Shown here: positions 1 through 64,000 of the stretch, one piece after another
Position numbering within the stretch: position 1 is the first letter of the stretch
How the letters are laid out: each line of letters starts with the position of its first letter
Assembly (NCBI RefSeq): GCF_009931435.1
Contig: NZ_CP043414.1
DNA: 64,000 bases
From: Escherichia coli
Lineage (GTDB): Bacteria; Pseudomonadota; Gammaproteobacteria; Enterobacterales; Enterobacteriaceae
Direction: 5' to 3' (one strand)
Translations under genes and position numbers: made by a program
Notes under the pieces: model-generated
Told to the model about the DNA's origin: nothing
Seen by the model: the letters and a program-made list of their open reading frames with translations, nothing else
Database searches by the model: none

Positions 1-1
1 C

Positions 2-433
2 AGTGAAGGCATCATTAGCGAACCGGTCGGACAAATGGAATGGGATTTTGTCGTCAGCCCACTCCACCCACTGGCAGCGAAGCGGCATCCATTAGAAAAC
101 AGTGAATTGCGTCATTATCCAGCGGTTTGTATCCGCGATACCTCCGTTAACTTCCCCCCGATGCAAGCCTGGCTGTTGGAAGGACAAAAACCGATTTTTG
201 TTCCTGACTTCGCTACGGCAATCGCCTTAATAGAACAAAACGTCGGTATTGGTTATATTCCACATCATCTGGCATTGCCGTTATTGAACAGCGGTAAATT
301 GCTTAAAAAGCCAATGCGCGAACATAAACACGCCACCAAGTTATTTCTTGCCGCTCGTTCCGATGGTATGGGCAAAGCCTGTCAGTGGTGCATAGAATAT
401 TTAAGAAATCCGCAATTAATTTTCTGTTCCTGA
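2..433 (+). CDS. LysR-family transcriptional regulator, C-terminal effector-binding part (5' end lies outside window)
   Basis: Frame is open from window start (SEGIISEPVGQ precedes the listed M at 35). Translation has LysR substrate-binding-domain character (GIGYIPHHLALPLL). Identity of the regulator not recognised. Confidence 0.55.
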   Translation, partial: SEGIISEPVGQMEWDFVVSPLHPLAAKRHPLENSELRHYPAVCIRDTSVNFPPMQAWLLEGQKPIFVPDFATAIALIEQNVGIGYIPHHLALPLLNSGKLLKKPMREHKHATKLFLAARSDGMGKACQWCIEYLRNPQLIFCS

Positions 434-526
434 AGATCCACATCATACCTGGCATACATAGCAAAATGGCTTCCGGTGTTGGAAGCCATTATTGTGCTGC
501 AATTTACAATGACTCGTTAATACTCA

Positions 527-2788
527 TCATCCCCGACGCAAATTCTGCGCCGCCTGCACCATGTTCGCCAGTGCCGCGCGGGTTTCTGGCCAGCCGCGCG
601 TTTTCAAACCACAGTCCGGGTTAACCCACAGACGCTCTGCCGGAATGCGTTTTGCCGCTTTCTTCAGCAGGGACTCAATCCATTCCACGCTCGGTACGTT
701 TGGCGAGTGAATGTCATAGACGCCTGGACCAATTTCATTTGGATAATCAAACTCTTCAAACGACTCCAGCAACTCCATGTCGGAACGCGAGGTTTCGATT
801 GTGATGACGTCAGCATCCAGCGCCGCAATCGAATCCATGATGTCGTTGAACTCGCAGTAACACATGTGAGTGTGGATTTGCGTGTCATCTTTCGCTACGG
901 CAGCGTTGATACGGAAAGCCTCCACGCCCCACTGGAGATAGGCATCCCAGTCGCTGCGACGCAGTGGTAAACCTTCGCGCAATGCCGGTTCGTCAATCTG
1001 AATGATGCCAATTCCAGCGGCTTCCAGATCGGCCACTTCATCACGCAGCGCCAGCGCAATTTGTTTGGCGATGGTTTCACGGCTGACATCTTCACGCGGG
1101 AACGACCAGCAGAGAATGGTCACCGGGCCAGTCAGCATCCCTTTCACCGGTTTGTCGGTCAGCGATTGCGCATACTTTGCCCACTCCACGGTAATCGGTG
1201 CCGGGCGGCTAACGTCACCAATGACAATCGGCGGTTTCACGCAGCGGGAACCGTAGCTCTGTACCCAACCGTTTTGTGTAAAGACAAAACCGTCGAGGTG
1301 CTCACCAAAGTATTCCACCATGTCATTACGCTCGGCCTCACCATGCACCAGCACATCCAGACCCAGACGTTCCTGCTCAACAATGGCCTGCTTGATATGT
1401 TCTGCAATGCCCGTACGATAGTTGTTGGCGTCGAGATTACCCTTTTTGAAATCCAGACGCAGGGTACGGATTTCTGTGGTTTGCGGGAAAGAGCCAATCG
1501 TGGTGGTCGGCCACGCGGGCAGTTTAAAACGCGCACGCTGGGCTTCAGCACGCACTTCATAGACATTCGCACGCTGACTGTCCTGGGCGGTGATCGCCGC
1601 CAGACGCTTTTCTACTGCCGGATTATGTACACGAGTAGAGTGACGACGCGCCTGAATCGGTGCACTCCACTCTGCCAGAGCTGCCGTGTCACCACTGTTC
1701 AGCGCATCGCGCAGCAATGCCAGTTCATGGCATTTTTGCAGGGCGAAGGCAAACCAGCTTTTCACTTCTGCATCAAGACGCGTTTCCACGCTCAGGTCGA
1801 TAGGGCTGTGCAGCAATGAGCAGGAAGATGCCACCCACAAATCACGTTTGCCGACAATGTCCTTAATTTGCGCATATTTCTCGGTAAGATCGGCGCGCCA
1901 GACGTTACGACCATTGATAAGACCAGCAGATAGCAGCCAGTCAGAAGGCAGACGCTTGTGCAGTTCAGCAACGTCATCTTTACCATGTACGAGATCGACA
2001 TGCAGACCCTGAACAGGCAGCGCAGTAATGGTGTCGAGGTTTGGCGTTACGCCTTCAAAATAGGTAGTCAGCAGCAGTTTCACCTGGCCCTGGAGCGCGT
2101 CGTAAGCGGGTTTATAGGCGTCCAGCCACGCCTGCGGCAGTTCCAGCACCAGCGCGGGTTCGTCGATCTGTACCCACTCAATGCCACGTTTTGCCAGTTC
2201 TGCCAACACTTGCTGATAAACCGGCAGAATGTCGCTCAGCAGGCTCAGGCGATCAAACTGTTCACCTTTCACTTTACCCAGCCACAGGTAGGTAACCGGT
2301 CCCAGCAGCACGGGCTTGACCTTGTGGCCCAGCGCCAGCGCCTCGTCCACTTCCTCCAGCAGCTGCGTCCAGGTCAGTTTGAACTGTTGGCCTTTAACGA
2401 ACTCCGGCACCATGTAGTGATAGTTGGTGTTAAACCATTTGGTCATTTCCGCTGCCGCCGCAGGTTCGCCAGTCGGTGCACGTCCACGACCAATACGGAA
2501 CAGAGTGTCGATATCTACCGAACCATCTTTGTTCTGGTGACGCGCCGGAACGTTACCCAGCAGCAGACTGGTGGTCAGTACATGATCGTACCAGGCAAAA
2601 TCGCCCACCGGCAGCAGGTCGATACCCGCTTGCTTTTGTTGATCCCAGTGACGAGCACGCAGTTCACGCCCTACCGCCAGCAGTTCTTCACGCGTGGAGT
2701 TCCCCGCCCAATAACTCTCTTGCGCTTTTTTCAGCTCGCGACGCAGGCCAACGCGAGGGAAACCGAGGGTGTGATTCAATATTGTCAT
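527..2788 (-). CDS. metE: cobalamin-independent methionine synthase
   Basis: 753 aa ORF, N-terminus [23 protein letters not shown] matches MetE; ATG at 2788, TGA stop at 527. Confidence 0.97.
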
Positions 2789-3023
2789 TTTTCTTCCTCT
2801 AATTATATGTAAATCCTATGGATTTTGAATTTAGGGAAGGCGGCAAGTTTATTCATCCCCGGGAGCTTACTGAAGTAAGTGACCGGGGTGAAGAAACGCA
2901 GCCAACGCACCATAAATTTAAAAGACGAAGGATTTTAGCCGTCCAGATGTTTACACATCCATAATTGGCGGTTACTGTATATTCCTCAAGCGCAAATTAT
3001 TCATGCCGAAGTGAAGGACTTTC
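2789..3023. promoter_or_regulatory. metE-metR divergent control region (MetR and MetJ operator sites expected here)
   Basis: 235 bp between divergent metE and metR starts; contains ccgtccagatgtttacacatcc, resembling tandem met-box-like octamers. Site assignment is from known biology, not exact consensus matching. Confidence 0.5.
2830..2915. repeat. ERIC / IRU intergenic repeat element
   Basis: gggaaggcggcaag ... gggagcttactgaagtaagtgaccggggtgaag ... cgcagccaacgca matches the remembered ERIC core (AAGTAAGTGACTGGGGTGAGCG region and central palindrome). A second copy is near 54125-54192. Confidence 0.6.
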
Positions 3024-3977
3024 ATGATCGAAGTAAAACACCTGAAAACGCTACAAGCGTTGCGGAACTGCGGCTCACTCGCAGCCGCTGCGGCGACGTT
3101 GCATCAAACGCAATCCGCCCTGTCTCACCAGTTTAGCGATCTGGAACAACGCCTTGGCTTCCGGCTATTTGTGCGTAAAAGCCAGCCGCTTCGGTTTACA
3201 CCGCAGGGAGAAATCCTGTTGCAACTGGCGAATCAGGTGCTGCCGCAAATCAGCCAGGCACTGCAAGCCTGCAATGAACCGCAGCAGACGCGCCTGCGCA
3301 TTGCCATTGAGTGCCATAGCTGTATTCAGTGGCTGACGCCCGCGTTAGAAAATTTCCATAAGAACTGGCCGCAGGTGGAGATGGATTTTAAATCGGGCGT
3401 GACGTTTGACCCGCAGCCCGCGTTGCAGCAGGGTGAGCTGGATCTGGTGATGACCTCCGATATTCTGCCACGCAGTGGCCTGCATTATTCGCCGATGTTC
3501 GATTATGAAGTGCGTCTGGTGTTGGCACCTGACCATCCACTGGCGACAAAAACGCGAATCACGCCGGAAGATCTCGCCAGCGAGACGCTGTTAATTTATC
3601 CGGTGCAGCGTAGCCGACTGGATGTCTGGCGGCATTTTCTTCAGCCCGCAGGCGTTAGCCCGTCACTGAAAAGCGTCGATAACACCTTGTTGTTGATTCA
3701 GATGGTTGCCGCACGGATGGGCATCGCTGCGCTACCGCACTGGGTGGTGGAGAGTTTTGAACGCCAGGGTCTGGTGGTCACCAAAACCCTGGGCGAAGGC
3801 TTGTGGAGCCGACTGTACGCCGCCGTGCGCGATGGCGAGCAGCGTCAGCCGATTACAGAAGCGTTTATTCGCTCAGCGCGCAATCACGCCTGCGATCATC
3901 TGCCGTTTGTGAAGAGCGCGGAGCGACCCACTTACGATGCACCCACAGTGAGGCCAGGATCACCAGCGCGCCTGTAA
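3024..3977 (+). CDS. metR: LysR-family regulator of methionine biosynthesis
   Basis: 317 aa, N-terminus [36 protein letters not shown] (HTH of MetR); ATG at 3024. Confidence 0.95.
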
Positions 3978-4764
3978 TAAACGTTGGCCAGTGCGGCTGT
4001 TGGTGCCAGATAGCCAGGTTAACCAACAGCCCTGCCGGAACGTGCATATTATTCATAATGCCCAGCGTTCCGGCGTCCACCTGAGTCGCGCCGTAGTTCC
4101 ACATAAAGTAGCCAATCCCGGAGGCCACCACGCCAAGAAACACCAGAATGCCCCATTGCAGCGTGGTTTGCGGCATTTTCTGCGCATTTCCCAGCAAAAA
4201 CCATGCAATCACTGCCACCAGAAACGCGCCAAGATAGAACCACGCAAAGGCGTTATGCTGTGGCATCGGACGAGTTTCCATCAGGCGTTTGTAACCCACC
4301 ATGCCGATAGCAAAAGTGATATTGGAGAGTTGCACCAGCAGCAGGCCAGTCCAGAAGTGGTCGGTGACCTGATCATAGCGAATAATTCCGGCACCAATCA
4401 CCGCCAACAAGGCGCTAAAAGCATAGCCCCAGCGCAGACGGCGCTTACTCATGATGTCATAAATCAGCGTGATGTAGAGCGGCGTCAGTACGGTGAACAG
4501 CAACAGCTCGGAGACCGTCAGGTAGAGATAGGCGCGAAAACTCAGCATATACATCACGCCAAGCTGCATCGCGCCCACCAGCATATACAGACCGACCGTT
4601 TTCAGGCTATTGCCACGGGTACGCAGAAACGGCAGAAACACGAGTGCCGCCAGGCCAACGCGCACCAGCACTGCAAAATAGCTATCGACGTGCCCCGCAA
4701 GGTACTCGCCATAAAAGCTAAAGGAGAAGGCCCACAGAATCGTGGTGATGATAAGTAGCGCCAC
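3865..4764 (-). CDS. yigM: EamA/DMT-family inner membrane transporter (biotin transporter YigM/BioP)
   Basis: Highly hydrophobic ORF. Start trimmed to GTG at 4764 giving 299 aa beginning [15 protein letters not shown], which fits the remembered K-12 length. The 3' end overlaps the metR 3' end convergently. Confidence 0.85.
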
Positions 4765-4839
4765 AATGGAAAACTCTTTGATTAACGAGTATCCATTGTA
4801 GCGAAGTATCAGGTTGACAACTGGCCAAATAAAGAACAA

Positions 4840-5640
4840 TTACGATAAATAGAGTTTACGCAGATAATGCGGCACCGCATCGTCGGCATTAGTACCAATC
4901 ACTTCCAGCTCCGGATGCAGATCTTTCAGACGCTGGTGCGCACTGCCCATAATGCAGCCTTTACCTGCCATCGACAGCATTTCGGCGTCGTTCATCCCGT
5001 CACCAAAGGCAATACAATCTTTCAGACTGTAGCCCAGTTTCTTCGCCACCGCTTCCAGGGCATGGCCTTTTGAAACGCCGCCCGCCATCACTTCCAGACA
5101 AGTTAGGGTAGAGAAGCTGACGTTGACGCGATCGCCCCAACGAGCGTTGATTGCCTGTTCCAGCGGCAGCAGTTGTTCATGAGAATCACAGGTGAAGAAC
5201 ACTTTGCTGACGCCTTCCGGATCCAGTAATCCTGGCTCATACAGCGCATATTTGAACACCGCTTCTTTAAAAAAGCGCATCTCTTCCGGGCGGTGGCGAT
5301 TCATAAACCATTCGTCGTCGCGATAAACGTTAGTAATGATGTCCGGGTTGTCGTTGACCACGCCAAACAGATCGCTGGCAATGTCGCGATCCAGGTTATG
5401 AGCAAAAATCAGATTGCCATCCAGATCATGAACGCGCGCGCCATTGGAGGTAATCATGTAAGACTTAATCTCCAGATTATCGCGAATTTGCCCCACATCA
5501 ACGTGGTGGCGACCGGTCGCAAACACAAAGTTAATGCCGCGCGCGGTGAGGAGCTTCAGAGTTTCTTTGGCGTAAGGGGATAACGTATGGTCGGGAGAAA
5601 GTAACGTGCCATCTAAATCAGACGCAACAACCTGGTACAT
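4840..5640 (-). CDS. yigL: HAD-family sugar/pyridoxal phosphate phosphatase
   Basis: Start trimmed to ATG at 5640 (MYQVVASDLDGTLL, HAD motif DxDGT); 266 aa. The longer ORF upstream would run into pldB. Confidence 0.9.
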   Translation of the reverse strand: MYQVVASDLDGTLLSPDHTLSPYAKETLKLLTARGINFVFATGRHHVDVGQIRDNLEIKSYMITSNGARVHDLDGNLIFAHNLDRDIASDLFGVVNDNPDIITNVYRDDEWFMNRHRPEEMRFFKEAVFKYALYEPGLLDPEGVSKVFFTCDSHEQLLPLEQAINARWGDRVNVSFSTLTCLEVMAGGVSKGHALEAVAKKLGYSLKDCIAFGDGMNDAEMLSMAGKGCIMGSAHQRLKDLHPELEVIGTNADDAVPHYLRKLYLS

Positions 5641-5647
5641 AAGAAAT

Positions 5648-6670
5648 TTAAACCTCTGTAGAGCGGTTTCCGCTGGGTGAGTTATGCCTGTTGAAAAAAT
5701 CAACAATGGCGTGGAGCGCGACTGAGCGCATTGCGTCCTTTTCAAAAAGGATCTCATGGTACGCACCTTTAATTACCAGCGGTCGTCCCCCTTCGACAGG
5801 ATGGCCCGCAGCGGTGCGGAGTTCACAAAAACGGTCGTGCATGCGGTTATCCACCACGCGTTCCTCTTCAGCCTGCAAGAGAAGCGTTGGCGTGGCGTCA
5901 TCACCCGCACCGGCTAACACCTGTTCGCCAGCCAGAATACTTTCGCGTACCCAATGGTAGGTCGGCCCACCGACGCGAATCGTTGGGTCATCAGCATAGA
6001 AGCGTAAGTTACGTCGATATCGCTGTCTGCTGTGGGTCAGTACGTTGATAGCAAACGGCAACGCGCGCCAGCGCCCGGTGCCTATTGCATAGCCATCACG
6101 GAAACGTGGATGTGCTTCGGCCCAGTTAAGGAGCTGCCGCGCCATAAATGACGGCATACGAATCACGATCCCAAACATTGGCGCAGTTAGCGCAATGGCG
6201 TCACATACACCTGGATGGCGTTGCAGAAATAACGTGGAGATCGCACCGCCCATCGAATGTGCCAGTATATAGCGCTTACGCCACGGACCGGGCTGGACCT
6301 CCTGTTGCCAGAATGCCGCCAGATCATCAACATAATCATTAAAGCGATTAACATGCCCAAGATGCGGATCGGCTAACAGGCGACCGGAACGTCCCTGCCC
6401 GCGATGGTCGATGATTAAGACATCAAACCCCAAATGGAACAGGTCGTAGGCCAGTTCCGCATATTTTACGTAGCTCTCAATACGCCCCGGGCAGATGACT
6501 ATCACCCGGTCATGGTGCTGTGCGCGAAAACGGACAAAGCGCACCGGAATGTCATCTACACCAGTAAACTCTGCTTCATCACGCTGACGCCAGAAATCAG
6601 TCAGCGGTCCCATGGTAAAAGCAGCAAACGCGTTTTCTCTTGTTTCCCAGTCTTTTTGCTGCTGAAACAT
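5648..6670 (-). CDS. pldB: lysophospholipase L2
   Basis: 340 aa alpha/beta hydrolase with HSMGG nucleophile elbow; conserved position upstream of yigL. Confidence 0.93.
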   Translation of the reverse strand: MFQQQKDWETRENAFAAFTMGPLTDFWRQRDEAEFTGVDDIPVRFVRFRAQHHDRVIVICPGRIESYVKYAELAYDLFHLGFDVLIIDHRGQGRSGRLLADPHLGHVNRFNDYVDDLAAFWQQEVQPGPWRKRYILAHSMGGAISTLFLQRHPGVCDAIALTAPMFGIVIRMPSFMARQLLNWAEAHPRFRDGYAIGTGRWRALPFAINVLTHSRQRYRRNLRFYADDPTIRVGGPTYHWVRESILAGEQVLAGAGDDATPTLLLQAEEERVVDNRMHDRFCELRTAAGHPVEGGRPLVIKGAYHEILFEKDAMRSVALHAIVDFFNRHNSPSGNRSTEV

Positions 6671-6780
6671 CGGGTAATCTGCCTCTTAAACCACGTAAAA
6701 TCGTTTTTTTAAGCGTGTCTGACACAACGCTGCGACAGTAGCGTATTGTGGCACAAAAATAGACACACCGGGAGTTCATC

Positions 6781-7401
6781 ATGACCTTAGAATGGTGGTT
6801 TGCCTACCTGCTAACATCAATCATTTTAAGCCTGTCGCCAGGCTCTGGTGCAATCAACACCATGACCACCTCGCTCAACCACGGTTATCGTGGTGCGATG
6901 GCGTCTATTGCTGGGCTTCAGACCGGACTGGCGATTCATATTGTGCTGGTTGGTGTGGGGTTGGGTACGCTATTTTCCCGCTCAGTGATTGCGTTTGAAG
7001 TGTTGAAGTGGGCAGGAGCAGCTTATTTGATTTGGCTGGGTATCCAGCAGTGGCGTGCTGCTGGCGCAATTGATCTTAAATCGCTGGCCTCAACCCAATC
7101 GCGCCGACATTTGTTCCAACGCGCAGTGTTTGTGAATCTCACCAATCCCAAAAGTATTGTGTTTCTGGCAGCACTTTTTCCACAATTCATCATGCCGCAA
7201 CAGCCGCAAGTTATGCAGTATGTAGTGCTCGGCGTCACCACCATTGTGGTCGATATTATTGTGATGATCGGTTACGCCACCCTCGCCCAACGGATCGCGT
7301 TATGGATAAAAGGGCCGAAACAGATGAAGGCATTGAATAAGATTTTCGGCTCGTTGTTTATGCTGGTGGGAGCGCTGTTAGCATCGGCGAGACATGCGTG
7401 A
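6781..7401 (+). CDS. rhtB: LysE/RhtB-family homoserine/homoserine lactone exporter
   Basis: 206 aa membrane protein, N-terminus [28 protein letters not shown]. Confidence 0.93.
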
Positions 7402-7408
7402 AAAATAA

Positions 7409-7440
7409 TGTCGGATGCGGCGTAAACGCCTTATCCGACT
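7409..7440. repeat. REP (repetitive extragenic palindrome) unit
   Basis: tgtcggatgcggcgtaaacgccttatccgact between the convergent rhtB and rhtC genes. Confidence 0.6.
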
Positions 7441-7462
7441 TACTCTGATGACGCGTCTGGCA

Positions 7463-8083
7463 TCAACGCGAAATAATCAAATGAATACCAAATCCGGCAA
7501 ATAACGCCCCGGCAAAACCATCAATCCACTTCGCCAGACGTTGATAACCACGGCGCATTTGCGGCAGGGCAAACAGGCTGGCAACGACGGTAAACCACGC
7601 CAGTGTTTCGATAATAATCAACGCGAAAATGCCCCAGCGCTCAGTAGTGCCGACGTTATCGCCGACAAACAGCGAGAATACCGAACCAAAGTAGATAATC
7701 GCTTTCGGATTGGCGAGATTGGTCAGTAAGCCTTTCAGGAAACTGCGCCCGCTTTTTGCCAGTTCTACCTGTGGCGCAGGCGCAGAAACGACCTCTTTTT
7801 TCAGTGCGCTACGCAGCATCTGATAACCCATCCAGCAGAGATACAGGCCACCGCCCACCATAATCAGCGTATGCAGCCAGGCCATTTTTTCGATAATCAA
7901 ATGCAGGCCAAGCAACGCGATCCCTGCCCAGACCATTACGCCGCAGGTAATGCCCAGCACGCCCATCATCGCTTCTTTGCGCGAACGGCTAACGGCAGTC
8001 TGGGAGACAAAAAAGAAATCGGGACCGGGGCTCATAAGCGCCACAATGTGCACCATGGCGACGGTGAGGAATAACATCAACAT
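7463..8083 (-). CDS. rhtC: LysE/RhtB-family threonine exporter
   Basis: 206 aa paralog of RhtB, N-terminus MLMLFLTVAMVHIVALMSPGPDFFFV. Confidence 0.93.
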   Translation of the reverse strand: MLMLFLTVAMVHIVALMSPGPDFFFVSQTAVSRSRKEAMMGVLGITCGVMVWAGIALLGLHLIIEKMAWLHTLIMVGGGLYLCWMGYQMLRSALKKEVVSAPAPQVELAKSGRSFLKGLLTNLANPKAIIYFGSVFSLFVGDNVGTTERWGIFALIIIETLAWFTVVASLFALPQMRRGYQRLAKWIDGFAGALFAGFGIHLIISR

Positions 8084-8146
8084 ACAATTGACTCGCGGGG
8101 AAATCGTTTACGGAGTCTTCATCCTGGCACTTTTTTATGCTGCTGA

Positions 8147-9976
8147 CTACTCTTCGTCATCGCCATCGACATGCGCACGAATCAGCGCCATAAACGGTTT
8201 GCCAAAGCGTTCCAGCTTGCGCATCCCAACGCCGTTAACGCTGAGCATTTCGCTGGCGGTGATTGGCATCTGTTCCGCCATCTCAATCAAGGTCGCGTCG
8301 TTAAACACCACGTACGGCGGGACATTGCTTTCATCGGCAATCGATTTACGCAGTTTGCGTAATTTGGCGAACAGTTTGCGATCGTAATTGCCACCGAACG
8401 ATTTCTGCATCGCTTTCGGTTTGAGCGCCACAATACGCGGCACGGCAAGTTGTAAAGAGGATTCGCCGCGCAACACCGGGCGTGCGGCTTCTGTCAGTTG
8501 TAATGCCGAATGCTGGGCGATGTTTTGCGTCACCAGACCGAGATGAATCAACTGGCGGATTACGCTCACCCAGTGCTCATGACTTTTATCGCGGCCCATG
8601 CCGTAGACTTTCAGTTTGTCATGACCATAGTCGCGGATTCGCTGGTTATTCGCACCGCGAATCACTTCCACTACATAGCCCATACCAAAACGCTGATTCA
8701 CACGACCAATGGTGGAAAGCGCAATCTGCGCATCGGTTGAACCATCGTACTGTTTTGGCGGATCGAGACAGATATCGCAGTTCCCGCACGGCTCCTGCCG
8801 CCCTTCGCCAAAGTAATTCAGCAGCACCAGACGACGACAGGTTTGCGCCTCAGCAAACGCGCCCATCGCATTGAGTTTATGACGTTCGATATCCTGCAAC
8901 TGCCCCTGCGGTTTTTCTTCCAGGCAACGGCGCAGCCACGCCATATCGGCCGGATCGTAAAACAGCATCGCTTCCGCGGGCAGGCCATCACGCCCGGCGC
9001 GACCGGTTTCCTGATAATAGGATTCGATATTGCGTGGAATATCAAAGTGAACCACGAAGCGGACGTTAGGCTTGTTGATGCCCATGCCGAACGCTACCGT
9101 CGCCACCACAATTTGCAGGTCATCGCGCTGGAATTTTTCCTGCACGTCCGCACGGACATCGTTTTCAAGCCCGGCGTGATAAGCCGCTGCGCTGATACCC
9201 TTGCTTTGCAGACGCGCGGCGGTGTCTTCTACTTTCGCACGACTATTACAGTAAATAATCCCCGACTTACCGCGTTGTTCCTGCACGTAGCGCATCAGCT
9301 GATCGAGAGGTTTGAACTTCTCCATCAGCATGTAGCGAATATTCGGACGGTCAAAACTGCTGATTTGAATCAGCGGATCGTTCAGCCCCAGCAGGCGCAC
9401 GATATCCTGCCGCGTGGTGTCGTCGGCGGTGGCAGTCAGCGCCATAAACGGCAGCGTCGGAAAACGCTGACGCAGCTGACCGAGGGCAGCGTATTCCGGG
9501 CGGAAATCGTGGCCCCATTGGGAGATACAGTGCGCTTCATCAACGGCTAATAACACCGGATTCCAGTGCGCCAGATGCTCAAGGAAGTTATCCAGCATCA
9601 GGCGTTCCGGCGCGATATACAGCAGGCGGATTTGCCCGGTGCGGCAGCCTGTCATTACTTCAAGCTGCTGCTCGCGGGTTTGCGTCGAGTTAAGGCACGC
9701 CGCCGCCACGCCGTTGGCCTGTAGCTGATCCACCTGATCTTTCATCAACGAAATCAGTGGTGAAACAACCACGGTAAGACCGTTTAGCAGTAAGGCAGGA
9801 ATTTGATAGCAAAGGGATTTTCCGCCACCAGTGGGCATGACGACCAGGCAATCGCGACCGGAAAGTACGGTGTCGATAATCTCTTCCTGGCCGGGGCGAA
9901 ACTGTTGGTAGCCAAAGGTTTCTTGTAAAACCTGTTTAGCCCCGGACTCCAGATTCAACACTTCCGCCTGCGCCAC
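8147..9976 (-). CDS. recQ: ATP-dependent DNA helicase RecQ
   Basis: 609 aa; Walker [13 protein letters not shown] box ([15 protein letters not shown]), zinc-binding Cys cluster, HRDC C-terminus. Confidence 0.96.
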
Positions 9977-9995
9977 ATTAACCCCGATTGCCTGA

Positions 9996-10026
9996 AATAA
10001 AAACAGGCGCTATTTTCAGCGCCTGC
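9996..10026 (-). terminator. rho-independent terminator downstream of pldA
   Basis: Inverted repeat caggcgct/agcgcctg with 6-nt loop; on the minus strand the stem is followed by a T-run (A-run aaataaaaa on plus strand). Confidence 0.55.
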
Positions 10027-10107
10027 GCGAGAAACTGCAATGCTTTTAGTCTCTGAGAGGGTAATCCTGGATGCTGGATTCCAGTTTTGCCTTTCAATCA
10101 ACTCACA

Positions 10108-10977
10108 TTAGAACAAGTCGTTCAGCATAACCCCCACACCCACACGGGTCTGGTTAAAGTTATAGTCGATGAGCGATTCGCCATAACCGCTGTAAACCTG
10201 GGTATAAAGGCGCACATGCCTGGTGATCGGGTAACTTAAGCCTAACTCCGCACCACCGTAACCGGTGTTCCAGTTGTACTGTCCTTTCGCACTCAGCACC
10301 GCATCACCCAGGTGATAGCCGATTTTAAGCTGGTAGTAACCCATATATTTGGTGATATCTGGGTTATCGTCAGTATTCCCCACCACATACCACGGCTTCA
10401 CCTCTACCAGCCAGTTACCGTTTTCTGCCATCAGACGGGTATAAAGGCGGTTCCAGCTGCGGGAAGTCGGGTCTGAACGCCCGTTAGAGTCGTGGTTATA
10501 ACCCATCTCCACATCGCGCAGCGTCCAGCCAGCAAAGCGGTAATCTGTGGCAAAACCAAGGAACAATTGCGGTTCGTAGTTGGTTTCACGAAACGGTGAA
10601 GACTCTTCGCTATTGGACAGTTGCCACCAGGATTTTTGCGTGTAAGAAGCCCCCAACACCGAATTTGGCCCCAAGATTCCGCGCCACAGCGGAAATGCCA
10701 GGCTCAACTGGAATTTCACTTCATCCTTACGCGCGTTTTCCGCCCAGTCATAACTGGCAATCGCTTCTTTATTCAGATCGCTGGTTTGGGTGTAGATGAG
10801 GTAGTTGGTGTCATAAGGATAGAGCGTGAAAGGATTGTCATGCTCCTGCAGCATATTCGCAATAATACTGCCACGCACCGCAGGCGCGTCATGCACCTCT
10901 TTTACCGTTGCCTCTTGCGCATACACTGCCATTGGCAACATAAACACCGGCAACAACCAGCCCTGCAGAGTCCGCAT
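10108..10977 (-). CDS. pldA: outer membrane phospholipase A
   Basis: 289 aa, signal peptide MRTLQGWLLPVFMLPMAVYA then beta-barrel-like sequence typical of OMPLA. Confidence 0.95.
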   Translation of the reverse strand: MRTLQGWLLPVFMLPMAVYAQEATVKEVHDAPAVRGSIIANMLQEHDNPFTLYPYDTNYLIYTQTSDLNKEAIASYDWAENARKDEVKFQLSLAFPLWRGILGPNSVLGASYTQKSWWQLSNSEESSPFRETNYEPQLFLGFATDYRFAGWTLRDVEMGYNHDSNGRSDPTSRSWNRLYTRLMAENGNWLVEVKPWYVVGNTDDNPDITKYMGYYQLKIGYHLGDAVLSAKGQYNWNTGYGGAELGLSYPITRHVRLYTQVYSGYGESLIDYNFNQTRVGVGVMLNDLF

Positions 10978-11141
10978 CGGTCGTGTTCTCCGTAACGAAT
11001 TATTGATTAGATGAATATTTTTCTGCGGGCTATTTTACATACTTAACTCCTTTGCCGTTAGTTATCCCTTCCTAAAGTAGAAACCAACAAAAAAGAAGCA
11101 TAAAATCAACATTTCATTAACTAATGAAGTGTAAGGATGAT

Positions 11142-11609
11142 ATGTCTGCCGTACTGACCGCTGAACAAGCCCTGAAATTAGTGGGTGAGATGTTTGTTTA
11201 TCACATGCCATTTAACCGCGCATTGGGGATGGAACTGGAGCGTTACGAAAAAGAGTTCGCACAGCTGGCCTTTAAAAATCAGCCAATGATGGTGGGTAAC
11301 TGGGCGCAAAGCATTTTGCACGGCGGGGTCATTGCGTCGGCGCTGGATGTCGCCGCCGGTCTGGTGTGCGTGGGAAGTACCTTAACCCGCCACGAAACCA
11401 TCAGTGAAGATGAACTACGCCAGCGGCTATCGCGAATGGGGACCATTGATCTTCGCGTCGATTATCTGCGCCCAGGCAGGGGTGAGCGTTTTACTGCTAC
11501 CAGTAGTCTGTTGCGTGCGGGCAATAAAGTCGCCGTCGCCCGCGTTGAATTACACAATGAAGAACAGCTTTATATAGCCAGTGCCACCGCCACCTATATG
11601 GTAGGTTGA
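11142..11609 (+). CDS. yigI: PaaI/YigI-family acyl-CoA thioesterase
   Basis: Start trimmed to ATG at 11142 ([18 protein letters not shown]), which has an aaggatga SD upstream; hot-dog fold-like sequence. Confidence 0.85.
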
Positions 11610-11660
11610 TAACGTAAAAGCAGGTAAACTGCTTTTACCCATAAAAAATGAGTTTTGCCA

Positions 11661-12551
11661 ATGGACACCAAACAAACGCGGCAGGGCGTATTACTCGCTC
11701 TTGCCGCTTATTTTATTTGGGGTATTGCGCCAGCGTACTTCAAGCTGATTTACTACGTGCCCGCCGATGAGATCCTGACGCATCGCGTGATCTGGTCGTT
11801 TTTCTTTATGGTGGTGCTGATGAGCATTTGCCGCCAGTGGTCCTATTTAAAAACGCTGATTCAGACACCAAAGAAAATCTTCATGCTGGCCGTCTCTGCC
11901 GTGCTGATTGGTGGCAACTGGCTACTGTTTATCTGGGCGGTGAACAATCACCATATGCTGGAAGCGAGCCTTGGTTACTTTATTAACCCGCTGGTGAACA
12001 TTGTGCTGGGGATGATTTTCCTCGGCGAGCGATTCCGCCGGATGCAATGGCTGGCGGTGATTCTGGCGATATGTGGTGTATTGGTCCAGCTCTGGACTTT
12101 TGGTTCGCTGCCAATCATCGCGCTGGGGCTGGCGTTTAGTTTTGCCTTCTACGGCCTGGTACGCAAGAAAATTGCCGTTGAAGCGCAAACCGGCATGTTA
12201 ATCGAAACCATGTGGCTGCTGCCCGTGGCGGCGATTTACCTGTTTGCTATTGCCGACAGCTCAACCAGCCATATGGGGCAAAACCCGATGTCGCTGAATT
12301 TACTGCTGATCGCCGCCGGTATTGTCACCACCGTGCCACTGTTATGTTTTACCGCAGCAGCTACACGCTTACGACTCTCAACATTAGGCTTTTTCCAGTA
12401 CATTGGGCCGACGCTAATGTTCCTGTTGGCAGTGACGTTTTATGGTGAAAAACCGGGAGCCGATAAGATGGTGACTTTCGCCTTTATTTGGGTAGCGCTG
12501 GCAATTTTTGTGATGGATGCGATTTATACGCAGCGTAGAACGTCCAAATAA
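11661..12551 (+). CDS. rarD: EamA/DMT-family transporter RarD
   Basis: Start trimmed to ATG at 11661 (MDTKQTRQGVLLALAAYFIWG); about 10 predicted TM segments. Confidence 0.9.
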   Translation: MDTKQTRQGVLLALAAYFIWGIAPAYFKLIYYVPADEILTHRVIWSFFFMVVLMSICRQWSYLKTLIQTPKKIFMLAVSAVLIGGNWLLFIWAVNNHHMLEASLGYFINPLVNIVLGMIFLGERFRRMQWLAVILAICGVLVQLWTFGSLPIIALGLAFSFAFYGLVRKKIAVEAQTGMLIETMWLLPVAAIYLFAIADSSTSHMGQNPMSLNLLLIAAGIVTTVPLLCFTAAATRLRLSTLGFFQYIGPTLMFLLAVTFYGEKPGADKMVTFAFIWVALAIFVMDAIYTQRRTSK

Positions 12552-12854
12552 ATATATTCTGAAAAAATATGCCTGCTCTTGCATGAGAGTGGGCATATTG
12601 TCATGCTGACAGGATACTCACATAAGGAAAGGCAGAATTTCCAGACGTCGTTGTATATTTTCATTTGCTTTAATAAATTCCATTTTTGGTAAATTCAGCA
12701 TTATGTTATTAGCGATGAGCAAGACCAATCATTAACCAAGTTCTCTTCAGAATGTAATGAAAAATGTGAAGTGCATTTCTTTTTTAAAAATTTTTTACCC
12801 TATTATTTCTTATCAAATTAACATTGCCCTTAATTATAAGAAAGGAGAATATAA

Positions 12855-13703
12855 ATGAACAACATATTAGGCTCATCAATTAATATGCCCTGTACACTTT
12901 TCGAAACTATTACTTTATTCGATGATTTCTCTGCTGATGATATGCAGTATGGGGATATGGAAGAACAAGATTTTCTCTCACTCGGCTTAAGCGACATCTC
13001 TGCAAAAGTTGATCCTTACCGCCTCATTAAATACCATTTTCCTGGGCCGAATTCTACTTATGGTGCTTTTAGTATTCCAACTTCTGGAACAAAAATATCA
13101 CAAAGTGAATGTATTGATATTTTATTTGCAGAAATGAAAGATCTGGCAAAAATGTTTTCCTTTTTTGGACAATACAAAACACTCATCCAGGATCTGATTG
13201 ATCATTTTAGATATGGAAATGGCAACAGTTTCCATAGCCAGGAATTGAACTTATCTTTTCATGAACGAATAAACAAATATGATTATAATAGCCCAATACG
13301 TGTAATCAAAGAATGTATCGAAAATGATATTTCTTCAACACCTACGATAGGATACCGGCCTCTTCTCCTACAAAAGATTAAGACCGAATTACTTTCATCA
13401 AGACTAAATAAATTCAATGATTTTAAAGATAATTTTAATGGCCTGGGAATCAGCATTCATGATATCTCAGCTCAAAAAATATCTCTTTTAAATTTTCAAA
13501 AATATCCTATGGGCTGGAGCGCTACCATTCATTTCATAGCACAAGACCACTTTGGTTTGGATGTGACTGATATAAAAAACAAGATTTACAACAAGTATAG
13601 ATTTTTTCGCATATGGTTCTTTTTACAACGGCATAAAGACTTTGCTTTCAAACCTTTTTTTACCAATTTTAACACTATCGAAAGAATCGAAAATTATCTA
13701 TGA
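12855..13703 (+). CDS. hypothetical protein (282 aa), accessory; no family recognised
   Basis: Strong SD aaggag 7 nt upstream of ATG; no signal peptide; acidic N-terminal region; AT-rich codon usage (about 35-38 % GC in sampled 60-mers versus about 50 % in flanking core genes); stop overlaps the next gene's ATG (ATGA). Confidence 0.65.
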   Translation: MNNILGSSINMPCTLFETITLFDDFSADDMQYGDMEEQDFLSLGLSDISAKVDPYRLIKYHFPGPNSTYGAFSIPTSGTKISQSECIDILFAEMKDLAKMFSFFGQYKTLIQDLIDHFRYGNGNSFHSQELNLSFHERINKYDYNSPIRVIKECIENDISSTPTIGYRPLLLQKIKTELLSSRLNKFNDFKDNFNGLGISIHDISAQKISLLNFQKYPMGWSATIHFIAQDHFGLDVTDIKNKIYNKYRFFRIWFFLQRHKDFAFKPFFTNFNTIERIENYL

Positions 13704-14197
13704 AAAGCAAACTCCAGAAAATTATATTATATTTATTTCTTCTATGCTGCATCTATAATTTATGGACATTGCGTCCTGTACAGATTTTGTATACATACTC
13801 TGATGCTGGCAATTCAGTCTTTCTGGTCGTTGATCATCTGCCATGGACTGATAGCGATAAAATAAATTGGTATCTGAAGCATCAGGATGAAATTAAAAGT
13901 CAAAATCCCCTACCAGAAGGTAGTTGGCATACCTGGTATGTTATTGATATCGGTAATGGCTTCACTGACTATAAAAAATATATCGAAGGGCCGTATGAAG
14001 ATCTCTACTGTTTCCCGACGATTAAGAGCAATGATAATTGCATCGTAAAAAACTATTTAATGGTTATTAATGAATATCCTTACCGTAATACTCATTTTTT
14101 TATTGCTGATAACAATGAGTATCAACTAACCCAGGAAAATAAGATAGAGCGAGTGTTCAACCCGCATGACTTTGAAAAAGACAATTTTCAGCAATAA
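13700..14197 (+). CDS. hypothetical membrane-anchored protein (165 aa), accessory
   Basis: ATG overlaps upstream stop (translational coupling). N-terminus MKSKLQKIILYLFLLCCIYNLWTL is a basic N-region plus one hydrophobic helix (signal peptide or signal anchor); the rest is a Trp/Tyr-rich soluble domain; AT-rich. Confidence 0.6.
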   Translation: MKSKLQKIILYLFLLCCIYNLWTLRPVQILYTYSDAGNSVFLVVDHLPWTDSDKINWYLKHQDEIKSQNPLPEGSWHTWYVIDIGNGFTDYKKYIEGPYEDLYCFPTIKSNDNCIVKNYLMVINEYPYRNTHFFIADNNEYQLTQENKIERVFNPHDFEKDNFQQ

Positions 14198-14232
14198 GCC
14201 GGATAAAGAACAATCTTTACCCGGCATTTATA

Positions 14233-15183
14233 TTACAACCAGTTCTTCCGCTTAAAGTACAGATACGGTGCCAGGCCCGCGAGGATCATAAAGATAATCG
14301 CGCCTGGGTAGCCGAAGCTCCACTTCAGTTCCGGCATAAACTCAAAGTTCATCCCGTAGCTGGAAGCGACCAGCGTCGGTGGCAGGAACACCACGGATAC
14401 CACCGAGAAGATTTTGATGATGCGGTTCTGCTCGATATTGATAAAGCCCATCGCCGCCTGCATCAGGAAGTTCACCTTCTGGAACAGGGATTCGTTATGC
14501 GGCAGCAGGGATTCGATATCTCGCAGGATTTCACGCGCCTGTTCCAGTTGTCCACCCGGTAAACGCGCTTTACGCACCAGGAAATTGAGCGCACGCTGGG
14601 TATCCATAAGACACAGGCGAACTTTCCAGCCGATATCTTCCAGCTCCGCCAGTGTGGAGAGTGCTTCGTCGTACTCATCGCCCTGATGCCCTTCCATAAT
14701 TACCCGGCTCAACTGCTCCAGGTCGCTGTAGATATTTTCAATTTCATCTGCCAACTGTTCGATTTTGGTTTCGAACAGATCCAGCAGCAGCTCGTAGGCG
14801 TTACCGTCCACCATTGACTGGCTACGGGCACGCATACGATACAGACGAAAAGCGGGTAGCTCGCGCTCACGCAGGGTAAACAGGCGACCGTCGCGGATGG
14901 TAAATGCCACAGTGGAGTTACCGGCGTGATCTTCCGCATCTTCAAAGAAGAAGAAGGAGTGAATATGCAGGCCGTCATCGTCTTCAAAGAAACGCGCCGA
15001 TGCTTCGATGTCTTCCAGTTCTGGGCGTGTTGCCAGGCTCTGCCCAAGTTCAGATTGTACGCGCAGTCGCTCGTCGTCATCCGGTTCGACAAGATCAATC
15101 CATACTGCATTTACAAGGGGTTGTGACTCTTCGACTTCCAGCCGGGTCAGTCGGTTATTTTCCAGTTGAAATGCGCTCAGCAT
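14233..15183 (-). CDS. corA: Mg2+/Co2+ transport protein CorA
   Basis: Start trimmed to ATG at 15183 ([19 protein letters not shown]); C-terminal TM helices with YGMNF signature motif. Confidence 0.95.
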
Positions 15184-15552
15184 GACCGGGACTCCCAATG
15201 CTTAAAATATCGGACAGTTCGGTGGGCACACAGAAACAAATTGGGTTTCAGACCATTAAACAGCCTGACTCAGCGCGACGGGAAAAATTGAGGTCGCTGA
15301 CAACCGCTAAGGCTATCAGCAAAAAGGGATAGCCTTAGGAGTTGATCCTGGATGACAGGATAATGAGCCAGTATCTACTGGGTGTGTCCAAGGCGAATGT
15401 CCTCTTAGAGTGATCGTGCGCGCATGTTACGCCAGCAAAATTTTGCCGTCAACACGCAACAGAACACCACAGAACAATAGTTGAACTTCGCGCTTTTTGG
15501 TACTCGTCAAGGTCGCTAACAGGATAAAAAAATCCCACATCCAGGACCTATA

Positions 15553-16317
15553 ATGGCGCATCGGCTACTCATTGGTAAAGGAATGATCACCTTGAATCTC
15601 AAACGGATTTTTCTCGCCCTCACCTTACTTCCCTTGTTTGCTGTTGCCGCTGATGATTGCGCATTATCAGATCCGACACTGACCGTACAGGCGTATACCG
15701 TTAATCCTCAAACAGAGCGGGTGAAAATGTACTGGCAAAAAGCCAATGGCGAAGCGTGGGAAACGTTACATGCGCTGCTGACGGATATTAATAGTCAGGG
15801 TCAGGTGCAAATGGCGATGAACGGCAGCATATATGATGAAAGCTATGCGCCGCTCGGTTTGTACATCGAAAACGGTCAGCAGAAGGTGGCGTTAAATCTC
15901 GCTTCAGGTGAAGGGAATTTCTTTATCCGTCCTGGCGGTGTGTTTTATGTCGCGGGAGATAAAGTCGGCATCGTTCGTCTGGATGCCTTTAAAACCAGTA
16001 AAGAGATTCAGTTCGCGGTGCAGTCAGGGCCAATGTTGATGGAAAACGGCGTCATTAATCCGCGTATTCATCCCAACGTCGCCTCACGCAAAATTCGTAA
16101 CGGTGTTGGGATTAATAAACAAGGGAACGCCGTGTTTTTGTTGAGCCAGCAGGTGACAAATTTTTATGATTTTGCCTGTTATGCCAAAACGAAACTGAAC
16201 GTTGAGCAACTGCTTTATCTTGATGGCACGATTTCACATATGTATGTGAAAGGCGGGGCAATCCCGTGGCAACGCTATCCTTTTGTTACCATGATTTCCG
16301 TCGAGCAGAAAAGTTAA
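15553..16317 (+). CDS. yigE: secreted hypothetical protein (K-12 YigE-like; DUF2233 from memory)
   Basis: 254 aa with N-terminal signal peptide (LALTLLPLFAVAA); conserved position between corA and uvrD. Confidence 0.85.
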   Translation: MAHRLLIGKGMITLNLKRIFLALTLLPLFAVAADDCALSDPTLTVQAYTVNPQTERVKMYWQKANGEAWETLHALLTDINSQGQVQMAMNGSIYDESYAPLGLYIENGQQKVALNLASGEGNFFIRPGGVFYVAGDKVGIVRLDAFKTSKEIQFAVQSGPMLMENGVINPRIHPNVASRKIRNGVGINKQGNAVFLLSQQVTNFYDFACYAKTKLNVEQLLYLDGTISHMYVKGGAIPWQRYPFVTMISVEQKS

Positions 16318-16351
16318 AACAACCGTTTTGTGTCACTGAATATGGTGCAGA

Positions 16352-16456
16352 TGCCGGATGCGGCGCAAACGCCTTACCCGGCCTACATGACATTGCAATT
16401 TATTGAATCTACATGATTTTGTAGGCCGGATAAGGTGCGCAGCACCGCATCCGGCA
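16352..16456. repeat. BIME (two inverted REP units)
   Basis: gatgccggatgcggcgcaaacgccttacccggcctaca and its inverted partner tgtaggccggataaggtgcgcagcaccgcatccggc between the convergent yigE and uvrD genes. Confidence 0.6.
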
Positions 16457-16459
16457 ACG

Positions 16460-18622
16460 TTATACCGTCTCCAGCCGGGCGTAAGCCGCCACCAGCCATT
16501 TAATACCCTGGCCCTGAAATGCCACCTGCAAACGACTATGTTCGCCGCTGCCTTCCATATTGACGATGGTGCCTTCACCAAACTTGGCGTGGCGTACGCG
16601 CTGGCCGAGCTTGTAGCCGCTGTCGTTCTCGACCATCGGCGTACCCATCCGTTGATGGCTGACCGGGCGGCTTACCGTAGCGCGTAAACGCACCTCTTCC
16701 ACACACTCTTCCGGCAACTCGCCAATAAAACGCGACGGGCGATGGTAAACCTCTTTGCCATACAGACGCCGGGTTTCCGCGTAGGTCAGCGTCAGTTTCT
16801 GCATCGCGCGGGTTACGCCAACGTAGGCCAGACGGCGTTCTTCTTCCAGACGCCCGCCTTCATCCAGCGACATCTGGCTTGGGAACATCCCCTCTTCCAT
16901 ACCGACAATAAACACCTGCGGGAACTCCAGACCTTTCGCCGAGTGCAGCGTCATCAACTGCACCGCGTCCTGCCAGGTGTCCGCCTGTCCTTCACCCGCT
17001 TCCAGCGCGGCATGAGACAGAAACGCCTGTAACGGCATTAAATCTTCGTCTTCTTCGTTGTACGCAAACTGGCGCGTCGCCGTCACCAGTTCGTCTAAGT
17101 TTTCGATTCGCGTCTGGCCTTTTTCGCCCTTCTCTTGCTCGTACATGGTGCGCAGGCCGGAGTCTTTAATTACCCGATCAGTCTGTACATGCAGCGGCAT
17201 ATCGGCAGTTTCTTGCGCTAAGGCGTCGATCAGTTCCATAAACCGTTGCAAAGCGCTGGCAGCACGCCCGGCGAGCGCTTTTTCCTGCAATAATTCGCGG
17301 CACGCCTGCCAGAGTGTTAACTGGCGATCGCGCGATGTCTGACGTACCACGTCCAGCGTCCGGTCACCAATACCCCGCGTTGGCGTATTCACCACGCGCT
17401 CAAAGGCCGCGTCGTCGTTACGGTTGGCAATCAGGCGCAGATACGAGAGCGCATCTTTGATTTCCTGGCGTTCGAAGAAGCGCATCCCGCCATAAATACG
17501 GTACGGCATACTGGCTTGTAATAACGCCTCTTCCAGTACACGCGACTGGGCATTGCTACGATAGAGAATGGCGCACTCGGCGAGCGCCCCGCCGTTGTCC
17601 TGCCAGGTCTTGATGCGGTTAACCACAAAACGCGCTTCGTCGAGTTCGTTAAAAGCGCAATAGAGGGAAATCGGCTCACCGTCCGCGCCATCGGTCCACA
17701 ACTTTTTACCCAAACGCCCGTTGTTGTTTTCAATCAGGGCGTTCGCGGCGCTCAGGATATTGCTGGTAGAGCGGTAGTTCTGCTCCAGACGGATAGTTTC
17801 GGCACCGGGAAAATCATTGAGGAAACGCTGAATGTTCTCGACCTGCGCCCCGCGCCAGCCGTAGATTGACTGGTCGTCATCGCCAACGATCATCACTTTG
17901 CCAGTATCGCCTGCCAGCAGTCGTATCCACGCGTACTGAATGTTGTTGGTATCCTGGAATTCGTCCACCAGGATATTGGTAAAACGTTCGCGGTAGTGTT
18001 GCAGAATATGCGGCTTGTTAAGCCACAACTCGTGAGCGCGCAGCAGCAGCTCGGCGAAGTCCACCAGGCCCGCGCGGTCACACGCTTCCTGATACGCCTG
18101 ATACACCTTCTGCCAGGTCTGCTCCACCGGGTTACCGTAGCTTTGAATATGATGCGGACGCAGCCCTTCATCTTTCTGGCTGTTGATGTACCACATTGCC
18201 TGGCGCGGTGGCCACTGCTTCTCGTCGAGGTTCATAGCTTTGATCAGACGCTTAAGCAGGCGCAGCTGGTCTTCGCTGTCGAGGATCTGGAAATCCTGCG
18301 GCAGGTTGGCGTCCATATGGTGCGCACGCAGCAGACGGTGTGCCAGCCCGTGGAAAGTGCCGACCCACATACCGCCCTGGCTGGTGCCCATCAGTTGCCC
18401 GATACGATGACGCATTTCCGCCGCCGCTTTGTTGGTAAACGTCACCGCCATAATCGAGTACGGCGAGCAGTTTTCCACACTCATCAGCCAGGCGATACGA
18501 TGCACCAGTACGCGCGTCTTACCACTGCCCGCGCCCGCCAGCACCAGAAGGTTGCTGCGTGGCGCGGCCACCGCTTCGCGCTGTTTGTCATTAAGGCTGT
18601 CGAGCAGGTAAGAAACGTCCAT
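16460..18622 (-). CDS. uvrD: DNA helicase II (UvrD)
   Basis: Start trimmed to the ATG giving MDVSYLLDSLNDKQREAVAAP (720 aa); the longer 782 aa ORF starts from a TTG inside yigB. Walker A AGAGSGKT, UvrD/Rep helicase motifs. Start coordinate has +/-1 uncertainty from hand indexing. Confidence 0.95.
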   Translation of the reverse strand: MDVSYLLDSLNDKQREAVAAPRSNLLVLAGAGSGKTRVLVHRIAWLMSVENCSPYSIMAVTFTNKAAAEMRHRIGQLMGTSQGGMWVGTFHGLAHRLLRAHHMDANLPQDFQILDSEDQLRLLKRLIKAMNLDEKQWPPRQAMWYINSQKDEGLRPHHIQSYGNPVEQTWQKVYQAYQEACDRAGLVDFAELLLRAHELWLNKPHILQHYRERFTNILVDEFQDTNNIQYAWIRLLAGDTGKVMIVGDDDQSIYGWRGAQVENIQRFLNDFPGAETIRLEQNYRSTSNILSAANALIENNNGRLGKKLWTDGADGEPISLYCAFNELDEARFVVNRIKTWQDNGGALAECAILYRSNAQSRVLEEALLQASMPYRIYGGMRFFERQEIKDALSYLRLIANRNDDAAFERVVNTPTRGIGDRTLDVVRQTSRDRQLTLWQACRELLQEKALAGRAASALQRFMELIDALAQETADMPLHVQTDRVIKDSGLRTMYEQEKGEKGQTRIENLDELVTATRQFAYNEEDEDLMPLQAFLSHAALEAGEGQADTWQDAVQLMTLHSAKGLEFPQVFIVGMEEGMFPSQMSLDEGGRLEEERRLAYVGVTRAMQKLTLTYAETRRLYGKEVYHRPSRFIGELPEECVEEVRLRATVSRPVSHQRMGTPMVENDSGYKLGQRVRHAKFGEGTIVNMEGSGEHSRLQVAFQGQGIKWLVAAYARLETV

Positions 18623-18680
18623 TGGCACCGCCGCGTAAAAATAGGTTGGGCGGAGAAGCGCAACGCCCTCCGCCAAAAAG

Positions 18681-18696
18681 CTGGGTATATATACAG
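18681..18696 (-). promoter_or_regulatory. LexA (SOS) box of the uvrD promoter
   Basis: Minus strand reads CTGTATATATACCCAG, a CTGT-N8-ACAG-type SOS box, about 60 bp upstream of the uvrD start and inside the yigB 3' coding end. Confidence 0.5.
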
Positions 18697-18705
18697 ATTT
18701 GCTGA

Positions 18706-19422
18706 TTATATCAGCGAGGTCAGAGATGCCAACCGGGAAATTTCCAGATGCGGCAGTAAACGGCTGTCCCAGGTTTGCATCAGATCGCCATTTTCCGGTC
18801 TGATCCAACAGGCCTGCATTCCGCTGCGAATTGCCCCACCCACGTCAGTGGTGAGATCGTCCCCGACATGTAAGATCTCGCCGATCGGCACGTTGAGTTT
18901 TTCCGCCGCCAGGAAGTACATATCGCTGAACGGTTTTGAGCGCCCGTGCGGGCCAGCGCGCAACACAAACTCAAAATAATCCCCCAAACCAAACAGCTCC
19001 GGCTGGGCGTTACCGTTGGTGATCGCCACCAGCGGCCATTTCTTCGCCAGCTGTTTTAAGGTGTCGTGCGTTTGCTGCGGAACGTCGATCCGGCTACGCC
19101 ATTTGGCAAAGTTGATCATTGCCGCGTGTGCGCCTGCACTGGCTTCTTCTGCGCTCAGCCCGGCGTCGAGCATCGCTTGTTCTATTGAGCGAAAACGCCA
19201 GCGCGTCACATCATGATAAATCTCGGGTTCCGCTTCCCGTACCGCCTGACGCAGACGTTGCAGATCTTCATTCTGGAAGCTGCGCAGCGCCGGATGGTAA
19301 TTTTGCACAAAGGTAAGCGCCTCCTGCTCAGTGCGCAAAATCACCGGACGGTTATCGTAAAGGGTATCATCCAGGTCAAAGGTGAGCGCCGAGATGCGCC
19401 CCAAAGGCCGGTAAAAACGCAT
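18706..19422 (-). CDS. yigB: HAD-family FMN/5-amino-6-(5-phospho-D-ribitylamino)uracil phosphatase
   Basis: 238 aa, HAD motif [12 protein letters not shown] near the N-terminus; stop verified at 18706. Confidence 0.9.
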
Positions 19423-20318
19423 TATTTCCCCCGTTTGGCGCGTGGATGCGCCGCATCGTACACCGAGGCAAGGTGTTGAAAATCAAGATGAGTATAGATT
19501 TGCGTGGTAGAGAGATTGGCATGACCCAGCAGCTCCTGCACACCACGAAGATCACCGCTCGACTCCAGCATATGCGTAGCGAACGAGTGACGTAATTTAT
19601 GCGGGTGAACGTGATTATTCAGCCCTTGTTTTATGCCCCATTCGGCAAAGCGTTTCTGCACATTACGCGCGGAGATACGCTTGCCCAGTTTCGACAGAAA
19701 AAGCGCGTCGTCTTCGCTGCCAAACAGGTCGCGCAAATCAAGCCAGTGCTCAATCCACGCTACAGCGTTGCGACCAATCGGCAGGCGACGCTCTTTGCTG
19801 CCTTTCCCCATCACCCACACTTCACCGGACTCCAGGTCGAGGTGTTTGATATCGAGCCCCACCAGTTCGGAAAGACGCAGACCCGCGCCGTACATCACTT
19901 CCAGCATTGCCCGATCGCGCACGGCAAGGGGATCGTTGATATCAATATCCAGCAGCCGATTTATATCATCGACGTCGATATTTTTCGGCAGATGACGCGG
20001 CGCTTTCGGTGCCGAAACACCTTTCGCCGGGTTGGCTTTAAGTTCGTTCTGGCTGACCAACCAGTCAAAAAAGCTACGTAGCGCAGAGAGGCGTAATGCG
20101 AGGCTTGCCGCGCCCAGCCCTTTACGGCGACTGCGTACAGCGAAATTGCGCACCATCGCCGCATCACATTGCTGCCAGCTTTGCAGGCCGTTTTCGCTGG
20201 CAAAATTGATGATCGCCTCAAGTTGGCGCTGGTAGTTAAGCAGGGTTATCGGGCTAAGCTGACGCTCCACGCTCAGATAACGTAGGTAGCGTTCTACATC
20301 GGTGTGTAAATCGGTCAT
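19422..20318 (-). CDS. xerC: tyrosine site-specific recombinase XerC (chromosome dimer resolution)
   Basis: 298 aa; catalytic R..HxxR..Y residues near the C-terminus ([10 protein letters not shown] ... TQIYTHL); sits in the dapF-yigA-xerC-yigB operon with short gene overlaps. Confidence 0.95.
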
Positions 20319-21022
20319 ACGCGTTCAATCCAACGCTCCAGAAGCTCCGGCAACATCAGCGCAATTTCATGAAGTAACTCCGTTCCCTGCCCTTGTTGAT
20401 AGTGACTGGCATCGCGGCTGGTGAACAGCACGACACCCAAATCAGCATCGCTTCCCAGCATCGACATCGCCACCGATCCCACCGCTTTCGCTTCCGGTAG
20501 CACCACCAGCAGCTCCGGTCCGTTAAGCGGCCCAAGATAGTGCTGTTCCTGCCCCAGACGCTGAATACGCAGCGGTTCGAAAGACTGACGGCTTAATGCG
20601 AGATGAGTGTGGTTCGACGGCGCACCTAAGCGCCAGCGATCCGGAAACAGGCGCAGACTCGCACCTGCCAGACCGAGATCGCGCGCCCAGCGGTGAAAAC
20701 GCATCAGCATATCGTCGAGACTGCTGGCGGCGGTGAGACTACGCTGCAGGTAAAGTAAGCGATAGAACAAGCCTTCGTTGGCGATAGCCTGTTCCATCAA
20801 CAGCGCCATGTTCTCTTCCAGAACATGAATATGATGACGTGCGCGGGCCATGTGCCACTCGACCAACGAAACGGTGCCGCGTACCGGATGCGGCACACGT
20901 ATCGCTTCTACTGCGCGCGCATTGCGGATAAAAAACTCAGGATTTTTAATCAGATAATCGACAACCGCCCGGTCATCTAGCTCCGTGAGTGTTTCCTGTA
21001 GTTCTTCCCCTGGTTGCTTCAT
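20315..21022 (-). CDS. yigA: DUF484-family protein YigA
   Basis: 235 aa; 4-nt overlaps with dapF upstream and xerC downstream. Confidence 0.88.
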
Positions 21023-21843
21023 AGATGAATAAATCCGTCGTAGACATGTACCGCCGGCCCCGTCATATATAAGGGGTGACCCGGACCTTTCCAGGCGATA
21101 TCAAGACGACCGCCGGGGAGTTCCACGCGTACTTCTTCGGCCAGCAAACCTTGCTGAATCCCTACCGCCACCGCCGCACACGCGCCGCTGCCGCAGGCCT
21201 GGGTTTCTCCTGCCCCACGCTCATAAACGCGTAAACGAATATGCTCGCGCTTAACCACTTGCATAAAACCGATATTAGCGCGCTCCGGAAAACGTTCGTG
21301 GCTTTCCAGAACAGGACCAAGCGTTTCTACCGCTGCAGTATCGACATCATCAACCTGAATCACGCAGTGCGGATTTCCCATCGACACCACGCCGCATAAG
21401 ATTGTCTGCTCGGCGGCGCGCATAATATAGGTCTTTTCCGCTTTGTTAGCGCGAAATGGCACGGCAGAAGGTTCGAAGTTGGGTTCGCCCATATTGACGC
21501 GCACCAGATCGTCATCGGTGACGGTCAGAACCATCCGCCCGTTGGCAGTACTGACGCGGATATCGCGCTTATTGGTCAGCCCTTTCAGACGCACAAAACG
21601 GGCAAAGCAGCGTGCGCCGTTGCCGCACTGCGCCACTTCACTGCCATCAGCATTGAAAATGCGATAGTGAAAATCCAGTTCCGGATCATACGGTGGCTCA
21701 ACCACCAGCAGTTGGTCAAACCCTATCCCCAGGTGCCGATCCGCCAGGCGACGAATCAGTTCTGGTGAAAAAAAGACATTCTGCGTTACCGCGTCGACGA
21801 CCATAAAATCGTTGCCAAGGCCATGCATTTTCGAGAACTGCAT
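21019..21843 (-). CDS. dapF: diaminopimelate epimerase
   Basis: Start at the second ATG ([17 protein letters not shown]), 274 aa; active-site Cys motifs (GNGARC, CGSGACA). Confidence 0.95.
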
Positions 21844-21879
21844 CATTTACTCCAATCACGCGGGTACAGAAACTGACTT

Positions 21880-22083
21880 TTAGTAATTCACCTGGGATGG
21901 GCCATCGCCAGTGGCGCGGTCGTTTTTATCCGGCACCGTGGATTGCGTTTGCGTCTCTACCGGTTTGGTCGGTGGCGGTGCGTTTTTATCTGCAGGCGGG
22001 AAATAGAGCGGACCTTTCAGACCGCAGCCCGTCAGGCTGAAGAGAGTAAGTAATACAGTGAGTGCCTTAAACACGTTTTTCAT
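21880..22083 (-). CDS. lptM: small lipoprotein LptM (YifL)
   Basis: 67 aa; lipobox LTGC in MKNVFKALTVLLTLFSLTGC, followed by a Pro-rich tail. Confidence 0.85.
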   Translation of the reverse strand: MKNVFKALTVLLTLFSLTGCGLKGPLYFPPADKNAPPPTKPVETQTQSTVPDKNDRATGDGPSQVNY

Positions 22084-22271
22084 TATGGATTGCCTGTAAA
22101 GTTCATCGCTTTCTGCTTTCTATCATCGCAGGAGAAGACGTAAAAGCAAGCGTTTAGCGACTCTTTATGAAGTCTGAAAAATGAGGAATTGCTGCGAGTA
22201 TAACGCTTACACGTGGGGATTTATGTTTTGCTGATAGTTTCGTGATCGGCACCTCGCGCCAGGATGGCTTT

Positions 22272-24299
22272 ATGCACTATCGCAATGTGGTTTGTTTGTT
22301 GTCTTTTTTAGTTCCGTCAGCGTGGGGATGCTCGCTCGGTGAACCTGATCATAATATTTACCAGAAACAGGGAAAAGGCGTGGTATACCTGCGCCCTAAT
22401 GAAGAGACAAATCTTTCGTTACCGGAAGTAAATTACCAGCGACTGCGTCGTTTACCTGATTTATTCATTGTTCCTGACACCCAGGACGATGGGGAAAAAG
22501 AACCGCCGTTAAACGACCTTACCACCGATTATATTGATCAGGGCGCATGGGCCTGGTATCCAAATTATGCTTACTTTAGCGATGGCCGTTTTGTTATTTA
22601 TGCGGGCAAGATTGTACAAAATCCATCTGGTTATCCACCGGTCGATGTAGCCTCGTTCCATTCATGGGGCGATTTTGCCGTCGATAAAAACAGCATTTAT
22701 TACAAAGGCCAACGGACAGATGAAAATGGCGGCAAGCAACGCGTCGATGAAAAAACGCTGCGCAAAGTAGGATTAGGTAGCCGTTGGATGCCTGATCGGC
22801 TGGGATTGGTGCTACGTGACGCGCATTTTCTTTATATCGATGGGCACCGTTTTGATAACCCAGAGAGTTTTTCCGTGATCGCGCAAAAATCCTGGGGTCA
22901 ACAAGGGAAATTCGCTTCAACGTTTTTTCCCTGCATTGCCTACCCCTTTGGCCCGTGGGATATGCTTACCCGCACACGAACAAAGTTGCTGATCAATGGA
23001 GAGCAACTGGATGCAGATCCGGACAATTTTTCTGTCGTTCGCTGGATGCCCGGCACCCTGTTTAGCTGGCGTGATAAACACGGCGAGCATCGTAAAGTCA
23101 TTGATCAGGTTCGTTTGGCAAGGAATGAAGATATATCCCGGCAATGTGACAACTTTACGCTGTTAGAAAAAAAGGTGTTCTGGCGCAAGGGGCCAGATTG
23201 TGAGCAGGAAGAATTACCCAGTCTCGACCCGGAGCAGTTTCACCCGATCAGTGACATCGTGGCGCAGTATCAGGACAAGTTGTATGCAATCAGTAAGACC
23301 CCCTTCGGTGAAAATCAGTTGGAGATCATCACCCTGGATAACCCGAATCTGATCATCAATAAACGTTTTAATGCCGGAAGGCATCATGGCTATTTAATCA
23401 CCCGATCAACAAATTGGGACGGACATGAGAAAGACGGTTTACAGGTGTTTGAATCCGTTGGCCCACTGATACTGCTGGACTACCGTGTGCCGAATGAAGC
23501 AGATGCACACCGTGGCAATAACCCGCATTACAAAAAATGGTTTGCTCGCGACGATCGTTACGTTTATGCATTCGATGGTGCGCAGCTTTGGCGTTACCCT
23601 ACGCAATATCCCAAAGCGGCACGTATCAAAGCCGCTAAAGACGACTGGCTGAACGTCAGCCTTAGCCAATTGGACGGTGAGATAATGAAAGATGGCTCAT
23701 TTACTCCCACTGGCATCAAGCACACATCCTCTTTAAAACCCGCCAAGGCATACGAAGATGGGGACAATGAATCTTCATTTATCGTAAATAAATCGGGAGT
23801 AGGCTGGCGAAAAGCGCTTTCACCCGACCTGCAATGGAGTGAGTGGCATTACCTGGAAGGCATTTATCCAAAAAAGTTACATCTGATTACCGAACGTATT
23901 GCACAGTACAAAAACCAACTCTACGTCGTCAGGCGCTCGCATTTTGGAGAAGATCGGCTAGAAATCATAGAGTTGGAGTCATCTTTGCCCATCAAAAATA
24001 AACCGATAAATACGGGCAAGGAGCGTCATTACTTTCTGCAAAGTACCCGACAAAAACAGGATGTGCAGGTATTCACCAGCAGCGGTGCGCTGATAGCAAC
24101 GGAGCGCTTTGCTTATGACGATAGCTATGTCTACACCTGGATTGACGATCAGCTTTATCGCACACCCTCCCCCTGCCCAGCGAAAACATACGTCAGAGAA
24201 AAGAATGTCCGTGAAATTCATAACAGCGACATTATTATTCCGGTGACGGAGGAATCGTGCCGGAACGCAGCAGCAGACGGGCAAACTTTGAAGCCCTGA
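22272..24299 (+). CDS. hypothetical exported repeat protein, DKNYY-like motifs (accessory)
   Basis: Longest ORF starts at GTG 22242; ATG at 22272 has an AGGA SD about 8 nt upstream and gives signal peptide MHYRNVVCLLSFLVPSAWG followed by Cys. Internal duplication (QYQDKLYAISKTPFGENQLEIITLD versus QYKNQLYVVRRSHFGEDRLEIIELE). Motif DKNSIYYKG. Start choice is uncertain. Confidence 0.65.
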   Translation: MHYRNVVCLLSFLVPSAWGCSLGEPDHNIYQKQGKGVVYLRPNEETNLSLPEVNYQRLRRLPDLFIVPDTQDDGEKEPPLNDLTTDYIDQGAWAWYPNYAYFSDGRFVIYAGKIVQNPSGYPPVDVASFHSWGDFAVDKNSIYYKGQRTDENGGKQRVDEKTLRKVGLGSRWMPDRLGLVLRDAHFLYIDGHRFDNPESFSVIAQKSWGQQGKFASTFFPCIAYPFGPWDMLTRTRTKLLINGEQLDADPDNFSVVRWMPGTLFSWRDKHGEHRKVIDQVRLARNEDISRQCDNFTLLEKKVFWRKGPDCEQEELPSLDPEQFHPISDIVAQYQDKLYAISKTPFGENQLEIITLDNPNLIINKRFNAGRHHGYLITRSTNWDGHEKDGLQVFESVGPLILLDYRVPNEADAHRGNNPHYKKWFARDDRYVYAFDGAQLWRYPTQYPKAARIKAAKDDWLNVSLSQLDGEIMKDGSFTPTGIKHTSSLKPAKAYEDGDNESSFIVNKSGVGWRKALSPDLQWSEWHYLEGIYPKKLHLITERIAQYKNQLYVVRRSHFGEDRLEIIELESSLPIKNKPINTGKERHYFLQSTRQKQDVQVFTSSGALIATERFAYDDSYVYTWIDDQLYRTPSPCPAKTYVREKNVREIHNSDIIIPVTEESCRNAAADGQTLKP

Positions 24300-24346
24300 C
24301 ACCATGCCGCTATACTGCCGCCATCACCTAAAAACAGGAAACAACA

Positions 24347-24667
24347 ATGAACGACAGTGAATTTCATCGCCTGGCCGATACCCTGTGGCTGACCATTGAA
24401 GAACGTCTGGACGACTGGGATGGCGACAGCGATATCGACTGCGAAATCAACGGCGGTGTGCTGACCATTACCTTTGAAAATGGCAGCAAAATCATTATCA
24501 ACCGTCAGGAACCGCTGCACCAGGTGTGGCTGGCAACCAAACAGGGTGGCTACCATTTTGACCTGAAAGGCGACGAATGGATTTGCGACCGTAGCGGCGA
24601 AACCTTCTGGGATTTGCTGGAACAGGCGGCAACGCAGCAAGCGGGTGAAACAGTCAGTTTCCGCTAA
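24347..24667 (+). CDS. cyaY: frataxin homolog CyaY (iron-sulfur cluster assembly)
   Basis: 106 aa, [33 protein letters not shown] matches CyaY. Confidence 0.95.
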
Positions 24668-24706
24668 GATTGCATGCCGGATAAGCCTCGCTTTCCGGCA
24701 CGTTCA

Positions 24707-27253
24707 TCACGAAAAATACTGCTGTAATAGCGGCGTGTCGTGATCCTGATTGGCAGGCGGCATGTTGCCGATAGATTTGGTGCGGAACGGAATCACCTGT
24801 TCACGACCATCAACCTTCACAATCTGATAGAACTGCGGCAGGTTGAAGTTGATGAAGCTTGAGCCGTAGGTAAAACGGTCGTGCGATGACGAGTAGAAGC
24901 GACTGACGTCACGCACCAGCTCCTCTTTGCTGCCTTCGCAGTGGTGATACACCTCAACCCGGTTGCTTTCGTCGAGAATGTAGATATTAAAGCCATTCTC
25001 GTCTTGCGTTTCTTCGAAGAAGAACTGGATGATCCCTTCGCTGGCAAAGCCGTCCACCACCGCCGGTAATTTGACGTGATTGGTTTCAACCTGCACTGAC
25101 AGGCCGTGCAGTTTGTTATGCGAAATAGCGCCATAAAACTCAATGGCATTTTCCAGTTTCTGTACCGATACATTCAGCCGTTCGAAGAACAACCCCCAGG
25201 TTTGACCAGAAACGCGCAGCGCCTTGAAGCGCCCTGTTTCCTGACGGGTGCTGGACAGACGCAGTTCAATACACTCAGAAACCAGTTGCTGCACGCGAGT
25301 ACGGATTAAGCCGCGCAGATGCTGGCTGTAGCAGAAGACTTCCACGCTATCTGGCGGTGCGGCGTCCTGATGCATTTTACCGAGAATAGTTTTCAGGGCT
25401 TCGATCATCGACTGCTCGCCGTTGAAGTGCAGCGTACGCACTTCGTTCCACGAGTTGCGGTACAGCAGGTCCACGCTACCTACCAGGCAATTTTGGTTTT
25501 CGCCAAAGCTGAAGACGTCCAGCTTACGGAAATCAAAATGCACCACCTGATTGCGGAACGCAGCTGTCGGGTCATATTCCAGGTTAACGATAATCGCCAG
25601 ATGGCGAATTTCACACGGGCTGTAGAGCGCTTTTGGCGTCGGTGCAGGCAGGCGCAGCGGGAAATGGTGCGACACATCGGCGACCATCTCCTGCAACTTA
25701 GGCAAATCGACAATGCCGTTGCCTTTAATATACAAGCGGGTGCGCGAGGTCAGCAGGCCGTTAAACCATGCCCACGCCACCAGTTTATTCAGGTAACGGT
25801 TATATTCCAGCGGCTGATGGCTGATGATCGACTCAATATTTGGCGCGCGGTTATACAGATACCAACCTGAACGGTTAGCCCGGCCCGGCGGCACATAAAT
25901 AAAGGTCAGATTCGGTTCCGAGAGATCGGGCGAAATCTGCGGGTTTACCAGCGTCACTTTACCTGGCAATGCTTCAAACGCGGCGTACAGTTTACGCGTC
26001 AGAACACCGATATCCTGTGGGCTGGCGGAGACGCTAAGGTTATTGCGACGCGCAAAGCGGATCAGATTACGGTAGCTCTGCATCATTGCATCGAGCAGCT
26101 CGTTGTGCGCCTCACGCACCTGATCAATCTTCCAGTTAGCGCGGTTATCGAGCATTGCAAGACGACCATCGTCCCATTCCCACTCTTTCACTAACTGGGT
26201 TAGCACTTCACGACGCCAGCCTACACAGGCGCGTTCACGGCTGAGTTTTTCGCACACTTTTAAATAGAAGCAGCGACGCACTAAATCCAGACGGGTGAAA
26301 TCTTCAATCGCCGTCAGGTATTCAGTAACACGCTCCAGCATCATGCAGTACGGATCGAGACCAAACGATACAATCTCGCCATCGTGCAAACGCTGTTTGA
26401 TATCTTTCGCCAGCAGACGTGGGTTCGGGTATTCCCAGGAATAGGCTTCCAGCAGCAGTGTTTTCAGCACCGCTTTGTATGGGGAATCGATACTCTTATA
26501 GAGCTGCCAAAGGCTGGCACCAAAGTACTCTTCGGCAGAAAGTGAGCTTAAGCCGCCGAGATCCAGCCATTCATTAGGAGTAAGCACGCCCTGCGCGTAA
26601 AGCGTCATCACATAGTCGTCGTAATGCTCTTCTTCGTCACACGGCACCATATTCCACAGAATACGCTTACCCGCGAGACGCACGGCAGTGCGATAAAATT
26701 CGTCAAGCAGCAGTATATGCTGGGTGGAGCCACAATCTTCGCCCCCCAGGCTGCCGCTTTCATTATGACGGAAGCGATTTTCATCAATCAGGAAGAAGCT
26801 AACTTCCACGCCCAGCGAGGCGGCCCAGCTTTCCAGCAGGCTGCATTTACGTTGTAGTAACTGGCGCTCTTCGCTATCAAGCCAGGATTGATGACAGACC
26901 CAGATATCCAGGTCAGAGGAACAACTTTGCCCTACGGACGAGGTGCTGCCCATGGTGTATACACCAGTAATTGGAAGCTCACCTTTCGGCGGATCCTGTA
27001 CTGACATTCCACGATACAGTTCAAGCTCGTTCAGGTAGTGGCGTTGAGTTTCATCAGGCGTGTAAAGGCAAATGCCTTTGGGAACGTTACCATCAAGGTA
27101 ACCCGGCATTAGCGGATGGTGATAGTGCAACAATGTCGGCAGTAGACTGTAGACCTGTTGGAATGCAGGCCCCATAGCAGCAAGCGCGCGATCCACACGC
27201 AATTGATTTATGGCATCCAGTCTCTGTTTCAGAGTCTCAATATAGAGGTACAA
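24707..27253 (-). CDS. cyaA: adenylate cyclase (class I)
   Basis: 848 aa, [37 protein letters not shown]; non-ATG start as known for cyaA. Confidence 0.96.
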
Positions 27254-27639
27254 GACGTATCGCCTGATTTGCTACCCGTCATGACTGTGATTCCGCCAAC
27301 ATCAACGGTAACACGCGGCATTCGGGATATTTCGTATGTCAAAGGTAACCGTTACCACTTTTCGCGCCTGGTTTTTTTAGTTTCACGACGAAAAAATGGT
27401 CTAAAACGTGATCAATTTAACACCTTGCTGATTGACCGTAAAGAAAGATGCGCTACATACAAGTGTAGCACCGTTTATTCTCTGTAAATTCCTTATTACG
27501 ACGGCGTGAAACGCCTGTCAGGATCCACTGCCAGACCTCATTTTACGGTTTGCGCAGGCGTCTACGTTTCACCACAACACTGACATCGCTCTGGCAAGGA
27601 TGTTAGGATGGACCACGGATGATAATGACGGTAACAAGC

Positions 27640-28581
27640 ATGTTAGACAATGTTTTAAGAATTGCCACACGCCAAAGCCCACTTGCACTCTGGCAGGCAC
27701 ACTATGTCAAAGACAAGTTGATGGCGAGCCATCCGGGCCTGGTCGTTGAACTGGTACCGATGGTGACGCGCGGCGATGTGATTCTTGATACGCCGCTGGC
27801 GAAAGTAGGCGGAAAAGGCTTATTTGTAAAAGAGCTGGAAGTCGCGCTCCTCGAAAATCGCGCCGATATCGCCGTACATTCAATGAAAGATGTGCCGGTT
27901 GAATTCCCGCAAGGTCTGGGGCTGGTCACCATTTGCGAGCGTGAAGATCCTCGCGATGCCTTTGTGTCCAATAACTATGACAGTCTGGATGCGTTACCTG
28001 CAGGCAGTATCGTCGGGACGTCCAGTTTACGTCGCCAGTGCCAACTGGCTGAACGCCGCCCGGATCTGATTATCCGCTCCCTGCGCGGCAACGTCGGCAC
28101 TCGCCTGAGCAAACTGGATAACGGCGAATACGATGCCATCATTCTTGCCGTAGCCGGACTAAAACGTTTAGGTCTGGAGTCACGCATTCGCGCCGCGTTG
28201 CCACCCGAGATTTCTCTTCCGGCGGTAGGACAAGGTGCGGTCGGTATTGAATGCCGCCTTAATGATACTCGCACTCGCGAGCTGCTTGCCGCGCTGAATC
28301 ACCACGAAACTGCACTGCGTGTTACCGCAGAACGCGCCATGAATACCCGTCTCGAAGGCGGATGTCAGGTGCCAATTGGTAGCTACGCCGAGCTTATTGA
28401 TGGCGAAATCTGGCTGCGTGCGCTGGTCGGCGCGCCGGACGGTTCGCAGATTATTCGCGGTGAACGCCGCGGTGCGCCGCAAGATGCCGAACAAATGGGG
28501 ATTTCGCTGGCAGAAGAGCTACTGAATAACGGCGCGCGCGAGATCCTTGCTGAAGTCTATAACGGAGACGCCCCGGCATGA
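27640..28581 (+). CDS. hemC: porphobilinogen deaminase (hydroxymethylbilane synthase)
   Basis: Start trimmed to ATG at 27640 ([23 protein letters not shown]); 313 aa. Confidence 0.95.
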
Positions 28582-29318
28582 GTATCTTGGTCACCCGCCC
28601 GTCTCCCGCTGGAGAAGAGTTAGTGAGCCGTCTGCGCACACTGGGGCAGGTGGCCTGGCATTTTCCGCTGATTGAGTTTTCTCCGGGTCGACAATTACCG
28701 CAACTTGCTGATCAACTGGCAGCGCTGGGGGAGAGGGATCTGTTGTTTGCCCTCTCGCAACACGCGGTTGCTTTTGCCCAATCACAGCTGCATCAGCAAG
28801 ATCGTAAATGGCCCCGACTACCTGATTATTTTGCCATTGGACGGACCACCGCACTGGCGCTACATACCGTAAGCGGACAGAAGATTCTCTACCCGCAGGA
28901 TCGGGAAATCAGCGAAGTCTTGCTACAATTACCTGAATTACAAAATATTGCGGGCAAACGTGCGCTGATATTACGTGGCAATGGCGGTCGTGAGCTAATT
29001 GGGGATACCCTGACGGCGCGCGGTGCTGAGGTCACTTTTTGTGAATGTTATCAACGATGCGCAATCCATTACGATGGCGCAGAAGAAGCGATGCGCTGGC
29101 AATCCCGCGAGGTGACGACGGTCGTTGTTACCAGCGGTGAAATGTTGCAGCAACTCTGGTCGCTGATCCCACAATGGTATCGTGAGCACTGGTTACTACG
29201 CTGTCGACTATTGGTCGTCAGTGAGCGTTTGGCGAAACTCGCCCGGGAACTGGGCTGGCAAGACATTAAGGTCGCCGATAACGCTGACAACGATGCGCTT
29301 TTACGGGCATTACAATAA
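28578..29318 (+). CDS. hemD: uroporphyrinogen-III synthase
   Basis: 246 aa; 4-nt overlap with the hemC stop; conserved hemCDXY order. Confidence 0.93.
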
Positions 29319-29339
29319 CTCTCATAACAGGAAGCCATA

Positions 29340-30545
29340 ATGACGGAACAAGAAAAAACCTCCGCCGTGGTTGAAGAGACCAGGGAGGCCGTGGACACCA
29401 CGTCACAACCTGTCGCAACAGAAAAAAAGAGCAAGAACAACACCGCATTGATTCTCAGCGCGGTGGCTATCGCTATTGCTCTGGCGGCGGGCGTCGGTTT
29501 GTATGGCTGGGGTAAACAACAGGCCGTCAATCAGACTGCCACCAGCGATGCCCTGGCTAACCAACTTACGGCACTGCAAAAAGCCCAGGAGAGCCAAAAA
29601 GCCGAGCTGGAAGGCATTATCAAGCAACAAGCTGTACAGCTTGAGCAAGCGAATCGTCAGCAAGAAACGCTGGCAAAACAGCTGGATGAAGTCCAACAAA
29701 AGGTCGCGACTATTTCCGGCAGCGATGCTAAAACCTGGCTGCTGGCTCAGGCTGATTTCCTGGTGAAACTCGCCGGAAGGAAGCTGTGGAGCGATCAGGA
29801 CGTCACGACCGCTGCAGCGTTGCTGAAAAGTGCAGATGCCAGCCTGGCGGATATGAATGACCCGAGTCTGATTACCGTTCGTCGGGCAATTACCGATGAT
29901 ATCGCCAGCCTTTCTGCGGTATCGCAGGTGGATTATGACGGCATCATCCTTAAGCTGAACCAGCTTTCTAATCAGGTAGATAACCTGCGTCTGGCCGATA
30001 ATGACAGCGATGGTTCACCGATGGATTCCGACGGTGAAGAGCTTTCCAGTTCCCTCAGCGAATGGCGTATCAATCTACAAAAAAGCTGGCAGAACTTTAT
30101 GGACAACTTCATTACGATTCGCCGTCGTGATGACACCGCCGTACCACTGTTAGCACCGAATCAGGATATCTATCTGCGCGAAAATATTCGCTCCCGCCTG
30201 CTGGTCGCGGCACAAGCCGTACCGCGTCATCAGGAAGAGACTTACCGCCAGGCGCTGGAGAACGTCTCCACCTGGGTTCGTGCTTATTACGATACTGATG
30301 ATGCCACCACCAAAGCGTTCCTCGACGAGGTGGATCAGCTAAGTCAGCAAAATATCTCGATGGATCTCCCGGAAACCCTGCAAAGCCAGGCGATGCTGGA
30401 AAAACTGATGCAGACTCGCGTGCGTAACCTGCTGGCACAACCGGCAGCGGGGACAACGGAAGCTAAACCTGCACCTGCACCTGCACCTGCACCTGCACCT
30501 GCACCGCAAGCTGATACTCCGGCAGCCGCGCCGCAAGGAGAATAA
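29340..30545 (+). CDS. hemX: HemX (putative uroporphyrinogen-III C-methyltransferase-like membrane protein)
   Basis: 401 aa; N-terminal TM segment, coiled-coil-like Q/A/E-rich region, C-terminal (PA)n repeat. Confidence 0.9.
30468..30497. repeat. hexanucleotide tandem repeat (CCTGCA)x5 inside hemX, encoding (Pro-Ala)n
   Basis: cctgcacctgcacctgcacctgcacctgca read directly; in-frame so copy-number change keeps the frame. Confidence 0.8.
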
Positions 30546-30547
30546 CC

Positions 30548-31744
30548 ATGCTAAAAGTGTTGTTGCTCTTTGTTTTGCTGATTGCGGGGATAGTGGTTGG
30601 CCCGATGATTGCCGGTCATCAGGGTTACGTATTGATTCAGACCGACAACTACAATATCGAAACCAGCGTCACTGGCCTGGCGATTATTTTGATTCTGGCG
30701 ATGGTAGTGCTGTTTGCCATTGAGTGGCTACTGCGGCGGATCTTCCGCACAGGCGCACACACCCGTGGGTGGTTTGTCGGACGTAAGCGTCGCCGTGCCC
30801 GTAAGCAGACCGAACAGGCGCTGCTGAAACTAGCGGAAGGCGATTATCAGCAAGTTGAAAAGCTGATGGCGAAAAATGCCGATCACGCTGAACAACCGGT
30901 GGTGAACTATCTGCTGGCTGCCGAAGCCGCGCAACAACGCGGTGATGAAGCACGCGCCAACCAACATCTGGAACGCGCAGCGGAGCTGGCCGGCAACGAC
31001 ACAATTCCGGTAGAAATCACCCGTGTACGTCTGCAACTGGCCCGTAATGAAAACCATGCAGCACGTCACGGCGTTGATAAGCTGCTGGAAGTTACGCCAC
31101 GCCATCCGGAAGTATTACGTCTGGCGGAACAGGCGTATATCCGCACTGGTGCATGGAGTTCGCTGCTGGATATCATCCCATCAATGGCAAAAGCCCACGT
31201 TGGCGATGAAGAGCATCGTGCAATGCTGGAACAACAGGCATGGATTGGCCTGATGGATCAGGCGCGTGCCGATAACGGTAGCGAAGGTTTGCGTAACTGG
31301 TGGAAAAACCAAAGCCGGAAAACGCGTCATCAGGTGGCGTTACAGGTGGCAATGGCGGAACATCTTATTGAATGTGACGATCATGATACTGCCCAGCAAA
31401 TTATCATCGACGGCCTGAAACGCCAGTATGACGATCGCCTGCTGCTGCCGATCCCGCGTCTGAAAACCAATAACCCGGAACAGCTGGAAAAAGTGCTGCG
31501 CCAACAGATCAAAAACGTGGGCGATCGCCCGTTGTTGTGGAGCACACTGGGTCAGTCGCTGATGAAGCACGGCGAATGGCAGGAAGCATCGCTCGCCTTC
31601 CGCGCGGCGCTGAAACAACGTCCGGACGCCTACGATTACGCATGGCTTGCCGACGCGCTGGACAGACTGCACAAGCCGGAAGAAGCCGCAGCGATGCGTC
31701 GCGATGGCTTGATGCTAACGTTGCAGAACAACCCGCCACAGTAG
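30548..31744 (+). CDS. hemY: HemY (TPR-containing inner membrane protein, heme biosynthesis-associated)
   Basis: 398 aa; two N-terminal TM segments then TPR-like repeats; starts 2 nt after the hemX stop. Confidence 0.93.
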   Translation: MLKVLLLFVLLIAGIVVGPMIAGHQGYVLIQTDNYNIETSVTGLAIILILAMVVLFAIEWLLRRIFRTGAHTRGWFVGRKRRRARKQTEQALLKLAEGDYQQVEKLMAKNADHAEQPVVNYLLAAEAAQQRGDEARANQHLERAAELAGNDTIPVEITRVRLQLARNENHAARHGVDKLLEVTPRHPEVLRLAEQAYIRTGAWSSLLDIIPSMAKAHVGDEEHRAMLEQQAWIGLMDQARADNGSEGLRNWWKNQSRKTRHQVALQVAMAEHLIECDDHDTAQQIIIDGLKRQYDDRLLLPIPRLKTNNPEQLEKVLRQQIKNVGDRPLLWSTLGQSLMKHGEWQEASLAFRAALKQRPDAYDYAWLADALDRLHKPEEAAAMRRDGLMLTLQNNPPQ

Positions 31745-31789
31745 CTCTTTCTCACCCGGAGGCAAGCACCTCCGGGGCCTTTCTGATAT

Positions 31790-31998
31790 ATAAAAAAACG
31801 CCTGCTCTTATTACGGAGCAGGCGTTAAAACAGGTCTGTATGACAACAAGTGGGTGCTTCACTCAACGTTGTGTCCATGGTGTCTGATGAGGCATAAGCG
31901 ACATCTGTCAGTGGACGATAAGCACCGTAAACGGCTCTGCGTCATTCCGGAGTTTATGAGGCACTAAGGCGAACATAAGAGATGGAATGAGCATCTAC
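31790..31998 (-). ncRNA. glmZ: GlmZ small regulatory RNA
   Basis: Minus strand reads GUAGAUGCUCAUUCCAUCUCUUAUGUUCGCCUUAGUGCC ... ending in hairpin AAGAGCAGGCGUUUUUUU, matching the remembered GlmZ sequence; located between hemY and aslA as in K-12. Confidence 0.8.
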
Positions 31999-32422
31999 TC
32001 GTTTATTATGCCACAGAGAACCGGGAAATAACATCCCTTAACACTTGTTATGAGATAATTCTGTAATCCTCTTTGCTTCCTGAGTAATAACTTCCTGAGT
32101 GAATATTTCTCCTGCGCACGATTCTACACATATATATAATGAATAATAAAAGTCATTCAATTAATAACATATATATTAATTGCTGTTAAAACTAAAAACA
32201 GCATCAATAATCAACGCGATATAACATCACCGCCTTACATATCACCTGCGCCAGAGGTAGGATTGAAAACGCTCTCCTGATTTTCCAATTCATTATCTGG
32301 ATAAATAAATAATTTATTTTCATCACTATTATTTATGCAATCATCCTGTCAGGGAGAGGGATCTCAATTATCAATGCTTAATTACGTCAACATTTTGACG
32401 ACATGAAACCGGAGCATTTTGC

Positions 32423-34078
32423 ATGGAATTTTCGTTTTCACCCAAACTTCTTGTTGTGGCTGTCGCCGCCGCTCTTCCACTCATGGCCAGCGCAGCAGAT
32501 ACCCCGTCAACCGCCACCGCACGCAAAGGCTTTGCCGGATACGATCACCCAAACCAGTATCTGGTTAAACCGGCGACCACTATTGCCGACAACATGATGC
32601 CGGTGATGCAGCATCCTGCACAAGACAAAGAAACCCAGCAGAAACTGGCGGAACTTGAGAAAAAAACCGGTAAGAAACCGAACGTGGTTGTTTTCTTGCT
32701 GGATGATGTGGGCTGGATGGACGTTGGCTTTAACGGCGGCGGCGTGGCGGTGGGTAACCCTACACCAGATATCGACGCCGTTGCCAGCCAGGGGCTGATT
32801 TTAACTTCGGCGTATTCTCAACCGAGTTCTTCCCCAACCCGCGCCACGATTCTCACCGGACAATACTCCATCCACCACGGCATTCTGATGCCGCCAATGT
32901 ACGGGCAACCGGGCGGTCTGCAAGGGTTAACCACGCTGCCACAGTTGCTGCACGATCAGGGCTACGTCACCCAGGCTATCGGGAAATGGCATATGGGGGA
33001 AAACAAAGAGTCGCAGCCGCAGAACGTTGGCTTTGATGATTTCCGCGGCTTTAACTCGGTATCTGATATGTATACCGAATGGCGTGATGTTCATGTCAAC
33101 CCGGAAGTCGCCCTGAGCCCGGATCGTTCTGAATACATCCAAAAACTGCCGTTCAGCAAAGATGACGTTCATGCCGTGCGCGGCGGTGAACAGGAAGCCA
33201 TTGCCGACATTACGCCGAAATATATGGAAGATCTGGATCAACGCTGGATGGAATATGGCGTTAAGTTCCTCGACAAGATGGCGAAGAGCGATAAGCCTTT
33301 CTTCCTCTATTACGGCACTCGCGGCTGTCACTTCGATAACTACCCGAACGCCAAATATGCGGGTAGCTCTCCGGCGCGCACCTCTTACGGCGACTGCATG
33401 GTGGAGATGAACGATATCTTCGCCAATCTGTATAAAGCACTGGAGAAAAACGGTCAGCTTGATAACACGCTGATTGTGTTCACCTCTGATAACGGTCCGG
33501 AAGCTGAAGTTCCGCCGCACGGTCGCACACCGTTCCGCGGTGCGAAAGGTTCTACATGGGAAGGCGGCGTTCGTGTGCCAACCTTCGTTTACTGGAAAGG
33601 CATGATCCAACCGCGTAAATCTGATGGTATTGTCGATCTGGCGGATCTCTTCCCTACGGCGCTGGATCTGGCAGGACATCCTGGAGCGAAAGTGGCGAAT
33701 TTAGTGCCGAAAACCACCTTTATTGATGGTGTGGACCAGACATCTTTCTTCCTGGGAACAAATGGTCAGTCTAACCGTAAGGCCGAGCACTACTTCCTCA
33801 ACGGCAAACTTTCTGCTGTGCGTATGGATGAGTTCAAGTATCACGTCCTGATCCAGCAACCGTACGCGTATACCCAGAGCGGGTATCAGGGTGGATTCAC
33901 CGGCACAGTAATGCAAACGGCGGGATCGTCGGTGTTTAACCTGTACACCGATCCGCAGGAAAGCGACTCTATCGGCGTGCGCCATATCCCAATGGGTGTA
34001 CCGCTACAGACCGAAATGCATGCGTATATGGAGATCCTGAAAAAATATCCACCACGCGCGCAGATTAAATCTGATTAA
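32423..34078 (+). CDS. aslA: arylsulfatase-family sulfatase
   Basis: 551 aa; signal peptide; sulfatase signature with the Cys/Ser target motif [11 protein letters not shown]. Confidence 0.93.
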
Positions 34079-34111
34079 GCCGGCGCTATCGCTACATCGG
34101 GCCACACTGAC

Positions 34112-34220
34112 CTTGCCGGATGCGGCGTGAACGCCTTATCCGGCCTACAAGCCTTGCAAATTCAATAAATTGCAGCGTCCTGTAGGCCGGATAAGATGCG
34201 TCAGCATCGCATCCGGCAAT
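34112..34220. repeat. BIME (REP units in inverted orientation)
   Basis: ttgccggatgcggcgtgaacgccttatccggcctaca ... tgtaggccggataagatgcgtcagcatcgcatccggca between the convergent aslA and aslB genes. Confidence 0.6.
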
Positions 34221-34252
34221 CAACCGCAGGCGGCCACAAAATGGCTGCTTTT

Positions 34253-35485
34253 TTACTTATTCACCACCATCAAATGCGCCTGCATAATGTCGCTGGCCGG
34301 GCGACCGTGCGCCAGCAAATCAGCCATTGCTTTAAGATATGGCGGTAGATAGCGGAAATAACGCTGATACCCGGCACACAAATAATTCAGCCCCGGCTTA
34401 CCGCTGGCATCGAGCATAAAGCGGTGTTTCGGGCAGCCTCCCCAACATGCTTTTAACACGTTACAACTGCGACACTGCGCCGGTAACTGCTTAAATTTAT
34501 CTTCTCCAAACACCTGCTGCTGCGGGGAATCTACCATTTCTGCAATTGTTTGCTGAAGCATATTCCCCAGTCGATATTGCGGATAAACATAGTGATCGCA
34601 GGCGTAAACGTCGCCGTTGTGTTCGACAATCACCGAGCGTCCACAAGTCGGCTGATGATGGCAAACCGCACCCGGCGCACCGACAAAATTGGCAAACGCC
34701 CATTCGATATTCATCACGAAAATCTTGCCGACGTCACGTTTGATCCAGTGGTCAAAAATTGCCACCAGAAACTCACCGAACTCATCGGGGCGCACCGACC
34801 ATTCTGTCAGTTCCCCCTGAATATCACCAGGCGCATGTAATTTCAGTCCATTGCGGGCAGCTGTTTCATCAGCCAGGCGCTCCACCACCGGAATAAACTG
34901 GATGAACTCCACGCCTGCATCACGCAAAAACGCATATACCTGCAACGGTTGCTGCGCGCTGGTGCGGTTGACGCAGGTCAGCACGTTATAGTCGACATGA
35001 TGTTTTTGCAGGAGCGTCAGGGCACGCATCACCAGCTTATGCGTGGGTCTGCCACCTTTGGTCACGCGATATTGATTGTGGATCTCAGCCGGACCGTCCA
35101 GCGATAACCCAACAAGAAAATGATTTTCTGCCAGAAATGCACACCATTCATCATCAAGCAGCACACCGTTAGTCTGAAAGCTGTTACTTATCTTCCTGCC
35201 AGCACCATATTTCGCCTGTAGCGCCACGGCACGGCGGTAAAAATCCAGCCCGAGTAACGTTGGTTCGCCGCCCTGCCAGGTAAAAGCCACTTCGTTTTGG
35301 GGTTCGCTGGCAGCGATATAGTGACGGACATACGCTTCCAGCGTGTCATCGTCCATATGCGCAACTGGCTTTTCGCGGTAAAGGGATTGTTTTTCGAGAT
35401 AAAAACAGTAGTCACAGTTCAGATTACAATCGGAACCGCTTGGTTTCGCCATCACATGAAAAGCACGCGTTGGAACCTGTAGCAT
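34253..35485 (-). CDS. aslB: anaerobic sulfatase-maturating enzyme homolog (radical SAM)
   Basis: Start trimmed to ATG at 35485 (MLQVPTRAFHVMAKPSGSDCNLNCDYCFY, CxxxCxxC radical-SAM motif); about 410 aa. Confidence 0.9.
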   Translation of the reverse strand: MLQVPTRAFHVMAKPSGSDCNLNCDYCFYLEKQSLYREKPVAHMDDDTLEAYVRHYIAASEPQNEVAFTWQGGEPTLLGLDFYRRAVALQAKYGAGRKISNSFQTNGVLLDDEWCAFLAENHFLVGLSLDGPAEIHNQYRVTKGGRPTHKLVMRALTLLQKHHVDYNVLTCVNRTSAQQPLQVYAFLRDAGVEFIQFIPVVERLADETAARNGLKLHAPGDIQGELTEWSVRPDEFGEFLVAIFDHWIKRDVGKIFVMNIEWAFANFVGAPGAVCHHQPTCGRSVIVEHNGDVYACDHYVYPQYRLGNMLQQTIAEMVDSPQQQVFGEDKFKQLPAQCRSCNVLKACWGGCPKHRFMLDASGKPGLNYLCAGYQRYFRYLPPYLKAMADLLAHGRPASDIMQAHLMVVNK

Positions 35486-35599
35486 GGTCGCTCCTTGCCT
35501 GAAGTCATCCTTCAATACGTTAAGGGCGAAATCATACCGTGTAGCAATGAGTGACTACGGGCGTTTCTTGCGAAGGGAGAGTGATGAAATGCACAGAAA

Positions 35600-35626
35600 A
35601 CAAAAAACCCCGCCGAAGCGGGGTTC
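35600..35626 (-). terminator. rho-independent terminator of the tRNA operon
   Basis: aaccccgccgaagcggggtt hairpin; on the minus strand it is followed by a T-run (plus strand caaaaaa), immediately 3' of tRNA-Pro. Confidence 0.6.
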
Positions 35627-35631
35627 AAAAT

Positions 35632-35708
35632 TGGTCGGCGAGAGAGGATTCGAACCTCCGACCCACTGGTCCCAAACCAGTTGCGCTACCAAGCTGCGCT
35701 ACTCGCCG
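35632..35708 (-). tRNA. proM: tRNA-Pro (anticodon UGG)
   Basis: Reverse complement gives CGGCGAGUAGCGCAGCUUGG...GGUCGGAGGUUCGAAUCCUCUCUCGCCGACCA with cloverleaf and CCA end. Confidence 0.9.
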
Positions 35709-35750
35709 AAATACTGCTTTTTGAATTTTTAGTTCAATTCTTTAAAGTCG

Positions 35751-35837
35751 TGGTGCGAGGGGGGGGACTTGAACCCCCACGTCCGTAAGGACACTAACAC
35801 CTGAAGCTAGCGCGTCTACCAATTCCGCCACCTTCGC
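35751..35837 (-). tRNA. leuT: tRNA-Leu (anticodon CAG)
   Basis: 87-nt class II tRNA; reverse complement begins GCGAAGGUGGCGGAAUUGGUAGACGCG and ends ...CCUCGCACCA. Confidence 0.9.
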
Positions 35838-35857
35838 ATTGTCACAACTTCTAATAA

Positions 35858-35934
35858 TGGGGTGGCTAATGGGATTCGAACCCACGACAACTGGAATCAC
35901 AATCCAGGGCTCTACCAACTGAGCTATAGCCACC
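35858..35934 (-). tRNA. hisR: tRNA-His (anticodon GUG)
   Basis: Reverse complement GGUGGCUAUAGCUCAGUUGGUAGAGCCCUGGAUUGUGAUUCC...GCCACCCCA, with the extra 5' G typical of tRNA-His. Confidence 0.9.
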
Positions 35935-35991
35935 ACTACAAATCTTGTTACGCGGTATTACTACCACCGCAGCTCAAGCGCCGGGACTAAA

Positions 35992-36068
<77 letters not shown>

Positions 36069-36170
36069 TTAGCGCCGTTGCGGGGGTGGATAATACGGAC
36101 TTCCCACCCCTCTGTCTAGTCCCTTTTTAAATAAATTGCGCGTTTGGTTACGGTTTGTGCGTTTTGCTGC

Positions 36171-37556
36171 TTATTCCTCCAGTTTATGCGCTTTACCGTG
36201 GCGATTAAGCCCAAAAACTTTATAAATTGCCGTCACCGCCAGCATAAAGATGATGCCGACAAACAGCGACATACGCGTATCTTCATTAAAGTACATGCCG
36301 ATCAAAACGCAAATCAGGAATGCCATTGTTACGTAGTTGGCCCACGGGAACAGGATTGAGCGGAACGGATGGCTGGCAATCGCCGCTTTGTGCGCTCGAC
36401 GAAAACGCAACTGGCTAATCAAAATCACAAACCATGGCACCATCCCCGGAAGCACGCTGGCACTGTAGACATAGACAAACACACGCTGTGGATTGGGAAT
36501 GATGTAGTTCAGGCATGAGCCAATTAACAGAATAGCAATTGATACCGCCACGCCTGCAACCGGAACACCTTGACGGGAAACTTTCGCCATTGCCGCCGGT
36601 AACTGACGGTTTTTCGCCAGTGCGTAGAGCATACGTCCACAACTGTACATGCCGCTGTTACAGCCAGAGAGCGCAGCCGTCAGTACCACAAAGTTGATAA
36701 TACCCGCCGCTGCGGTAATGCCGATTTTGGCGAAAGTCAGTACGAACGGGCTGCCGTTGCTGCCAATGTCATTCCACGGGAAGATGGTGACAATAACGAA
36801 AATCGCACCTACGTAGAAAATCAGGATTCGCCACAGCACTTTGCCAACGGCACTGCGCAGTGTCACCTGCGGATTCTTCGCTTCACCGGCCGTAATGCCA
36901 ATCAGCTCCACGCCCTGGTAAGACGCCACCACGATACACAATGCGGTCAGGAACCCTTTCCAGCCACCCGCAAAGAAACCGCCATGCTCTGTGAGATTGC
37001 TAAAACCAATCGACTGCCCGCCATTGCCAAAGCCAAAGAAAATCACGCCCAGGCCAATGACAATCATCACTATAATCGTGGTGACTTTGATCATCGCGAA
37101 CCAGAATTCGATTTCACCGTACAACCGCACCGCCGCCAGATTCGCCAGTGCCACCAGCGCCACCGCGATCAATGCCGGTATCCATTGCGCCATCTCCGGG
37201 AACCAGAACTGGACATAAACGCCAATGGCGGTGATTTCTGAGATCCCCACCGCCATCCACATAAACCAATAAGACCAGGCGGTGAGATAGCCAAAGAACG
37301 GGCTCATATAACGGTGCGCGTAAACGGCGAACGAACCGGTAACCGGTTCGAGGAACAACATTTCGCCCATTGAACGCATGATGAAAAAGACGAACAGCCC
37401 GGCGATGATATAGGCCAACAATACGGATGGCCCGGCCCATTTCAGGGTACTGGCGGCCCCCATAAACAGGCCGACGCCAATGGTGCCCCCCAGGGCGATG
37501 AGTTCGATATGTCGAGCTTCCAGCCCACGCTGTAGCTCTGGTTTGTTATCTGCCAT
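36171..37556 (-). CDS. yifK: APC-family amino acid permease
   Basis: 461 aa, [33 protein letters not shown]; 12-TM permease signature. Confidence 0.93.
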
Positions 37557-37746
37557 AAATCCTCGTGTTGTGTTTGCATGCTTTCCGGTGTTACCGGTTA
37601 TCGTTATGGGTACATCGAGTGTTGCGAATGTTTTCGTAATTCAGGAGAAATGGCAAATAAAGCATTAAAAATTTGAATGCTTTGTGTAATAAAAAGACAG
37701 GCAGGCGACGAAGTGACCACTCCGTCGCTTTACAGAGAGAGGAAAA

Positions 37747-38487
37747 TCAGAGGTTGCCGGTGTAATGCCAGCGTAAATAACGCAGCAAACGAAGCTGACG
37801 CTTAATGCGGCTCGGCTGCGAAAGCAGGCGGTAGAGCCACTCCAGCCCCAGCGTTTGCCAGATTTTCGGTGCGCGTTTCACGTGACCGGTGAAAACATCG
37901 TAAGTCCCGCCAACGCCCATATACAGCGCATCCGGATGCACCAGACGGCAGTCGCGCATGAAGATCTCCTGCTTTGGCGATCCCATCGCAACGGTGACGA
38001 TTTGCGCTCCGCTGGCATGAATGCGTTCAAACAGCGCCTGACGCTGCTCGGGTTTAAAATAACCATCCTGACTGCCAACGATATTCACATTCCACTGATT
38101 GCGCAGTTTAGCTTCAGTTTGCGCCAGCACTTCAGGTTTACCGCCCACAAGAAATACCGGCGTCCCTTCTTTGCCTGCGCGCGCCATCAGCTCTTCCCAG
38201 AGATCGGCCCCGGCAACGCGGGAAACCTGCGCCTGCGGGTACTTTTTACGTACTGAACGTACAACGCTGATGCCATCAGCATATTTAAATTCGGCAGCAT
38301 TAATTAACTCCCTGACCTCGGCGTTATCTTCAATGGTCAGCATTTTTTCGGCATTAATGGCAACCAGCGTTCCTTGCTTAAGCTGCCCGTCAGCAAACAG
38401 ATAATCGAGGGCGTGCTGCATATCACGCCAACCGATTAACTGTAAGCCACGCAACGTATATGTCGGTGCCGTGGTATTGTTATTCAT
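37747..38487 (-). CDS. wecG: UDP-N-acetyl-D-mannosaminuronic acid transferase (ECA biosynthesis)
   Basis: 246 aa, last gene of the ECA cluster; WecB/TagA/CpsF glycosyltransferase-like sequence. Confidence 0.93.
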
Positions 38488-38489
38488 TG

Positions 38490-39842
38490 TTATCCTTCAA
38501 CCTGCGTCCGGAGCGATGATTTTGTACGTTTATGAATGAGTCCGGCGCTTTCAAAAAGCCAGTACAACAGTTTTGCGATCATCAGACATGCGCCGAAGAC
38601 CACGATAAAAAAGACCACACGTGAGACAAACGAATCCAGCCCTTCACGCGCCAGTACGATCATATTGAAGATCGCCCCGAAGCAGAAACTGTGCAATATC
38701 GCAGCCTTATAGCGATTAGTTTCGCGATTGCCCAGTTCATACAGCCAGTCGAACCATTTGATGATCAGTCCAACCACAATCGCCCCGAGCGGGATGAACA
38801 ACGCGCCGCCCATAACAACCAGTGAGCCTATAAGCGTAGGCGAGATCGCCAGCCCGGAGTGGTTATTCAGCACTTCCCAGGTAAAGTAGTTGGCGGAGTT
38901 CAGTACCATACTCGGGCGACCCGGCCACAGCCAGGAAGGGATAAAGACATAGAAATCGCGGACAATGGGAGCCAGGCCCTGGAAGTCGATGTTGTCGTAG
39001 TTCTGCAACAGCAATGCCAGATTCTCCCACGGCGAAAAGGTATCGCGGGTGAGATAGAGAAACGTATAGAACGCTTCATCGCCGCTCACATTCATTCCAT
39101 AGCGTTTTAGCGCCAGCCAGAACATGCCCACAATCCCCAGCACGCCCGCCGCCGCCAGCATCCACAACGAAATCCAGCCGCGAATAATGCCAATAAACAG
39201 GAAGATAGCAAATGCGATGATAATATTGGCGCGAGTGCCGCCGACAATCATGTAAGTCAGCAAGCCAAAGGCGACCGTGCTGGCGAGGAAAAACAGCCAC
39301 GCTTTGCTGTCCTGGCGCAGAAAGTAGACCACCAGCATCGCCGGGATGAAAAAGTAAAAGAAACGTTTTAACGCCACGCCGGAGACTTCACTGGAGAAGA
39401 TCTGACTGTAGGAGTTAAGACGGAACAGCAAAAAACCGTTGTGCATGAAGAAGATGCCGACGCTTACCAACGCAATGCCCATCAGGATCACCCACGTGAG
39501 ATTGGTCTCCACGCGGTTCATGGTAAACAGCGGACGGCGCGGTACATCAGCAACGCGTTTGCGTAGGCGGGTTTTGTAGGTGACATAGTAAACCGCGTAG
39601 AAGCAGCCCGCAGAAAGCAACGCCTGCAACAAGATTTCTGGCGGCGCAACACCAACATCAAAGCGAAATACCAGCACGCTGGTCAGCGGGAAGCCGAAGA
39701 AAAAGGTGAGCAAAAACAGCAATGAAAAGAAGACATTGAAGTTAAAGCGCACACGGCGAAACTCAAACCAGGTCAGCGTGGCAATAAACAGCGTGCAGAG
39801 CAGCCAGACAACAAACAGGCCACTGAATTGCAGCAGACTCAT
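38490..39842 (-). CDS. wzyE: ECA polysaccharide polymerase
   Basis: 450 aa polytopic membrane protein at the conserved position between wecG and wecF. Confidence 0.93.
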
Positions 39843-40918
39843 GCGACCTCCCCGGCGGCAATCGCCAACGCCCGCTGCCAGCCTTGTAGAAAGTTAGGGC
39901 TAAAGAAGGCAATGGTGTTTTTATCCACCGACGCCAGCTGGCGCTGTGCTTCACGCACAATATCCTCGTTGAGATCGTCGGTAGTAAACAGCACCGGCAA
40001 ATGCTGTTCCGTCATATCCTGCCAGAACGGATTTTCCCGGTTAAGCACACAAGGAATGCCCGCCTGAATCAGCAAGCACAGCGTACCAATGCCCTGCTGG
40101 CGGGCAAAAATAAAGTAACCGAGATCGCACTGACGAAGTAGCGCCAGATAGGCATCAAATTCCAGTTTTTCGCTCAGAACTTGCAGATTTTCTTCGCTGA
40201 ATAACGCCAGCCCCGCCTGGCGAACTTCATTGATATATGCATCGTTATTGGGTGGATATCCCATCGGCACCACGACTTTTACCGTATTGCCAAATTGCTG
40301 ATGAACGGCGCGTAAGGCGGCGACATGCTCATTGCTGCGGTCACCGGAGTTCCCCACCAGAATGGTCATTTTCCCTTCACGTTGGCGATCGTTCGCCATC
40401 GTATTGAGAGAAGGGTCCATCCGCGTCGGGAAGTACAGCAGTTCGCCCCGCACCTTTGGATGCGTTTTGGCAAAAAAACTCAAATCACCGCGGGTGGCAA
40501 ATACACAGCCGACTCGCTTTTGCGCCAGACGGCGCAGCGGATAAAAAAGCTTATATCTCAAGCCACTGGAAAGCTCATACAGGTCTGCCCCCCAGATATG
40601 CCAGTAAAACTGGCTGGGCTTAATGCCACCACTCAGCAGAGCTAGCCACAGTTTGGGATTGAACTGACCGTGGAAGAAAAATCGCTGCTGACGGTTAGCT
40701 TTTGCTTTCGCGATGACCGCTTCCGCCAGCGATTTTTTCCCAGGGAAAAATTGCACAGAAAGCGCCGGACAGCTATCACTTAAGCCGTCGTCCTTGCCAA
40801 CAACCATAAACTCGCGCGCGTGCTCGCTCGTCGCGGCCAGCGCGTCGTTGAAAAACCGCAGAACGGTTCGGTTATGGTGAGGGATATCCGATCCCAGTAC
40901 GTGAATCAGTACAGTCAT
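39839..40918 (-). CDS. wecF: TDP-N-acetylfucosamine:lipid II N-acetylfucosaminyltransferase
   Basis: 359 aa; 4-nt overlaps with both wzxE and wzyE. Confidence 0.93.
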
Positions 40919-42165
40919 GCCCGCCTACGCCAGAGTAAAAATACGCCACAACAAAGAGAAAAATAGACGATATAGGTTGCCATGTAGGCCTGCGCCGCGC
41001 CCAGTGCGCCATGCGCAGGGATTAGCCAGTGGGCAAATACCATCAATAAAGTGAACTGGCTGACTTCCGCCAGAATATAAAACCGCAGTGACGCTTTGGC
41101 GATCACCAGATAACCAAAGACATAAGCGCCCACTTTTAATACATCGCCCACCAACTGCCAGGCAAAGAGATCGCGCATAGCGGTAAATTTATTCGACAAC
41201 AGCAGCCAGATAGCAAAATCACGCAGCAACCAGACGGTAAAACTCGCCACAGCTACCGCCGGTAAGACGAATTTCAACGATTTAACCACTTCCCGGGTGA
41301 TATCGCGCTTTTCCGTTAGCCGCGACAACGTGGGCAGTAAATATACGCTGAACGATGCCGTAATAAATTGCAGGTAGGCATCGGAAATACTGCTCACCCC
41401 TTGCCAGATACCCACTTCATCCCAGCTATAATGCGCCGCCAACAGTTTACGCATCATAATGTACGCAACGGGCAAGGTCACCGACGTAATCAACGCCATG
41501 AGCGTAAATTTGCTCAACTGCCCTGCCAGGCCGTTATCCCAACTGGGTTTCAGATAGCTTAACGGGATGGCACCACGTTTGATCAACATGATGACGGCAG
41601 GAATCACCACCAACGCCGGAATCAGCGCCAGCCCCAGCAATGCCCCTTCATAACCACCCAAACGGTAACTGACATAATAAGCGATAACGCCAATCAAGCT
41701 GCCGACAATCAGCGATAACGCATTACCAGCGGCATCGCGAAAGCCTTTCATCAACGCCAGTAACAGGTTGCCCCAGGCGATCCCCATTTGCACCAGCGCC
41801 ACTAAACGCACCAGCCCCACATAGTCGGTATTACCAAACAATCCCTGGCTAATTGGCGCTGCCGCCAGCACAAAAACCAGCGCCATCAGCGTAGAGAAAC
41901 CAAGCACCATCGCTGATGAAGTGCCGACCACGCGGCGCAGCTGCTGCGGATTATCATGGTACTGGGCAACGTATTTGGTTACGCCATTAAAGATGCCCGC
42001 CCCGGCAAGCACGCCGAGCACGGTAATCAACTGGCGGAAATTTGCCGCCAGCCCAAGCCCCGCCGGACCAAATGACACCGCCAGCAACTTACCGACCAGT
42101 AACCCTGCACCAATCTTGACCAGTGTACTGGCCGCCGTCCATAAGGACGCTTTTGCCAACGACAT
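40915..42165 (-). CDS. wzxE: ECA lipid III flippase
   Basis: 416 aa polytopic membrane protein (Wzx-type). Confidence 0.93.
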
Positions 42166-42166
42166 A

Positions 42167-43297
42167 TCAGGAGAAGTAATTCAACAAGGTCGCAATTACC
42201 GTACGCTGATTGACGGGCGACAGGTTGTAGAACAGCGGCAGGCGCAGCAGGCGCTCGCTCTCTTTGGTGGTGTAGCGATCTTCACCGTGGAACTCACCAA
42301 AGCGTTCCCCCGCAGGGCAACCGTGCAGCGGAATGTAATGGAACACCGCCATGATTTCCGCTTCTTTCAGAAAGTTAATCAACGCGCTCCGGTCATCAAT
42401 ATCCCGCAGTTTAATGTAGAACATATGCGCGTTCTGCACGCAGCCATCGGGAATCGACGGCAGCTCGATACGCCCGGCTTTCGCCAGAGGTGCTAACGCA
42501 TCGTAGTAGTTTTGCCACAGCGCCAGACGTTGCTGATTGATACGATCCGCTGCTTCCAGTTGCGCCCACAGGTACGCAGCTTGCAGATCGGACATCAAAT
42601 AGCTGGAGCCAATATCGCGCCAGGTATATTTATCGACCTGACCACGGAAGAACTGGCTGCGGTTAGTCCCTTTTTCACGGATGATCTCGGCTCGTTCGAT
42701 TAACGCTTTATCGTTAATCAGCGTCGCGCCGCCTTCACCGCCCGCCGTGTAGTTTTTGGTTTCATGGAAGCTAAAGCAGCCAATATGACCAATGGTTCCC
42801 AGCGCACGCCCTTTATAAGTGGACATCACGCCCTGAGCGGCATCTTCCACCACAAACAGATTATGCTTTTTCGCCAACGCCATAATGGTGTCCATTTCGC
42901 AGGCCACACCCGCGTAATGAACCGGCACGATAACGCGCGTTTTGTCGGTGATCGCCGCTTCAATCAACGTTTCGTCGATGTTCATGGTGTCCGGGCGAAC
43001 ATCCACAAAGACGATTTTCGCGCCACGCAGCACAAAGGCATTGGCGGTGGAGACAAAGGTGTAGCTCGGCATGATCACTTCATCGCCAGGCTGGATATCG
43101 AGCAGCAGCGCCGCCATCTCCAGCGAAGCGGTGCAGGATGGTGTCAGTAACACTTTGGCGCTGCCAAAACGTTGCTCCAGCCATTGCTGGCAGCGACGGG
43201 TAAAACCGCCATCGCCACACAGTTTGCCGCTACCCATTGCCGACTGCATATAGTCGAGTTCGGTTCCCACCACCGGCGGTGCGTTAAATGGAATCAT
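42167..43297 (-). CDS. wecE: dTDP-4-amino-4,6-dideoxygalactose transaminase (PLP-dependent)
   Basis: 376 aa DegT/DnrJ/EryC1-type aminotransferase; MIPFNAPPVVGTELDYMQSAM. Confidence 0.95.
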   Translation of the reverse strand: MIPFNAPPVVGTELDYMQSAMGSGKLCGDGGFTRRCQQWLEQRFGSAKVLLTPSCTASLEMAALLLDIQPGDEVIMPSYTFVSTANAFVLRGAKIVFVDVRPDTMNIDETLIEAAITDKTRVIVPVHYAGVACEMDTIMALAKKHNLFVVEDAAQGVMSTYKGRALGTIGHIGCFSFHETKNYTAGGEGGATLINDKALIERAEIIREKGTNRSQFFRGQVDKYTWRDIGSSYLMSDLQAAYLWAQLEAADRINQQRLALWQNYYDALAPLAKAGRIELPSIPDGCVQNAHMFYIKLRDIDDRSALINFLKEAEIMAVFHYIPLHGCPAGERFGEFHGEDRYTTKESERLLRLPLFYNLSPVNQRTVIATLLNYFS

Positions 43298-43301
43298 GTG
43301 A

Positions 43302-43976
43302 TCACCTGTATAACCAGTACGCGGTGCTTTCTACATTCGCACCACTTTGTATGTATCGTTTAAGCGCGGCGGTGTTGCCCATCTGGGTCGCCACCCGCAA
43401 AGTTGTTTTACCGCGAGCATACGCCCAGTTTAGCGCTGTTTGCATCAGCTCAGCACCTGCACCGCGTCCAGCCAGCAGGCCAATTCGCGCATCTGTCGCA
43501 TTGAGTTCCCGTAAAGAGACATAGCCGCGAATATCGCCGGACGCCGAACGTAAAATGAGGCATTGATGATCAAAGGTGCCGCGCACGGCATTTTCAATCC
43601 ACTGCGCATAAAAGCGACCGCTGGCGTCAGGCGCATACCATGGCGCACGAAAACGGCTTTGCGCAAATGCGGCGCTGGCTAACTGACGTAATGCGGGAAT
43701 ATCTGTCTCTTGTGCCACTTCTGCGCCGCTATCACTGACATTGTTCACGGGTAGCGCCAAATCAACTTCACCTTCAACCAGGCAGAATCCCAGCTGTTGC
43801 AAGGCATCCAGCTCAACAGTATTTGATGCAGTAATTTTGGCCTGTACTCGTGACCACGTCGCTAAAGCGTCTGGCGTCAGGAGTGGCGCATCAGGAGTGA
43901 GATGCACGATAGCGCTGTTAACGCCAAAGAAGGCATTTTCCCAGGCTAGTGGTTCAATACTGGCGCGGACGGGCAC
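43302..43976 (-). CDS. wecD: dTDP-fucosamine acetyltransferase
   Basis: 224 aa GNAT-like sequence; its start overlaps the rffH 3' end. Confidence 0.9.
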
Positions 43977-44835
43977 GGAGTAACTCCAGCAGATATTGGC
44001 CGTAGCCAGTTTTCGCTAATGAACTGGCAGCACGCTTCACACCTTCGTCATCGAGCCAGCCGTTACGCCAGGCAATCTCTTCCAGGCAGGCAATCTTAAA
44101 GCCCTGGCGTTTTTCCACCGTCTGTACAAAGGTACTGGCTTCAATCAGGCTGTCGTGTGTGCCGGTGTCCAACCAGGCAAATCCGCGCCCGAGCAGTTCA
44201 ACGGTCAGGTTGCCTGCCTCGAGGTACATCTGGTTGATGGAGGTAATCTCCAGTTCACCACGCTCCGACGGCTTCACCTGCTTTGCGTACTCCACAACTT
44301 TACTGTCGTAGAAATAAAGCCCGGTCACCGCCCAGTTTGATTTTGGCTGTTTTGGCTTTTCTTCCAGAGAGATAGCGCGGAAATTGTCGTCAAACTCCAC
44401 GACGCCAAAGCGTTCTGGATCCATTACCTGATAGCCAAATACCGTCGCCCCTTGCGTGCGCGCCGCAACATGACGCAGCTTCGGACTGAAGCCCTGGCCG
44501 AAGAAGATGTTATCGCCCAGCACCAGACAAGATGGTTCACCATTAAGGAAGGTTTCACCGATGATAAATGCCTGCGCAAGACCGTCCGGGCTGGGCTGTT
44601 CGGCATATTCCAGCTGGATACCGAACTCACTACCATCGCCCAGCAGGCGCTGGAAATAACCTTTATCTTCCGGCGTGGTGATGATGAGAATTTCGCGGAT
44701 ACCGGCCAGCATCAGCACCGACAGCGGATAGTAAATCATTGGCTTATCGTAAATCGGCAACAATTGCTTCGATACGCCGCGCGTAATCGGATGCAATCGG
44801 GTGCCGGAACCGCCCGCCAGGATAATACCTTTCAT
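43954..44835 (-). CDS. rffH: glucose-1-phosphate thymidylyltransferase
   Basis: 293 aa, [39 protein letters not shown] (RmlA-type). Confidence 0.95.
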
Positions 44836-44853
44836 GTTTGCCTCCGCTGAGAA

Positions 44854-45921
44854 TTAGCCGTTCAGACCTAAACGCTCACCCTGATAGCTGCCGTCCTGCA
44901 CCTGCTTCCACCAGCTTTCATTAGCCAGATACCACTGCACTGTTTTACGCATTCCACTTTCAAAGGTTTCCTGCGGCAGCCAGCCAAGTTCACGGGCAAT
45001 TTTCGAAGCATCAATGGCATAGCGTAGGTCATGCCCTGGACGGTCAGCGACAAAGGTAATCAGATCGCGATAGTGCGCCACACCGTACGGTTTATTCGGG
45101 GCCAGTTCTTCCAGCAGCTCGCAGATGGTTTCCACAACCTCGAGATTCTTACGCTCGTTGTGACCACCAATATTATAGGTTTCACCGACTTTCCCGGTGG
45201 TCACCACGCAATACAGCGCGCGGGCATGATCTTCAACATATAACCAGTCACGGATTTGCTGCCCATTGCCATATACCGGCAGCGGTTTACCCGCCAGCGC
45301 GTTGAGGATCATCAGCGGGATCAGTTTTTCCGGAAAGTGGTAAGGACCGTAGTTATTAGAGCAGTTGGTGATTAACGTCGGCAGGCCGTAGGTCCGCAAC
45401 CAGGCGCGCACCAGATGGTCGCTGCTTGCTTTTGAAGCAGAATAAGGGCTGCTCGGCGAATACGGCGTGGTTTCGGTGAAGAAATCATCTGTGGAATGCA
45501 GGTCACCGTATACTTCGTCGGTGGAGATATGATGAAAACGGAACGCCGATTTTTTGTCTTCTGCCAGCGTATTCCAGTAAGCCCGCGCCGCTTCAAGCAG
45601 TGTATAAGTCCCGACAATGTTGGTTTCGATAAACGCTGCCGGGCCGTCAATAGAACGGTCAACATGGCTTTCAGCTGCCAGATGCATGACGCAGTCTGGC
45701 TGATGTTCTGTGAAAACACGCGCCAGTTCTGCCCGATCGCAGATATCAACTTTCTCAAAGGCAAAGCGATCGCTTTGCGCAACCGGTGCCAGCGACATCA
45801 GGTTTCCGGCGTAGGTCAGCTTATCGACCACCACCACCGCATCGCTCGTTTCGTTGATGATATAACGCACCAGCGCCGAGCCAATAAACCCGGCACCGCC
45901 TGTTATCAGAATCTTTCTCAT
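44854..45921 (-). CDS. rffG: dTDP-glucose 4,6-dehydratase
   Basis: 355 aa, [22 protein letters not shown] Rossmann motif and YxxxK (RmlB-type). Confidence 0.95.
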
Positions 45922-47183
45922 TAGCGCCAGACTCCTTTGGCATCGACGACATACTGCTGATGGACGTTGTCGCCATTGATAACTTTGAACTGACTATGAT
46001 CGACCAACATCACCAGCACATCTGCCGTTGCCAGCGCCTCGTCAAGCTGCGCCAGAGTACAAAGCCCATTCAGTTTGTTCGGCAACTGGTGAATGTTAGG
46101 CTCAACAACCAGCGTTTCGCCGCTGTGCCACTGAGCGATCAATTCAGCGATTTCCATCGCCGGACTTTCGCGCAGGTCATCAATATTCGGTTTAAACGCC
46201 AGACCAAAACAGGCAATTTTCAGCTCACTGGCGCGTTTATCGGTAGCGGCCAGGCAGTCGGCAACCGCCGCTTTGACCTGATCAATCACCCAGAACGGTT
46301 TGTGATCGTTCACTTCACGCGCGGTACGGATAAGCCGCGCCTGCTGCGGATTCTGTGCCACGATAAACCACGGATCAACAGCGATGCAGTGGCCGCCCAC
46401 GCCTGGGCCAGGCTGAAGAATATTGACGCGTGGGTGGCGATTCGCCAGGCGAATCAGTTCCCAGACGTTAATCCCCTGATCGGCACAAATCAGCGACAAT
46501 TCATTAGCAAAAGCGATATTCACATCGCGGAAGCTGTTTTCGGTGAGCTTACACATTTCCGCCGTTCGCGAGTTAGTGACGACACACTCACCTTCGAGGA
46601 AAATTTTGTACAGTTCGCTGGCACGGGCCGAACAAACCGGCGTCATACCACCAATCACGCGATCGTTTTTAATCAGCTCGACCATAACCTGGCCCGGTAA
46701 CACGCGTTCCGGGCAGTAAGCAATGTTGACGTCCGCCTGCTCGCCCACCTGCTGTGGGAAAGTCAGGTCCGGACGCATCTCTGCTAACCATTCTGCCATC
46801 TTCTCGGTTGACCCCACCGGCGAGGTGGATTCAAGGATCACCAGCGCGCCTTTTTTCAGCACTGGCGCAATGGAGCGAGCAGCCGATTCAACGTAAGCCA
46901 TATCAGGCTCATGATCGCCTTTAAACGGCGTGGGTACAGCAATCAGCCAGGCATCCGCTTCAACCGGCGTCGTGCTCGCTCGTAAAAAACCGCCTTCTAC
47001 GGCAGTTTTTACTACGCTCGCCAAATCAGGCTCGACGATATGGATTTCGCCACGATTGATGGTATCAACCGCGTGTTGGTTGATATCAACACCAATCACC
47101 TGTTTTTGCCGGGAGGCAAACGCTGCCGCCGTTGGCAGTCCAATGTAACCCAGTCCAATGACAGAAATGGTCGCAAAACTCAT
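45921..47183 (-). CDS. wecC: UDP-N-acetyl-D-mannosamine dehydrogenase
   Basis: 420 aa, [23 protein letters not shown] (UDP-sugar dehydrogenase NAD-binding motif). Confidence 0.95.
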
Positions 47184-48310
47184 AGTGATATCCGATTATT
47201 TTTTAACGCTTCCAGAATGCGAGAGCATGCCTGACCATCACCATACGGGTTATGGGCGCGGCTCATGGTTTGATATTCGTTTTCGTCTTTTAAAAGACGC
47301 GTCACTTCCTCGACGATTCGCTGCTTATCCGTGCCGACCAGACGTACCGTACCCGCCTTCACTGCTTCCGGACGTTCAGTGGTTTCACGCATCACCAGCA
47401 CTGGTTTCCCCAGCGAAGGCGCTTCCTCCTGAATGCCACCTGAATCGGTCAAAATCAGCCAGGCGTGGTTCATCAGCCAGACAAACGGTAAATACTCCTG
47501 GGGATCGATCAGAATGACATTTTTCACGTGCCCCAGAATGCGATTGACCGGCTCTCTGACATTCGGGTTGAGATGCACCGGATAGACAATCTGAATGTCC
47601 TGGTGAGTGGTGGCGATGTCTGCCAGCGCATGGCAGATTTCTTCAAAGCCACGACCAAAACTCTCACGTCTGTGACCGGTCACCAGAATCATTTTTTTAT
47701 CAGGGTCGATAAACGGATAATTTGCCGCCAGTTCTGAACGCAGCGTATCGCTGCTCATCACCTGGTCACGCACCCATAACAGTGCATCAATAACGGTATT
47801 ACCGGTAATGAAGATTCGGCTGTCAGCAACGTTTTCACGCAGCAAGTTTTGCCGGGACGTTTCGGTTGGAGAGAAGTGATACATCGCCAGATGCCCGGTC
47901 AATGTACGATTTGCCTCTTCCGGCCACGGCGAATAGAGATCGCCCGTGCGCAGACCAGCCTCAACGTGACCAACAGGAATACGCTGATAAAACGCCGCCA
48001 GACTGGTTGCCAGCGTCGTCGTCGTATCGCCGTGAACCAGCACGACGTCTGGTTTGAACTCGGCAAGAATAGGTTTTAGCCCTTCCAGAATCCGACAGGT
48101 TATCTCTGTCAGACCCTGTCCTGGCTGCATTATGTTGAGATCGTAGTCAGGTACAATGGAAAAGAGTTTCAGCACCTGATCGAGCATCTCCCGATGCTGC
48201 GCAGTGACGCAAACTTTAGCCTCAAAAAAAGGATCTTTTGCCAACGCATGCACCAACGGCGCCATCTTGATGGCTTCCGGGCGCGTACCAAATACAGTCA
48301 GTACTTTCAC
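47180..48310 (-). CDS. wecB: UDP-N-acetylglucosamine 2-epimerase
   Basis: Start trimmed to GTG at 48310 ([20 protein letters not shown]), 376 aa as recalled for K-12; the longer ATG-started ORF adds 14 residues. Confidence 0.9.
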
Positions 48311-48365
48311 ATCGATTCTCTTCGAATAAGCGGCGAGCGCCTTTGCGCTCACCGCAGCAGTGTTG

Positions 48366-49412
48366 CTATTTCGAGCAACGGCGGGTTAATGCGACACCAG
48401 CCCCGATCAGCCCCCCGACAATGCCCCACATAATCATCAGGAAGGCACGACGTGGGCTATCGCGTTTTACCGGTTCTTCCGGCGTACGCAAATAGCGATA
48501 GGTCTGAAAACGCGGATCCAGGGTTGGACCAACATTCAGGGTGTTTAACATGGCCCGATTCTGATCATAGTCGAGATCAAAGGCCGGACCGACGGCCTGT
48601 AAATTTTCCAGTCGCGCCTGGAGCATTGGACGCCCAAGCAGGAACATTTCTGAATCAGGTAGTTCCTCGGCAGGTACATCTGTCGCACTGCGCGAAATAT
48701 TATGCTGCTCAGCAATTTTCAGCGCCTGTTCAATGCTGTTCATCCGGCGGTCGTAGATGGCTTTCGCCACTTCTTCCTGACGCTTCACCTGAGCTTTCAT
48801 CTGGATGGTACGCGCCGCCCATGCGCCTTTCAGCTCATCATTCAGATGGCTGGCAGCTCGTTGGCTGGCAAACGCAACATACTGACGTAACAGGTTATTA
48901 GCGTCAGGCGCGGTTTCGGCAATCAGCTTAACGCTATCATTGACCGCACGCGTGAAGTCACCGGGAATAAACACGATGTTGTTAATCATTTCATCCAGCA
49001 ACGCCGCATCGGCTTTGCTGTTCCCGACCATCCGCTGTTTATAATAGTCTGTCTGCAACCAGAAATCGCGGCGGGTATCCCACGAGGCCAGTTGCATAAC
49101 AAACTCTTTATAGGCTTCATCCATGACCGATGGTTGGTCGGCAGAAGCCATGTTCGAACGGACGTCCAGGTTACGCAAAAATTGCTGCTGCGAGTAGTAT
49201 CCTCCCAGCATATTCACTGTTGGACGATCGGTAATCGCCGTCGAGCTCCACTCCTGACGAGCAAAAAAAGTATACGCCAGCGCGATTAACGCAAACGCCA
49301 GCCCCATGCCAATAATCCACAGCTTCCCAGCCCACAAGGTACGAAACAACCCACGAATATCCAGTTCATTTTCAGCGTCTTCGGCCGGTTTCCCAGGCAT
49401 TGGTTGTGTCAT
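48366..49412 (-). CDS. wzzE: ECA polysaccharide chain-length modulation protein
   Basis: Start at the second Met ([14 protein letters not shown]), 348 aa; Wzz-type with TM helices at both ends. Confidence 0.93.
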
Positions 49413-49423
49413 CACATCCTCAT

Positions 49424-50527
49424 TTATTTGGTTAAATTGGGGCTGCCACCACGATTTCTACGCAGTCTGCGTTTTACGCGCTTAATAAAGCGAGCAACTT
49501 TCCAGGCACGCTTAATGCAATATCCATAGAGGAAGAATGCTAGCAAAAAGAGCACCAGCATGACCCATTCCGGGACAAAATGAGAGTATTCTGCCAGCAC
49601 GCCAATTGAGGCGAGCAGTGCTGCGGCAAGGGTAATCAGCACAAACGCCTGGCGGGAAGTAAACCCGGCACGCATGATCAAATGGTGAATATGCTGACGG
49701 TCAGGAGAGAATGGGCTCATGCCTTTACGCAGGCGACGGTACATAATTGCCACCATATCCATTAGCGGAATGGCGATAATCCATAATGCAGTAACCGGGC
49801 TTATTGGGTGCGTTTTTCCCTGAGTCGTTTCGAGCAGGATCCAGATAACGGTAAAACCAATCAGCGTACTGCCCGCATCACCCATAAAGACTTTGTAGCG
49901 GCGACCCAGGATACCAAGGTTGAGCATGATATAGGGCAGGATGGCGGCGATCATCGCAAAGCACCAGATAGCGAGGCTGGTTTGCCCGTCGAACCACAAA
50001 ATCATACCGATTGCTGCAAACGAGACGCAGGACAACCCGCCCAGCAAGCCATCAATGCCATCAACCATGTTGAAAGCATTAATTGCCGCCCAGACGGCAA
50101 ATAGCGTCAGGAAGTAGCCAAACGGTCCGAGCACCATCTCCCAGGAGCCAAAGATATAACCCAGGCTACTGAGATAAAGTTTGCCGAACACCATCATAAC
50201 AATGCCAACAGCGGCCTGTATGGTGGCACGGATTTTTACGCTGATATCAAAACGGTCATCCAGCGCACCGATGAACACAAGCACACCGGCACAAGCAAGA
50301 TAGAGAGATGCATGCGGAATATAATAATCGACAATTCCGAACGTGAAGCAAATCCCTGCGTAAACCGAAATACCCCCAACGAGAGGTATCAATCCCTGGT
50401 GACGTTTGCGGAAGTTAGGTTTATCCACTAAACCGACTTTTTTTGCTACCTTTCGGGCAAAAAACAGAAACAGTGTCGTGAATAAAAAAATACTGATGAG
50501 ATCAGTACTCACTGTCAGTAAATTCAC
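49424..50527 (-). CDS. wecA: UDP-GlcNAc:undecaprenyl-phosphate GlcNAc-1-phosphate transferase
   Basis: 367 aa polytopic membrane protein, MraY/WecA family; first gene of the ECA cluster, downstream of rho. Confidence 0.95.
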   Translation of the reverse strand: MNLLTVSTDLISIFLFTTLFLFFARKVAKKVGLVDKPNFRKRHQGLIPLVGGISVYAGICFTFGIVDYYIPHASLYLACAGVLVFIGALDDRFDISVKIRATIQAAVGIVMMVFGKLYLSSLGYIFGSWEMVLGPFGYFLTLFAVWAAINAFNMVDGIDGLLGGLSCVSFAAIGMILWFDGQTSLAIWCFAMIAAILPYIMLNLGILGRRYKVFMGDAGSTLIGFTVIWILLETTQGKTHPISPVTALWIIAIPLMDMVAIMYRRLRKGMSPFSPDRQHIHHLIMRAGFTSRQAFVLITLAAALLASIGVLAEYSHFVPEWVMLVLFLLAFFLYGYCIKRAWKVARFIKRVKRRLRRNRGGSPNLTK

Positions 50528-50725
50528 AATGCATGCTCTCAGAGAAAATTATTAGCAGAAGTATAACCACGAAGACCTTTATTCAGAAGGGAAAGTCCGT
50601 TCCGAACCCACCAGCCCTGTGCAAAAATTAATCATTCGATATGCAAATTGCATAACACACGAGCAAAACCCAGGAATTTTCCTAACATTGCCAGTGCGGC
50701 AATAAGATTACAGATATAAAAGCAA

Positions 50726-50749
50726 AACGCCACGTAAACACGTGGCGTT
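50726..50749 (-). terminator. hairpin terminator downstream of rho
   Basis: aacgccacgt-aaac-acgtggcgtt perfect inverted repeat flanked by A/T runs on both sides, about 20 bp 3' of the rho stop. Confidence 0.5.
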
Positions 50750-50766
50750 TTTGGCATAAGACAAAT

Positions 50767-52026
50767 TTATGAGCGCTTCATCATTTCGAAGAAATCGTCA
50801 TTGGTCTTGGTCATCGCCAGTTTATTAATGAGGAACTCCATGGCATCGATTTCGCCCATCGGGTGAATGATTTTGCGCAGGATCCACATTTTCTGCAGCT
50901 CTTCCTGAGTAGTGAGCAGCTCTTCTTTACGGGTACCGGAACGGTTGTAGTCGATTGCCGGGAAGACGCGTTTTTCAGCGATCTTACGAGAGAGGTGCAG
51001 TTCCATGTTGCCTGTACCTTTAAACTCTTCGTAGATAACTTCGTCCATCTTGGAACCGGTATCGATAAGCGCGGTAGCGATAATGGTCAGGCTGCCACCC
51101 TCTTCCACGTTACGCGCCGCACCGAAGAAGCGTTTCGGACGATGCAGGGCGTTGGCATCCACACCACCAGTCAGCACTTTACCTGACGCCGGAACAACGG
51201 TGTTGTAAGCGCGCGCCAAACGAGTGATGGAGTCGAGCAGAATGATAACGTCTTTCTTGTGCTCAACCAGGCGTTTCGCCTTCTCGATCACCATTTCCGC
51301 AACCTGAACGTGGCGAGATGCGGGTTCGTCAAAGGTAGAAGCAACAACTTCACCTTTTACCAGTCGCTGCATCTCGGTTACTTCTTCCGGACGTTCGTCG
51401 ATCAGCAGAACCATCAGCACACAATCCGGGTGGTTGTAAGCAATGCTCTGAGCAATGTTCTGCAGCAGCATGGTTTTACCGGCTTTCGGCGGTGCCACAA
51501 TCAGACCACGCTGACCACGACCGATAGGTGATGCCAGATCCAGTACGCGAGCGGTTAAATCTTCAGTAGAACCGTTACCACGTTCCATGCGCAGACGAGA
51601 GTTTGCGTGCAGCGGGGTTAAGTTCTCAAAGAGGATTTTGTTGCGGGCGTTTTCAGGTTTGTCGAAGTTAACTTCGTTAACTTTCAGCAGCGCAAAATAG
51701 CGTTCACCTTCTTTCGGCGGGCGAATCTTACCAGAGATGGTATCACCAGTGCGGAGGTTGAAACGGCGGATTTGGCTAGGAGAAACGTAGATGTCATCAG
51801 GACCGGCGAGGTAGGAGCTGTCTGCGGAACGGAGGAAACCAAATCCATCCTGCAATATCTCCAGTACGCCATCACCAAAGATATCTTCGCCACTCTTTGC
51901 GTGCTGCTTCAGGATGGCAAAAATAATGTCCTGCTTACGCATACGAGCCAGGTTTTCCAGCCCCATATTTTCGCCGAGAGTGATCAGCTCAGAAACCGGC
52001 GTATTCTTTAATTCGGTAAGATTCAT
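50767..52026 (-). CDS. rho: transcription termination factor Rho
   Basis: Start trimmed to ATG at 52026 ([40 protein letters not shown]), 419 aa; the longer 443 aa ORF is an upstream in-frame extension. Confidence 0.97.
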
Positions 52027-52110
52027 AGTGGTGTGAGTTCTTAAACTTGGGGTAAATCTCGAACTTAATGTTGTGAATGGTATGGCAGGATCATCCATGC
52101 CTGTTTACGG

Positions 52111-52212
52111 TCATCGACTCATGTCTTTTCGCTGCCTGGTCACAGGAGAGTACGCAGAACTGAAACGACAAGACGGATTGAGTGACGAGCCAGAAATCTG
52201 TTCACTTCGCAT
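52111..52212 (-). CDS. rhoL: rho operon leader peptide
   Basis: Minus strand translates to MRSEQISGSSLNPSCRFSSAYSPVTRQRKDMSR, the remembered 33 aa RhoL, just upstream of rho. Confidence 0.75.
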   Translation of the reverse strand: MRSEQISGSSLNPSCRFSSAYSPVTRQRKDMSR

Positions 52213-52352
52213 TTAAGATAAAACGGGAAGCGTTGGAAATTACAAGATTCAAACTTAATAAGGTATGTTTAATACGAAGTCAACACTAAGTTAGCATGAC
52301 TCACGCCGGGCGTCCAGTTTTTAGCGACAGGGCACCCGAACATGAAATTCCC

Positions 52353-52682
52353 TTACGCCAGGTTAGCGTCGAGGAACTCTTTCAACTGACCTTTAGACAG
52401 TGCGCCCACTTTGGTTGCCGCCACTTCACCGTTTTTGAACAGCAGCAGAGTCGGGATACCACGGATGCCATATTTCGGCGCAGTGCCAGGGTTTTGATCG
52501 ATGTTCAGTTTTGCAACGGTCAGTTTGCCCTGATATTCGTCAGCGATTTCATCCAGAATCGGGGCGATCATTTTGCACGGACCGCACCACTCTGCCCAGA
52601 AATCAACGAGGATCGCCCCGTCCGCTTTGAGTACATCCGTGTCAAAACTGTCGTCAGTCAGGTGAATAATTTTATCGCTCAT
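52353..52682 (-). CDS. trxA: thioredoxin 1
   Basis: Start trimmed to ATG at 52682 ([39 protein letters not shown]), 109 aa with WCGPC active site. Confidence 0.97.
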
Positions 52683-52812
52683 ATATAACTCCACAGGAAT
52701 AAGCCTGGCGTGTTGGTTTCGTTGTTGGTGTAACATTAACCAACTAAAGGTTGACTTTATTTCACCGGATACGCTTTCGTAAAGCAATAGTAAGCTGATA
52801 TTCTACCACACT

Positions 52813-54078
52813 ATGAGCAAAACACATTTAACAGAACAGAAGTTTTCCGACTTCGCCCTGCATCCGAAGGTTGTAGAAGCCCTTGAAAAAAAAGGGTTTC
52901 ATAACTGTACGCCCATTCAGGCACTGGCCCTTCCGCTGACGCTGGCGGGTCGTGACGTAGCCGGGCAGGCGCAAACCGGTACCGGGAAAACGATGGCGTT
53001 TCTTACGTCAACGTTTCATTATCTTCTCTCTCATCCCGCGATTGCCGATCGCAAGGTGAATCAGCCGCGTGCCTTAATTATGGCACCGACGCGTGAACTT
53101 GCCGTGCAGATCCACGCCGATGCGGAGCCACTGGCGCAAGCTACCGGCCTGAAGCTGGGTCTGGCTTACGGTGGTGATGGCTACGACAAACAGCTGAAAG
53201 TGCTGGAAAGCGGCGTTGACATACTGATTGGCACCACGGGTCGTTTAATTGACTACGCCAAGCAGAACCACATTAACCTCGGTGCCATTCAGGTGGTGGT
53301 ACTGGACGAAGCCGATCGCATGTACGATCTGGGCTTTATTAAAGATATACGCTGGCTGTTCCGCCGTATGCCGCCTGCAAACCAGCGCCTCAACATGCTG
53401 TTCTCCGCCACGCTTTCGTACCGGGTACGCGAACTGGCATTCGAGCAGATGAACAATGCCGAATATATTGAAGTGGAACCGGAACAGAAAACGGGCCACC
53501 GTATAAAAGAAGAGCTTTTCTACCCTTCTAACGAAGAAAAAATGCGTTTGCTGCAAACGCTGATTGAAGAAGAATGGCCAGACCGAGCGATTATTTTCGC
53601 CAACACCAAACATCGTTGTGAAGAGATCTGGGGCCACCTGGCGGCAGATGGTCATCGTGTCGGTTTGTTGACAGGCGATGTCGCGCAGAAAAAACGTCTG
53701 CGTATTCTTGATGAATTTACCCGTGGCGATCTGGATATTCTGGTTGCCACCGACGTTGCCGCGCGTGGTTTGCATATTCCGGCAGTGACGCACGTCTTTA
53801 ACTACGATTTACCCGATGACTGTGAAGATTACGTTCACCGTATTGGTCGTACAGGTCGCGCAGGCGCAAGCGGTCACTCTATCAGCCTGGCCTGTGAAGA
53901 GTATGCATTGAATTTGCCTGCTATTGAGACCTATATTGGTCACTCAATTCCGGTAAGCAAATACAATCCGGACGCATTGATGACCGATCTGCCAAAACCG
54001 CTGCGCCTCACACGCCCGCGTACAGGTAATGGTCCGCGTCGTACTGGCGCTCCGCGTAATCGTCGTCGTTCAGGTTAA
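52813..54078 (+). CDS. rhlB: ATP-dependent RNA helicase RhlB (degradosome component)
   Basis: 421 aa DEAD-box helicase: Q motif, [12 protein letters not shown] box (VLDEADRM), [13 protein letters not shown]. Confidence 0.96.
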
Positions 54079-54124
54079 ATAAAAAATGTCATACTCAAAA
54101 TCATTCAAACTGTATCAAGATGGC

Positions 54125-54192
54125 AAGAGAATTAATCCCAATGAGCTTACTGTAGTAAGTGATTCGGATGAAAGAACGCAGCCAACGCAGAG
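54125..54192. repeat. ERIC / IRU intergenic repeat element (second copy)
   Basis: atcccaatgagcttactgtagtaagtgattcggatgaaagaacgcagccaacgcag, roughly 85 % identical over about 55 nt to the copy at 2855-2910 and in the same orientation. Confidence 0.55.
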
Positions 54193-54213
54193 ACAGATTG
54201 AAGGATGAAGAGT

Positions 54214-55698
54214 ATGGGTTCCACCTCGTCATTATATGCAGCCATTGATCTCGGTTCGAATAGTTTTCATATGCTGGTTGTGCGCGAGGTGGCTGGAAGC
54301 ATCCAGACGCTGACGCGAATTAAACGCAAAGTGCGTCTGGCTGCTGGCCTGAACAGCGAAAATGCCCTGTCTAATGAAGCAATGGAGCGCGGTTGGCAAT
54401 GTTTGCGCCTGTTTGCTGAACGTCTGCAAGATATCCCTCCCTCACAAATTCGCGTTGTCGCTACGGCGACGTTACGCCTTGCCGTCAATGCCGGTGATTT
54501 TATTGCCAAAGCGCAGGAAATCCTCGGTTGTCCGGTACAAGTGATCAGCGGTGAAGAAGAAGCCCGCCTGATTTATCAGGGTGTTGCTCACACCACTGGC
54601 GGTGCCGATCAGCGCCTGGTGGTAGATATCGGCGGTGCCAGTACTGAACTGGTAACCGGTACTGGCGCACAAACCACCTCGTTGTTCAGCCTGTCGATGG
54701 GCTGCGTCACCTGGCTGGAACGCTATTTTGCCGATCGTAATCTGGGGCAGGAAAATTTTGATGCCGCAGAAAAAGCGGCACGCGAAGTGTTACGTCCGGT
54801 TGCCGATGAATTGCGGTATCACGGCTGGAAAGTATGCGTTGGTGCTTCCGGCACTGTGCAGGCCTTACAAGAAATCATGATGGCACAGGGGATGGATGAA
54901 CGGATTACCCTGGAAAAGTTGCAGCAACTGAAACAACGCGCCATTCATTGTGGTCGACTGGAGGAACTGGAGATCGACGGACTGACGCTGGAACGTGCGT
55001 TAGTGTTCCCGAGTGGTCTGGCGATCCTGATAGCCATTTTTACCGAACTGAATATTCAGTGTATGACCCTGGCTGGCGGTGCACTGCGTGAAGGCCTGGT
55101 CTACGGCATGTTGCATCTGGCCGTCGAGCAGGATATTCGCAGCCGTACACTGCGTAATATTCAACGCCGCTTTATGATCGATATTGATCAGGCTCAGCGA
55201 GTAGCCAAAGTTGCGGCTAACTTCTTCGATCAGGTGGAAAACGAATGGCATCTTGAAGCGATTAGCCGTGATTTGCTCATCAGCGCCTGTCAGCTTCATG
55301 AAATCGGTCTGAGCGTTGATTTCAAACAAGCGCCGCAACATGCTGCTTATCTGGTGCGTAATCTGGATCTTCCCGGTTTTACGCCTGCACAGAAAAAATT
55401 ACTGGCGACGCTACTACTCAACCAGACGAACCCAATAGATCTCTCCTCGTTGCATCAACAAAATGCCGTACCGCCACGCGTCGCAGAACAACTCTGCCGT
55501 TTACTACGCCTGGCCATCATTTTTGCCAGCCGTCGCCGTGACGATCTCGTGCCAGAGATGACATTAAAGGCCAACCATGAACTGTTGACCTTGACGCTTC
55601 CGCAAGGTTGGCTAACCCAACATCCGCTGGGTAAAGAGATTATTGATCAGGAAAGCCAGTGGCAAAGCTATGTTCACTGGCCGTTGGAAGTACATTAA
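54214..55698 (+). CDS. gppA: guanosine pentaphosphate phosphohydrolase / exopolyphosphatase
   Basis: Start trimmed to ATG at 54214 ([23 protein letters not shown]), Ppx/GppA family; 494 aa. Confidence 0.93.
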
Positions 55699-55706
55699 AG
55701 AATAAT

Positions 55707-55742
55707 ATGCCGGATGCGATGCTCGCGCATCTTACCCGGCCT
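55707..55742. repeat. REP-like palindromic unit
   Basis: atgccggatgcgatgctcgcgcatcttacccggcct between the convergent gppA and rep genes. Confidence 0.5.
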
Positions 55743-55745
55743 TGA

Positions 55746-57767
55746 TTATTTCCCTCGTTTTGCTGCCATCATCGCCTTCAGATTTGCCAGATGGTTTTGG
55801 CCTTTCTGCATTCGTTCTTCGGCGCTGACAACTTTGCGCTCCTGTTCCCAAACCAAATCATCCTGCGGCAGCTCCAGCAGGAAGCGACTCGGCTCCGGGC
55901 GCACCAGTTCGCCGTACTGACGGCGTTCTTTACACAGCGTAAAGGTCAATTCCTTCTGGGCGCGGGTGATGCCAACATAGGCCAGCCGACGCTCCTCATC
56001 GATATTGTCTTCATCGATGCTGCTCTGGTGGGGCAAAAATCCTTCTTCCATACCGACCATGTAGACATAGGGAAACTCCAGCCCTTTTGACGCGTGCAGA
56101 GTCATCAGTTGTACCTGATCCAGCTCTTCCTCGCTCTCGCCGCGCTCCATCATGTCTCGCAGAGTAAAGCGCGTCACCACCTGAGTGAGCGTCATCGGCT
56201 CATCCAGTTCACTGCCTTCCAGCATCTCCGTCATCCAGCTAAACAGTTGGTTGACGTTCTTCATGCGCATTTCGGCAGCTTTCGGGCTGGGCGATGTTTC
56301 ATACAGCCAGGATTCATAATCCATGCCGTGGATCAGATCGCGTACTGCGGCAATCGGCTCCCGCTCCGCCAGGCGCTGGATTTCCGCCAGCCAGTGAGTG
56401 AAGCGGGTCAATGCTTCATAACCACGTCCACTAAGCGTCTGACTCAGGCCCATATCAAAACTGGCGGTAAACATACTTTTATTGCGCGTCATCGCCCACT
56501 CGCCCAGCTTTTTCAGCGTCGCCGGACCAATCTCTCTCTTCGGCGTGTTAACGATACGCAGGAACGCACTATCATCGTCCGGGTTAGTCAGCACACGCAG
56601 ATAAGCCAGCAAATCCTTGATTTCCGGGCGAGAGAAGAATGAAGTACCGCCAGATATTTTGTACGGGATGCGGTTTTGCATCAGGAATTTTTCAAACACC
56701 CGCGACTGATGGTTACCACGATAAAGAATGGCGTAATCTTTGTACTGCGTTTTATTGACGAAGTGATGGGCGATCAATTCACCGGTGACGCGCTCGGCCT
56801 CATGTTCCTCGTTATTCGCGCTTAAAACTTTTAGCTCTGTGCCGTAACCCAGTTCAGAAAAAAGACGCTTTTCAAAGACGTGCGGGTTATTGGCGATAAG
56901 GATGTTCGCCGCTTTCAGAATACGCCCGGAAGAGCGATAGTTCTGTTCGAGTTTAATCACCTTCAGCGCCGGAAAATCCTGGCTCAACAGCACCAGGTTT
57001 TGCGGACGTGCGCCGCGCCAGGAGTAGATCGACTGGTCGTCATCGCCAACTACGGTAAAGCGCGCGCGGCTGCCCACCAGCAGTTTCACCAGTTCATACT
57101 GGCTGGTGTTGGTGTCCTGATACTCATCCACCAGCAGGTAGCGAATTTTGTTCTGCCAGCGCTCGCGGACTTCTTCATTGCGTTGCAGCAGTAACGTCGG
57201 CAATAAAATCAGATCGTCGAAGTCGAGAACGTTGCACGCTTTCAGGTGTGAATCATACAGCCCATAACAATGGGCAAAAATACGGTCCCGCTCGCCCTTT
57301 GCTTCTGCCGCCGCCTGCGCCGGTGTTTTGAGATCGTTCTTCCAATTGGAGATGGTCGAAATCAGCTGTTGCAGAAGAACTTTGTCATCTTCAATCAGCC
57401 CCTCGGTCAGTTCTTTGAGCAACGCCAGTTGATCGGTATCGTCAAACAGTGAAAAGTTCGCTTTCATCCCAAGCGCCGCATACTCCCGTTTGATGATATC
57501 CAGCCCTAATGTATGGAAGGTGGAGATCATCAGCCCGCGCGCCTCTTTACGCCCCAGCGTCTGCCCGACACGCTCTTTCATCTCGCGCGCCGCCTTATTG
57601 GTAAAGGTCACCGCCGCGATATGTCGCGCCTGATAACCGCAACCGCGGATCAGATGGGCGATTTTATTGGTGATAACACGAGTTTTACCGGAACCCGCGC
57701 CCGCCAGCACCAGGCAGGGGCCGGTAACGAATTCGACAGCTTGTTGTTGGCCGGGGTTTAGACGCAT
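55746..57767 (-). CDS. rep: ATP-dependent DNA helicase Rep
   Basis: Start trimmed to ATG at 57767 ([33 protein letters not shown]), 673 aa. Confidence 0.96.
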
Positions 57768-57983
57768 AGGTGTATTGCTCAATCTTCGAACGGGGGGAGG
57801 ATTGTAGCAGAATCGCATTTGAATGTGACCGAGTGAAAACCGCTAACCGGATGGCTGCGGATGTTTAAATCAGAGAGGGAAGGCCGAAACCAGAGTTCAT
57901 CATGAATCCATTAGACTTAGAAAATATCGGGTCGTAACGTTGTGTTATTACTTTTTCAGAGTTTACTAAGGAGAGGTTTACTC

Positions 57984-58433
57984 GTGGCGATTAATTTCAG
58001 CCCTAAGGTTGGTGAAATACTGGAATGCAACTTTGGTAACTATTCTGTTAGCCAGAATGGACAGTTCAGCACGACGTATTACGATGGCCGCATTCCACCT
58101 GAGATGATAAAAAATAGGTTGGTTGTCGTGCTCAACGGAAAAATTAATGGCAACGCATGTATCGTCATTCCATTATCAACCACTCGCGACCATGACAAGT
58201 TAAATCGTGGAATGCATGTTGAAATAGCCAGTAATGTTATCAATGACCTGCAATTCTTTGATCAGCAGATACGTTGGGCTAAAGCCGACCTGGTACAACA
58301 AGTCAGTCGAAACCGATTAAACAGAGCAAGGACTTATCGGGGGTATCTTAATCAATGTTTGCCACATGAGTTGGTTGCAGACATACAGAGGGCAGTCATC
58401 AAGTCAATCAATGCCATATCGCTCATAAATTGA
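57984..58433 (+). CDS. MazF/PemK-fold toxin-like protein (probably the K-12 yifN locus equivalent)
   Basis: GTG at 57984 with aaggag SD 10 nt upstream. Translation aligns by eye to MazF/Kid motif order: KVGEILECNF (GDLIWVDF), KNRLVVVLN (RPAVVLS), ACIVIPLSTT (MCLCVPCTT), C-terminal LPHELVADIQRAVIKSINAISLI (APEELQLIKAKINVLIG). No antitoxin-sized ORF adjacent. Confidence 0.7.
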   Translation: MAINFSPKVGEILECNFGNYSVSQNGQFSTTYYDGRIPPEMIKNRLVVVLNGKINGNACIVIPLSTTRDHDKLNRGMHVEIASNVINDLQFFDQQIRWAKADLVQQVSRNRLNRARTYRGYLNQCLPHELVADIQRAVIKSINAISLIN

Positions 58434-58561
58434 CAATAAAATCACCATCCCCGATAATGACTCTGTAGCCCATAGAGGCCCTAAGTTTTCTCCCCCTTGA
58501 GGGACCTGCGAAGCCCGGATTTTCCGGGCTTTTGCCATATATGTCCCCCCTCCCTGACTGA

Positions 58562-58867
<306 letters not shown>

Positions 58868-58871
58868 CAGC

Positions 58872-58896
58872 AAGGCCTTCTCCGGGAGAAGGCCTT
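58872..58896. terminator. bidirectional hairpin terminator between convergent ppiC and ilvC
   Basis: Perfect inverted repeat aaggccttctcc-g-ggagaaggcctt (12-bp stem) placed 4 bp after the ppiC stop and 16 bp after the ilvC stop. Confidence 0.6.
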
Positions 58897-58912
58897 GAAC
58901 TCTGAATCGCTA

Positions 58913-60388
58913 TTAACCCGCAACAGCAATGCGTTTCATATCTGTCATATAGCCGCGCAGTTTCTTACCAACCTGCTCAATTGCATGGCTGCGAATTGCT
59001 TCATTTACATCACGCAGCTGCGCGTTATCTACCGCACCTTCCGGAATAGCTTTACCTAAGTCGCCCGGTTGCAGCTCTGCCATAAACGGTTTCAGCAACG
59101 GCACACAAGCGTAAGAGAACAGGTAGTTACCGTACTCGGCGGTATCAGAGATAACCACGTTCATTTCGTACAGACGCTTACGGGCGATGGTGTTGGCAAT
59201 CAGCGGCAGTTCGTGCAGTGATTCATAGTAAGCAGACTCTTCGATGATGCCGGAATCAACCATGGTTTCGAATGCCAGCTCAACGCCTGCTTTTACCATC
59301 GCGATCATCAGTACGCCTTTATCGAAGTACTCCTGCTCGCCGATTTTGCCTTCATACTGCGGCGCGGTTTCGAACGCGGTTTTGCCGGTCTCTTCACGCC
59401 AGGTCAGCAGTTTCTTATCGTCGTTGGCCCAGTCAGCCATCATGCCGGAAGAGAATTCGCCGGAGATGATGTCATCCATATGTTTCTGGAACAGCGGTGC
59501 CATAATCTCTTTCAGCTGTTCTGACAGCGCATAAGCACGCAGTTTCGCCGGGTTAGAGAGACGGTCCATCATCAGGGTGATGCCGCCCTGCTTCAGGGCT
59601 TCGGTGATGGTTTCCCAACCGAACTGAATCAGTTTTTCTGCATATGCCGGGTCGGTGCCTTCTTCCACCAGCTTGTCGAAGCACAGCAGAGAGCCAGCCT
59701 GCAACATACCGCACAGAATGGTTTGCTCGCCCATCAGGTCAGATTTCACTTCCGCAACAAAGGACGATTCCAGCACGCCAGCACGGTGACCACCAGTTGC
59801 TGCCGCCCATGCTTTAGCGATCGCCATGCCTTCGCCTTTCGGATCGTTTTCCGGGTGAACGGCAATCAGCGTCGGTACGCCAAACCCACGTTTGTACTCT
59901 TCACGCACTTCAGTGCCAGGGCATTTCGGCGCAACCATTACTACGGTGATGTCTTTACGGATCTGCTCGCCCACTTCGACGATGTTGAAACCATGTGAGT
60001 AACCCAGCGCCGCGCCGTCTTTCATCAGTGGCTGTACGGTGCGCACCACGTCGGAGTGCTGTTTGTCTGGCGTCAGGTTAACCACCAGATCTGCCTGCGG
60101 GATCAGCTCTTCGTAAGTACCCACTTTAAAACCGTTTTCGGTCGCTTTACGCCAGGATGCGCGCTTCTCAGCGATAGCTTCTTTACGCAGGGCATAAGAG
60201 ATATCCAGACCAGAATCACGCATGTTCAGGCCCTGGTTCAGACCCTGCGCACCACAACCGACGATGACCACTTTTTTACCCTGAAGGTAGCTCGCGCCAT
60301 CGGCGAATTCGTCGCGGCCCATAAAGCGACATTTGCCCAGCTGTGCCAGCTGCTGGCGCAGGTTCAGTGTATTAAAGTAGTTAGCCAT
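58913..60388 (-). CDS. ilvC: ketol-acid reductoisomerase (NADP+)
   Basis: Start trimmed to ATG at 60388 ([23 protein letters not shown]), 491 aa; the longer ORF extends across the ilvY promoter. Confidence 0.97.
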
Positions 60389-60499
60389 GGTGATTCCTCG
60401 TGATGTTGTGCTTCTTATTGTTCGGTTCGCGTTTGCGAGATTGAATTCACTATATGACAGGAAATTTATTGCGGAAATTGATATATTCACAACGTCACA

Positions 60500-60514
60500 T
60501 TGCAATTTTTGCAA
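60500..60514. promoter_or_regulatory. candidate IlvY operator (LysR-type T-N11-A palindrome) in the ilvY-ilvC divergent region
   Basis: ttgcaatttttgcaa, a perfect TTGCA-N5-TGCAA dyad between the divergent ilvC and ilvY starts. Confidence 0.5.
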
Positions 60515-60537
60515 CATCAACATTGAGGGCTGCGCCA

Positions 60538-61428
60538 TTGGATTTACGCGATCTGAAAACCTTCCTGCATCTGGCGGAAAGCCGCCATTTTGGCCGCAGC
60601 GCGCGGGCGATGCACGTTAGTCCATCCACGCTTTCCCGACAGATTCAGCGCCTGGAAGAAGATCTCGGTCAGCCGCTGTTTGTGCGCGATAACCGTACGG
60701 TGACGCTGACCGAAGCGGGCGAAGAACTGCGCGTTTTCGCCCAGCAAACACTGTTGCAGTATCAGCAATTGCGCCACACCATCGACCAGCAAGGACCGTC
60801 GCTCTCTGGCGAATTACATATCTTCTGCTCGGTGACCGCTGCCTACAGCCATCTGCCGCCGATTCTTGACAGATTCCGCGCGGAACACCCGTCAGTGGAG
60901 ATCAAACTCACTACCGGTGATGCGGCGGATGCGATGGAAAAAGTGGTGACAGGGGAAGCGGATCTGGCGATTGCCGGGAAGCCGGAGACGCTGCCCGGTG
61001 CGGTGGCGTTTTCGATGCTGGAGAATCTGGCAGTGGTGCTGATCGCGCCTGCCCTACCGTGCCCGGTGCGTAATCAGGTTTCGGTAGAGAAGCCGGACTG
61101 GTCTACAGTGCCGTTTATCATGGCAGATCAGGGGCCGGTGCGCCGCCGCATTGAGTTGTGGTTCCGACGCAATAAAATCAGTAACCCGATGATTTACGCC
61201 ACGGTTGGCGGGCATGAAGCGATGGTTTCGATGGTGGCGCTCGGCTGCGGCGTGGCATTGTTGCCGGAAGTGGTGCTGGAAAACAGCCCGGAACCGGTGC
61301 GTAACCGCGTGATGATTCTGGAGCGTAGCGATGAGAAAACGCCGTTTGAGCTGGGCGTTTGTGCACAAAAAAAGCGGCTGCATGAGCCGCTGATTGAGGC
61401 TTTCTGGAAGATTTTACCGAACCATTAA
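60538..61428 (+). CDS. ilvY: LysR-family activator of ilvC
   Basis: HTH region [40 protein letters not shown]. Start placed at TTG 60538 to give about 296 aa; the longest ORF's ATG at 60454 would crowd the ilvC promoter. Start is uncertain. Confidence 0.88.
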
Positions 61429-62969
61429 CCCGCCAAAAAGAACCTGAACGCCGGGTTATGGGTTTCGTCGTGGCAATCGTAGCCCAGCTCATTCAGCCGG
61501 GTTTCGAAATCCGGTTCGTGGTCGCCAAGCTCGAACGCCGCCAGTACGCGCCCGTAGTCGGTGCCGTGGCTGCGATAATGGAAAAGCGAAATGTTCCAGT
61601 GGGTACCTAGCGTGTTGAGGAAGCGCAGCAGCGCACCCGGTGATTCCGGGAATTCGAAGCTGTAGAGACGTTCCTGCAACGGATGCGATGGACGCCCGCC
61701 AACCATATAGCGCACGTGTAGCTTCGCCATTTCGTCGTCGGAGAGATCAACCACGCTGTAGCCGCCATCGTTGAGCATCTGCAAAATTTCTCTTCGCTCT
61801 TCGAGCCCGCGGCTTAAGCGCACGCCGACGAAAATGCAGGCGTTTTTCGCATCGGCAAAGCGGTAGTTGAACTCGGTGACCGAACGCCCGCCAAGCAACT
61901 GGCAGAACTTCAGGAAGCTGCCCTTCTCTTCCGGGATGGTCACCGCCAGCAGCGCTTCACGTTGTTCGCCCAGTTCGCAGCGTTCCGAGACGTAGCGCAG
62001 GCCGTGGAAGTTCACGTTAGCACCGGAAAGAATATGCGCCAGCCGTTCACCGCGAATGTTGTGCTGAGCGATATATTTTTTCATCCCTGCCAGCGCCAGC
62101 GCGCCGGAAGGTTCCGCCACTGCGCGCACATCTTCGAATAAATCCTTCATCGCCGCACAGATCGCATCACTATCGACGGTGATGATGTCGTCGAGATACT
62201 CCTGGCATAAACGGAATGTTTCGTCGCCAATGCGTTTTACCGCTACGCCTTCAGCAAATAGCCCCACGCGCGGCAGATCAACCGGATGACCCGCATCCAG
62301 CGCCGCTTTCAGGCAGGCGGAGTCTTCCGCTTCAACGGCGATCACTTTGATTTGCGGCATCAGCTGTTTGATCAGCACCGCCACACCCGCCGCCAGGCCG
62401 CCGCCGCCGACCGGCACAAATACGCGATCGAGATGAGCGTCCTGCTGGAGCAGCTCCAGCGCCAGCGTGCCTTGCCCAGCGATCACCATCGGGTGGTCGA
62501 ACGGTGGCACCCAGGTGAAGCCCTGCTGCTGTGACAGTTCGATCGCTTTCGCTTTTGCTTCGTCAAAGTTCGCGCCATGAAGCAACACTTCGCCGCCAAA
62601 GCCGCGTACCGCATCAACTTTGATATCGGCGGTGGCGGTTGGCATGACGATCAGCGCCTTCACGCCTAACCGTGCGGAAGAAAACGCGACGCCCTGCGCG
62701 TGATTACCCGCCGAGGCAGTGATCACGCCATGCGCTTTTTGTTCTTCCGTCAGGCCCGCCATCATGGCGTATGCACCGCGCAGCTTAAAGCTGTGTACCG
62801 GCTGGCGATCTTCGCGCTTCACCAGAATCACGTTATCAAGACGCGACGAGAGCTTTTCCATTTTTTGTAGCGGCGTGACCTGCGCCGCCTCGTAAACCGG
62901 TGCACGTAGCACCGCTCTTAAATATTCGGCGCCTTCCGGAGCACCAGACAGGGGTTGTGAGTCTGCCAT
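61425..62969 (-). CDS. ilvA: threonine dehydratase, biosynthetic
   Basis: Start at the second ATG (MADSQPLSGAPEGAEYLRAVLRAPVYEAAQVTPLQKM), 514 aa; PLP-lysine motif SFKLRGA; start region overlaps the ilvD stop (TAATGATG). Confidence 0.96.
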   Translation of the reverse strand: MADSQPLSGAPEGAEYLRAVLRAPVYEAAQVTPLQKMEKLSSRLDNVILVKREDRQPVHSFKLRGAYAMMAGLTEEQKAHGVITASAGNHAQGVAFSSARLGVKALIVMPTATADIKVDAVRGFGGEVLLHGANFDEAKAKAIELSQQQGFTWVPPFDHPMVIAGQGTLALELLQQDAHLDRVFVPVGGGGLAAGVAVLIKQLMPQIKVIAVEAEDSACLKAALDAGHPVDLPRVGLFAEGVAVKRIGDETFRLCQEYLDDIITVDSDAICAAMKDLFEDVRAVAEPSGALALAGMKKYIAQHNIRGERLAHILSGANVNFHGLRYVSERCELGEQREALLAVTIPEEKGSFLKFCQLLGGRSVTEFNYRFADAKNACIFVGVRLSRGLEERREILQMLNDGGYSVVDLSDDEMAKLHVRYMVGGRPSHPLQERLYSFEFPESPGALLRFLNTLGTHWNISLFHYRSHGTDYGRVLAAFELGDHEPDFETRLNELGYDCHDETHNPAFRFFLAG

Positions 62970-62971
62970 CA

Positions 62972-64000
62972 TTAACCCCCCAGTTTCGATTTATCGCGCA
63001 CCGCGCCTTTGTCGGCGCTGGTTGCCAGGCTGGCGTAGGCGCGCAGGGCAAAGGAAACCTGACGTTCACGGTTTTTCGGCGTCCAGGCTTTGTCGCCACG
63101 GGCTTCCTGCGCTTCACGACGGGCCGCCAGTTCGGCATCGCTTACCTGTAACTGAATGCCACGGTTCGGAATGTCGATAGCGATCAGGTCACCATCTTCA
63201 ATCAGGCCAATGCTGCCGCCGCTTGCCGCTTCCGGCGAGACGTGGCCGATGGAAAGACCAGAGGTGCCGCCGGAGAAGCGTCCATCGGTGATCAGCGCAC
63301 AGGCTTTGCCGAGCCCCATTGATTTCAGGAAGCTGGTTGGGTAGAGCATTTCCTGCATGCCAGGGCCGCCTTTCGGGCCTTCATAGCGGATCACCACCAC
63401 ATCGCCCGCGACAACTTTACCACCGAGGATCGCGTCTACCGCGTCGTCCTGGCTTTCGTACACTTTCGCCGGGCCGGTGAATTTTAGGATGCTGTCATCG
63501 ACGCCTGCGGTTTTAACGATGCAGCCGTTTTCTGCGAAATTACCGTAGAGCACCGCCAGACCGCCGTCTTTGCTGTAGGCGTGTTCCAGCGAGCGGATAC
63601 AGCCATTGGAGCGATCGTCGTCCAGCGTATCCCAGCGGCAATCCTGCGAGAATGCCTGTGTAGTACGAATGCCCGCAGGGCCAGCGCGGAACATATTTTT
63701 TACCGCATCATCCTGGGTCACGACGATGTCGTATTGCTCAAGGGTTTGCGGCAACGTCAGGCCAAGTACGTTTTTCACATCACGGTTCAGTAACCCCGCG
63801 CGATCCAGTTCGCCGAGAATACCGATAACACCACCAGCACGGTGAACATCTTCCATATGGTATTTCTGGGTGCTCGGCGCGACTTTACACAGCTGCGGTA
63901 CTTTGCGGGAGAGCTTATCGATATCACTCATGGTGAAGTCGATTTCCGCTTCCTGTGCCGCCGCCAGCAGGTGAAGTACGGTGTTAGTCGATCCGCCCAT
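62972..64000 (-). CDS. ilvD: dihydroxy-acid dehydratase, C-terminal part (5' end outside window)
   Basis: ORF runs to the window edge; C-terminal sequence ...[11 protein letters not shown] is IlvD-like; stop at 62972. Confidence 0.95.

Follow-up and report, generated by a model that had tools for sequence, protein, structure and literature searches.

The regulator gene fragment and its metE flank

The window, by which we mean the whole stretch of 64,000 nucleotides analysed, opens in the 3' part of a LysR-type regulator (LTTR) gene (positions 2-433, plus strand), which was delimited from the list of open reading frames and a PF03466 match. It comprises 143 codons followed by a TGA stop at 431-433, and its frame is open from the window edge without a frameshift or an internal stop. 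The 143-aa fragment matches the Pfam family LysR_substrate (PF03466) with an E-value of 1.2e-18 (67.7 bits, cut-off 28), which is far beyond chance, and covers profile positions 68-205 of 209, that is, most of the effector-binding domain. The LysR-type effector-binding domain that an earlier note had read from the letters is therefore confirmed by profile analysis. The first 155 codons, with the wHTH domain, precede window position 1. At the protein level, the fragment is 100% identical to residues 156-298 of WP_000470717.1 from E. coli B (NEBExpress), while its nucleotides differ from the B-strain allele only at positions 173 and 193, both differences being synonymous. The full-length B-strain protein has 298 aa and carries HTH_1 (PF00126, E = 1.1e-16), and both domains expected of an LTTR are thus present, LysR_substrate in the window and HTH_1 in the B-strain protein. 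The regulator is already known, as it stands in RefSeq under WP_000470717.1. A PDB sequence search with the regulator returned only a remote match, the effector domain of YhaJ (E = 8.6e-13), and hence gives no structural anchor for the effector pocket.

The regulator gene is convergent with metE (527-2788, minus strand, 753 aa), which was identified by gene call and synteny as the conserved flank and is followed by metR (3024-3977, plus strand, from the gene calls). The 93-bp spacer between the two stop codons contains a hairpin at 465-490 with an 11-bp stem, AATGGCTTCCG-GTGT-TGGAAGCCATT, found by folding, which on the minus strand is followed at its 3' side by UUUUGCU. Its folding z-scores are weak (-1.1 on the plus and -1.8 on the minus strand), and a consensus terminator scan left this hairpin unflagged. 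CFT073 keeps the stem with a different loop. Judging from its position and sequence, the hairpin probably serves as the metE terminator and as a weak terminator of the LysR gene, replacing a different hairpin between ysgA and metE in K-12.

The metE gene itself is mosaic and unusually diverged. Its identity to E. coli B and K-12 varies between 92% and 98% in 250-bp windows over 501-2750; over 2751-3250, which takes in the metE-metR intergenic region and the first part of metR, identity is 97-100%. Further into the window (12629-12687), the DNA after rarD lacks about 1 kb that E. coli B has there, with yigG, yigF, and a fragment of corA. A DUF3289 (YPO3983-family) gene (12855-13703) lies between rarD and corA (region 12855-14364), an arrangement shared by B and the closest genomes, where a DUF943 gene comes next. 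Between lptM and cyaY, an ORF of 685 aa (22242-24299, plus strand) has no Pfam match and is called 'hypothetical protein' in the closest genomes; we know of no K-12 gene at this position between lptM and cyaY.

The ysgA-metE island and its distribution

In MG1655, ysgA and metE are convergent and 39 bp apart, and udp follows ysgA. These are the K-12 neighbours that the earlier note had named, and the doubt it cast on them can be dropped. According to the alignment, 8,552 bp of the B strain stand in for 60 bp of K-12, namely the terminal 17 bp of ysgA, the entire spacer of 39 bp, and the metE stop codon with one further base. In NEBExpress, eight genes that all point the same way lie between ysgA and metE, the regulator (WP_000470717.1) being the last; they are annotated in order as cysteine hydrolase, DUF2877, FdrA-like, DUF1116, carbamate kinase, "allophanate hydrolase-related", "cytosine permease", and LysR. 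The corresponding roles, in the same order, are an isochorismatase-family hydrolase (BiuH/RutB-like), AllH-, AllF-, and AllG-like proteins, carbamate kinase, an allophanate-hydrolase C-domain protein, an NCS1 permease, and the LTTR. In CFT073, these eight genes are followed by RpiR, tkt, ptsG, hxlB, and a tssD pseudogene, after which comes metE.

Alignments to the B strain and K-12 assign window positions 1-530 to island-specific DNA, the right end of the ysgA-metE accessory island. The alignment to K-12, like that to the closest island-free genome, begins only at 531, and the variable segment includes the third base of the last Gly codon of metE and its stop codon (527-529), which reads TGA in the window but TAA in K-12. 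Positions 421-530 align at about 86% identity with the metE-proximal end of the 16-kb tkt1 island in CFT073, and the short and long island forms part at 420/421. This changes the last four to seven residues of the regulator, which ends in ...NPQLIFCS* in the window versus ...NPQLMTQFVFN* in CFT073; the orthologues of other genera end differently from both E. coli forms (...ARLSGG). At the 420/421 break there is a short TTA(A)TTT(T)CT-like microhomology, and the short form may have arisen from the 16-kb form by deletion or the reverse; the adjoining 110 bp common to both are only about 86% identical.

The whole gene is visible in contig L016 (ENA ERZ27238060), which was found by look-up of the window's exact MetE protein and differs from the window by three mismatches in 12,788 bp, the nucleotides of the fragment being identical. 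Here, the regulator gene has its full 298 codons, starts 464 bp before window position 1, and carries HTH_1 and LysR_substrate in its gene call; upstream of it come the remaining seven genes of the island, followed by ysgA and udp. The eight-gene block is thus represented by its right junction in the window and by the remainder in L016, and the presence of the island in the source genome is inferred from this near-identical contig. No integrase, transposase, IS element, or direct repeat was seen at the chromosomal island ends. By these alignments, the window opens in a regulator gene at the right end of an accessory island of about 8.5 kb between ysgA and metE, which is an ordinary difference between strains with nothing rearranged. 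The synteny differs from K-12, as the earlier note had considered, because K-12 lacks the island, whose right end takes the place of the K-12 ysgA-metE junction.

Among 5,426 complete E. coli genomes, the K-12-type ysgA/metE junction occurs in 3,537, and the LysR-metE junction, with window positions 1-530 fully covered, in 361, including NEBExpress. Positions 1-420 alone are matched in about 1,200 further genomes, e.g., CFT073, where the LysR gene is followed by the tkt1 module. The island is missing from K-12 and about two thirds of E. coli, and the window represents a minority accessory state; the regulator is not a core gene normally beside metE, the finding that the earlier note had said would overturn its reading. 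The gap between ysgA and metE has at least five states, including the empty K-12 state, the 8-gene island, the 16-kb tkt1 island, a state with the tssD remnant only (strain N96, contig L005), and an aconitase-type occupant. The last was observed beside metE in two contigs that encode the window's exact MetE (L015, and L018 at 12297-22262), and consists of genes for FAA-hydrolase, an aconitase B-like protein, aconitase, an isocitrate/isopropylmalate-dehydrogenase-family protein, and PrpF.

The regulator is also matched at 128 places on large E. coli plasmids, with about 94% identity in the two plasmid records listed. The complete eight-gene block was observed on plasmid pGZM7a (L006, 4249-12427), between IS and relaxase remnants, and the dN/dS of this plasmid's regulator allele (0.2-0.36) is above that of the chromosomal alleles. 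The latter have a dN/dS of 0.03-0.04 among themselves, and the regulator gene is therefore under purifying selection.

With respect to its age, the island in the window's lineage shares 94-99% identity (mean about 97.5%) with that of B, like the flanking core DNA, and the island of strain E69 is about 95.5% identical to the B island. The closest complete E. coli genome is only 98.6% identical to the window over positions 531-20000. Strain E69, the single hit when species-representative genomes were scanned with a 40-mer spanning the two synonymous variants, is 95.3% identical to the window. Window positions 1-530 reach 99.6% identity to the B strain, with the adjoining metE at about 95%. A recent transfer of the island, which we had read from this jump, was dropped, as the whole island is 94-99% identical and mosaic like the core; by this comparison, the 99.6% stretch is a local mosaic patch.

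Two further readings of the junction can be weighed on these data. The gene might be truly truncated or decayed in the source strain, a pseudogene remnant left at the metE border after island loss; the window shows only the last 143 codons, and the ysgA-metE locus holds remnants elsewhere, such as the tssD pseudogene in N96 and CFT073. However, the fragment has no stops or frameshifts and only two synonymous changes from the B allele, the dN/dS is that of a gene under constraint, and L016, a contig with three differences in 12,788 bp, has the 298-codon gene and all eight island genes, so that such decay is highly improbable. Because of the full-length copy in L016 and the dN/dS values, the regulator gene is almost certainly intact, cut by the window edge only, with the island lineage accounting for the synteny. 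Of the truncation that the earlier note had described, only the cut at the window edge stands. The other reading is a recent insertion or rearrangement at this site by a mobile element in the source strain, to which the at least five occupants of the hotspot, the same eight genes between IS remnants on plasmids, and the 99.6% identity over 530 bp beside metE at about 95% would lend some weight. Nevertheless, the chromosomal borders are without integrase, transposase, or direct repeats, the whole island is as diverged from that of B as the core is, and the only about 95.5% identity of the E69 island points to long residence in Escherichia; a recent event is thus quite improbable, though less so than decay of the gene. 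By these identities, the island is an old presence/absence polymorphism at a hotspot, and homologous recombination in the flanking DNA best accounts for the existence of forms with and without it. The local rearrangement or insertion suggested in the earlier note holds insofar as an accessory segment is present, but this is an old polymorphism that has already been published and not a fresh rearrangement.

Linkage to enzyme genes, a predicted operator, and the proposed role

Orthologues of the regulator in Edwardsiella (83% identity), Silvimonas (63%), and Caballeronia (57%) stand behind the same seven genes in the same order, within unrelated flanks. A 47% orthologue on a Motilimonas-like contig (L019) stands in front of the same seven genes, and here too the flanks differ. 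A Klebsiella variant keeps AllH, AllF, AllG, carbamate kinase, and LysR with a different permease, and a 36% homologue sits within another AllF/AllG/carbamate-kinase/AllH cluster. All four Pfam families (AllF, AllG, AllH, and carbamate kinase) were found in L016 and in the orthologous clusters, and the eight genes move together on E. coli plasmids. The regulator thus stays linked to these enzyme genes across Gamma- and Betaproteobacteria.

The Klebsiella variant is from a K. quasipneumoniae contig (L008, 3337-17109), where genes for xanthine/uracil permease, AllH, AllF, AllG, carbamate kinase, and LysR adjoin a Tn3-family transposase, a class A beta-lactamase, and a metallo-beta-lactamase/PRAI/DsbD_N/CutA1 run. 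This run resembles a blaNDM context, and the metabolic module appears to hitch-hike with resistance DNA in this contig.

PunR binds a validated palindrome, TsttwTCAAwAwwwTTGaaGGCA, with adenine required in vitro (PMC8376909). Within the 40.5 kb of the B-strain locus, the PunR-type core TCAAWAWWWTTG has a single occurrence, which precedes the first island gene by 181 bp; the PunR-type palindrome TCAAAAAATTTG is located at this same distance. A second, degenerate palindrome, GCAAAAATTTCG, is found 112 bp upstream of the first gene and about 55 bp before a -10-like GAATACT, i.e., at about -65, near the classical position of an LTTR site. Both palindromes are also present in L016. The corresponding promoters in Edwardsiella, Silvimonas, Caballeronia, and the Motilimonas-like contig also contain the motif, with two perfect ATCAA...TTGAT palindromes in the last. 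As a background, 12 matches were counted in 632,684 positions, and eight of them are these promoter sites.

A strong hairpin (-28.4 kcal/mol, z = -3.84) was also noticed in the spacer between the NCS1 permease and the LysR gene (L001, 19460-19536). The permease-regulator spacers of other genera (L007, L009, and L010) have other sequences and likewise form hairpins, and that of Silvimonas is a textbook terminator with a T-run. Their recurrence points to a conserved, putatively attenuating structure ahead of the regulator gene, which suggests that the regulator may be expressed at a low level by read-through.

Taken together, the linkage, the family, and the operator evidence make it likely that the protein is a dedicated regulator of the adjacent island operon. 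As a pathway-specific activator, it would bind the predicted palindromes TCAAAAAATTTG and GCAAAAATTTCG through its N-terminal wHTH, while the C-terminal domain that the window encodes would recognize a small effector rich in nitrogen, probably the substrate itself or an intermediate. Effector binding would then switch on the uptake and breakdown of a ureide-like compound, the breakdown proceeding through an AllFGH-type transcarbamylase and carbamate kinase to NH3, CO2, and ATP. We consider it very probable that the fragment comes from the C-terminal end of an island LTTR that is intact and functional, this regulatory role being included in the assessment.

The position of the gene is a counterpoint, since most LTTRs are divergent from their targets and this one is co-directional with its presumed target and lies at its 3' end. 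The LTTR might accordingly be linked to the enzymes by inheritance only, with the operon run by PunR, Nac/NtrC, or an AllR-like factor and the regulator acting elsewhere or on itself. In addition to the gene position, the promoter motif is the PunR operator core, to which chromosomal PunR could bind, and the punC promoter needs Nac as well as PunR (PMC8376909). Yet the linkage has outlasted changes in order, with the regulator at the 5' end in the Motilimonas-like contig and the transporter swapped in Klebsiella, which is hard to explain without a functional tie, and the palindromes also occur in the betaproteobacterial and Motilimonas-like clusters beside the regulator orthologue. Linkage by inheritance only is thus unlikely, while it is the least improbable of the rival readings weighed. 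The regulator has also been considered as a MetR paralogue, a second MetR-like factor acting on metE and methionine metabolism and not on the island, as it is adjacent and convergent to metE and as MetR, another LTTR, lies across metE. Against this, it shares only 24% identity over 176 residues, in the N-terminal half, with the window's own MetR, so MetR orthology fails. Moreover, the CFT073 regulator is 7.5 kb away from metE, and no metE is nearby in Edwardsiella, Silvimonas, Caballeronia, or the Motilimonas-like contig, where the enzyme genes are always present. A role at metE was rejected on this identity and synteny and is hardly credible.

As to the pathway, the island hydrolase scores best against the biuret amidohydrolase BiuH, with 279.8 bits and hence short of the cut-off of 370, and next against RutB, and the AllFGH/carbamate-kinase-like proteins are only 33-49% identical to K-12 AllFGHK. 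AllFGH has been reported to be an oxamic transcarbamylase (PMC11326118). From its predicted gene content, the island has the appearance of a pathway for a nitrogen compound of the ureide type, with carbamoyl phosphate and ATP as its end products. It is conceivable, as a tentative proposal that we hold to be somewhat less than an even chance, that this is a catabolic route new to E. coli, in which the NCS1 permease would import a ureide (biuret-, allophanate-, or oxalurate-like), the BiuH-like hydrolase would deamidate it, and a second transcarbamylase of the AllFGH type would carry out its phosphorolysis, with ATP formed by carbamate kinase and the LTTR acting as sensor through the ATCAA-N-TTGAT palindromes. 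If true, this would be a defined unit of regulator, operator, and pathway in E. coli B/BL21 and most B2 ExPEC that is absent from K-12.

Comparison with known systems

The island and its site have been described before. The tkt1 genomic island of ExPEC (APECO1_2632-2646 of APEC O1), located between metE and ysgA, was published in 2012 (PMC3349570), and the same island was listed in 2026 as 'GR 29' of BEN2908 (PMC12928451). The window island occupies the same chromosomal site, and its eight genes, from the hydrolase to the LysR gene (the equivalent of APECO1_2639), have about 97-99% nucleotide identity to those of the tkt1 island. Unlike the 16-kb form, in which tkt1, ptsG, hxlB, and RpiR lie between LysR and metE, the window form is short; the 7.5-kb module of RpiR, tkt1, ptsG, hxlB, and the tssD remnant is absent, and the regulator abuts metE with 93 bp between the stop codons. 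E. coli B/BL21-type strains have the same short form. The window edge falls inside a common accessory island at a known hotspot, and what remains of value is annotation: a regulator and seven genes for enzymes and transport are tightly co-inherited in E. coli B/BL21 and in most extraintestinal pathogens of group B2.

NCBIfam ranks PunR (NF008294) first with 286.7 bits (cut-off 345) and AllS (NF007501) second with 214.3 bits (cut-off 372), and since neither score reaches its cut-off, function can be transferred from neither. BLASTP identity to the K-12 proteins is 34.6% for PunR (full length), 34.4% for YahB, and 33.7% for AllS, and the genes of the latter two adjoin the two AllFGH/carbamate-kinase clusters of K-12.

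YahB is the K-12 LTTR beside yahDEFGHIJ, which is likewise a DUF2877-FdrA-like-DUF1116-carbamate-kinase cluster. Of the four island enzymes compared, three have their closest K-12 paralogue in this cluster, namely the FdrA-like protein (YahF, 42%), the DUF1116 protein (YahG, 46%, by score), and carbamate kinase (YahI, 49%), while the DUF2877 protein of the cluster, YahE, is only 26% identical. However, yahB lies on the strand opposite to yahDEFGHIJ and two genes away, and YahB is itself uncharacterised and hence offers no functional anchor.

AllS is the LysR-type activator of allDCE in the K-12 allantoin regulon. Like the island regulator, it is an LTTR associated with an AllFGH-type transcarbamylase and carbamate kinase (allFGH-allK, i.e., fdrA-ylbE-ylbF-ybcF). 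The island enzymes differ from these as paralogues, with identities of 41% to AllF, 49% to AllG, 33% to AllH (over the aligned C-terminal stretch of 110 residues only), and 39% to the carbamate kinase, and allD, allC, and allE are absent from the island. The regulator is not an AllS, as its score lies far below the family cut-off and its locus is not that of the allantoin regulon.

In E. coli K-12, PunR (YdhB) is a LysR-type protein that activates punC, a gene for a purine/nucleoside transporter (PMC8376909). The island regulator does not belong to this family, given its score below the cut-off and its neighbours, which are an NCS1 permease gene and metE and not punC. The two also differ in layout, the PunR gene being divergent from an MFS transporter gene, whereas the island regulator is co-directional behind an operon of enzymes and an NCS1 permease. 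Nevertheless, PunR is the top NCBIfam family, the core of its validated operator, TCAAwAwwwTTG, is found in the island promoter, and both regulators are tied to the use of nitrogen-rich heterocycles. The predicted PunR-like operator offers a handle for finding the nitrogen compound on which the island acts.

Follow-up and report, generated by a model that had tools for sequence, protein, structure and literature searches.

The 64-kb window, which is the whole stretch of E. coli chromosome that was analysed, contains two copies of the ERIC/IRU miniature inverted-repeat element, both genuine and of full length: one between metE and metR (copy A) and one between rhlB and gppA (copy B). The best joint explanation, to which a little better than an even chance is given, is that both copies lie inside host transcripts, where copy A would act as an RNA structure of the metE leader and copy B would couple gppA to rhlB. 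Within this explanation, the transcription starts, the effects on expression and the translation of a leader ORF in copy B are points that we infer.

Identity and extent of the two ERIC copies

The two copies and the most conserved part of copy A are as follows.

2810-2936, transcribed from the minus strand, with the consensus (Wilson-Sharp) orientation on the plus strand: ERIC copy A, 127 bp, 89/127 identities in an ungapped alignment to the consensus.
2837-2909, minus strand: conserved ERIC core of copy A (consensus positions 28-100), 61/73 identities to the consensus.
54090-54216, plus strand, the sense of rhlB and gppA: ERIC copy B, 127 bp, 95/127 identities in an ungapped alignment to the consensus.

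The reference in these comparisons is the 127-nt E. coli ERIC consensus from Table 1a of PMC2759123. Both copies cover consensus positions 1-127 without insertions or deletions, and their gap-free identity to the consensus is 70-75%. In the ungapped alignment, the flanks of the core show 14/27 identities on each side in copy A, and copy B shows 58/73 in the core and 19/27 and 18/27 in the flanks. Searches with the consensus recover copies A and B with E values of 5e-19 and 3e-25 (blastn) and of 3e-14 and 1e-15 (nhmmer), and the local alignment scores are 86 and 94, compared with 15-16 +/- 2 for shuffled spacers. The ERIC identity proposed in an earlier note on this DNA is upheld, as the alignment extends beyond the short palindrome and is gap-free over 127 nt in both copies. 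The size of about 55-80 nt given there was wrong; both copies are 127 bp long, and the interval 2830-2915 covers only the conserved centre.

Within the 64-kb window, the core GAGCTTACTG(A/T)AGTAAGTGA has exactly two matches, both of them plus-strand (2863-2882 and 54143-54162), and none was found in 100 dinucleotide shuffles even with three mismatches allowed. The GCAGCCAACGCA tail follows in both copies, which share one orientation and have 78% column identity when their regions are aligned; the earlier description of a single element with a central palindrome and a tail at two sites in the same orientation was therefore correct. No third or degenerate ERIC copy was found in the window by blastn and nhmmer, the next-best matches being at chance level (blastn E of at least 0.018).

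Both copies are imperfect palindromes with terminal inverted repeats, and the pairing is kept across orthologues (89.5% for copy A and 91.6% for copy B). The minimum-energy folds pair positions 1-2 with 126-127 in all four combinations of strand and copy (z = -4.5 to -8.1), in agreement with the stable hairpins anticipated in the earlier note. The predicted energy of the full-length hairpin of copy A is -41.1 kcal/mol on the minus strand and -55.2 on the plus strand, and that of copy B is -35.7 kcal/mol (z = -4.5). Additionally, the sequence is multicopy: the copy-A query matches a median of 7 and a maximum of 12 places per E. coli genome, and related copies are present in Salmonella, Citrobacter, Kluyvera, Kosakonia and others. 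Both copies are located between genes in transcribed regions, as is characteristic of the family, the co-transcription of copy B with its neighbours being presumed. A TA target duplication is found for copy B, with the left TA intact in allele L103; copy A ends in TA on the left (2810-2811) and TT on the right (2935-2936), and its ERIC-less counterpart does not have the form of a plain empty site. No family of Rfam 15 matches 2810-2936 or 54090-54216 at the gathering threshold, the six matches in the whole window being GlmZ, the TrxA thermometer and four tRNAs; since neither copy is matched by any Rfam family, this absence does not count against ERIC membership. Both copies belong to an element class that is already known, with no family-level difference.

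Copy A in the metE leader

Copy A fills most of a leader of approximately 166 nt that starts at a likely MetJ operator, and on the minus strand of the window it occupies roughly +19 to +145 of the metE 5' UTR. The features of this region are listed below.

2788-2786, minus strand: metE ATG.
2793-2800, minus strand: metE Shine-Dalgarno (SD) sequence AGAGGAAG of the ERIC-bearing leader type, read, like the ATG, from the sequence.
2833-2840, minus strand: CCUUCCCU motif in the ERIC 3' arm (mRNA sense), complementary to the metE SD and predicted to pair with it.
2852, minus strand: K-12 RNA 3' end from Term-seq, corresponding to NC_000913.3 4012988 (plus strand).
2937-2960: likely MetJ operator, three tandem 8-bp Met-box-like repeats AGCCGTCC AGATGTTT ACACATCC.
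2961-2989, minus strand: putative metE promoter, -35 TTGAGG (2989-2984), 17-nt spacer, -10 AATTAT (2966-2961).
2950-2978, plus strand: putative metR promoter, found by inspection, -35 TTTACA (2950-2955), 17-nt spacer, -10 TACTGT (2973-2978).

The repeats at 2937-2960, which we take to be Met boxes by their likeness to the consensus AGACGTCT, directly adjoin the end of copy A, and this block is kept in all allele classes. The putative metE promoter, which was not picked up by a stricter consensus promoter scan, would start transcription near 2954 and lies inside the 87 bp that are common to ERIC-bearing and ERIC-less alleles. Because ERIC-less alleles keep only these right-hand 87 bp, both promoters are placed within them. 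The metR transcript would start near 2985, which would leave ERIC copy A outside it. Both promoter assignments come from inspection of the sequence and lean in part on the older Salmonella and E. coli literature.

Transcription of copy A runs in the metE sense. A K-12 RNA 3' end at 4012988(+) is listed in the Term-seq study by Adams et al. 2021 (PMC7815308, supplementary files 1 and 3); it lies 65 nt upstream of the K-12 metE ATG, where the central ERIC hairpin has its 3' foot, and the late position of this entry in both files suggests that the growth condition was M63-glucose. The location of copy A downstream of the putative metE promoter and the sense-strand RNA 3' end inside the element support its assignment to the metE 5' UTR, outside the metR leader. 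Thus, the intergenic position stated in the earlier note stands, and the metR leader, raised there as a point to check, does not hold copy A.

A comparison across strains, which the earlier note had suggested, reveals that copy A is present, within a long leader, in only 2099 of 5426 complete E. coli genomes (approximately 39%), and that 3326 (approximately 61%) carry a short alternative leader of about 48 nt without ERIC. No raised divergence between ERIC-bearing and ERIC-less E. coli alleles was found in the coding flanks, and the allele-specific segment is limited to approximately metE codon 4 through 2936. Among 80 species, three allele classes are spread patchily within genera; both leader types recur across the genera of Enterobacteriaceae, and many genera are without copy A. 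The short leader is similar to the 3' arm, together with the flank, of the ERIC allele of E. coli type; the Salmonella-type allele has the look of a short-type leader that received an insertion, and the Kluyvera long alleles have the Kluyvera short-type SD region; these mixed resemblances indicate that the metE leader classes are mosaics. Copy A appears to be one of two long-lived alternative metE leaders.

Where it is present, copy A appears to be strongly conserved. The leader and ERIC differ from the closest Citrobacter at 1-7 of 148 positions (0.7-4.7%), whereas 36-45% of the four-fold sites of metE and metR differ from the same Citrobacter. In the orthologue alignment, 18 of the 45 pairs of the hairpin have changes on both sides, the number of double-change cells is 121 (41 +/- 6 in shuffles), and the 89.5% of cells that are paired compare with 25-53% when the partners are slid. 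The pairing shows no strand bias (40 G-U cells and 58 A-C cells), so that the covariation is accounted for equally well by selection on the RNA and by upkeep of the palindrome in the DNA, as through template-switch correction.

This lack of bias is in keeping with the alternative that both copies are inert mobile-element fossils, conserved through hitch-hiking, recombination between species and self-correction of the palindrome in DNA. Copy A is missing from the ERIC-less E. coli majority and from many genera, and the mosaic, patchy allele classes fit recombination; a recent transfer of the intergenic segment, and not constraint, could itself be the reason why copy A is nearly identical in Escherichia and some Citrobacter. 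Moreover, a function of ERIC in E. coli is undemonstrated in reviews, where the functional work comes from Yersinia. However, copy A evolves 8-50 times more slowly than the neighbouring synonymous sites, and does so in several independent Citrobacter species and in a pattern that is graded and not all-or-none. With the copy B evidence given below, this alternative is considered unlikely, although it carries real weight.

According to the preferred explanation, copy A would form an RNA structure that is under constraint and that determines, from within the metE leader, either translation or the fate of the mRNA. A stable 3' end may be marked by the central hairpin of copy A, and the CCUUCC motif may pair with the metE SD instead of helping to close the outer ERIC stem. 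When the whole leader is folded, the predicted minimum-energy structure has the CCUUCCCU motif paired with the metE SD, and the predicted unpaired probability of this SD is 0.15-0.33 in ERIC-bearing leaders (0.15 in the window) versus 0.47-0.65 in ERIC-less leaders. The SD-pairing model for copy A is what we infer from these folds.

Copy A may instead act as DNA in the metE-metR control region, as an operator extension or other protein-binding site, a cruciform, a spacer or a second metE promoter. Its position next to the Met-box repeats at 2937 and the strand-symmetric complementarity, which fits a DNA palindrome, agree with such a role, and a promoter-like sequence TTCAAA-16-TATAAT (10/12) is located inside the ERIC arm on the minus strand (2829-2802). 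However, the predicted start of this internal promoter falls within the metE SD, the site is weaker in the Kluyvera and Enterobacter soli orthologues, and inspection of the sequence reveals no Met box in operator phase that reaches into ERIC. The metE-sense transcription of copy A and the defined RNA 3' end at the hairpin also argue against a role as DNA, which is regarded as improbable.

A 36-codon leader ORF in copy A (2913 to 2803) is present in the E. coli and Citrobacter type; it was rejected as a conserved feature because it is truncated or without AUG in many orthologues.

Copy B and the start of gppA

Copy B fills the rhlB-gppA intercistronic spacer and is present in 5424 of 5426 complete E. 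coli genomes, which indicates that it is fixed. Two features overlap it.

54086-54208, plus strand: leader ORF of 40 codons, from the relic pre-insertion gppA ATG through the entire ERIC to a TGA stop at 54206-54208.
54200-54216, plus strand: gppA translation start region in the ERIC right arm, with the SD GAAGGA (54200-54205) and the annotated-type ATG at 54214.

The empty sites of other species place the insertion point at a TA in gppA codon 2, at a formerly tight rhlB-gppA junction. These sites read TAA GAAAGTC ATG C/TA/AAT TCT and the filled site reads ATGC-CA-(ERIC)-TG-AATTCT, a net gain of 125 nt in addition to a 2-nt duplication. The present SD and start codon of gppA are ERIC or junction sequence. 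A second in-frame gppA ATG at 54205 overlaps the stop codon of the leader ORF as ATGA, and GGATGAAG.GTATG is nearly invariant across copy-B alleles. Copy B was placed ahead of gppA in the earlier note, which is accurate, but it is more than the 5' UTR element described there in that it holds the gppA SD and start codon. In the spacer, neither a promoter-like nor a terminator-like site was found, and no curated RNA 3' end is located there; one promoter-like site was found within the rhlB coding DNA.

The outer stem of copy B, which contains the gppA start region, is 97.6% paired across alleles and has 6 covarying pairs. Pairing in the core reaches only 83%, and two variants have lost the core by deletion. 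The relic ATG that begins the leader ORF lies 7 nt after the rhlB stop codon, and all 12 distinct alleles, from only about 4 independent lineages, keep the ORF open. The three internal length differences (45, 18 and 9 nt) are each divisible by three, and the gap to the gppA ATG is a constant 5 nt; under a crude neutral model, the joint probability is approximately 1e-3. Among the orthologues of copy A, only 26% keep the corresponding frame open. The loss of three consensus stop codons in copy B is not evidence of selection, because the window's own copy A is open in that frame.

These observations bear on whether copy B is an inert fossil. Its fairly fast divergence (window versus K-12, approximately 5%; versus Citrobacter and Salmonella, 13-20%) is consistent with inertness. 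However, the leader ORF has stayed open despite three in-frame length changes and heavy divergence, in a frame that is usually closed in copy A orthologues, and the outer stem is conserved better than the ERIC core.

In the explanation preferred here, the outer stem of copy B would bury the gppA SD and ATG. Ribosomes starting at the relic ATG would read through the hairpin in the frame of the 40-codon leader ORF and terminate at the ATGA beside the gppA start, which would open the stem and couple the translation of gppA to that of rhlB. No evidence for translation of the leader ORF was found in the small-ORF literature examined, and the ORF is absent from the K-12 RefSeq annotation. Gene calls with exactly the 40-aa sequence of K-12 or of Salmonella exist on about 1000 or more contigs for each of the two, and many of these records bear the GenBank name 'addiction module toxin RelE'. 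This label was rejected, as no Pfam or NCBIfam family matches at E <= 1 except for one chance match to an unrelated lyase domain; RelE toxins have approximately 90 aa.

That the ORF encodes a functional small protein is highly improbable, since the RelE-named gene calls on many contigs and the preserved open frame are set against the absence of any Pfam or NCBIfam match, RelE included, and against a peptide sequence that varies and that in allele L103 is unrelated save for its length and stop position. An open ORF with an unconserved peptide fits selection for the act of translation and not for its product.

Significance and relation to known systems

The role of ERIC in E. coli is largely undefined, and reviews place the best functional evidence in Yersinia. 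MetE is a major, costly enzyme, and metE is among the most highly expressed biosynthetic genes of the cell. At metE, thousands of sequenced E. coli strains differ in the presence of ERIC at an otherwise nearly identical locus, which constitutes a natural experiment. Since the metE-metR region is not uniform across E. coli, regulatory results from K-12, which bears ERIC, may fail to carry over to the majority of strains that have no ERIC there, ST131-type strains among them. At gppA, the conserved ORF through the hairpin yields a specific, falsifiable prediction of translational coupling; additionally, the mislabelling of the 40-codon ORF as a RelE toxin is widespread.

A more far-reaching reading is that the host has taken over both elements, the metE copy as a long-lived regulatory polymorphism that tunes MetE and the gppA copy through takeover of the start and coupling to rhlB. 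This reading is tentative, and we would sooner doubt it than assert it. If it is true, an ERIC hairpin and an anti-SD motif tune MetE translation or mRNA fate, and gppA survived the splitting off of its first codon by means of a start in the arm of the element.

The closest known system is the ERIC/IRU/RU-1 family (Sharples & Lloyd 1990, Hulton et al. 1991, Wilson & Sharp 2006), an element family of Enterobacteriaceae that PMC2759123, PMC2229807, PMC3184786 and PMC10969869 summarise. Both copies resemble this family in their length of 127 bp, sequence, imperfect palindrome, terminal inverted repeats, TA target, intergenic location in transcription units and multicopy occurrence. In the literature examined, neither an approximately 39:61 split of the metE copy with leader types shared across genera nor a gppA codon-2 insertion supplying the start region was found, and Wilson & Sharp 2006 may cover part of both.

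In Yersinia, ERIC modulates mRNA decay (De Gregorio et al. 2005), and the passages on this work in PMC2229807, PMC3184786 and PMC10969869 describe the exposure of an RNase E site and the destabilisation of the upstream cistron. The likeness lies in co-transcription with flanking genes and in the long hairpin; according to the same passages, the effect depends on orientation, and moving ribosomes have been proposed to alter how the RNA folds. The RNase E site of the Yersinia elements is in the right arm, and the one related observation for the present copies is the stable RNA 3' end at the hairpin foot of copy A. Copies A and B differ in that the effects proposed for them would fall on the metE 5' leader and on the translation of downstream gppA.

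Intragenic ERIC (RU-1) insertions fused in frame with host genes were described by Delihas 2007 (PMC2759123), where rhlB, gppA and metE are absent. Copy B is similar to these cases in that it entered a coding sequence and carries an open frame, which here is presumably translated. However, it lies outside the GppA protein: the first codon was split off, a new start is located at the end of the element, and the leader ORF is separate.

Translational coupling, in which an upstream ORF unmasks a structured start site, is a general mechanism. The arrangement at gppA resembles it in that the SD and ATG lie in a stem and an upstream ORF through this stem ends at an ATGA overlap or a few nucleotides before the start. 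It would differ from the usual case in that the stem is the hairpin of a transposable element and the upstream ORF probably begins at the displaced original start codon.

The metE-metR region has a counterpart in the horizontal transfer of regulatory regions, a concept for which Oren et al. 2014 is a further reference. As in the switched intergenic regions of bacterial pan-genomes (Thorpe et al. 2018, PMC5890482), metE and metR are separated by alternative, partly non-homologous segments, and their coding flanks are nearly identical. The metE-metR case differs in that the segment consists of ERIC and a different SD region, has variants across genera and is only approximately 145 bp long.

Identity and setting of the two ERIC copies

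The core GAGCTTACTG(A/T)AGTAAGTGA, reported in the earlier note at two places in the same orientation, occurs exactly twice in the window (2863-2882 and 54143-54162, both on the plus strand) against none expected in shuffled sequence, which indicates that the repeat is real and not due to chance. The two surrounding regions share 78% column identity when aligned. The assignment to ERIC is borne out by alignment with the 127-nt E. coli consensus (Table 1a of Delihas 2007, PMC2759123, where the Wilson & Sharp 2006 consensus is given in reverse complement), as both copies align ungapped over all 127 nt. Copy A (2810-2936, metE-metR spacer) is identical at 89/127 positions and copy B (54090-54216, rhlB-gppA spacer) at 95/127, with blastn E values of 5e-19 and 3e-25, respectively, and local alignment scores for both approximately 30 standard deviations above shuffled spacers. 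The extents first proposed, 2830-2915 and 54125-54192, cover the conserved centre, but the true elements are longer. No third ERIC copy is present within the window, and no Rfam family matched copy A or copy B.

A single long end-to-end hairpin is predicted in all four strand and copy combinations (z-scores -4.5 to -8.1), and approximately 10 pairs in copy A and 6 in copy B are altered on both sides relative to the consensus and still pair. The consensus folds at -61.8 kcal/mol in the window-plus orientation versus -45.2 in the other, so the ERIC orientation in the rhlB-gppA mRNA is the more stable of the two and that in the metE mRNA the less stable. The length, sequence, palindrome, TA target (copy B), transcribed intergenic location and multiple copies are those that define ERIC/IRU elements. 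The original finding is thus correct, and the element class is already known; added here are corrected boundaries, the true transcript context, the population dimorphism and constraint at metE, and the reconstructed gppA insertion with its leader ORF. Wilson and Sharp (2006) reportedly compared E. coli strains for which ERIC copies they carry or lack, and may already list both loci.

Genes and Rfam gathering-threshold matches in the window:
527-2788, minus: metE
3024-3977, plus: metR
31792-31998, minus: GlmZ sRNA (218 bits)
35635-36068, minus: four-tRNA gene cluster
52653-52752, minus: TrxA 5' UTR thermometer, just upstream of rhlB (79 bits)
52813-54078, plus: rhlB
54214-55698, plus: gppA from the annotated-type ATG; second in-frame ATG at 54205

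The window is E. coli chromosome: a 1-kb query from its metE-metR region is covered to 80% or more in 5425 of the 5426 complete E. coli genomes, and the metE-metR intergenic sequence departs from that of K-12 MG1655 in a single substitution and a T-run length difference of one. Positions 1-6000 and 53880-54420 are 95-99% identical to most complete E. coli genomes and at least 99% identical to a handful only, the best match being a goat isolate (99.9%); at four-fold sites, another "E. coli" representative diverges from it by about 0.2. The source may be a divergent Escherichia lineage.

Copy A in the metE leader

Curated Term-seq data (Adams et al. 2021, PMC7815308) include an RNA 3' end in the metE sense at K-12 4012988, which precedes the metE ATG by 65 nt; its late position in both files suggests the M63-glucose condition. 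This end maps to window 2852 (minus), the 3' foot of the ERIC-A central hairpin, which indicates that copy A is transcribed in the metE sense. In ERIC-less alleles, all that remains of the spacer is its right-hand 87 bp (2937-3023), and both divergent promoters must therefore lie there. Inspection of the sequence suggests the following elements:

-35 at 2989-2984, -10 at 2966-2961, start near 2954, minus: putative metE promoter
-35 at 2950-2955, -10 at 2973-2978, start near 2985, plus: putative metR promoter
2937-2960: three Met-box-like repeats

These putative promoters fit the overlapping divergent promoters of the older literature. Copy A would then span about +19 to +145 of a ~166-nt metE leader, outside the metR transcript. 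Its earlier placing in the metE-metR control region stands, with the refinement that the minus-strand 3' end at 2852 locates it in the metE leader, downstream of the putative metE promoter.

The ahpC locus, outside the window, is presumably ERIC-bearing too. The same Term-seq table (PMC7815308) holds an RNA 3' end at K-12 NC_000913.3 638796 (+), 149 nt upstream of ahpC. If that locus has an ERIC, hairpin-foot 3' ends may be a general mark of ERICs in 5' leaders.

Comparison of the window with seven Citrobacter sequences (C. freundii-complex C. braakii, C. youngae, C. gillenii and three isolates) reveals 1-7 differences (0.7-4.7%) in the 148-nt leader plus ERIC, whereas in metE and metR (first 900 nt) 36-45% of four-fold degenerate sites differ. 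Within Escherichia, the corresponding values are 0.7-1.4% and 14-22%. Conservation is on par with the adjoining promoter/operator block, and as judged from these sequence comparisons copy A is under strong constraint at metE. The long hairpin is kept in 36 distinct orthologues (89.5% of cells paired versus 25-53% with partners slid), 18 of 45 pairs have changed on both sides, and double-change cells number 121 versus 41 +/- 6 in shuffles. On the metE-sense strand, G-U cells (40) are not in excess of A-C cells (58), so the covariation fits RNA selection and DNA-level palindrome maintenance alike.

In the predicted whole-leader fold, the ERIC motif CCUUCCCU (2833-2840) pairs with the metE Shine-Dalgarno (SD) sequence (2793-2800), forming a competing structure of -46.5 kcal/mol, compared with -41.1 when the ERIC hairpin is folded by itself. 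The SD is predicted to be less accessible in three leaders with ERIC (0.15-0.33) than in two that lack it (0.47-0.65).

Two further features overlap copy A. A near-consensus sigma-70-like site, TTCAAA-16-TATAAT (10/12; 2829-2802, minus), spans the ERIC-A 3' arm and flank directly upstream of the metE SD; its start would fall within the SD, and it is weaker in Kluyvera and Enterobacter soli orthologues. A 36-codon ORF (2913-2803, minus) crosses ERIC-A, with its stop 14 nt short of the metE ATG. Its K-12 form is named "conserved hypothetical protein" on 125 contigs, but the ORF is probably not a conserved feature, as many orthologues have a truncated form or no AUG.

Long and short metE leaders

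The comparison across strains proposed in the earlier note reveals that copy A is polymorphic, being present in 2099 of 5426 complete E. coli genomes (155-nt element-spanning query, at least 80% covered). The short, ERIC-less allele is found in 3326 (85-nt query across its junction), which together make 5425; one genome has a leader of neither type. For copy B, a 541-nt query of the rhlB-gppA spacer is at least 80% covered in 5424 of 5426, which is impossible without the 127 bp, so copy B is present in those genomes; one or two lack a full spacer match. K-12 and O157:H7 carry ERIC-A, JJ1887 and NS-NP030 the short allele, and ATCC 25922 is without the ERIC-A allele.

The metE-metR spacers of 80 species-representative genomes, retrieved through MetR, fall into three length classes:

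Class i, ~115-123 bp, no ERIC: E. whittamii, most Enterobacter, Pseudocitrobacter, Trabulsiella
Class ii, ~228-236 bp, E. coli-type ERIC: the window, many Citrobacter, E. soli, some Kluyvera and Kosakonia
Class iii, ~245-249 bp, Salmonella-type ERIC with arms nearer consensus: Salmonella, C. werkmanii, one Lelliottia, some Kosakonia

More than one class occurs within each of Escherichia, Citrobacter, Enterobacter, Kluyvera, Lelliottia and Kosakonia. Removing 127 bp from the long allele would not yield the short one, as the two also differ in the SD-proximal leader. The allele-specific segment extends only from about metE codon 4 to 2936, and the metE and metR coding flanks show no added divergence between allele types. 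The SD-proximal sequence GAGAGGCATATG is common to ERIC-bearing and ERIC-less Kluyvera leaders (L036/L049 compared with L054/L069), whereas ERIC-bearing E. coli and Citrobacter alleles have TAGAGGAAGAAAA; the short-type SD region of the Kluyvera long alleles points to recombination between leader types, inside the leader. A typical enterobacterial metE-metR locus with ERIC (MetR 91% identity) also occurs in CACSKA010000013.1 (L057), labelled Chryseobacterium sp. 18061, an assembly that is probably mislabelled or contaminated.

Copy B at the start of gppA

Copy B is also found in Salmonella and C. freundii, whereas in Citrobacter tructae the rhlB-gppA spacer is 5 bp long; scanning metagenomes for the conserved 3' end of rhlB yielded additional filled and empty sites. 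Comparison of the empty site (...GTC ATG C|TA|AAT TCT ACC...) with the filled one (...GTT ATG C-CA-[ERIC]-TG-AAT TCT ACC...) indicates that the element inserted at the TA in gppA codon 2 and added 125 nt net. The location in the rhlB-gppA spacer given initially is retained, but the element is not just leader: the gppA SD GAAGGA (54200-54205) lies within its right arm, and the ATG at 54214 is at the join of the ERIC end and the duplicated TA.

The relic, pre-insertion gppA ATG (54086), located 7 nt downstream of the rhlB stop, begins a 40-codon ORF that traverses all of ERIC-B, ending at a TGA (54206-54208) that overlaps the in-frame gppA ATG as ATGA, 5 nt before the annotated ATG. This leader ORF is open in 12 of 12 distinct alleles, two highly diverged ones included; three differ in internal length, by 45, 18 and 9 nt, all multiples of three, and the distance from stop to gppA start is constant. 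Among 38 copy-A orthologues, by contrast, the equivalent frame is open in just 26%. Simple neutral simulations put the probability at 0.18-0.60 per lineage, and at roughly 1e-3 overall jointly with the in-frame length changes, the 12 alleles representing only about four independent lineages. The lack of conservation in the peptide sequence suggests that selection acts on translation itself and not on the product. Core deletions in L090 (45 nt) and L101 (18 nt) preserve the frame; these and two hairpin-centred rearrangements of copy A, the loss of 46 nt of core in L032 and a 14-nt tandem duplication in L061, fit palindrome-driven deletion.

In the outer stem, the region just after the relic ATG pairs with the gppA SD and ATG; across alleles this stem is 97.6% paired and contains 6 covarying pairs, while the core is only ~83% paired and is deleted in two variants. 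Translation through the leader ORF would open the hairpin and so couple gppA translation to rhlB. The mechanisms that we infer for the metE and gppA copies are moderately supported. A sequence scan around the rhlB-gppA spacer found no terminator-like site and no promoter-like site within the spacer, its sole promoter-like site being in rhlB coding DNA, and no curated RNA 3' end falls in the spacer. The leader ORF has no annotation in K-12 RefSeq, and no translation data for it were found in the small-ORF literature checked. In many E. coli, Shigella and Salmonella GenBank records the ORF (54086-54208, plus) is named "addiction module toxin RelE", which no Pfam or NCBIfam family supports; the name looks like a propagated misannotation.

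The functional precedent for ERIC comes from Yersinia: as De Gregorio et al. (2005) are reported in PMC2229807, PMC3184786 and PMC10969869, orientation and ribosome movement there affect RNase E access and upstream-cistron stability. The metE dimorphism is similar to what has been called a "switched intergenic region" or regulatory transfer (PMC5890482), and the gppA case resembles the intragenic ERIC fusions of Delihas (2007, PMC2759123), although with a different outcome.

Follow-up and report, generated by a model that had tools for sequence, protein, structure and literature searches.

Most annotated long overlaps between genes are, in general, mis-annotations, and Palleja et al. (2008) proposed that overlaps of more than 60 bp are possibly real only in the convergent orientation, with most of them conserved only in very close species (PMC2478687). 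The convergent genes metR and yigM (bioP) overlap at their 3' ends, and this overlap is already annotated and published. It was noted by Cote et al. (2016), who found the Keio metR mutant to be synthetic-lethal with bioA and sensitive to a BioA inhibitor, phenocopying loss of yigM, and who concluded that this deletion disrupts yigM as well (PMC5120140). More recently, ExcludonFinder (2025; PMC12288877) included bioP-metR in its set of 165 convergent MG1655 excludons, and the pair appears in at least 50% of the RNA-seq sets for this strain. The supplementary tables of Palleja et al. were searched for b3827, b3828, metR and yigM and none was found, and our literature searches returned nothing on yigM together with antisense, and no data on reciprocal expression or RNase III processing for bioP-metR. 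New here are a frame-by-frame dissection of constraint, an account of how the stop codons arise, a survey of the lineages that carry the overlap and a description of natural states in which the two genes are separated.

The metR and bioP genes and their 113-nt overlap

The overlap was analysed in a window of 64,000 nucleotides of Escherichia coli DNA, to which all positions below refer. Its identity to E. coli chromosomes reaches 98.9%, with a match in 5425 of 5426 complete genomes. According to the ORF list and the annotation, the gene order is metE (527-2788, minus strand), metR (3024-3977, plus strand), bioP/yigM (3865-4764, minus strand), yigL and pldB. The metR coding sequence ends in a TAA stop at 3975-3977 and encodes a 317-aa LysR-type regulator of the methionine regulon, as assigned by the ORF list, RefSeq annotation and family matches. 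Its product matches the NCBIfam MetR equivalog over residues 1-317 with 740.7 bits (cut-off 382) and contains the Pfam domains HTH_1 (residues 5-63) and LysR_substrate (residues 86-288). PDB 5FO5 is identical to MetR over residues 1-92, and the effector domain of Neisseria MetR (PDB 4AB5) aligns to residues 87-296. An AlphaFold model of MetR, built from a shallow alignment of 22 sequences, had a pLDDT of 41.5 and was set aside, and the 4AB5 alignment was used instead.

The bioP coding sequence starts with GTG at 4764 and ends in a TAA stop at 3867-3865. Translation, RefSeq annotation and family matches identify its 299-aa product as a ten-helix DMT/EamA biotin transporter. It scored 309.9 bits against TIGR00950 over residues 11-273 (cut-off 230), the second of its Pfam EamA domains ends at residue 275, and its AlphaFold (AF2) model has ten helices and a mean pLDDT of 89.6. 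The length of 299 aa is kept across genera. Both ORFs are thus real genes of recognised families.

From the ORF coordinates and the sequence, the two coding sequences share 113 nt on opposite strands (3865-3977). Within this stretch, the first codon positions of the two genes lie opposite each other, metR position 2 opposite bioP position 3, and metR position 3 opposite bioP position 2. E. coli K-12 MG1655 has the same geometry, with bioP at 4011076-4011975 (plus strand) and metR at 4011863-4012816 (minus strand), as does the RefSeq strain 2013C-4282. The K-12 pair (b3827/b3828) is the same locus, with the 113-nt geometry and the neighbours metE, yigL and pldB; there is no structural difference, and the window is ∼99% identical to E. 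coli.

For comparison, the best 80 loci were taken, one per species and all from Enterobacteriaceae (Escherichia, Citrobacter, Salmonella, Klebsiella, Enterobacter, Kosakonia, Buttiauxella and others). The fully scored set (n = 80) comprises 79 other species and the window, and both stops were located in each locus. The earlier note on this DNA had described a tail-to-tail overlap of metR and yigM of about 113 bp on opposite strands, and its coordinates are correct and identical to the K-12 annotation. A misassigned stop, which that note had raised as a possible flaw, was checked and is ruled out by the ORF list, the sequence and the conservation of the stops among the 80 loci, as neither frame has an earlier in-frame stop. 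Mis-prediction of start codons is irrelevant here, since the gene ends concerned are set by stop codons. Palleja et al. recognise real overlaps by agreement with orthologues, and at this locus lengths and stop positions do agree (BioP 299 aa and MetR 317 aa in 71/80 loci). In summary, metR and bioP are a convergent overlapping pair of recognised genes on opposite strands, with shared 3' ends and orthologue-consistent lengths, and both C-termini are predicted to be translated through to the annotated stops.

Constraint across the overlap and the making of the stop codons

Per-site entropy was computed by codon position over the 80 loci. In the metR-only region, entropy at metR positions 1/2/3 was 0.12/0.07/0.91, and a metR-like periodicity was seen at 3865-3917 (0.14/0.21/0.63). 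This metR-constrained segment encodes MetR 281-298, the end of the effector-domain fold with its last helix, and carries the BioP tail (residues 283-299) as a passenger. At 3930-3977 the values were 0.34/1.02/0.19, a bioP-like periodicity, compared with 0.16/0.97/0.04 in the bioP-only region, and the two substitution patterns were indistinguishable (bioP position 3: 1.02 vs 0.97). Here BioP 263-279, the C-terminal half of helix 10, is the constrained product, with residues 303-317 of MetR, its tail, as the passenger. Between these segments lies a crossover at 3918-3929 (bioP codons 3919-3930), where MetR A299-E-R-P302 is encoded opposite BioP W279-V-A-P282. The crossover is near-invariant at all positions in both frames, with an entropy of ∼0 at nearly every site, and synonymous codon entropy was 0-0.29 for MetR 299-302 and 0-0.18 for BioP 280-282, against an expected 0.85-1.4.

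The protein sequences follow the same division. Amino acid entropy was 0.25 for MetR 281-298 (0.23 gene-wide) and 1.27 for MetR 303-317; for BioP it was 0.52 at residues 263-278 (0.34 gene-wide) and 0.90 at residues 283-299. Pairwise identity was 54% for the MetR tail vs 92% for its core, and 67% for the BioP tail vs 83-87% for its core. In the BioP model, pLDDT averaged 55 for residues 281-290 and was below 50 for residues 286-299. The MetR fold ends at window positions 3887-3911 (LysR_substrate at residue 288, 4AB5 at residue 296) and the BioP domain at ∼3940 (residues 273-275). The functional cores, as outlined by the family models and the solved structure, therefore stay clear of each other, and functional residues of the two proteins compete for the same nucleotides over only about 12 nt.

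Synonymous variation suppressed in both frames was sought along the whole overlap and found only at 3918-3929 and a few single sites. The conservation check on overlapped codons that the earlier note had suggested thus gave one dominant frame per half, with both frames frozen only at the crossover. Its statement that the overlap constrains both C-termini holds only insofar as the partner gene sets the sequence of each tail; the tails themselves are variable, and dual constraint extends over only ∼12 nt plus a few sites.

The register of the overlap also accounts for where each gene stops. In this phase, Phe-Ile (TTY ATH) on one strand reads as a T-R-A stop on the other. The codons of MetR Phe281-Ile282 (TTT ATT, 3864-3869, plus strand) supply, in their complement at 3867-3865, the TAA stop of bioP. 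These two codons are TTT-ATT in 79/80 loci and the bioP stop is TAA in 80/80; synonymous entropy at F281 and I282 is 0, compared with expected values of 0.78 and 0.89. In Erwinia, where there is no overlap, Phe-Val occupies the MetR 281-282 site.

A reciprocal arrangement forms the end of metR, whose stop (3975-3977) is followed by an in-frame back-up stop (3978-3980). This element (3975-3981) derives from the complement of the codons of BioP Phe262-Ile263 (3976-3981) and residue 264. Where BioP 262-263 is Phe-Ile or Phe-Met, the second of the two metR-frame codons is always TAA or TGA (68/68), and where it is Phe-Leu, the first is always a stop (12/12). [quoted passage not shown]

Phylogenetic spread, separated states and the two tails

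Overlap length varied little within the sample. It was 113 nt in 71/80 loci and 116 nt in six, in which the first metR stop is lost and the next codon serves. Two loci (L017 and L034) overlap by 98 nt and have a MetR of 312 aa, and one (L027) overlaps by 68 nt and has a BioP of 284 aa. In a further case (L067) metR is frame-broken upstream and the 113-nt end is intact.

The arrangement extends to other families. Yersinia has a 113-nt overlap, with MetR and BioP of the same lengths as in the window, and Dickeya and a Dickeya-like contig have a 98-nt overlap, with a Dickeya MetR of 312 aa. BioP of 299 aa is also found in Pectobacterium, Brenneria, Sodalis, Cedecea, Chimaeribacter and Nissabacter. 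The genes are apart in Serratia, separated by a 36-bp spacer, and encode a BioP of 286 aa and a MetR of 314 aa. In Erwinia toletana a DUF1456 gene sits between metR and bioP (BioP 287 aa, MetR 312 aa), and the bioP homologue of Vibrio and that of Microbulbifer do not adjoin metR. By eye, a terminator-like GC-rich hairpin was seen in the Erwinia sequence after bioP.

An overlap in the same register was thus found in three enterobacterial families, and it is improbable that an identical register was gained more than once, which favours a single ancestral overlap. By parsimony over a few lineages, the overlap was probably present in the common ancestor of Enterobacteriaceae, Pectobacteriaceae and Yersiniaceae and would have been separated later in the Serratia group and in Erwinia; as Hafniaceae, Morganellaceae and Budviciaceae lie outside the sample, its age and polarity are only roughly bounded. 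A relic of the overlap was sought in the MetR tail and downstream DNA of Erwinia and Serratia, where the only match beyond metR-core homology was 9 nt long and not significant (E = 0.64).

In both Serratia and Erwinia, the cores of the two proteins are retained as far as the crossover, beyond which the tails are unrelated. With a slash marking the point of divergence, the Serratia proteins end ...WVAP/KQIG (BioP) and ...AARP/GAAGAKALAAGV (MetR), and the Erwinia proteins ...RWI/IGKPVGV (BioP) and ...ASR/AGVPLPGTVQG (MetR), each sequence running to its stop. BioP homologues elsewhere also have short, unrelated tails. A MetR tail of similar length is therefore present without the overlap, in Serratia and in Erwinia.

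Although replaceable, the tails do not appear wholly neutral. Synonymous codon entropy over MetR 281-302 was 0.56 vs 1.04 expected (P < 5e-5), and the loss was centred on the crossover and on F281, I282, H288, C290 and F295. Opposite the MetR sites of low synonymous variability lie the BioP stop, E299, R293, R291 and Q286, and E299 is invariant (80/80 loci). In the other half, GTC and GTT are almost never used for BioP V268, where either would put a stop in MetR at Ser313, and the BioP H276 codon is almost always CAT, which keeps MetR Asp305. Under random choice of synonymous codons, the frame of the MetR tail would stay open with P ∼0.52 (0.66 for the window) and that of the BioP tail with P ∼0.88. 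An overlap of this length therefore calls for little special explanation, as open tails are not improbable once the cores abut. The MetR tail is nevertheless open in 78/80 loci compared with ∼52% expected, and its persistence exceeds what drift alone predicts; the BioP tail is open in 79/80. These patterns likely reflect weak selection that falls short of full dual coding and acts either on an RNA feature or on the C-terminal extension of MetR and a small number of residues in the BioP tail.

Transcript ends, alternative explanations and comparison with known systems

The overlap of the coding sequences leaves no room for a terminator, and transcription of both genes necessarily yields mRNAs whose 3' ends are complementary over at least 113 nt. 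By the definition of overlapping transcripts, metR/bioP is a convergent excludon. The earlier note had read transcriptional interference or antisense pairing of the 3' ends from the overlap; complementary ends do follow from it, and interference or regulatory pairing would be a putative consequence. A consensus scan found no terminator-like site, intrinsic or bidirectional, in 3600-4400; the single match of the scan (3578-3590) was within the number expected from shuffles, and the folded hairpins near the overlap have no U-tract, so that no bidirectional intrinsic terminator was found among them. Among Rfam families in 2700-5000, the only hit was a sub-threshold V_AS5 in the metE-metR intergenic region (28.7 bits vs a gathering score of 96). 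In the Term-seq tables of Adams et al., no 3' end is named for metR or yigM, and a Rho termination region lies inside yigM at MG1655 4011704 (∼window 4136), upstream of the overlap (PMC7815308).

A candidate conserved GC-rich stem-loop was found in the bioP transcript at 3809-3852 (minus strand). It begins 13 nt past the bioP stop, lies inside metR codons and has no U-tract. Over 33 species (RNAalifold and pair counts), 94.5% of cells were paired, with seven double-sided changes and many G-U pairs, a level of pairing reached by 1/500 shuffles. Its consensus energy was −15.9 kcal/mol on the minus strand vs −8.7 kcal/mol on the plus strand, and it is weaker in Erwinia (−10.2 kcal/mol). The stem-loop may be a by-product of invariant MetR peptide codons. 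Plus-strand hairpins past the metR stop (3995-4031 and 4034-4074) were also considered. These are stable in the window (z −2.7), have a weak consensus (−12.6 kcal/mol) and show little covariation, and they were rejected as incidental; the hairpin at 3995-4031 arises from BioP LLV/HQQ codons that are altered in other genera.

The explanation that we favour, and that the sequence comparisons make quite probable, is a frozen juxtaposition of two unrelated gene cores with predicted-dispensable tails running into each other, in which the overlap, itself genuine, would be anciently fixed. The structured cores would abut nearly back-to-back on opposite strands without an intergenic spacer, each ORF would continue past its own core into the antisense of its partner's core, and each ends at a stop that conserved Phe-Ile/Leu codons of the partner create. 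At either C-terminus, 15-17 residues would then be by-products of the other gene. We propose that the overlap persists because an indel or rearrangement there would harm the last helix of MetR or helix 10 of BioP, and not because dual coding is useful. Only insertion of DNA at the crossover could undo it, a state that the Serratia spacer and the inserted Erwinia gene would exemplify, and any mutual repression might be a side-effect.

Other explanations make different demands on the tails. If one ORF truly ended earlier, the annotated coding overlap would be an artefact, as most long annotated overlaps are (PMC2478687), and the poor conservation of the last 15-17 residues of each protein and the shorter natural alleles (MetR of 312 aa in L017, L034 and Dickeya; BioP of 284 aa in L027) point in that direction. 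However, stop codons and not predictions define these 3' ends, and the window has no earlier in-frame stop. MetR is homologous to a solved structure through residue 296 (3911) and BioP to EamA through residue 275 (3940), with no bioP stop before 3865, and even the shortest natural alleles overlap by 68-98 nt, which makes an artefact extremely improbable. At the other extreme, both tails could be functional, with the whole 113 nt under purifying selection in both frames. Fewer synonymous changes in the overlapped part of MetR, the invariance of BioP E299 and of its TAA stop (80/80), the MetR tail kept open more often than expected (78/80 vs ∼52%) and the restricted codon choice at BioP V268 and H276 are consistent with such true dual-function coding. 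Yet the periodicity shows one dominant frame per half, and the tails are far less conserved than the cores (54% and 67% identity vs 92% and 83-87%). Both tails are swapped for unrelated sequence in Serratia and Erwinia, BioP homologues elsewhere carry short unrelated tails, naturally shortened alleles exist and the BioP tail is modelled with low confidence; we therefore regard full dual coding as unlikely.

Selection could instead act on the antisense relationship, with RNA pairing (RNase III) or polymerase collision making bioP and metR expression mutually antagonistic and linking biotin uptake to the methionine/SAM regulon. Biotin synthesis consumes SAM, and a physiological link between biotin and methionine is therefore conceivable. 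Such a regulatory excludon would fit the complementarity of the transcripts over at least 113 nt, the listing of the pair from at least 50% of MG1655 RNA-seq sets (PMC12288877), the retention of the arrangement in at least three enterobacterial families with no terminator between the genes, and the conserved, strand-biased candidate stem-loop just past the bioP stop. The conservation is, however, more simply explained by the cost of indels in two essential-fold segments, and Serratia and Erwinia have split the genes and gained ordinary hairpins. Moreover, Term-seq defines no metR or yigM 3' end, and the Rho region in yigM would limit read-through (PMC7815308). We therefore doubt that the overlap is a selected regulatory excludon, and it is similarly doubtful that it is a device tuning biotin uptake against the MetR regulon, with the stem-loop and the kept-open MetR tail as its parts. 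A new biological question opens only if the antisense relation proves regulatory.

Deleting either gene damages the other, and the phenotypes of metR and yigM mutants in genome-wide screens should be read with care. In the Keio design, a deleted gene reportedly retains its final 21 nt. By that design, the metR deletion presumably removes BioP 270-299, which is half of helix 10, and we take it from the same arithmetic that a yigM deletion should remove MetR 289-317. With these deletion limits, the Keio metR phenotype would reflect loss of half of BioP helix 10 and not of the tail. Genome recoding, likewise, must split the metR/bioP pair. The locus also provides a worked example of a long convergent overlap that persists at low cost, where the cores stay separate and each gene gives only a tail.

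In its general form the pair resembles the conserved long convergent overlaps of prokaryotes (Rogozin et al. 2002, as cited by Palleja et al. 2008, PMC2478687), which likewise exceed 60 bp and join well-characterised genes with orthologues of equal length. Compared with the cases of Palleja et al., the metR/bioP overlap is deeper, spanning Enterobacteriaceae, Yersinia and Dickeya (PMC2478687). It shares with excludons the convergent neighbours, the overlapping transcripts and the absence of a terminator between the genes. In classical excludons, however, long UTRs produce the overlap and expression is known to be reciprocal, whereas in metR/bioP the coding sequences themselves overlap and the pair is known as an excludon from transcript overlap. 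Two opposite-strand frames sharing nucleotides are likewise found in the long antisense ORFs of Pseudomonas aeruginosa (PMC8850804). There, a novel ORF is claimed inside an older gene and selection is proposed in both frames. In contrast, metR and bioP are two old, unrelated genes that share their tails, with double selection over ∼12 nt.

Short alleles of metR and bioP, and a split metR

Natural alleles differ in length at the 3′ ends of both genes. MetR is 312 aa in the loci of Citrobacter gillenii (L017), a Pluralibacter MAG (L034) and Dickeya (L086), because a codon for BioP Val268 there reads as a stop in frame with metR. In another locus, L027, it is BioP that is shorter, at 284 aa. These naturally shorter sequences suggest that the extreme tails of MetR and BioP are dispensable. 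In Leclercia adecarboxylata NCTC13032 (L067 3300-4250), metR is broken over several reading frames (five tblastn segments), so that either the assembly contains indel errors or the gene is a pseudogene; this locus nevertheless retains an intact 113-nt overlap and metR 3′ end.

The bioP start and the metE–metR intergenic region

The conserved N-terminus of BioP is that of the 299-aa form, which begins MALLIITT and has a GTG start in the window. The ORF listing also gives an upstream extension (window 4765-4839, − strand) to an alternative TTG start at 4839, 25 codons further upstream, which adjoins the yigL stop and would yield a 324-aa protein. Calls of 324 and 328 aa are present in public databases (P0082, P0033 and P0042). 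In the divergent metE–metR intergenic region, an Rfam search returned a match to V_AS5 (RF02818; window 2814-2932, + strand) at 28.7 bits (E = 0.002), which is below the gathering score of 96 and probably arose by chance.

Structure and termination around the bioP 3′ end

A candidate GC-rich stem-loop (window 3809-3852, − strand) follows the bioP stop at a distance of 13 nt, within metR codons for a 13-residue peptide. Across 33 species it is 94.5% paired, and G-U pairs are numerous. Judged by consensus energy, the bioP-sense strand is the favoured one; a U-tract is absent at this stem-loop. Where bioP and metR are separated, hairpins just downstream of bioP were found by eye in the printed sequence. 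In Serratia (L088 3362-3397) the hairpin is weak, with a 6-bp stem and a 12-nt loop (GGGCCA...TGGCCC). In Erwinia (L089 3365-3410) the stem is GC-rich and stronger (AGCGGAGCGG-GTAAA-CCGCTCCGCT), and the two genes are separated there by an inserted DUF1456 gene. For MG1655, Adams et al. (PMC7815308, 2021; supplementary file 2) reported a region of Rho-dependent termination that lies within yigM (bioP), at 4011704 (+). Carried over to the window, this position falls at about 4136 (− strand), about 270 nt upstream of the metR–bioP overlap, and Rho-dependent termination there could limit bioP-sense transcription reaching metR.

Follow-up and report, generated by a model that had tools for sequence, protein, structure and literature searches.

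The question raised by this locus is whether the end of pldB carries the RNA leader through which the small RNA SgrS controls the next gene, yigL, and how much of the conservation of that leader is accounted for by SgrS pairing. SgrS reportedly activates yigL via a processed 'pldB-yigL mRNA in Salmonella and E. coli, a result ascribed to Papenfort, Sun, Miyakoshi, Vanderpool and Vogel in 2013 (Cell 153:426). The DNA analyzed here, called the window, is a stretch of 64,000 nucleotides from Escherichia coli, and positions are counted from its first letter.

In the published work, pldB and yigL are dicistronic, RNase E processing within pldB yields the 'pldB-yigL RNA, and SgrS pairs with this RNA and blocks its further decay by RNase E in a translation-independent manner (PMC4021124, PMC4098024). 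An increase in yigL mRNA and YigL protein that depends on SgrS and Hfq has been demonstrated under glucose-phosphate stress in both E. coli and Salmonella (PMC4021124, PMC4098024, 10.1101/221978), and activation in E. coli was seen on a fragment from -191 to +50 (Bobrovskyy et al., 10.1101/221978). That study ranked yigL as a high-priority SgrS target, although SgrS binding to the yigL fragment was barely detectable in vitro (10.1101/221978). Because of this weak binding, SgrS must depend on Hfq or on other factors to pair in vivo.

Arrangement and identity of the gene pair

Both genes lie on the minus strand of the window, a point on which the first-pass annotation was silent. The pldB coding sequence (lysophospholipase L2; 5648..6670, minus strand), delimited by the ORF list, NCBIfam and the homologous RefSeq region, has 340 codons and a TAA stop at 5650-5648. 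Its product matches the NCBIfam equivalog model NF008019 over the full length, at residues 1-335, with 659.6 bits (cut-off 362). The yigL coding sequence (sugar/pyridoxal-phosphate phosphatase of the HAD-IIB Cof type; 4840..5640, minus strand) runs from an ATG at 5640-5638 to a stop at 4842-4840. YigL is an NF008213 equivalog (552.1 bits against a cut-off of 386), and its match covers residues 1-265 of the 266 positions in the model. This supports ATG 5640 as the start of yigL; the ATG showed no variation among 38 aligned species.

It had been claimed that yigL starts 7 bp past pldB and that its leader is embedded in pldB coding sequence. Direct reading agreed on both counts: the ATG at 5640 is separated from the stop at 5650-5648 by the 7-nt spacer AUUUCUU (5641..5647, minus strand), and the Shine-Dalgarno sequence AGAGG (5653..5657, minus strand) is contained in pldB codons 338-339 (ACA GAG GUU). 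The AGG of this sequence and the U that follows were invariant in the 38 species. The right-hand edge of 5766 given in the first-pass annotation is merely the first GTG of a longer mechanical ORF; the functional leader in published E. coli work reaches -191, which is window position 5831. A consensus scan found no terminator-like site between pldB and yigL.

RefSeq shows the identical gene pair, 7-nt gap and yigL start in K-12 and in the closest genome, and the pair with its 7-nt gap is annotated in 5,425 of 5,426 complete E. coli genomes. Over the locus, DNA identity was 97.3% to K-12 and 98.9% to E. coli strain Z0117EC0005, values that assign the window to E. coli sensu stricto. Escherichia albertii, whose YigL is 99% identical, was considered as the species of the window and ruled out, its DNA identity being 91.7% as against 97-99% for E. 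coli.

Some other features of the window were recorded in passing. The metR gene (3024-3977 on the plus strand) and a bioP-equivalent ORF, which runs on the minus strand and ends at 3865, are convergent and share about 113 bp at their 3' ends (3865-3977); the RefSeq annotation of a related genome has this overlap as well. Rfam matches at gathering score comprised the GlmZ sRNA (218 bits, 31792-31998, minus strand), a TrxA 5' UTR thermometer (78.8 bits, 52653-52752, minus strand) and a cluster of four tRNA genes (35635-36068, minus strand).

The SgrS site at the end of pldB

SgrS has been described to bind pldB +935-955, occluding an RNase E site at +948-955, and an RNase E cross-linking peak in pathogenic E. 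coli overlaps the SgrS site (PMC5286369, Waters et al., summarizing Papenfort et al. 2013). The site coordinates used here are those of this secondary source. When mapped to the window, they fall on ACGCAAUGCGCUCAGUCGCGC (5716..5736, minus strand), with the reported RNase E site at 5723..5716 (minus strand). This sequence is identical to that of E. coli K-12. The first-pass annotation had made its reading depend on a complementary sequence in the 3' region of pldB and had proposed a comparison with the published pairing region; that comparison leads to 5736..5716, where the sequence is present.

Only scattered, mostly synonymous differences separate this leader from that of K-12, one of them being ATT versus ATC at 11 nt downstream of the site. 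Of 5425 E. coli genomes, 3761 carried the identical 50-mer around the site. In two genomes with variant 50-mers that were inspected, the ST131 change lay outside the site and the other was C955U, at its last base, which turns a G-C pair into a G-U pair. The end of pldB in the window is thus the SgrS site before yigL that is already published and known: genes, gene order, coordinates (pldB +935-955) and SgrS core (nt 168-187) are the same as in the published system, and the site itself is not different.

Predicted pairing with SgrS

The SgrS sequence used for pairing matched E. coli genomes at the sgrT locus at 100%. An Rfam scan did not find SgrS within the 64-kb window. Of 5426 E. coli genomes, 5399 carried sgrS, and sgrR-sgrS/sgrT was found in the closest genome, so that the genome of origin, judged by its relatives, presumably carries sgrS as well. 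The sgrS allele of this nearest relative is divergent, which distinguishes it from the published system, but its pairing core is unchanged: the 26-nt core CATCATGTGTGACTGAGTATTGGTGT, which covers every paired nucleotide, is intact. More generally, two sgrS classes were seen in E. coli, one of 3230 genomes at least 99% identical to K-12 and one of about 2,157 genomes only 80-90% identical. They differ in the sgrT end, the flanks of the pairing region and the terminator, and the 26-nt core is identical between them (Z0117EC0005 sgrS compared with that of K-12).

SgrS nt 163-188 read CAUCAUGUGUGACUGAGUAUUGGUGU. Within them, nt 168-179 (GUGUGACUGAGU) form 12 contiguous predicted pairs, three of them G-U, with pldB +944-955 (5727..5716, minus strand; -87 to -76 from the yigL ATG), and nt 184-187 are predicted to pair with ACGC at pldB +935-938 (5736-5733, minus strand). 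RNAduplex, given full-length SgrS and the whole leader, proposed a duplex of over 200 nt that had no meaning. With 40-nt windows, and accessibility left out of account, it rated long interactions rich in loops at other places in pldB-yigL as better than the true site or next to it. For this reason, an interaction score that sums the duplex energy and the opening energies of both RNAs was adopted, and the leader was scanned from -191 to +50. All ten of the best interactions fell on the SgrS site. The best one joined pldB +935-956 to SgrS 167-188, with a total of -8.3 kcal/mol and a duplex energy of -24.1 kcal/mol; the published interval was recovered without having been used as input. The site is partly sequestered in predicted local structure, at an opening cost of 10.7 kcal/mol. 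The proposal that the SgrS pairing arrangement is conserved here is therefore borne out by the published interval, by identity with K-12 and by the best predicted interaction.

Complementarity taken alone carries little information: a degenerate 12-mer complementary to SgrS 168-179 had 3 matches against 4.1 expected in 64 kb, which is the chance level. The weight given to the site consequently rests on its positional identity with a characterized site and on the comparative data. Two other 12-mers in the window could pair, G-U pairs included, with SgrS nt 168-179 (41973-41984, plus strand; 57823-57834, minus strand), and given these same counts they are no evidence for additional targets. A second stretch, ACGCCRATRYTY, was seen in several genera (loci L013, L023, L041, L043, L046, L048 and L050), with 12-13 contiguous pairs to SgrS nt 176-187, about 240-255 nt upstream of yigL and so beyond the -191 processing site. 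Its homologue in the window is ACGCCAACGCTT (5881-5893, minus strand; pldB about +778-790), where the pairing is interrupted (7 + 4 bp). This second stretch probably reflects chance or shared ancestry.

Distribution of the site and constraint on its codons

The comparative sample comprised 80 Enterobacterales yigL loci. In 79 of them a long pldB-like ORF ends just before yigL; the remaining one (L062) has too little upstream sequence to be scored. The seed complement occurred in 43 of the 80 species, all of them with Arg-Ser-Val-Ala at PldB 315-318, and the genera concerned include Escherichia, Salmonella, Citrobacter, Enterobacter, Klebsiella, Raoultella, Kluyvera, Kosakonia, Lelliottia and Pluralibacter. 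It was absent at the homologous position in 37 of the 80 species (L043, L046-L068, L070-L084; L062 not scored), from genera that include Buttiauxella, Pectobacterium, Dickeya, Serratia, Yersinia, Hafnia, Erwinia and Pantoea. The homologous codons in species lacking the site are CGN GCC GAR GCN, with Ala-Glu/Gln in PldB in place of Ser-Val, and pldB and yigL are still adjacent in these genera. A search of the latter with the E. coli SgrS core, rather than with cognate sgrS sequences, gave just chance-level runs of 7-10 bp. According to the literature Serratia, Yersinia and Pectobacterium carry sgrS, and one review lists SgrS-yigL regulation for Yersinia by extrapolation (PMC6232918). In this sample, the SgrS site appears to be confined to a subclade of Enterobacteriaceae. 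The site and the constrained block around it may have arisen in that one subclade, by replacement of Ala-Glu/Gln with Ser-Val in PldB and by fixation of the CTT codon.

Among the 43 species, the normalized synonymous entropy of pldB had a gene mean of 0.67. The lowest values were those of codons 305-318, whose mean of 0.19 ranked first of 298 14-codon windows, and the 15 lowest 7-codon windows all begin at codons 301 to 315. Four site variants were recorded, TCA>TCG (5 species), GCG>GCA (5 species), GTC>GTT (1 species) and CGC>CGA (1 species). The first three change A-U to G-U, G-U to A-U and G-C to G-U, respectively, and keep the pairing with SgrS; CGC>CGA is the sole pair-breaking variant and leaves a helix of 10 bp. 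Variation is free (entropy 1.58) at the third position of Ala313, which belongs to the internal loop of the duplex. This pattern points to RNA-level selection on the SgrS site beyond protein-coding constraint. The present analysis supports the arrangement, the site sequence, the predicted pairing and the RNA-level evolutionary constraint.

The 7-nt gap and translational coupling

Over the scored Enterobacterales loci (79 of 80), the gap between pldB and yigL ranged from 7 to 109 nt. It is 7 nt in Escherichia only, 8-15 nt in Citrobacter and Salmonella, and 21-43 nt in most other Enterobacteriaceae. In most genera, pldB stops with TGA or TAA just past '...RHN', leaving a gap of 21-43 nt that in many cases holds an intergenic hairpin. 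Citrobacter and Salmonella pldB end with a TAG that overlaps the Shine-Dalgarno sequence, for a gap of about 15 nt. In Escherichia, TCA occupies the ancestral stop position and PldB is longer by 10 residues (SPSGNRSTEV), whose codons span a small hairpin and also the Shine-Dalgarno sequence. On this comparison, the 7-nt gap is a derived state of Escherichia that resulted from loss of the ancestral stop codon.

The small hairpin, AGCGG-AAA-CCGCU (5662..5674, minus strand), was present in the MFE fold. In Escherichia it falls within the 10 codons by which pldB is extended at its C-terminal end, and in most genera its place is intergenic. Inspection by eye showed an equivalent inverted repeat, rich in G+C but of other sequences, in Citrobacter, Salmonella, Kluyvera, Klebsiella and further genera.

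The spacing could also be read as serving mainly translational coupling, with ribosomes that end at the pldB UAA re-initiating on yigL and the SgrS complementarity being incidental. A stop and a start 7 nt apart, with the Shine-Dalgarno sequence inside pldB codons, form a geometry typical of coupled genes, and the chance-level frequency of the seed complement in 64 kb would agree with such a reading. The spacing is not conserved, however, being 7 nt solely in Escherichia and 8-109 nt elsewhere, and the SgrS site sits in the most synonymously constrained block of pldB. Moreover, SgrS activation was translation-independent in published work (PMC4021124, 10.1101/221978). We regard coupling as the main reason for the arrangement as rather improbable. 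Coupling on the full-length dicistron is plausible in itself and is compatible with SgrS control of the processed RNA.

Origin of the yigL transcript

The first-pass annotation left two origins for yigL translation, a pldB-yigL transcript or a promoter inside pldB. The former agrees with the dicistron of the literature (PMC4021124, PMC4098024). For the latter nothing was found: no sigma-70-like site was detected on the minus strand between 4600 and 6900, in a scan that was insensitive and also missed the real pldB promoter.

If yigL were transcribed mainly from its own promoter inside pldB, its leader would be a primary 5' UTR instead of a processing product. An RpoN-holoenzyme gSELEX peak at 4,008,248 in the 'pldB > yigL' interval of K-12 (PMC8743547) speaks for such a promoter, and a sigma-54-like element, TGGCACG-N4-TTTCT (5611..5596 of the window), appears to sit under this peak. 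As a -24/-12 element (5596-5611, minus strand), it agrees with the consensus at 11 of 12 specified positions and coincides with yigL codons 10-15, which encode HAD motif-I. The coincidence of peak and element depends on an offset between two K-12 genome versions taken as 1,977 bp. The element is located at yigL +30 to +45, past the start codon, and hence a transcript starting from it could not encode YigL. In addition, reviews describe a dicistronic pldB-yigL mRNA of which the SgrS-responsive species is a processed RNA (PMC4021124, PMC4098024). An internal promoter as the main source of yigL mRNA is accordingly considered very unlikely, and the leader is treated below as a product of processing.

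The motif scan found a GUUUU of RN|WUU type at -190 (5828..5832, minus strand), which coincides with the -191 end of the fragment used in the E. coli study (10.1101/221978). This motif is a candidate for the RNase E processing site that would free the leader from pldB translation. RN|WUU motifs were also found at -59/-58.

A larger constrained block around the site

One observation stands against reading the leader as an SgrS site and nothing else: the block of synonymous constraint, at about 5716-5757 (minus strand), starts some 30 nt upstream of the published duplex, and this upstream constraint is unexplained by SgrS pairing alone. In the 43 species, synonymous entropy was 0 for six of the seven codons 306-312. 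Directly 5' of the SgrS site lies a conserved hairpin, UCCUUU-UUGA-AAAGGA (5736..5751, minus strand; pldB +920-935, codons 307-312), which was present in both the MFE and the consensus folds. Across 75 distinct sequences from the 80 loci, 92.4% of its cells were paired; one pair switches from U-A to G-C in 16 sequences and is broken in 21. In the consensus fold, UGAG (codons 305-306) pairs with CUCA of the seed target and GGCGC with GCGCU, both helices enclosing the hairpin. Helices that sequester the site would fit the opening cost of 10.7 kcal/mol and the weak binding in vitro (10.1101/221978). Covariation for these enclosing helices was almost nil, the columns being nearly all invariant in 38 species.

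A further hairpin, GUUGA-UUUUU-UCAAC (5690..5704, minus strand; pldB +967-981), is predicted downstream of the SgrS site and ahead of the ribosome-binding site of yigL, with an RNase E-type RN|WUU motif in its 5' arm and loop according to the motif scan. One of its pairs exchanges C-G and U-A in 38 species (17 and 11, with 4 U-G and 6 broken), the exchange being seen in 11-14 sequences, and over all 80 loci just 68.8% of cells were paired. The whole leader did not fold better than shuffled sequences (z = -1.15), and no described cis-regulatory family matched 5400-6000 in a permissive Rfam scan. The hairpins and helices of this section are leads, not findings.

It might be argued that conservation at 5716-5751 does not stem from SgrS pairing at all, but from mRNA structure, from an Hfq/RNase E docking element or from codon constraint near the PldB catalytic histidine, the SgrS match being secondary. 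Codons 305-312 are constrained though they do not pair with SgrS, the consensus fold draws UGAG/CUCA and GGCGC/GCGCU around the hairpin, and the register of the hairpin is kept in Serratia and Yersinia, both of which lack the SgrS site. Set against these points, all but one of the substitutions in the site preserve SgrS pairing (A<->G opposite U, C>U opposite G), and the adjacent third position of Ala313 is free (entropy 1.58). The site also matches experimentally defined coordinates (PMC5286369), and covariation is almost absent from the invariant columns of the putative enclosing structure. Conservation independent of SgrS is thus judged unlikely. SgrS pairing and a structure or docking element could also act together, as the two readings are compatible.

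A tentative reading of this kind, possible but doubtful, is that the SgrS site is only part of a larger, undescribed cis element made up of codons 305-318, the hairpin and the sequestering helices. SgrS control may require such an element, a module of one Enterobacteriaceae subclade, as a structural gate or as a docking structure for Hfq or RNase E. This element would fit the barely detectable binding in vitro despite high-priority regulation in vivo.

Proposed mechanism and relation to known systems

Taken together, we consider with high confidence that this segment is the canonical SgrS-responsive yigL leader within the 3' end of pldB and acts by the published mechanism. Co-transcription, RNase E processing, stabilization and physiology are taken from the literature, and the exact RNase E positions are putative. 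The pldB and yigL genes would be co-transcribed, and an RNase E cut inside pldB, at about -190, would give a 'pldB-yigL RNA whose pldB part is no longer translated. In cells lacking SgrS, the RNase E site at pldB +948-955 would be the point from which this RNA is degraded further. During glucose-phosphate stress, SgrS would act together with Hfq and pair through its core nt 168-187 with pldB +935-955 (window 5736..5716). The duplex would cover the cleavage site, stabilize the yigL message and raise the level of the YigL phosphatase, and more YigL would allow accumulated sugar phosphates to be dephosphorylated and exported. The initial proposal that SgrS pairs in the 3' region of pldB and stabilizes a processed yigL mRNA matches the published descriptions (PMC5286369, PMC4021124, PMC4098024).

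The system resembles that of RydC and cfa mRNA (Frohlich et al. 2013), in which an Hfq-dependent sRNA also pairs upstream of the ribosome-binding site, blocks RNase E and stabilizes the mRNA in a translation-independent way (PMC4021124, PMC4098024). The RydC site belongs to the true 5' UTR of an mRNA that is a primary transcript, whereas the SgrS-yigL site is in an upstream coding sequence and becomes available only after processing. SgrS represses ptsG and manXYZ with the same conserved core that it uses on yigL. Pairing at or near the ribosome-binding sites of ptsG and manXYZ leads to repression and degradation, in contrast to yigL, where pairing 76-96 nt upstream of the start codon leads to stabilization.

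The pldB-yigL pair is a textbook case of activation by an sRNA that blocks RNase E within the coding sequence of the gene upstream. For the strain studied here, an intact site says only that it very probably keeps a normal glucose-phosphate stress response. The clade-limited site, the derived 7-nt gap and the larger constrained block possibly go beyond what has been published. The clade limit is a caution against assuming SgrS-yigL regulation in Yersinia or Serratia, and the comparative results could help to direct mutational studies of the reason for which yigL, despite weak binding in vitro, is a high-priority target of SgrS.

Follow-up and report, generated by a model that had tools for sequence, protein, structure and literature searches.

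The two adjacent genes between rarD and corA in the 64-kb stretch of Escherichia coli DNA analysed here (the window) are best explained as a chromosomal orphan T6SS effector-immunity pair of the DUF3289/DUF943 kind, a reading to which a probability of about 0.78 is given. By analogy with characterised relatives, the first gene (A) codes for a predicted periplasm-acting T6SS toxin and the second (B) for a predicted immunity protein. What was computed here covers family membership, the folds and topology predicted for the proteins, their linkage, the distribution in populations and purifying selection. A preliminary description of this DNA had recognised neither family and had proposed an undescribed system; A belongs to DUF3289 / TIGR03034 and B to DUF943, and T6SS effector-immunity pairs of this kind were published in 2024-2025 (PMC11148199, PMC12135965). 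The observation is therefore real, but it is not a new kind of system, and no new mechanism is revealed. Among the options listed in that description, an orphan, periplasm-acting T6SS effector with an exported immunity protein fits the evidence. The papers found to mention DUF3289 or DUF943 do not include one that deals with the rarD-corA pair of E. coli.

The features of the locus are the following:

11655-12551: rarD, left flank of the A-B pair
12552-12688, no strand: left border, DNA common to K-12-type loci (blastn against the K-12-type locus L003)
12689-12854, plus strand: AT-rich upstream region of the module; homology to the O55:H7-type module begins at 12688
12855-13703, plus strand: gene A, 282 aa, ATG start, stand-alone DUF3289 / YPO3983-family protein
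13700-14197, plus strand: gene B, 165 aa, DUF943 protein, predicted immunity protein
14198-14225, no strand: GC-rich hairpin separating the ends of the convergent genes B and corA, located between their stop codons (terminator scan)
14233-15198, minus strand: corA, right flank, convergent with B

The pair is bordered by pldA, yigI and rarD on one side and by corA, yigE and uvrD on the other. In the K-12-type locus, the rarD-corA slot is filled by yigG and yigF, each of 126 aa, in agreement with the preliminary description (about 126 aa each). Comparison with L003 using blastn showed that the segment differing from the K-12-type locus runs from 12689 to 14232, and that the A-B pair stands in place of yigG-yigF. 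The DNA directly downstream of rarD (12552-12628) is common to K-12-type loci, with 12300-12628 aligning to positions 1901-2236 of L003. Next come 52 bp left over from the 5' portion of yigG (12637-12688), which align to 2283-2334 of L003, inside the yigG gene of that locus (2247-2627). The right junction of the replaced segment is exactly the corA stop codon. In the window, no flanking direct repeats or att-like sites were found and no RNA family was matched. T6SS genes are absent from the 64 kb and do not adjoin the pair in any locus examined.

The composition of the module is distinct from that of its surroundings. The GC content of 12552-14232 is 0.330, the lowest of all 1681-bp intervals in the 64 kb and about 5 sd under the background mean (0.519, sd 0.036). 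The figure of 35-38% given for the island in the preliminary description was slightly high compared to the computed 33.0%. GC3 is 0.29 in A and 0.36 in B, versus 0.55-0.67 in pldA, yigI, rarD, corA and uvrD. The two coupled genes of 282 and 165 aa lie and overlap as had been reported: the ATG of B overlaps the TGA of A as ATGA, through which B is probably translationally coupled to A. The strong Shine-Dalgarno sequence AAGGAG is found at 12842-12847, 7 nt before the ATG of A. A promoter scan returned sites no more numerous than in shuffled sequence, and no promoter is assigned. The hairpin at 14198-14225, with a stem of 12 pairs of which 6 are GC pairs, is probably a two-way terminator.

Gene A encodes a 33 kDa protein with neither a hydrophobic segment nor an export signal. 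It matches TIGR03034 ("YPO3983 family") over all of the profile (positions 1-274 of 274) with 396.3 bits, against a curated cutoff of 156.45, and Pfam DUF3289 (PF11692) over model positions 2-270 of 272 (E=8.3e-83). The RefSeq names at the locus are in agreement: "YPO3983 family protein" for A and "DUF943 family protein" for B. An alignment of 41 diverse DUF3289 relatives was made and also served as the basis of the AlphaFold2 model of A (pLDDT 89.6). The C-terminal part of A holds the motif D231-H-F-G-L-D236-x-x-D239, followed by W254, L257, Q258, P267 and F268. Residues H232, F233, G234, D239, W254, L257, Q258, P267 and F268 are invariant in 41/41 members and are all present in A, and D231 and D236 are nearly invariant. 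The pattern as a whole (DHFGLDxxD...W..LQ...PF) is present in 40/41 members.

Gene B matches Pfam DUF943 (PF06092) with residues 3-152 over model positions 2-150 of 151 (E=3e-27). It lies directly downstream of the DUF3289 gene on the same strand, as its counterparts do in the Salmonella, Enterobacter and Klebsiella loci. The predicted structure of B (pLDDT 87.2) begins with a helix spanning residues 2-24 and continues as an alpha/beta domain. The hydropathy maximum covers residues 8-26, and K2, K4 and K7 lie on the N-terminal side of the helix. This suggests an N-in, C-out topology in which a single N-terminal anchor would hold a periplasmic alpha/beta domain. The single N-terminal anchor had already been noted from the sequence and is borne out by the hydrophobic helix in the model.

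Relatives of A are numerous and varied in architecture. In a library of 1.84 billion proteins, 476 relatives were found at E <=0.001, many of which are 400-1300 aa long with the DUF3289 domain at the C-terminus. One of them (P0170) carries a PAAR_motif at residues 10-75 and DUF3289 at residues 130-399, and in a Klebsiella pneumoniae locus the gene order is PAAR, PAAR-DUF3289, DUF943. Further relatives are fused to a SleB-like peptidoglycan hydrolase, to SH3-like wall-binding segments or to DNRLRE domains. Such fusions characterise a polymorphic toxin domain that is directed against the cell envelope. Linkage of DUF3289 and DUF943 genes has been reported in Klebsiella (PMC12469244), and DUF3289 is among the toxin domains listed for PIX-class orphan effectors.

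A solved structure connects both proteins to one known complex. In a profile search of the PDB with the family, the sole match was BtpeA, whose C-terminal domain (CTD) has been deposited from Bacteroides fragilis as the BtpeA (Bfe5) CTD - BtpiA complex (9JDI / 9JG8). This complex has reportedly been described by Li et al. in Cell Host Microbe in 2025. The family profile aligns to 9jdi_A with E 3.5e-30, including the DHFGLDxxD...FRxWFxLQ...KPF motif, so that BtpeA shares the C-terminal motif of the family. The depositors of 9JDI label the DUF3289 chain as effector and its partner as immunity protein. In model comparison, the predicted fold of A agrees with the BtpeA CTD. Identity is only 20% between A and BtpeA and 11% between B and BtpiA. 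No sequence-level relationship of B to BtpiA or to Cmi was detected, and B is linked to BtpiA by predicted fold only. That the two independent models of A and B each match one partner of a single solved complex is the strongest new evidence.

Biological activity of DUF3289 proteins is known from Yersinia pseudotuberculosis, where a PAAR-DUF3289 protein encoded in a T6SS operon (T6EC1) kills E. coli from the periplasm (PMC11148199). Toxicity of this protein requires its export to the periplasm, the affected cells become round, and the neighbouring DUF943 protein T6IC1 relieves the effect (PMC11148199). By analogy with such relatives, toxicity of A, rescue by B and delivery of A through a T6SS would be expected. 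In a T6SS-proficient cell, A would probably be loaded on the VgrG/PAAR spike, to which its relatives are covalently fused via PAAR, and would be fired into neighbouring Gram-negative cells, where it would damage the envelope from the periplasm. The cell rounding published for the relative would fit damage either to the cell wall or to its lipid-linked precursor. The substrate of A may be lipid II or another undecaprenyl-linked precursor. B, anchored in the inner membrane, would probably bind and block the incoming toxin with its periplasmic domain, thereby shielding the producer and its kin.

The pair is widespread in E. coli. It was found in 2647/5426 complete E. coli genomes (49%), chromosomal in all of them (0 plasmid places) and, with one exception, in a single copy per genome. 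The yigG-yigF segment was matched in 2462 of the same 5426 genomes (about 45%), and the extra left segment of the O55:H7 type in 1464. The earlier idea of a strain-variable hotspot with replaced cargo is borne out. The pair is not recent foreign cargo peculiar to this strain, in view of both the 49% and the situation in Salmonella. In Salmonella enterica subsp. houtenae and related non-enterica lineages, a DUF3289-DUF943 pair of about 63% protein identity occupies the same rarD-corA slot, which argues that the pair is an old resident of the slot and not recent foreign cargo. One Enterobacter genome has two tandem DUF3289-DUF943 pairs at a different site. A plasmid or mobile-element origin of the locus was considered and rejected, since E. 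coli plasmids gave 0 places and the window has no att-like sites or flanking repeats. In the plasmid collection, matches were obtained in eight records, either on Pantoea and Photobacterium plasmids and megaplasmids or in records of 1.0, 4.8 and 5.4 Mb; the latter are evidently chromosomes misfiled as plasmids.

Two allele classes of the pair are present. The class of the window (95-100% identical to it) comprises about 930 genomes, and a class including O157:H7, O55:H7 and O145 strains (about 89.5% identical to the window) comprises about 1600. Protein identity between the classes is 85% for A and 91-93% for B, and both classes retain the C-terminal motif and all invariant family residues. 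The dN/dS ratio between the classes amounts to 0.175 in A and 0.197 in B, compared to 0.03 in rarD and 0 in corA. These low values indicate that both A and B are under purifying selection, which is looser than that on the core genes. The O55:H7-type haplotype carries about 1 kb of additional AT-rich sequence, which includes a 99-aa ORF that matches no known family, and 147 bp of the corA 3' end are directly duplicated immediately upstream of the pair. This arrangement resembles the trace that a single-crossover insertion would leave. Recombination has also left its marks on the pair itself. One locus (L006) is a natural recombinant with a class-1 A and a class-2 B. Isolate 3702594 (L005) has a pair with 99-100% identity to the window between flanks of only 92-96%, a pattern which indicates a recent recombinational exchange of the pair between distant lineages.

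The relation to T6SSs was studied in the 5426 complete genomes by joining the pair and tssC genes into one query sequence at a time and comparing union counts. The tssC queries were taken from the aspV-type T6SS-2 of O157:H7 Sakai and from the metV-type T6SS-1 of CFT073. T6SS-2 tssC was matched in 2263 genomes, the pair or T6SS-2 tssC in 3312, T6SS-1 or T6SS-2 tssC in 3428, and the pair or either tssC in 3952. From these counts, T6SS-1 or T6SS-2 tssC is present in 2123/2647 carriers of the pair (80.2%) versus 1305/2779 non-carriers (47.0%), an odds ratio of 4.6 that ignores kinship. For T6SS-2 tssC alone, the values are 60.4% of carriers and 23.9% of non-carriers. This enrichment fits T6SS cargo, with the reservation that the presence of tssC is no proof of a working system. 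Neither tssC type is present in 524 of the 2647 carriers (20%). One examined genome, that of strain 2020CK-00188, has a pair that is 100% identical. In its aspV T6SS, tssM is frameshifted, tagH is truncated and tssB, C, E, F, G and vgrG are lost, and the metV T6SS site is empty. This decay makes T6SS delivery of A doubtful in this lineage. If the genome of the window resembles 2020CK-00188, the toxin cannot be fired and the immunity function alone would be in use.

These last observations lead to the alternative with the most weight, in which the locus serves as an immunity island and not as a weapon. Both in the lineage of the window and in the carriers that lack a sheath gene (roughly 20%), B would be kept against DUF3289 toxins of T6SS-armed relatives, and A would be a passenger that has not yet decayed or is kept for some other reason. 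The decayed aspV system and empty metV site of 2020CK-00188 and the 524 carriers missing both tssC types speak for it, and the recombinant L006, in which a class-1 A is combined with a class-2 B, suggests that B can protect across alleles. However, A is intact and 100% identical in 2020CK-00188 and has a dN/dS of 0.175, none of which is needed for retention of immunity only. In addition, a sheath gene is present in 80% of carriers, and a third type of T6SS or a very recent loss may account for the remainder. This alternative is therefore taken seriously and regarded as possible, and it is clearly the less likely one compared to the effector-immunity pair. The other alternatives carry far less weight. 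The options of a toxin-antitoxin pair or a small anti-phage module, both raised in the preliminary description, would have the proteins act inside the producing cell. Such a system could take the form of a short AT-rich cassette of two genes in a variable slot, but neither A nor B gave a PADLOC match at E up to 1, the bulk of B is predicted to lie outside the cytoplasm, true plasmid matches are few, and a specific and better explanation exists for both proteins. The family is also essentially absent from phage records: the phage collection yielded two, both of them misfiled genome contigs of Salmonella houtenae. Anti-phage defence was consequently rejected, and this whole group of explanations is considered the least probable of all, close to negligible.

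It is also very improbable that the roles of the two proteins are reversed, with B (DUF943) as a membrane-damaging toxin and A (DUF3289) as an adaptor or chaperone. Overexpressed membrane proteins are often non-specifically toxic, which counts against this assignment. Its source is a 2021 preprint, the earlier version of the 2024 paper, in which a DUF943 protein from Aeromonas proved toxic to E. coli when overexpressed, and the DUF3289 protein next to it was harmless in the cytoplasm and regarded as an adaptor (10.1101/2021.10.07.463556). The same group has since revised this view, as periplasmic DUF3289 was found to be toxic and DUF943 to rescue (PMC11148199). Also, the DUF3289 chain is the one called effector by the depositors of 9JDI, and DUF3289 is the part that is fused to PAAR and to cell-wall enzymes. 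A T6SS-independent route is similarly improbable: A would be a colicin M-like bacteriocin, freed by lysis and imported via an outer-membrane receptor and TonB, with B as the equivalent of Cmi. A colicin M-like, cell-wall-directed activity was proposed for the Yersinia PAAR-DUF3289 protein from a Foldseek match (PMC11148199), and the C-terminal half of A has a weak fold similarity, and no more than that, to ColM. Membership of A in the colicin M family was nevertheless rejected. The hhalign probability of the family alignment against ColM (a query sequence agreeing with 2XMX at 270/271 residues) is 0.3%, the catalytic motif DxYDx5HR of ColM occurs neither in A nor in any of the 41 aligned members, and the Pfam search of A gave no colicin M match. 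A functional analogy may exist: cleavage of lipid II by A is a hypothesis weakly suggested by the published rounding phenotype of a relative and the weak fold resemblance.

With the orphan effector-immunity reading, the pair probably ranks with the commonest T6SS toxin-immunity pairs of the species. Its carriers include O157:H7 strains and, judging by the count of matched places, probably Nissle 1917, and naming the pair correctly helps to interpret strain-versus-strain competition in the gut. What stands out is the near 50/50 polymorphism common to Salmonella, the exchange between lineages, and the persistence in genomes without a T6SS. A speculative and rather unlikely extension is that the slot represents an old balanced two-state polymorphism (the pair at about 49% and yigG-yigF at about 45%), perhaps common to Salmonella, which would be kept by frequency-dependent killing and immunity. 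If so, the persistence of an intact pair without a T6SS would mean either that immunity alone sustains the pair or that the toxin serves a purpose other than T6SS attack. The two-state locus, the two allele classes and the natural recombinants together form a convenient natural experiment on the keeping and losing of weapons and shields.

Compared to characterised systems, the pair shares with the colicin M family (ColM, PaeM, pectocins and syringacin M) the predicted action in the periplasm and an immunity protein that is membrane-anchored and periplasmic. It differs from this family in that A has no TonB-box and no receptor-binding domains, and in its delivery route. BtpeA, despite its similar toxin domain, is a protein of 608 aa with this domain at the C-terminus, has a dedicated adaptor, and belongs to a Bacteroidota T6SS (PMC13402684). 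T6EC1/T6IC1 of Yersinia and the E. coli pair consist of identical Pfam families and agree in gene order, the toxin gene being immediately followed by the immunity gene. In both, a single N-terminal anchor precedes the periplasmic body of the immunity protein, and the toxin lacks a signal peptide. Unlike T6EC1, A of E. coli is a bare DUF3289 domain of 282 aa encoded at an orphan site far from T6SS genes. In this respect, it resembles the stand-alone orphan DUF3289 protein of Aeromonas jandaei (WP_042032936.1), which is part of the T6SS-dependent secretome (PMC12135965) and, together with its partner, behaved as a genuine effector-immunity pair in competition assays (PMC12135965). Both proteins are stand-alone, lie away from T6SS clusters and have their immunity gene downstream. 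The immunity protein of A. jandaei is different from B, being a protein of 95 aa with a signal peptide and three membrane helices that does not belong to DUF943. The A. jandaei case demonstrates that a bare DUF3289 protein is able to serve as genuine T6SS cargo.

Upstream of the pair of predicted toxin (DUF3289) and predicted immunity (DUF943) genes, the slot between rarD and corA retains part of yigG, a gene that occupies this slot with yigF in K-12-type loci. The features discussed here, by locus, are as follows.

Window 12637-12688: yigG remnant, 5' part, 52 bp, upstream of the pair
L002 3122-3268 and L004 2838-2984 (O55:H7-type haplotype): 147-bp direct copy of the 3' end of corA, just upstream of the toxin gene
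L002 2196-2495, - strand: hypothetical ORF, 99 aa, between rarD and the corA fragment
L006 5001-6337 (strain JMK_KBN3987): recombinant toxin-immunity pair
L012 4499-7319 (Enterobacter sp., Logan SRR11948719): two DUF3289-DUF943 pairs in tandem

The yigG remnant shows that the window haplotype arose by replacement in a yigG-bearing ancestor and that the left junction falls within this gene. In the O55:H7-type haplotype, which carries the second allele class of the pair, the 147-bp duplicate shares 94.6% identity with the genuine corA end of the same genome. It bears the annotation of a corA pseudogene and looks like the scar left by a single-crossover insertion; in comparison with L002 and L004, the window has no counterpart of it. 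The 99-aa ORF of L002 lies in approximately 1 kb of AT-rich DNA that is found in 1464 E. coli genomes, and it has no match among the NCBIfam families. In RefSeq genomes, a 19-codon leader ORF (ysgD/corL family) is annotated upstream of corA, corresponding to approximately 15350-15410 on the - strand of the window.

When window positions 6400-20400 are compared with L001-L006, the core genes on either side of the pair, recQ, pldA, rarD, corA and uvrD, share only about 92-97% identity with mainstream E. coli and 98.6% with strain 2020CK-00188. Because of this low identity to mainstream E. coli, and because a 2-kb query gave matches of at least 99% in only 4 of the 5426 complete genomes, the window must come from an Escherichia lineage that is both rare and divergent and whose identity pattern is a mosaic.

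A second site of presence/absence polymorphism, the yigE-uvrD gap, lies 2 kb from the one between rarD and corA. The gap spans only 117 bp in the window (16318-16434), is equally short in 2020CK-00188, and is filled in L002, L003, L005 and L006 by a gene of about 0.9 kb from the SAM hydroxide adenosyltransferase/SAM hydrolase family, common to many E. coli genomes at this site. In 2020CK-00188, the genome closest to the window (loci L008, L009 and L014 examined), the T6SS of the aspV island (L009) is half deleted, with an Rhs fragment at its end. Close to it is a Flag-2 lateral flagella cluster that looks complete, and the genome also has an ETT2 type III secretion cluster containing two pseudogenes.

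In L006, a toxin gene of the window allele class (98.6% amino acid identity) is joined to a gene whose immunity protein matches that of the O55:H7-type class at every residue. Such a natural combination hints that immunity is effective across both allele classes. The tandem pairs of L012, the first with a shortened toxin gene (225 aa), occupy an unrelated chromosomal site; such tandem arrays are typical of toxin-immunity loci.

Follow-up and report, generated by a model that had tools for sequence, protein, structure and literature searches.

Two adjacent genes between rarD and corA in Escherichia coli, here called A and B, are the E. coli copy of the described pair of a DUF3289 toxin and a DUF943 immunity protein. 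They probably form an orphan effector-immunity module, in which A is a signal-less effector delivered by a T6SS, B is a signal-anchored periplasmic protein, and the two genes are coupled through an ATGA stop/start overlap. The system is not new, and the function of the family, the topology of the immunity protein and the crystal structure of a homologous complex have already been published. What we add is modest: a paired match of the two proteins to BtpeA and BtpiA, an invariant Cys pair, a gene overlap that recurs across genera, the history of the cassette, and figures for its co-occurrence with T6SS genes.

The window, i.e., the whole 64,000-nucleotide stretch of DNA that was analysed, is ordinary E. 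coli chromosome, with recQ, pldA, yigI and rarD to the left of the pair and corA, yigE and uvrD to the right. Its sole strong compositional anomaly is an island of about 1.6 kb between the stop codons of rarD (12551) and corA (14233), which has about 32% GC against about 52% in the surroundings. The two open reading frames of the island, A and B, lie on the + strand (Table 1). RefSeq names their products 'YPO3983 family' and 'DUF943 family', respectively, in CFT073, Nissle 1917, ATCC 25922, O157:H7 and E. coli B. An origin of the pair in phages or in anti-phage defence was considered and set aside, PADLOC and PHROGs being blank for both A and B.

Table 1. Positions of the A-B pair and associated features in the window.
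Feature	Position	Strand	Basis
Left-edge leader of the island, AT-rich	12629..12854	+	GC 0.28-0.32
Shine-Dalgarno (SD) sequence of A, GAAAGGAGA	12840..12848	+	-8.7 kcal/mol duplex with the anti-SD; spacing to the ATG 6 nt
Gene A, 282 aa, DUF3289 / YPO3983 family, putative periplasm-acting antibacterial effector	12855..13703	+	Pfam, TIGR03034, Foldseek
ATGA stop/start overlap of A and B	13700..13703	+	Read directly; overlap conserved across loci
Gene B, 165 aa, DUF943, putative cognate immunity protein	13700..14197	+	Pfam PF06092
Predicted signal-anchor TM helix of B, residues 8-24, IILYLFLLCCIYNLWTL	13721..13771	+	Hydropathy, flanking charge, modelled helix
Conserved Cys pair of B, Cys104 (14009-14011) to Cys114 (14039-14041)	14009..14041	+	Alignment, model
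Hairpin, 12-bp stem, between the convergent stops of B (14197) and corA (14233)	14198..14225	.	Terminator-like site, - strand

Family membership and structural relatives

The product of gene A matches Pfam DUF3289 (PF11692) at 8e-83 and NCBIfam TIGR03034 at 6.7e-119, with 396 bits against a cut-off of 156. Every invariant residue of the DUF3289 family is present in the window copy. DUF3289 is the only Pfam domain in A and covers residues 10-278; the delivery domains PAAR, VgrG, Hcp, PIX and WHIX are absent, as are a hydrophobic N-terminus and a signal peptide (best Kyte-Doolittle window 1.17). A search of the PDB with a sequence profile of A returned 9jdi and 9jg8 ('DUF3289 family protein') at 4.8e-6. 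The DHFGLD, WF.LQ and KPF motifs line up in the profile alignment with 9jdi, and all of them are intact in the window copy. The sole significant PDB match of the AlphaFold2 model of A (pLDDT 77) was chain 9jdi_A, which is BtpeA-CTD (Foldseek E 6.9e-9). PaeM followed as the second and third Foldseek matches (4g76 and 4g75), both weak, with E of 0.027-0.09 and TM of 0.23-0.24, and neither sequence nor profile searches matched A to colicin M.

Gene B encodes a member of Pfam DUF943 (PF06092, 'enterobacterial putative membrane protein'; 3e-27), residues 3-152 being aligned to positions 2-150 of the 151-position model. NCBIfam gave no match for B, and its sequence profile found no meaningful match in the PDB. 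By their structural models, A is closest to one chain and B to the other chain of BtpeA-CTD/BtpiA (9jdi), a solved effector-immunity complex of a Bacteroides fragilis T6SS. The sequence identity with this complex (PDB 9jdi, 9jg8 and 9jg9; released in 2025) is 20% for A and 10% for B, and BtpiA was picked up neither by the DUF943 sequence profile nor by Foldseek. BtpeA differs from A in its length of 608 aa and in belonging to the spike complex of a Bacteroidota T6SS.

A pair from the same two Pfam families has been studied in the T6SS operon of Yersinia pseudotuberculosis IP32881, where the DUF3289 protein T6EC1 is fused to PAAR (Geller et al. 2024, Mol Syst Biol; PMC11148199). When T6EC1 is directed to the periplasm of E. 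coli, it is toxic and the cells become round, and the DUF943 protein T6IC1, encoded downstream, rescues them (PMC11148199). The model of the toxin resembles the colicin M-like bacteriocin PaeM (4G76), and T6IC1 is predicted to have residues 1-6 inside, 7-26 in the membrane and 27-157 in the periplasm (PMC11148199). The two pairs share the gene order, with the toxin first and the immunity gene directly downstream. T6EC1 has a periplasm-acting toxin and, like A, no signal peptide, and both T6IC1 and B are predicted to consist of a short basic N-terminus inside, one TM helix and a periplasmic remainder. However, the T6EC1 toxin is found as the C-terminal domain in a specialised PAAR protein from a T6SS operon, whereas A is a stand-alone protein of 282 aa with no delivery domain, encoded between rarD and corA and far from T6SS genes. 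The first-pass annotation had likened the pair, a signal-less protein with a periplasmic partner, to exported-immunity systems. This comparison agrees with what has been published for DUF3289 and DUF943 and with the matches to both chains of 9jdi.

The location of A outside T6SS clusters has a precedent in Aeromonas jandaei DSM 7311, in which an orphan DUF3289 effector (WP_042032936.1) has been described (PLoS Biol 2025; PMC12135965). This effector is secreted in a T6SS-dependent manner and kills prey lacking the pair (PMC12135965). Its immunity gene likewise lies directly downstream, but the encoded protein, unlike B, has 95 aa, a signal peptide and three TM helices and is unrelated to DUF943. 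In a survey of Klebsiella, DUF3289 and DUF943 were linked 780 times in T6SS loci. In Enterobacterales, DUF3289 also forms the toxic C-terminal part of PIX-class orphan effectors, and in Enterobacter it adjoins VgrG.

The Tae/Tsi, Tge/Tgi and Tle/Tli pairs resemble A and B in being bicistronic, with a signal-less effector and an exported immunity protein, and orphan immunity genes are common among them; their folds and enzymatic activities, however, are unrelated to those of A and B. Colicin M is a toxin whose periplasmic target is a peptidoglycan precursor, and its immunity protein Cmi is attached to the inner membrane through a hydrophobic N-terminal segment that leaves its domain on the periplasmic side. 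A and B would follow this logic, with PaeM 4g76 as the second-best structural match to A; no fold similarity was found between B and Cmi.

Membrane topology of the DUF943 protein

The first-pass annotation had described the N-terminus of B as three Lys residues followed by 18 hydrophobic ones. The Lys residues stand, as K2, K4 and K7 of the sequence MKSKLQK, which contains no acidic residue, but the hydrophobic run is one residue shorter, with the 17 residues IILYLFLLCCIYNLWTL preceding R25. The best 19-residue Kyte-Doolittle window of B scores 1.59 and covers residues 8-26, and the hydropathy profile has no second hydrophobic segment. The net charge is +3 in the N-terminal flank and about zero over the 15 residues after the anchor. 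In the AlphaFold model of B, residues 2-23 form one unbroken helix with pLDDT above 93.

A word-indexed homologue search for B gave 30 close relatives. An exhaustive profile search of 1.84 billion proteins gave 162 DUF943 representatives at 50% identity, of which the 110 full-length ones were used. An N-terminal anchor, defined as an N-terminal 17-residue window with a Kyte-Doolittle value of at least 1.6, was found in 99 of these 110, with a median start at residue 7. The flank on the N-terminal side was more positive than that on the C-terminal side in 89, and only three had a second hydrophobic segment. When 82 DUF943 sequences were aligned (mean column identity 25%), no columns other than those of Cys104 and Cys114 were invariant. 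In the B model, these two residues belong to strands 102-104 and 114-116, which are consecutive in sequence. From the alignment and the model, they likely form a periplasmic disulfide across a beta-hairpin, which would suit an oxidising, periplasmic location of the B domain. The earlier proposal that B is anchored and faces the periplasm is thus supported by the anchor in most of the family, by the Cys pair and by the published topology of the Yersinia homologue.

Alternatively, B might not be signal-anchored at all: its N-terminal segment could be cleaved off, leaving a lipoprotein or a soluble protein of the periplasm. The N-terminus of B is indeed laid out like the n-region and h-region of a signal peptide, with Cys16-Cys17 inside. 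However, the h-region is not followed by a small-residue -3/-1 cleavage site, and the segment YNLWTLRPV directly after it is among the best conserved parts of B in the closer enterobacterial homologues, unlike a discarded signal peptide. Together, these two features argue for an uncleaved anchor, in line with the continuous helix of the B model and with the TM prediction for residues 7-26 of the Yersinia homologue. Attachment as a lipoprotein through Cys16-Cys17 was rejected: the pair is not conserved, being replaced by SG, AG, GG or GA in homologues, and a lipobox-like match occurs in just nine of the 110 representatives. We therefore regard a cleaved N-terminus as improbable and the uncleaved anchor as the better description of B. 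The B domain would be periplasmic under either the anchored or the cleaved reading.

The stop/start overlap and expression of the pair

At positions 13686-13730, A ends with ATC GAA AAT TAT CTA TGA and B starts with ATG AAA AGC AAA CTC CAG AAA. The start codon of B thus overlaps the stop codon of A as ATGA, exactly as first read. The accompanying statement that B has no strong SD of its own was correct as well, since the best anti-SD duplex 5' of B, formed by TCGAAAGA 14 nt from the ATG, has -0.9 kcal/mol compared with -8.7 kcal/mol for A. Taken by itself, the overlap is ordinary operon architecture, but its conservation exceeds chance. At all 15 junctions where a DUF943 gene directly follows a DUF3289 gene or a fragment of one, the two overlap, either by 4 nt (ATGA) or by 1 nt (TGATG or TAATG). 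The 15 junctions include that of the window and cover seven genera, and the loci were found with a narrower DUF943 alignment. The 13 further loci come from Escherichia, Salmonella arizonae and diarizonae, Atlantibacter, Trabulsiella, Huaxiibacter, Lelliottia and Leclercia; all are Enterobacteriaceae, and the most divergent DUF943 members fall outside the junction sample. The SD before B ranges from -0.9 kcal/mol in E. coli to -6.4 kcal/mol in Trabulsiella. Because SD strength varies in this way between genera, the lack of an SD is local to E. coli, whereas the overlap is general.

Judged from these sequences, translational coupling of A and B is likely. A competing possibility, which we consider less probable though by no means negligible, is that B is translated by independent initiation without an SD and that ATGA merely reflects compact operon packing. 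The region around the B start is A-rich and essentially unstructured (MFE -2.1 kcal/mol over 71 nt, z 0.79). In E. whittamii, an intact B (80% identical) follows yigG- and yigF-like genes with no DUF3289 gene, no upstream ORF of the pair and no SD. The open start region and this orphan copy make SD-independent initiation of B possible. In other genera, the 3' end of A contains usable SD-like sequences, up to the Trabulsiella value, and 4-base overlaps are common across the window. On the other side stand the absence of an SD before B in E. coli and the presence of the overlap in every junction, although some of the overlap-bearing loci share just 27-60% protein identity. Moreover, coupling and independent initiation of B are not mutually exclusive.

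The first-pass annotation had gone further and taken the overlap to imply a fixed stoichiometry of A and B. This does not follow from the overlap and found no support. Such a ratio is not functionally needed either, because the toxin of the producer would be cytoplasmic while B would guard the periplasm against injected toxin.

A scan of the leader on the + strand found no consensus sigma-70 promoter, and neither an operon promoter nor an internal promoter of B inside A was found. The scan gave 7 consensus sites compared with 9.5 in shuffled sequence, and is uninformative in such AT-rich DNA. With its 32% GC, the island may be silenced in E. coli. The hairpin between the two convergent stop codons is likely a terminator shared by B and corA. 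Elsewhere in the window, 4-nt or 1-nt overlaps of neighbouring genes occur, for example, at 39839-39842, 40915-40918, 47180-47183 and 62972.

Distribution, relation to T6SS and alternative explanations

Among 5426 complete E. coli genomes, 2647 (about 49%) contain the A-B coding region, always on the chromosome and essentially as a single copy. On the left side of the island, E. coli genomes that lack it match the window only up to about position 12628. In E. coli B, the gene order is rarD, yigG, yigF, a 147-bp duplicate of the corA 3' end, A, B and corA. By blastn of positions 12500-12900 of the window, 12637-12688 are 52 bp left over from the 5' region of yigG, and the leader from position 12688 on matches the sequence 3' of the corA fragment in E. 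coli B. The window form, in which these 52 bp are left and yigF and the corA fragment are gone, is thus a deletion derivative. The module also occupies a second insertion site in Trabulsiella, Huaxiibacter, Lelliottia and Leclercia, between genes which we take to be fadH and lsrK from the N-termini of their ORFs. Several of the loci at this site contain extra DUF943 genes, some of them after 63-aa C-terminal fragments of DUF3289. Displaced toxin tips and orphan immunity genes of this kind are a pattern typical of polymorphic toxin loci.

No T6SS gene was found within 7 kb of the pair at the 13 further loci, nor anywhere in the 64-kb window. As the pair has neither a linked T6SS gene nor a delivery domain, it belongs to the recognised class of 'orphan' effectors. 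T6SS genes are present elsewhere in many carrier genomes. CFT073 has a pair 99.4% identical to that of the window and a T6SS cluster next to the metV tRNAs, in which tssF is annotated as frameshifted; O157 Sakai has the pair and another T6SS type at aspV. Co-occurrence was counted by inclusion-exclusion with concatenated megablast queries, any megablast match being counted and the third E. coli T6SS type being excluded. On this basis, tssBC of the metV and/or aspV type was present in 3448 genomes, the union with the pair comprised 3962, and both were present in 2133. This corresponds to tssBC in 81% of carriers compared with 47% of non-carriers, an odds ratio of 4.6 that is uncorrected for phylogeny. 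The co-occurrence with the metV-type T6SS alone is weak (odds ratio 1.2), and becomes clear after the aspV-type marker is added. The higher frequency of tssBC in carriers supports a functional link of the pair to T6SS. Neither tssBC marker was found in 514 carriers.

If A and B are an orphan effector-immunity module as we propose, A would be made without a signal peptide and stay in the cytoplasm of the producer, where the lack of a signal peptide would render it harmless. It would most likely be loaded on a T6SS whose genes lie at another place in the genome, and reach the periplasm of adjacent cells by injection. In this compartment, A would damage the cell wall, and a colicin M-like attack on a peptidoglycan precursor has been proposed for the family. 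B would be held in the inner membrane, N-in, by its uncleaved N-terminal signal anchor, and its periplasmic domain, which appears to be compact, alpha/beta and probably stabilised by the disulfide, would bind and block A arriving from sister cells. The two genes would be co-transcribed, with ribosomes that finish A re-initiating on B at ATGA, and immunity would be produced whenever the toxin is produced. Within this scheme, we infer T6SS delivery in E. coli, the biochemical target, the binding of A by B and the actual coupling.

Several observations could also be explained by a toxin-immunity module that is independent of T6SS here, in which B is kept mainly to defend against DUF3289 toxins that competitors inject, and A is silent or decaying, or leaves the cell by some other route, for example lysis or vesicles. 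Nearly one-fifth of the carriers (19%) lack both tssBC markers, the pair is unlinked to T6SS genes at all 13 loci, and tssF of CFT073 is annotated as frameshifted. E. whittamii, Trabulsiella and others have intact DUF943 orphans that lack a toxin, A is frameshifted beside an intact B in S. diarizonae, and strain KE51 has an IS1 element within the pair. However, A of the window is intact with all invariant family residues kept, and most loci combine an intact A with the conserved overlap. In addition, the orphan DUF3289 effector of Aeromonas is secreted by a T6SS, and the T6SS sheath genes are enriched among carriers. We therefore consider independence from T6SS unlikely and continue to favour a T6SS-delivered effector with its immunity protein.

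Both proteins match chains of 9jdi, and DUF943 and BtpiA have no detectable sequence similarity, which suggests an ancient co-inherited module. A broader proposal built on this suggestion is that the pair is an ancient module of Bacteroidota and Proteobacteria, that its E. coli form is a mobile cassette at the corA 3' end, and that it has a T6SS-independent role in the carriers without T6SS sheath genes, about one-fifth of the total. In this role, B would serve defence alone, or A would have an endogenous function in the envelope. As a whole, this combination seems doubtful to us, slightly more so than simple independence from T6SS. The idea that the pair consists of a housekeeping envelope enzyme and a membrane regulator, rather than a toxin and its immunity protein, is very improbable. 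It could draw on the fixed chromosomal site amid housekeeping genes. Yet only 49% of the complete genomes of E. coli have the pair, its GC content is 32% whereas that of the surroundings is about 52%, and it occupies at least two insertion sites in different genera. Furthermore, it occurs in arrays with orphan immunity genes and toxin fragments, and its homologues are toxic in experiments.

For a toxin-immunity pair, the result is mainly a gain in annotation, in that about half of the complete E. coli genomes have, beside corA, what is probably a T6SS effector targeting the cell wall, together with its immunity gene; the pair raises no new question. The carriers include CFT073, Nissle 1917, O157:H7 and E. 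coli B. The annotation is relevant to strain competition in the gut. Derivatives of E. coli B probably have the DUF943 gene, and this matters when they are used as hosts or prey in T6SS toxicity assays. The E. coli alleles of the pair fall into two main groups, one with at least 95% identity and the other with about 88%.

An orphan DUF943 gene and DUF943 arrays

The genome of Escherichia whittamii (L003) contains an intact orphan DUF943 gene behind yigG-like and yigF-like genes, which is 80% identical to gene B, the putative immunity gene of the window. In the region upstream of the E. whittamii gene, the DUF3289 gene, the Shine-Dalgarno sequence and the overlapping ORF are all absent. The E. 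whittamii gene probably represents an orphan immunity gene. As this copy demonstrates, coupling is not a requirement for the existence of B.

In four other loci (L006, L009, L010 and L011), two to four DUF943 paralogues are arrayed per locus. DUF3289 fragments of 63-103 aa were found directly before some of the arrayed DUF943 genes, with the overlap with the next DUF943 start being kept. This layout is similar to that of Rhs and CDI loci, with their displaced toxin tips and their orphan immunity modules.

Insertion sites of the cassette

E. coli B-type genomes carry a 147-bp copy of the corA 3' end, 92% identical to the original, between yigF and the DUF3289 gene, which looks like a scar from cassette insertion at the corA end. 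A rarD 3' fragment is duplicated as well, in Atlantibacter. In the window, yigF and the corA fragment are absent and the 5' region of yigG is reduced to 52 bp. Therefore, the window form of the cassette locus is a deletion derivative. One of the compared loci, L002, is a 5.3-kb contig (CASFSC010000051.1) binned as metagenome 'uncultured Alistipes sp.'. Its rarD, corA, yigE and uvrD products share 96-100% protein identity with those of E. coli, and the cassette is present as well; L002 almost certainly derives from Escherichia and was mis-binned.

The cassette was also found at a second recurrent site, other than rarD-corA, in Trabulsiella, Huaxiibacter, Lelliottia and Leclercia (L006, L008-L011, L013 and L014). 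Based on their N-terminal sequences, we take the ORFs flanking this site to be fadH and lsrK.

Intact and disrupted systems

The intact pair is present in E. coli B (L001, E. coli B-StaR), from which BL21 is derived. If BL21 keeps the pair, the endogenous DUF943 protein gives no cross-protection and an allele-specific immunity would be implied, as a Yersinia DUF3289 toxin without its own immunity protein was toxic in a BL21 host (PMC11148199).

The DUF3289/DUF943 pair is also intact in CFT073. Because tssF in the T6SS cluster of this strain is annotated as frameshifted, the T6SS apparatus may be inactive despite the intact pair. Strain KE51 is a case of cassette disruption, with an IS1 transposase annotated inside the span of the YPO3983-family and DUF943 genes.

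Hairpin and RNA features of the window

A hairpin with a 12-bp stem lies exactly between the convergent stops of B and corA, and is likely a shared or bidirectional terminator. The GlmZ sRNA, a four-tRNA cluster and the trxA 5' UTR thermometer are expected in this chromosomal region and are nothing unusual.

Coordinates of the features in the window and in the compared loci
Feature	Sequence	Position	Source
Orphan DUF943 gene with yigG-like and yigF-like genes	L003	6020-7498	
corA 3'-end duplicate	L001	2409-2555	
Duplicated 3' fragment (corA or rarD)	L002	1125-1268	
Duplicated 3' fragment (corA or rarD)	L007	5429-5692	
yigG 5' remnant	window	12637-12688	
DUF943 array	L009	5040-9619	
DUF943 array	L006	5750-7707	
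DUF943 array	L010, L011	7001-8250	
tssF frameshift (CFT073)	L016	39165-40923	annotation
tssF frameshift (CFT073)	NC_004431.1	3244164-3245922	annotation
IS1-disrupted cassette (KE51)	NZ_CP141080.1	196370-198840	annotation
Hairpin	window	14198-14225	
GlmZ sRNA	window	31792-31998	Rfam
Four tRNAs	window	35635-36068	Rfam
trxA 5' UTR thermometer	window	52653-52752	Rfam
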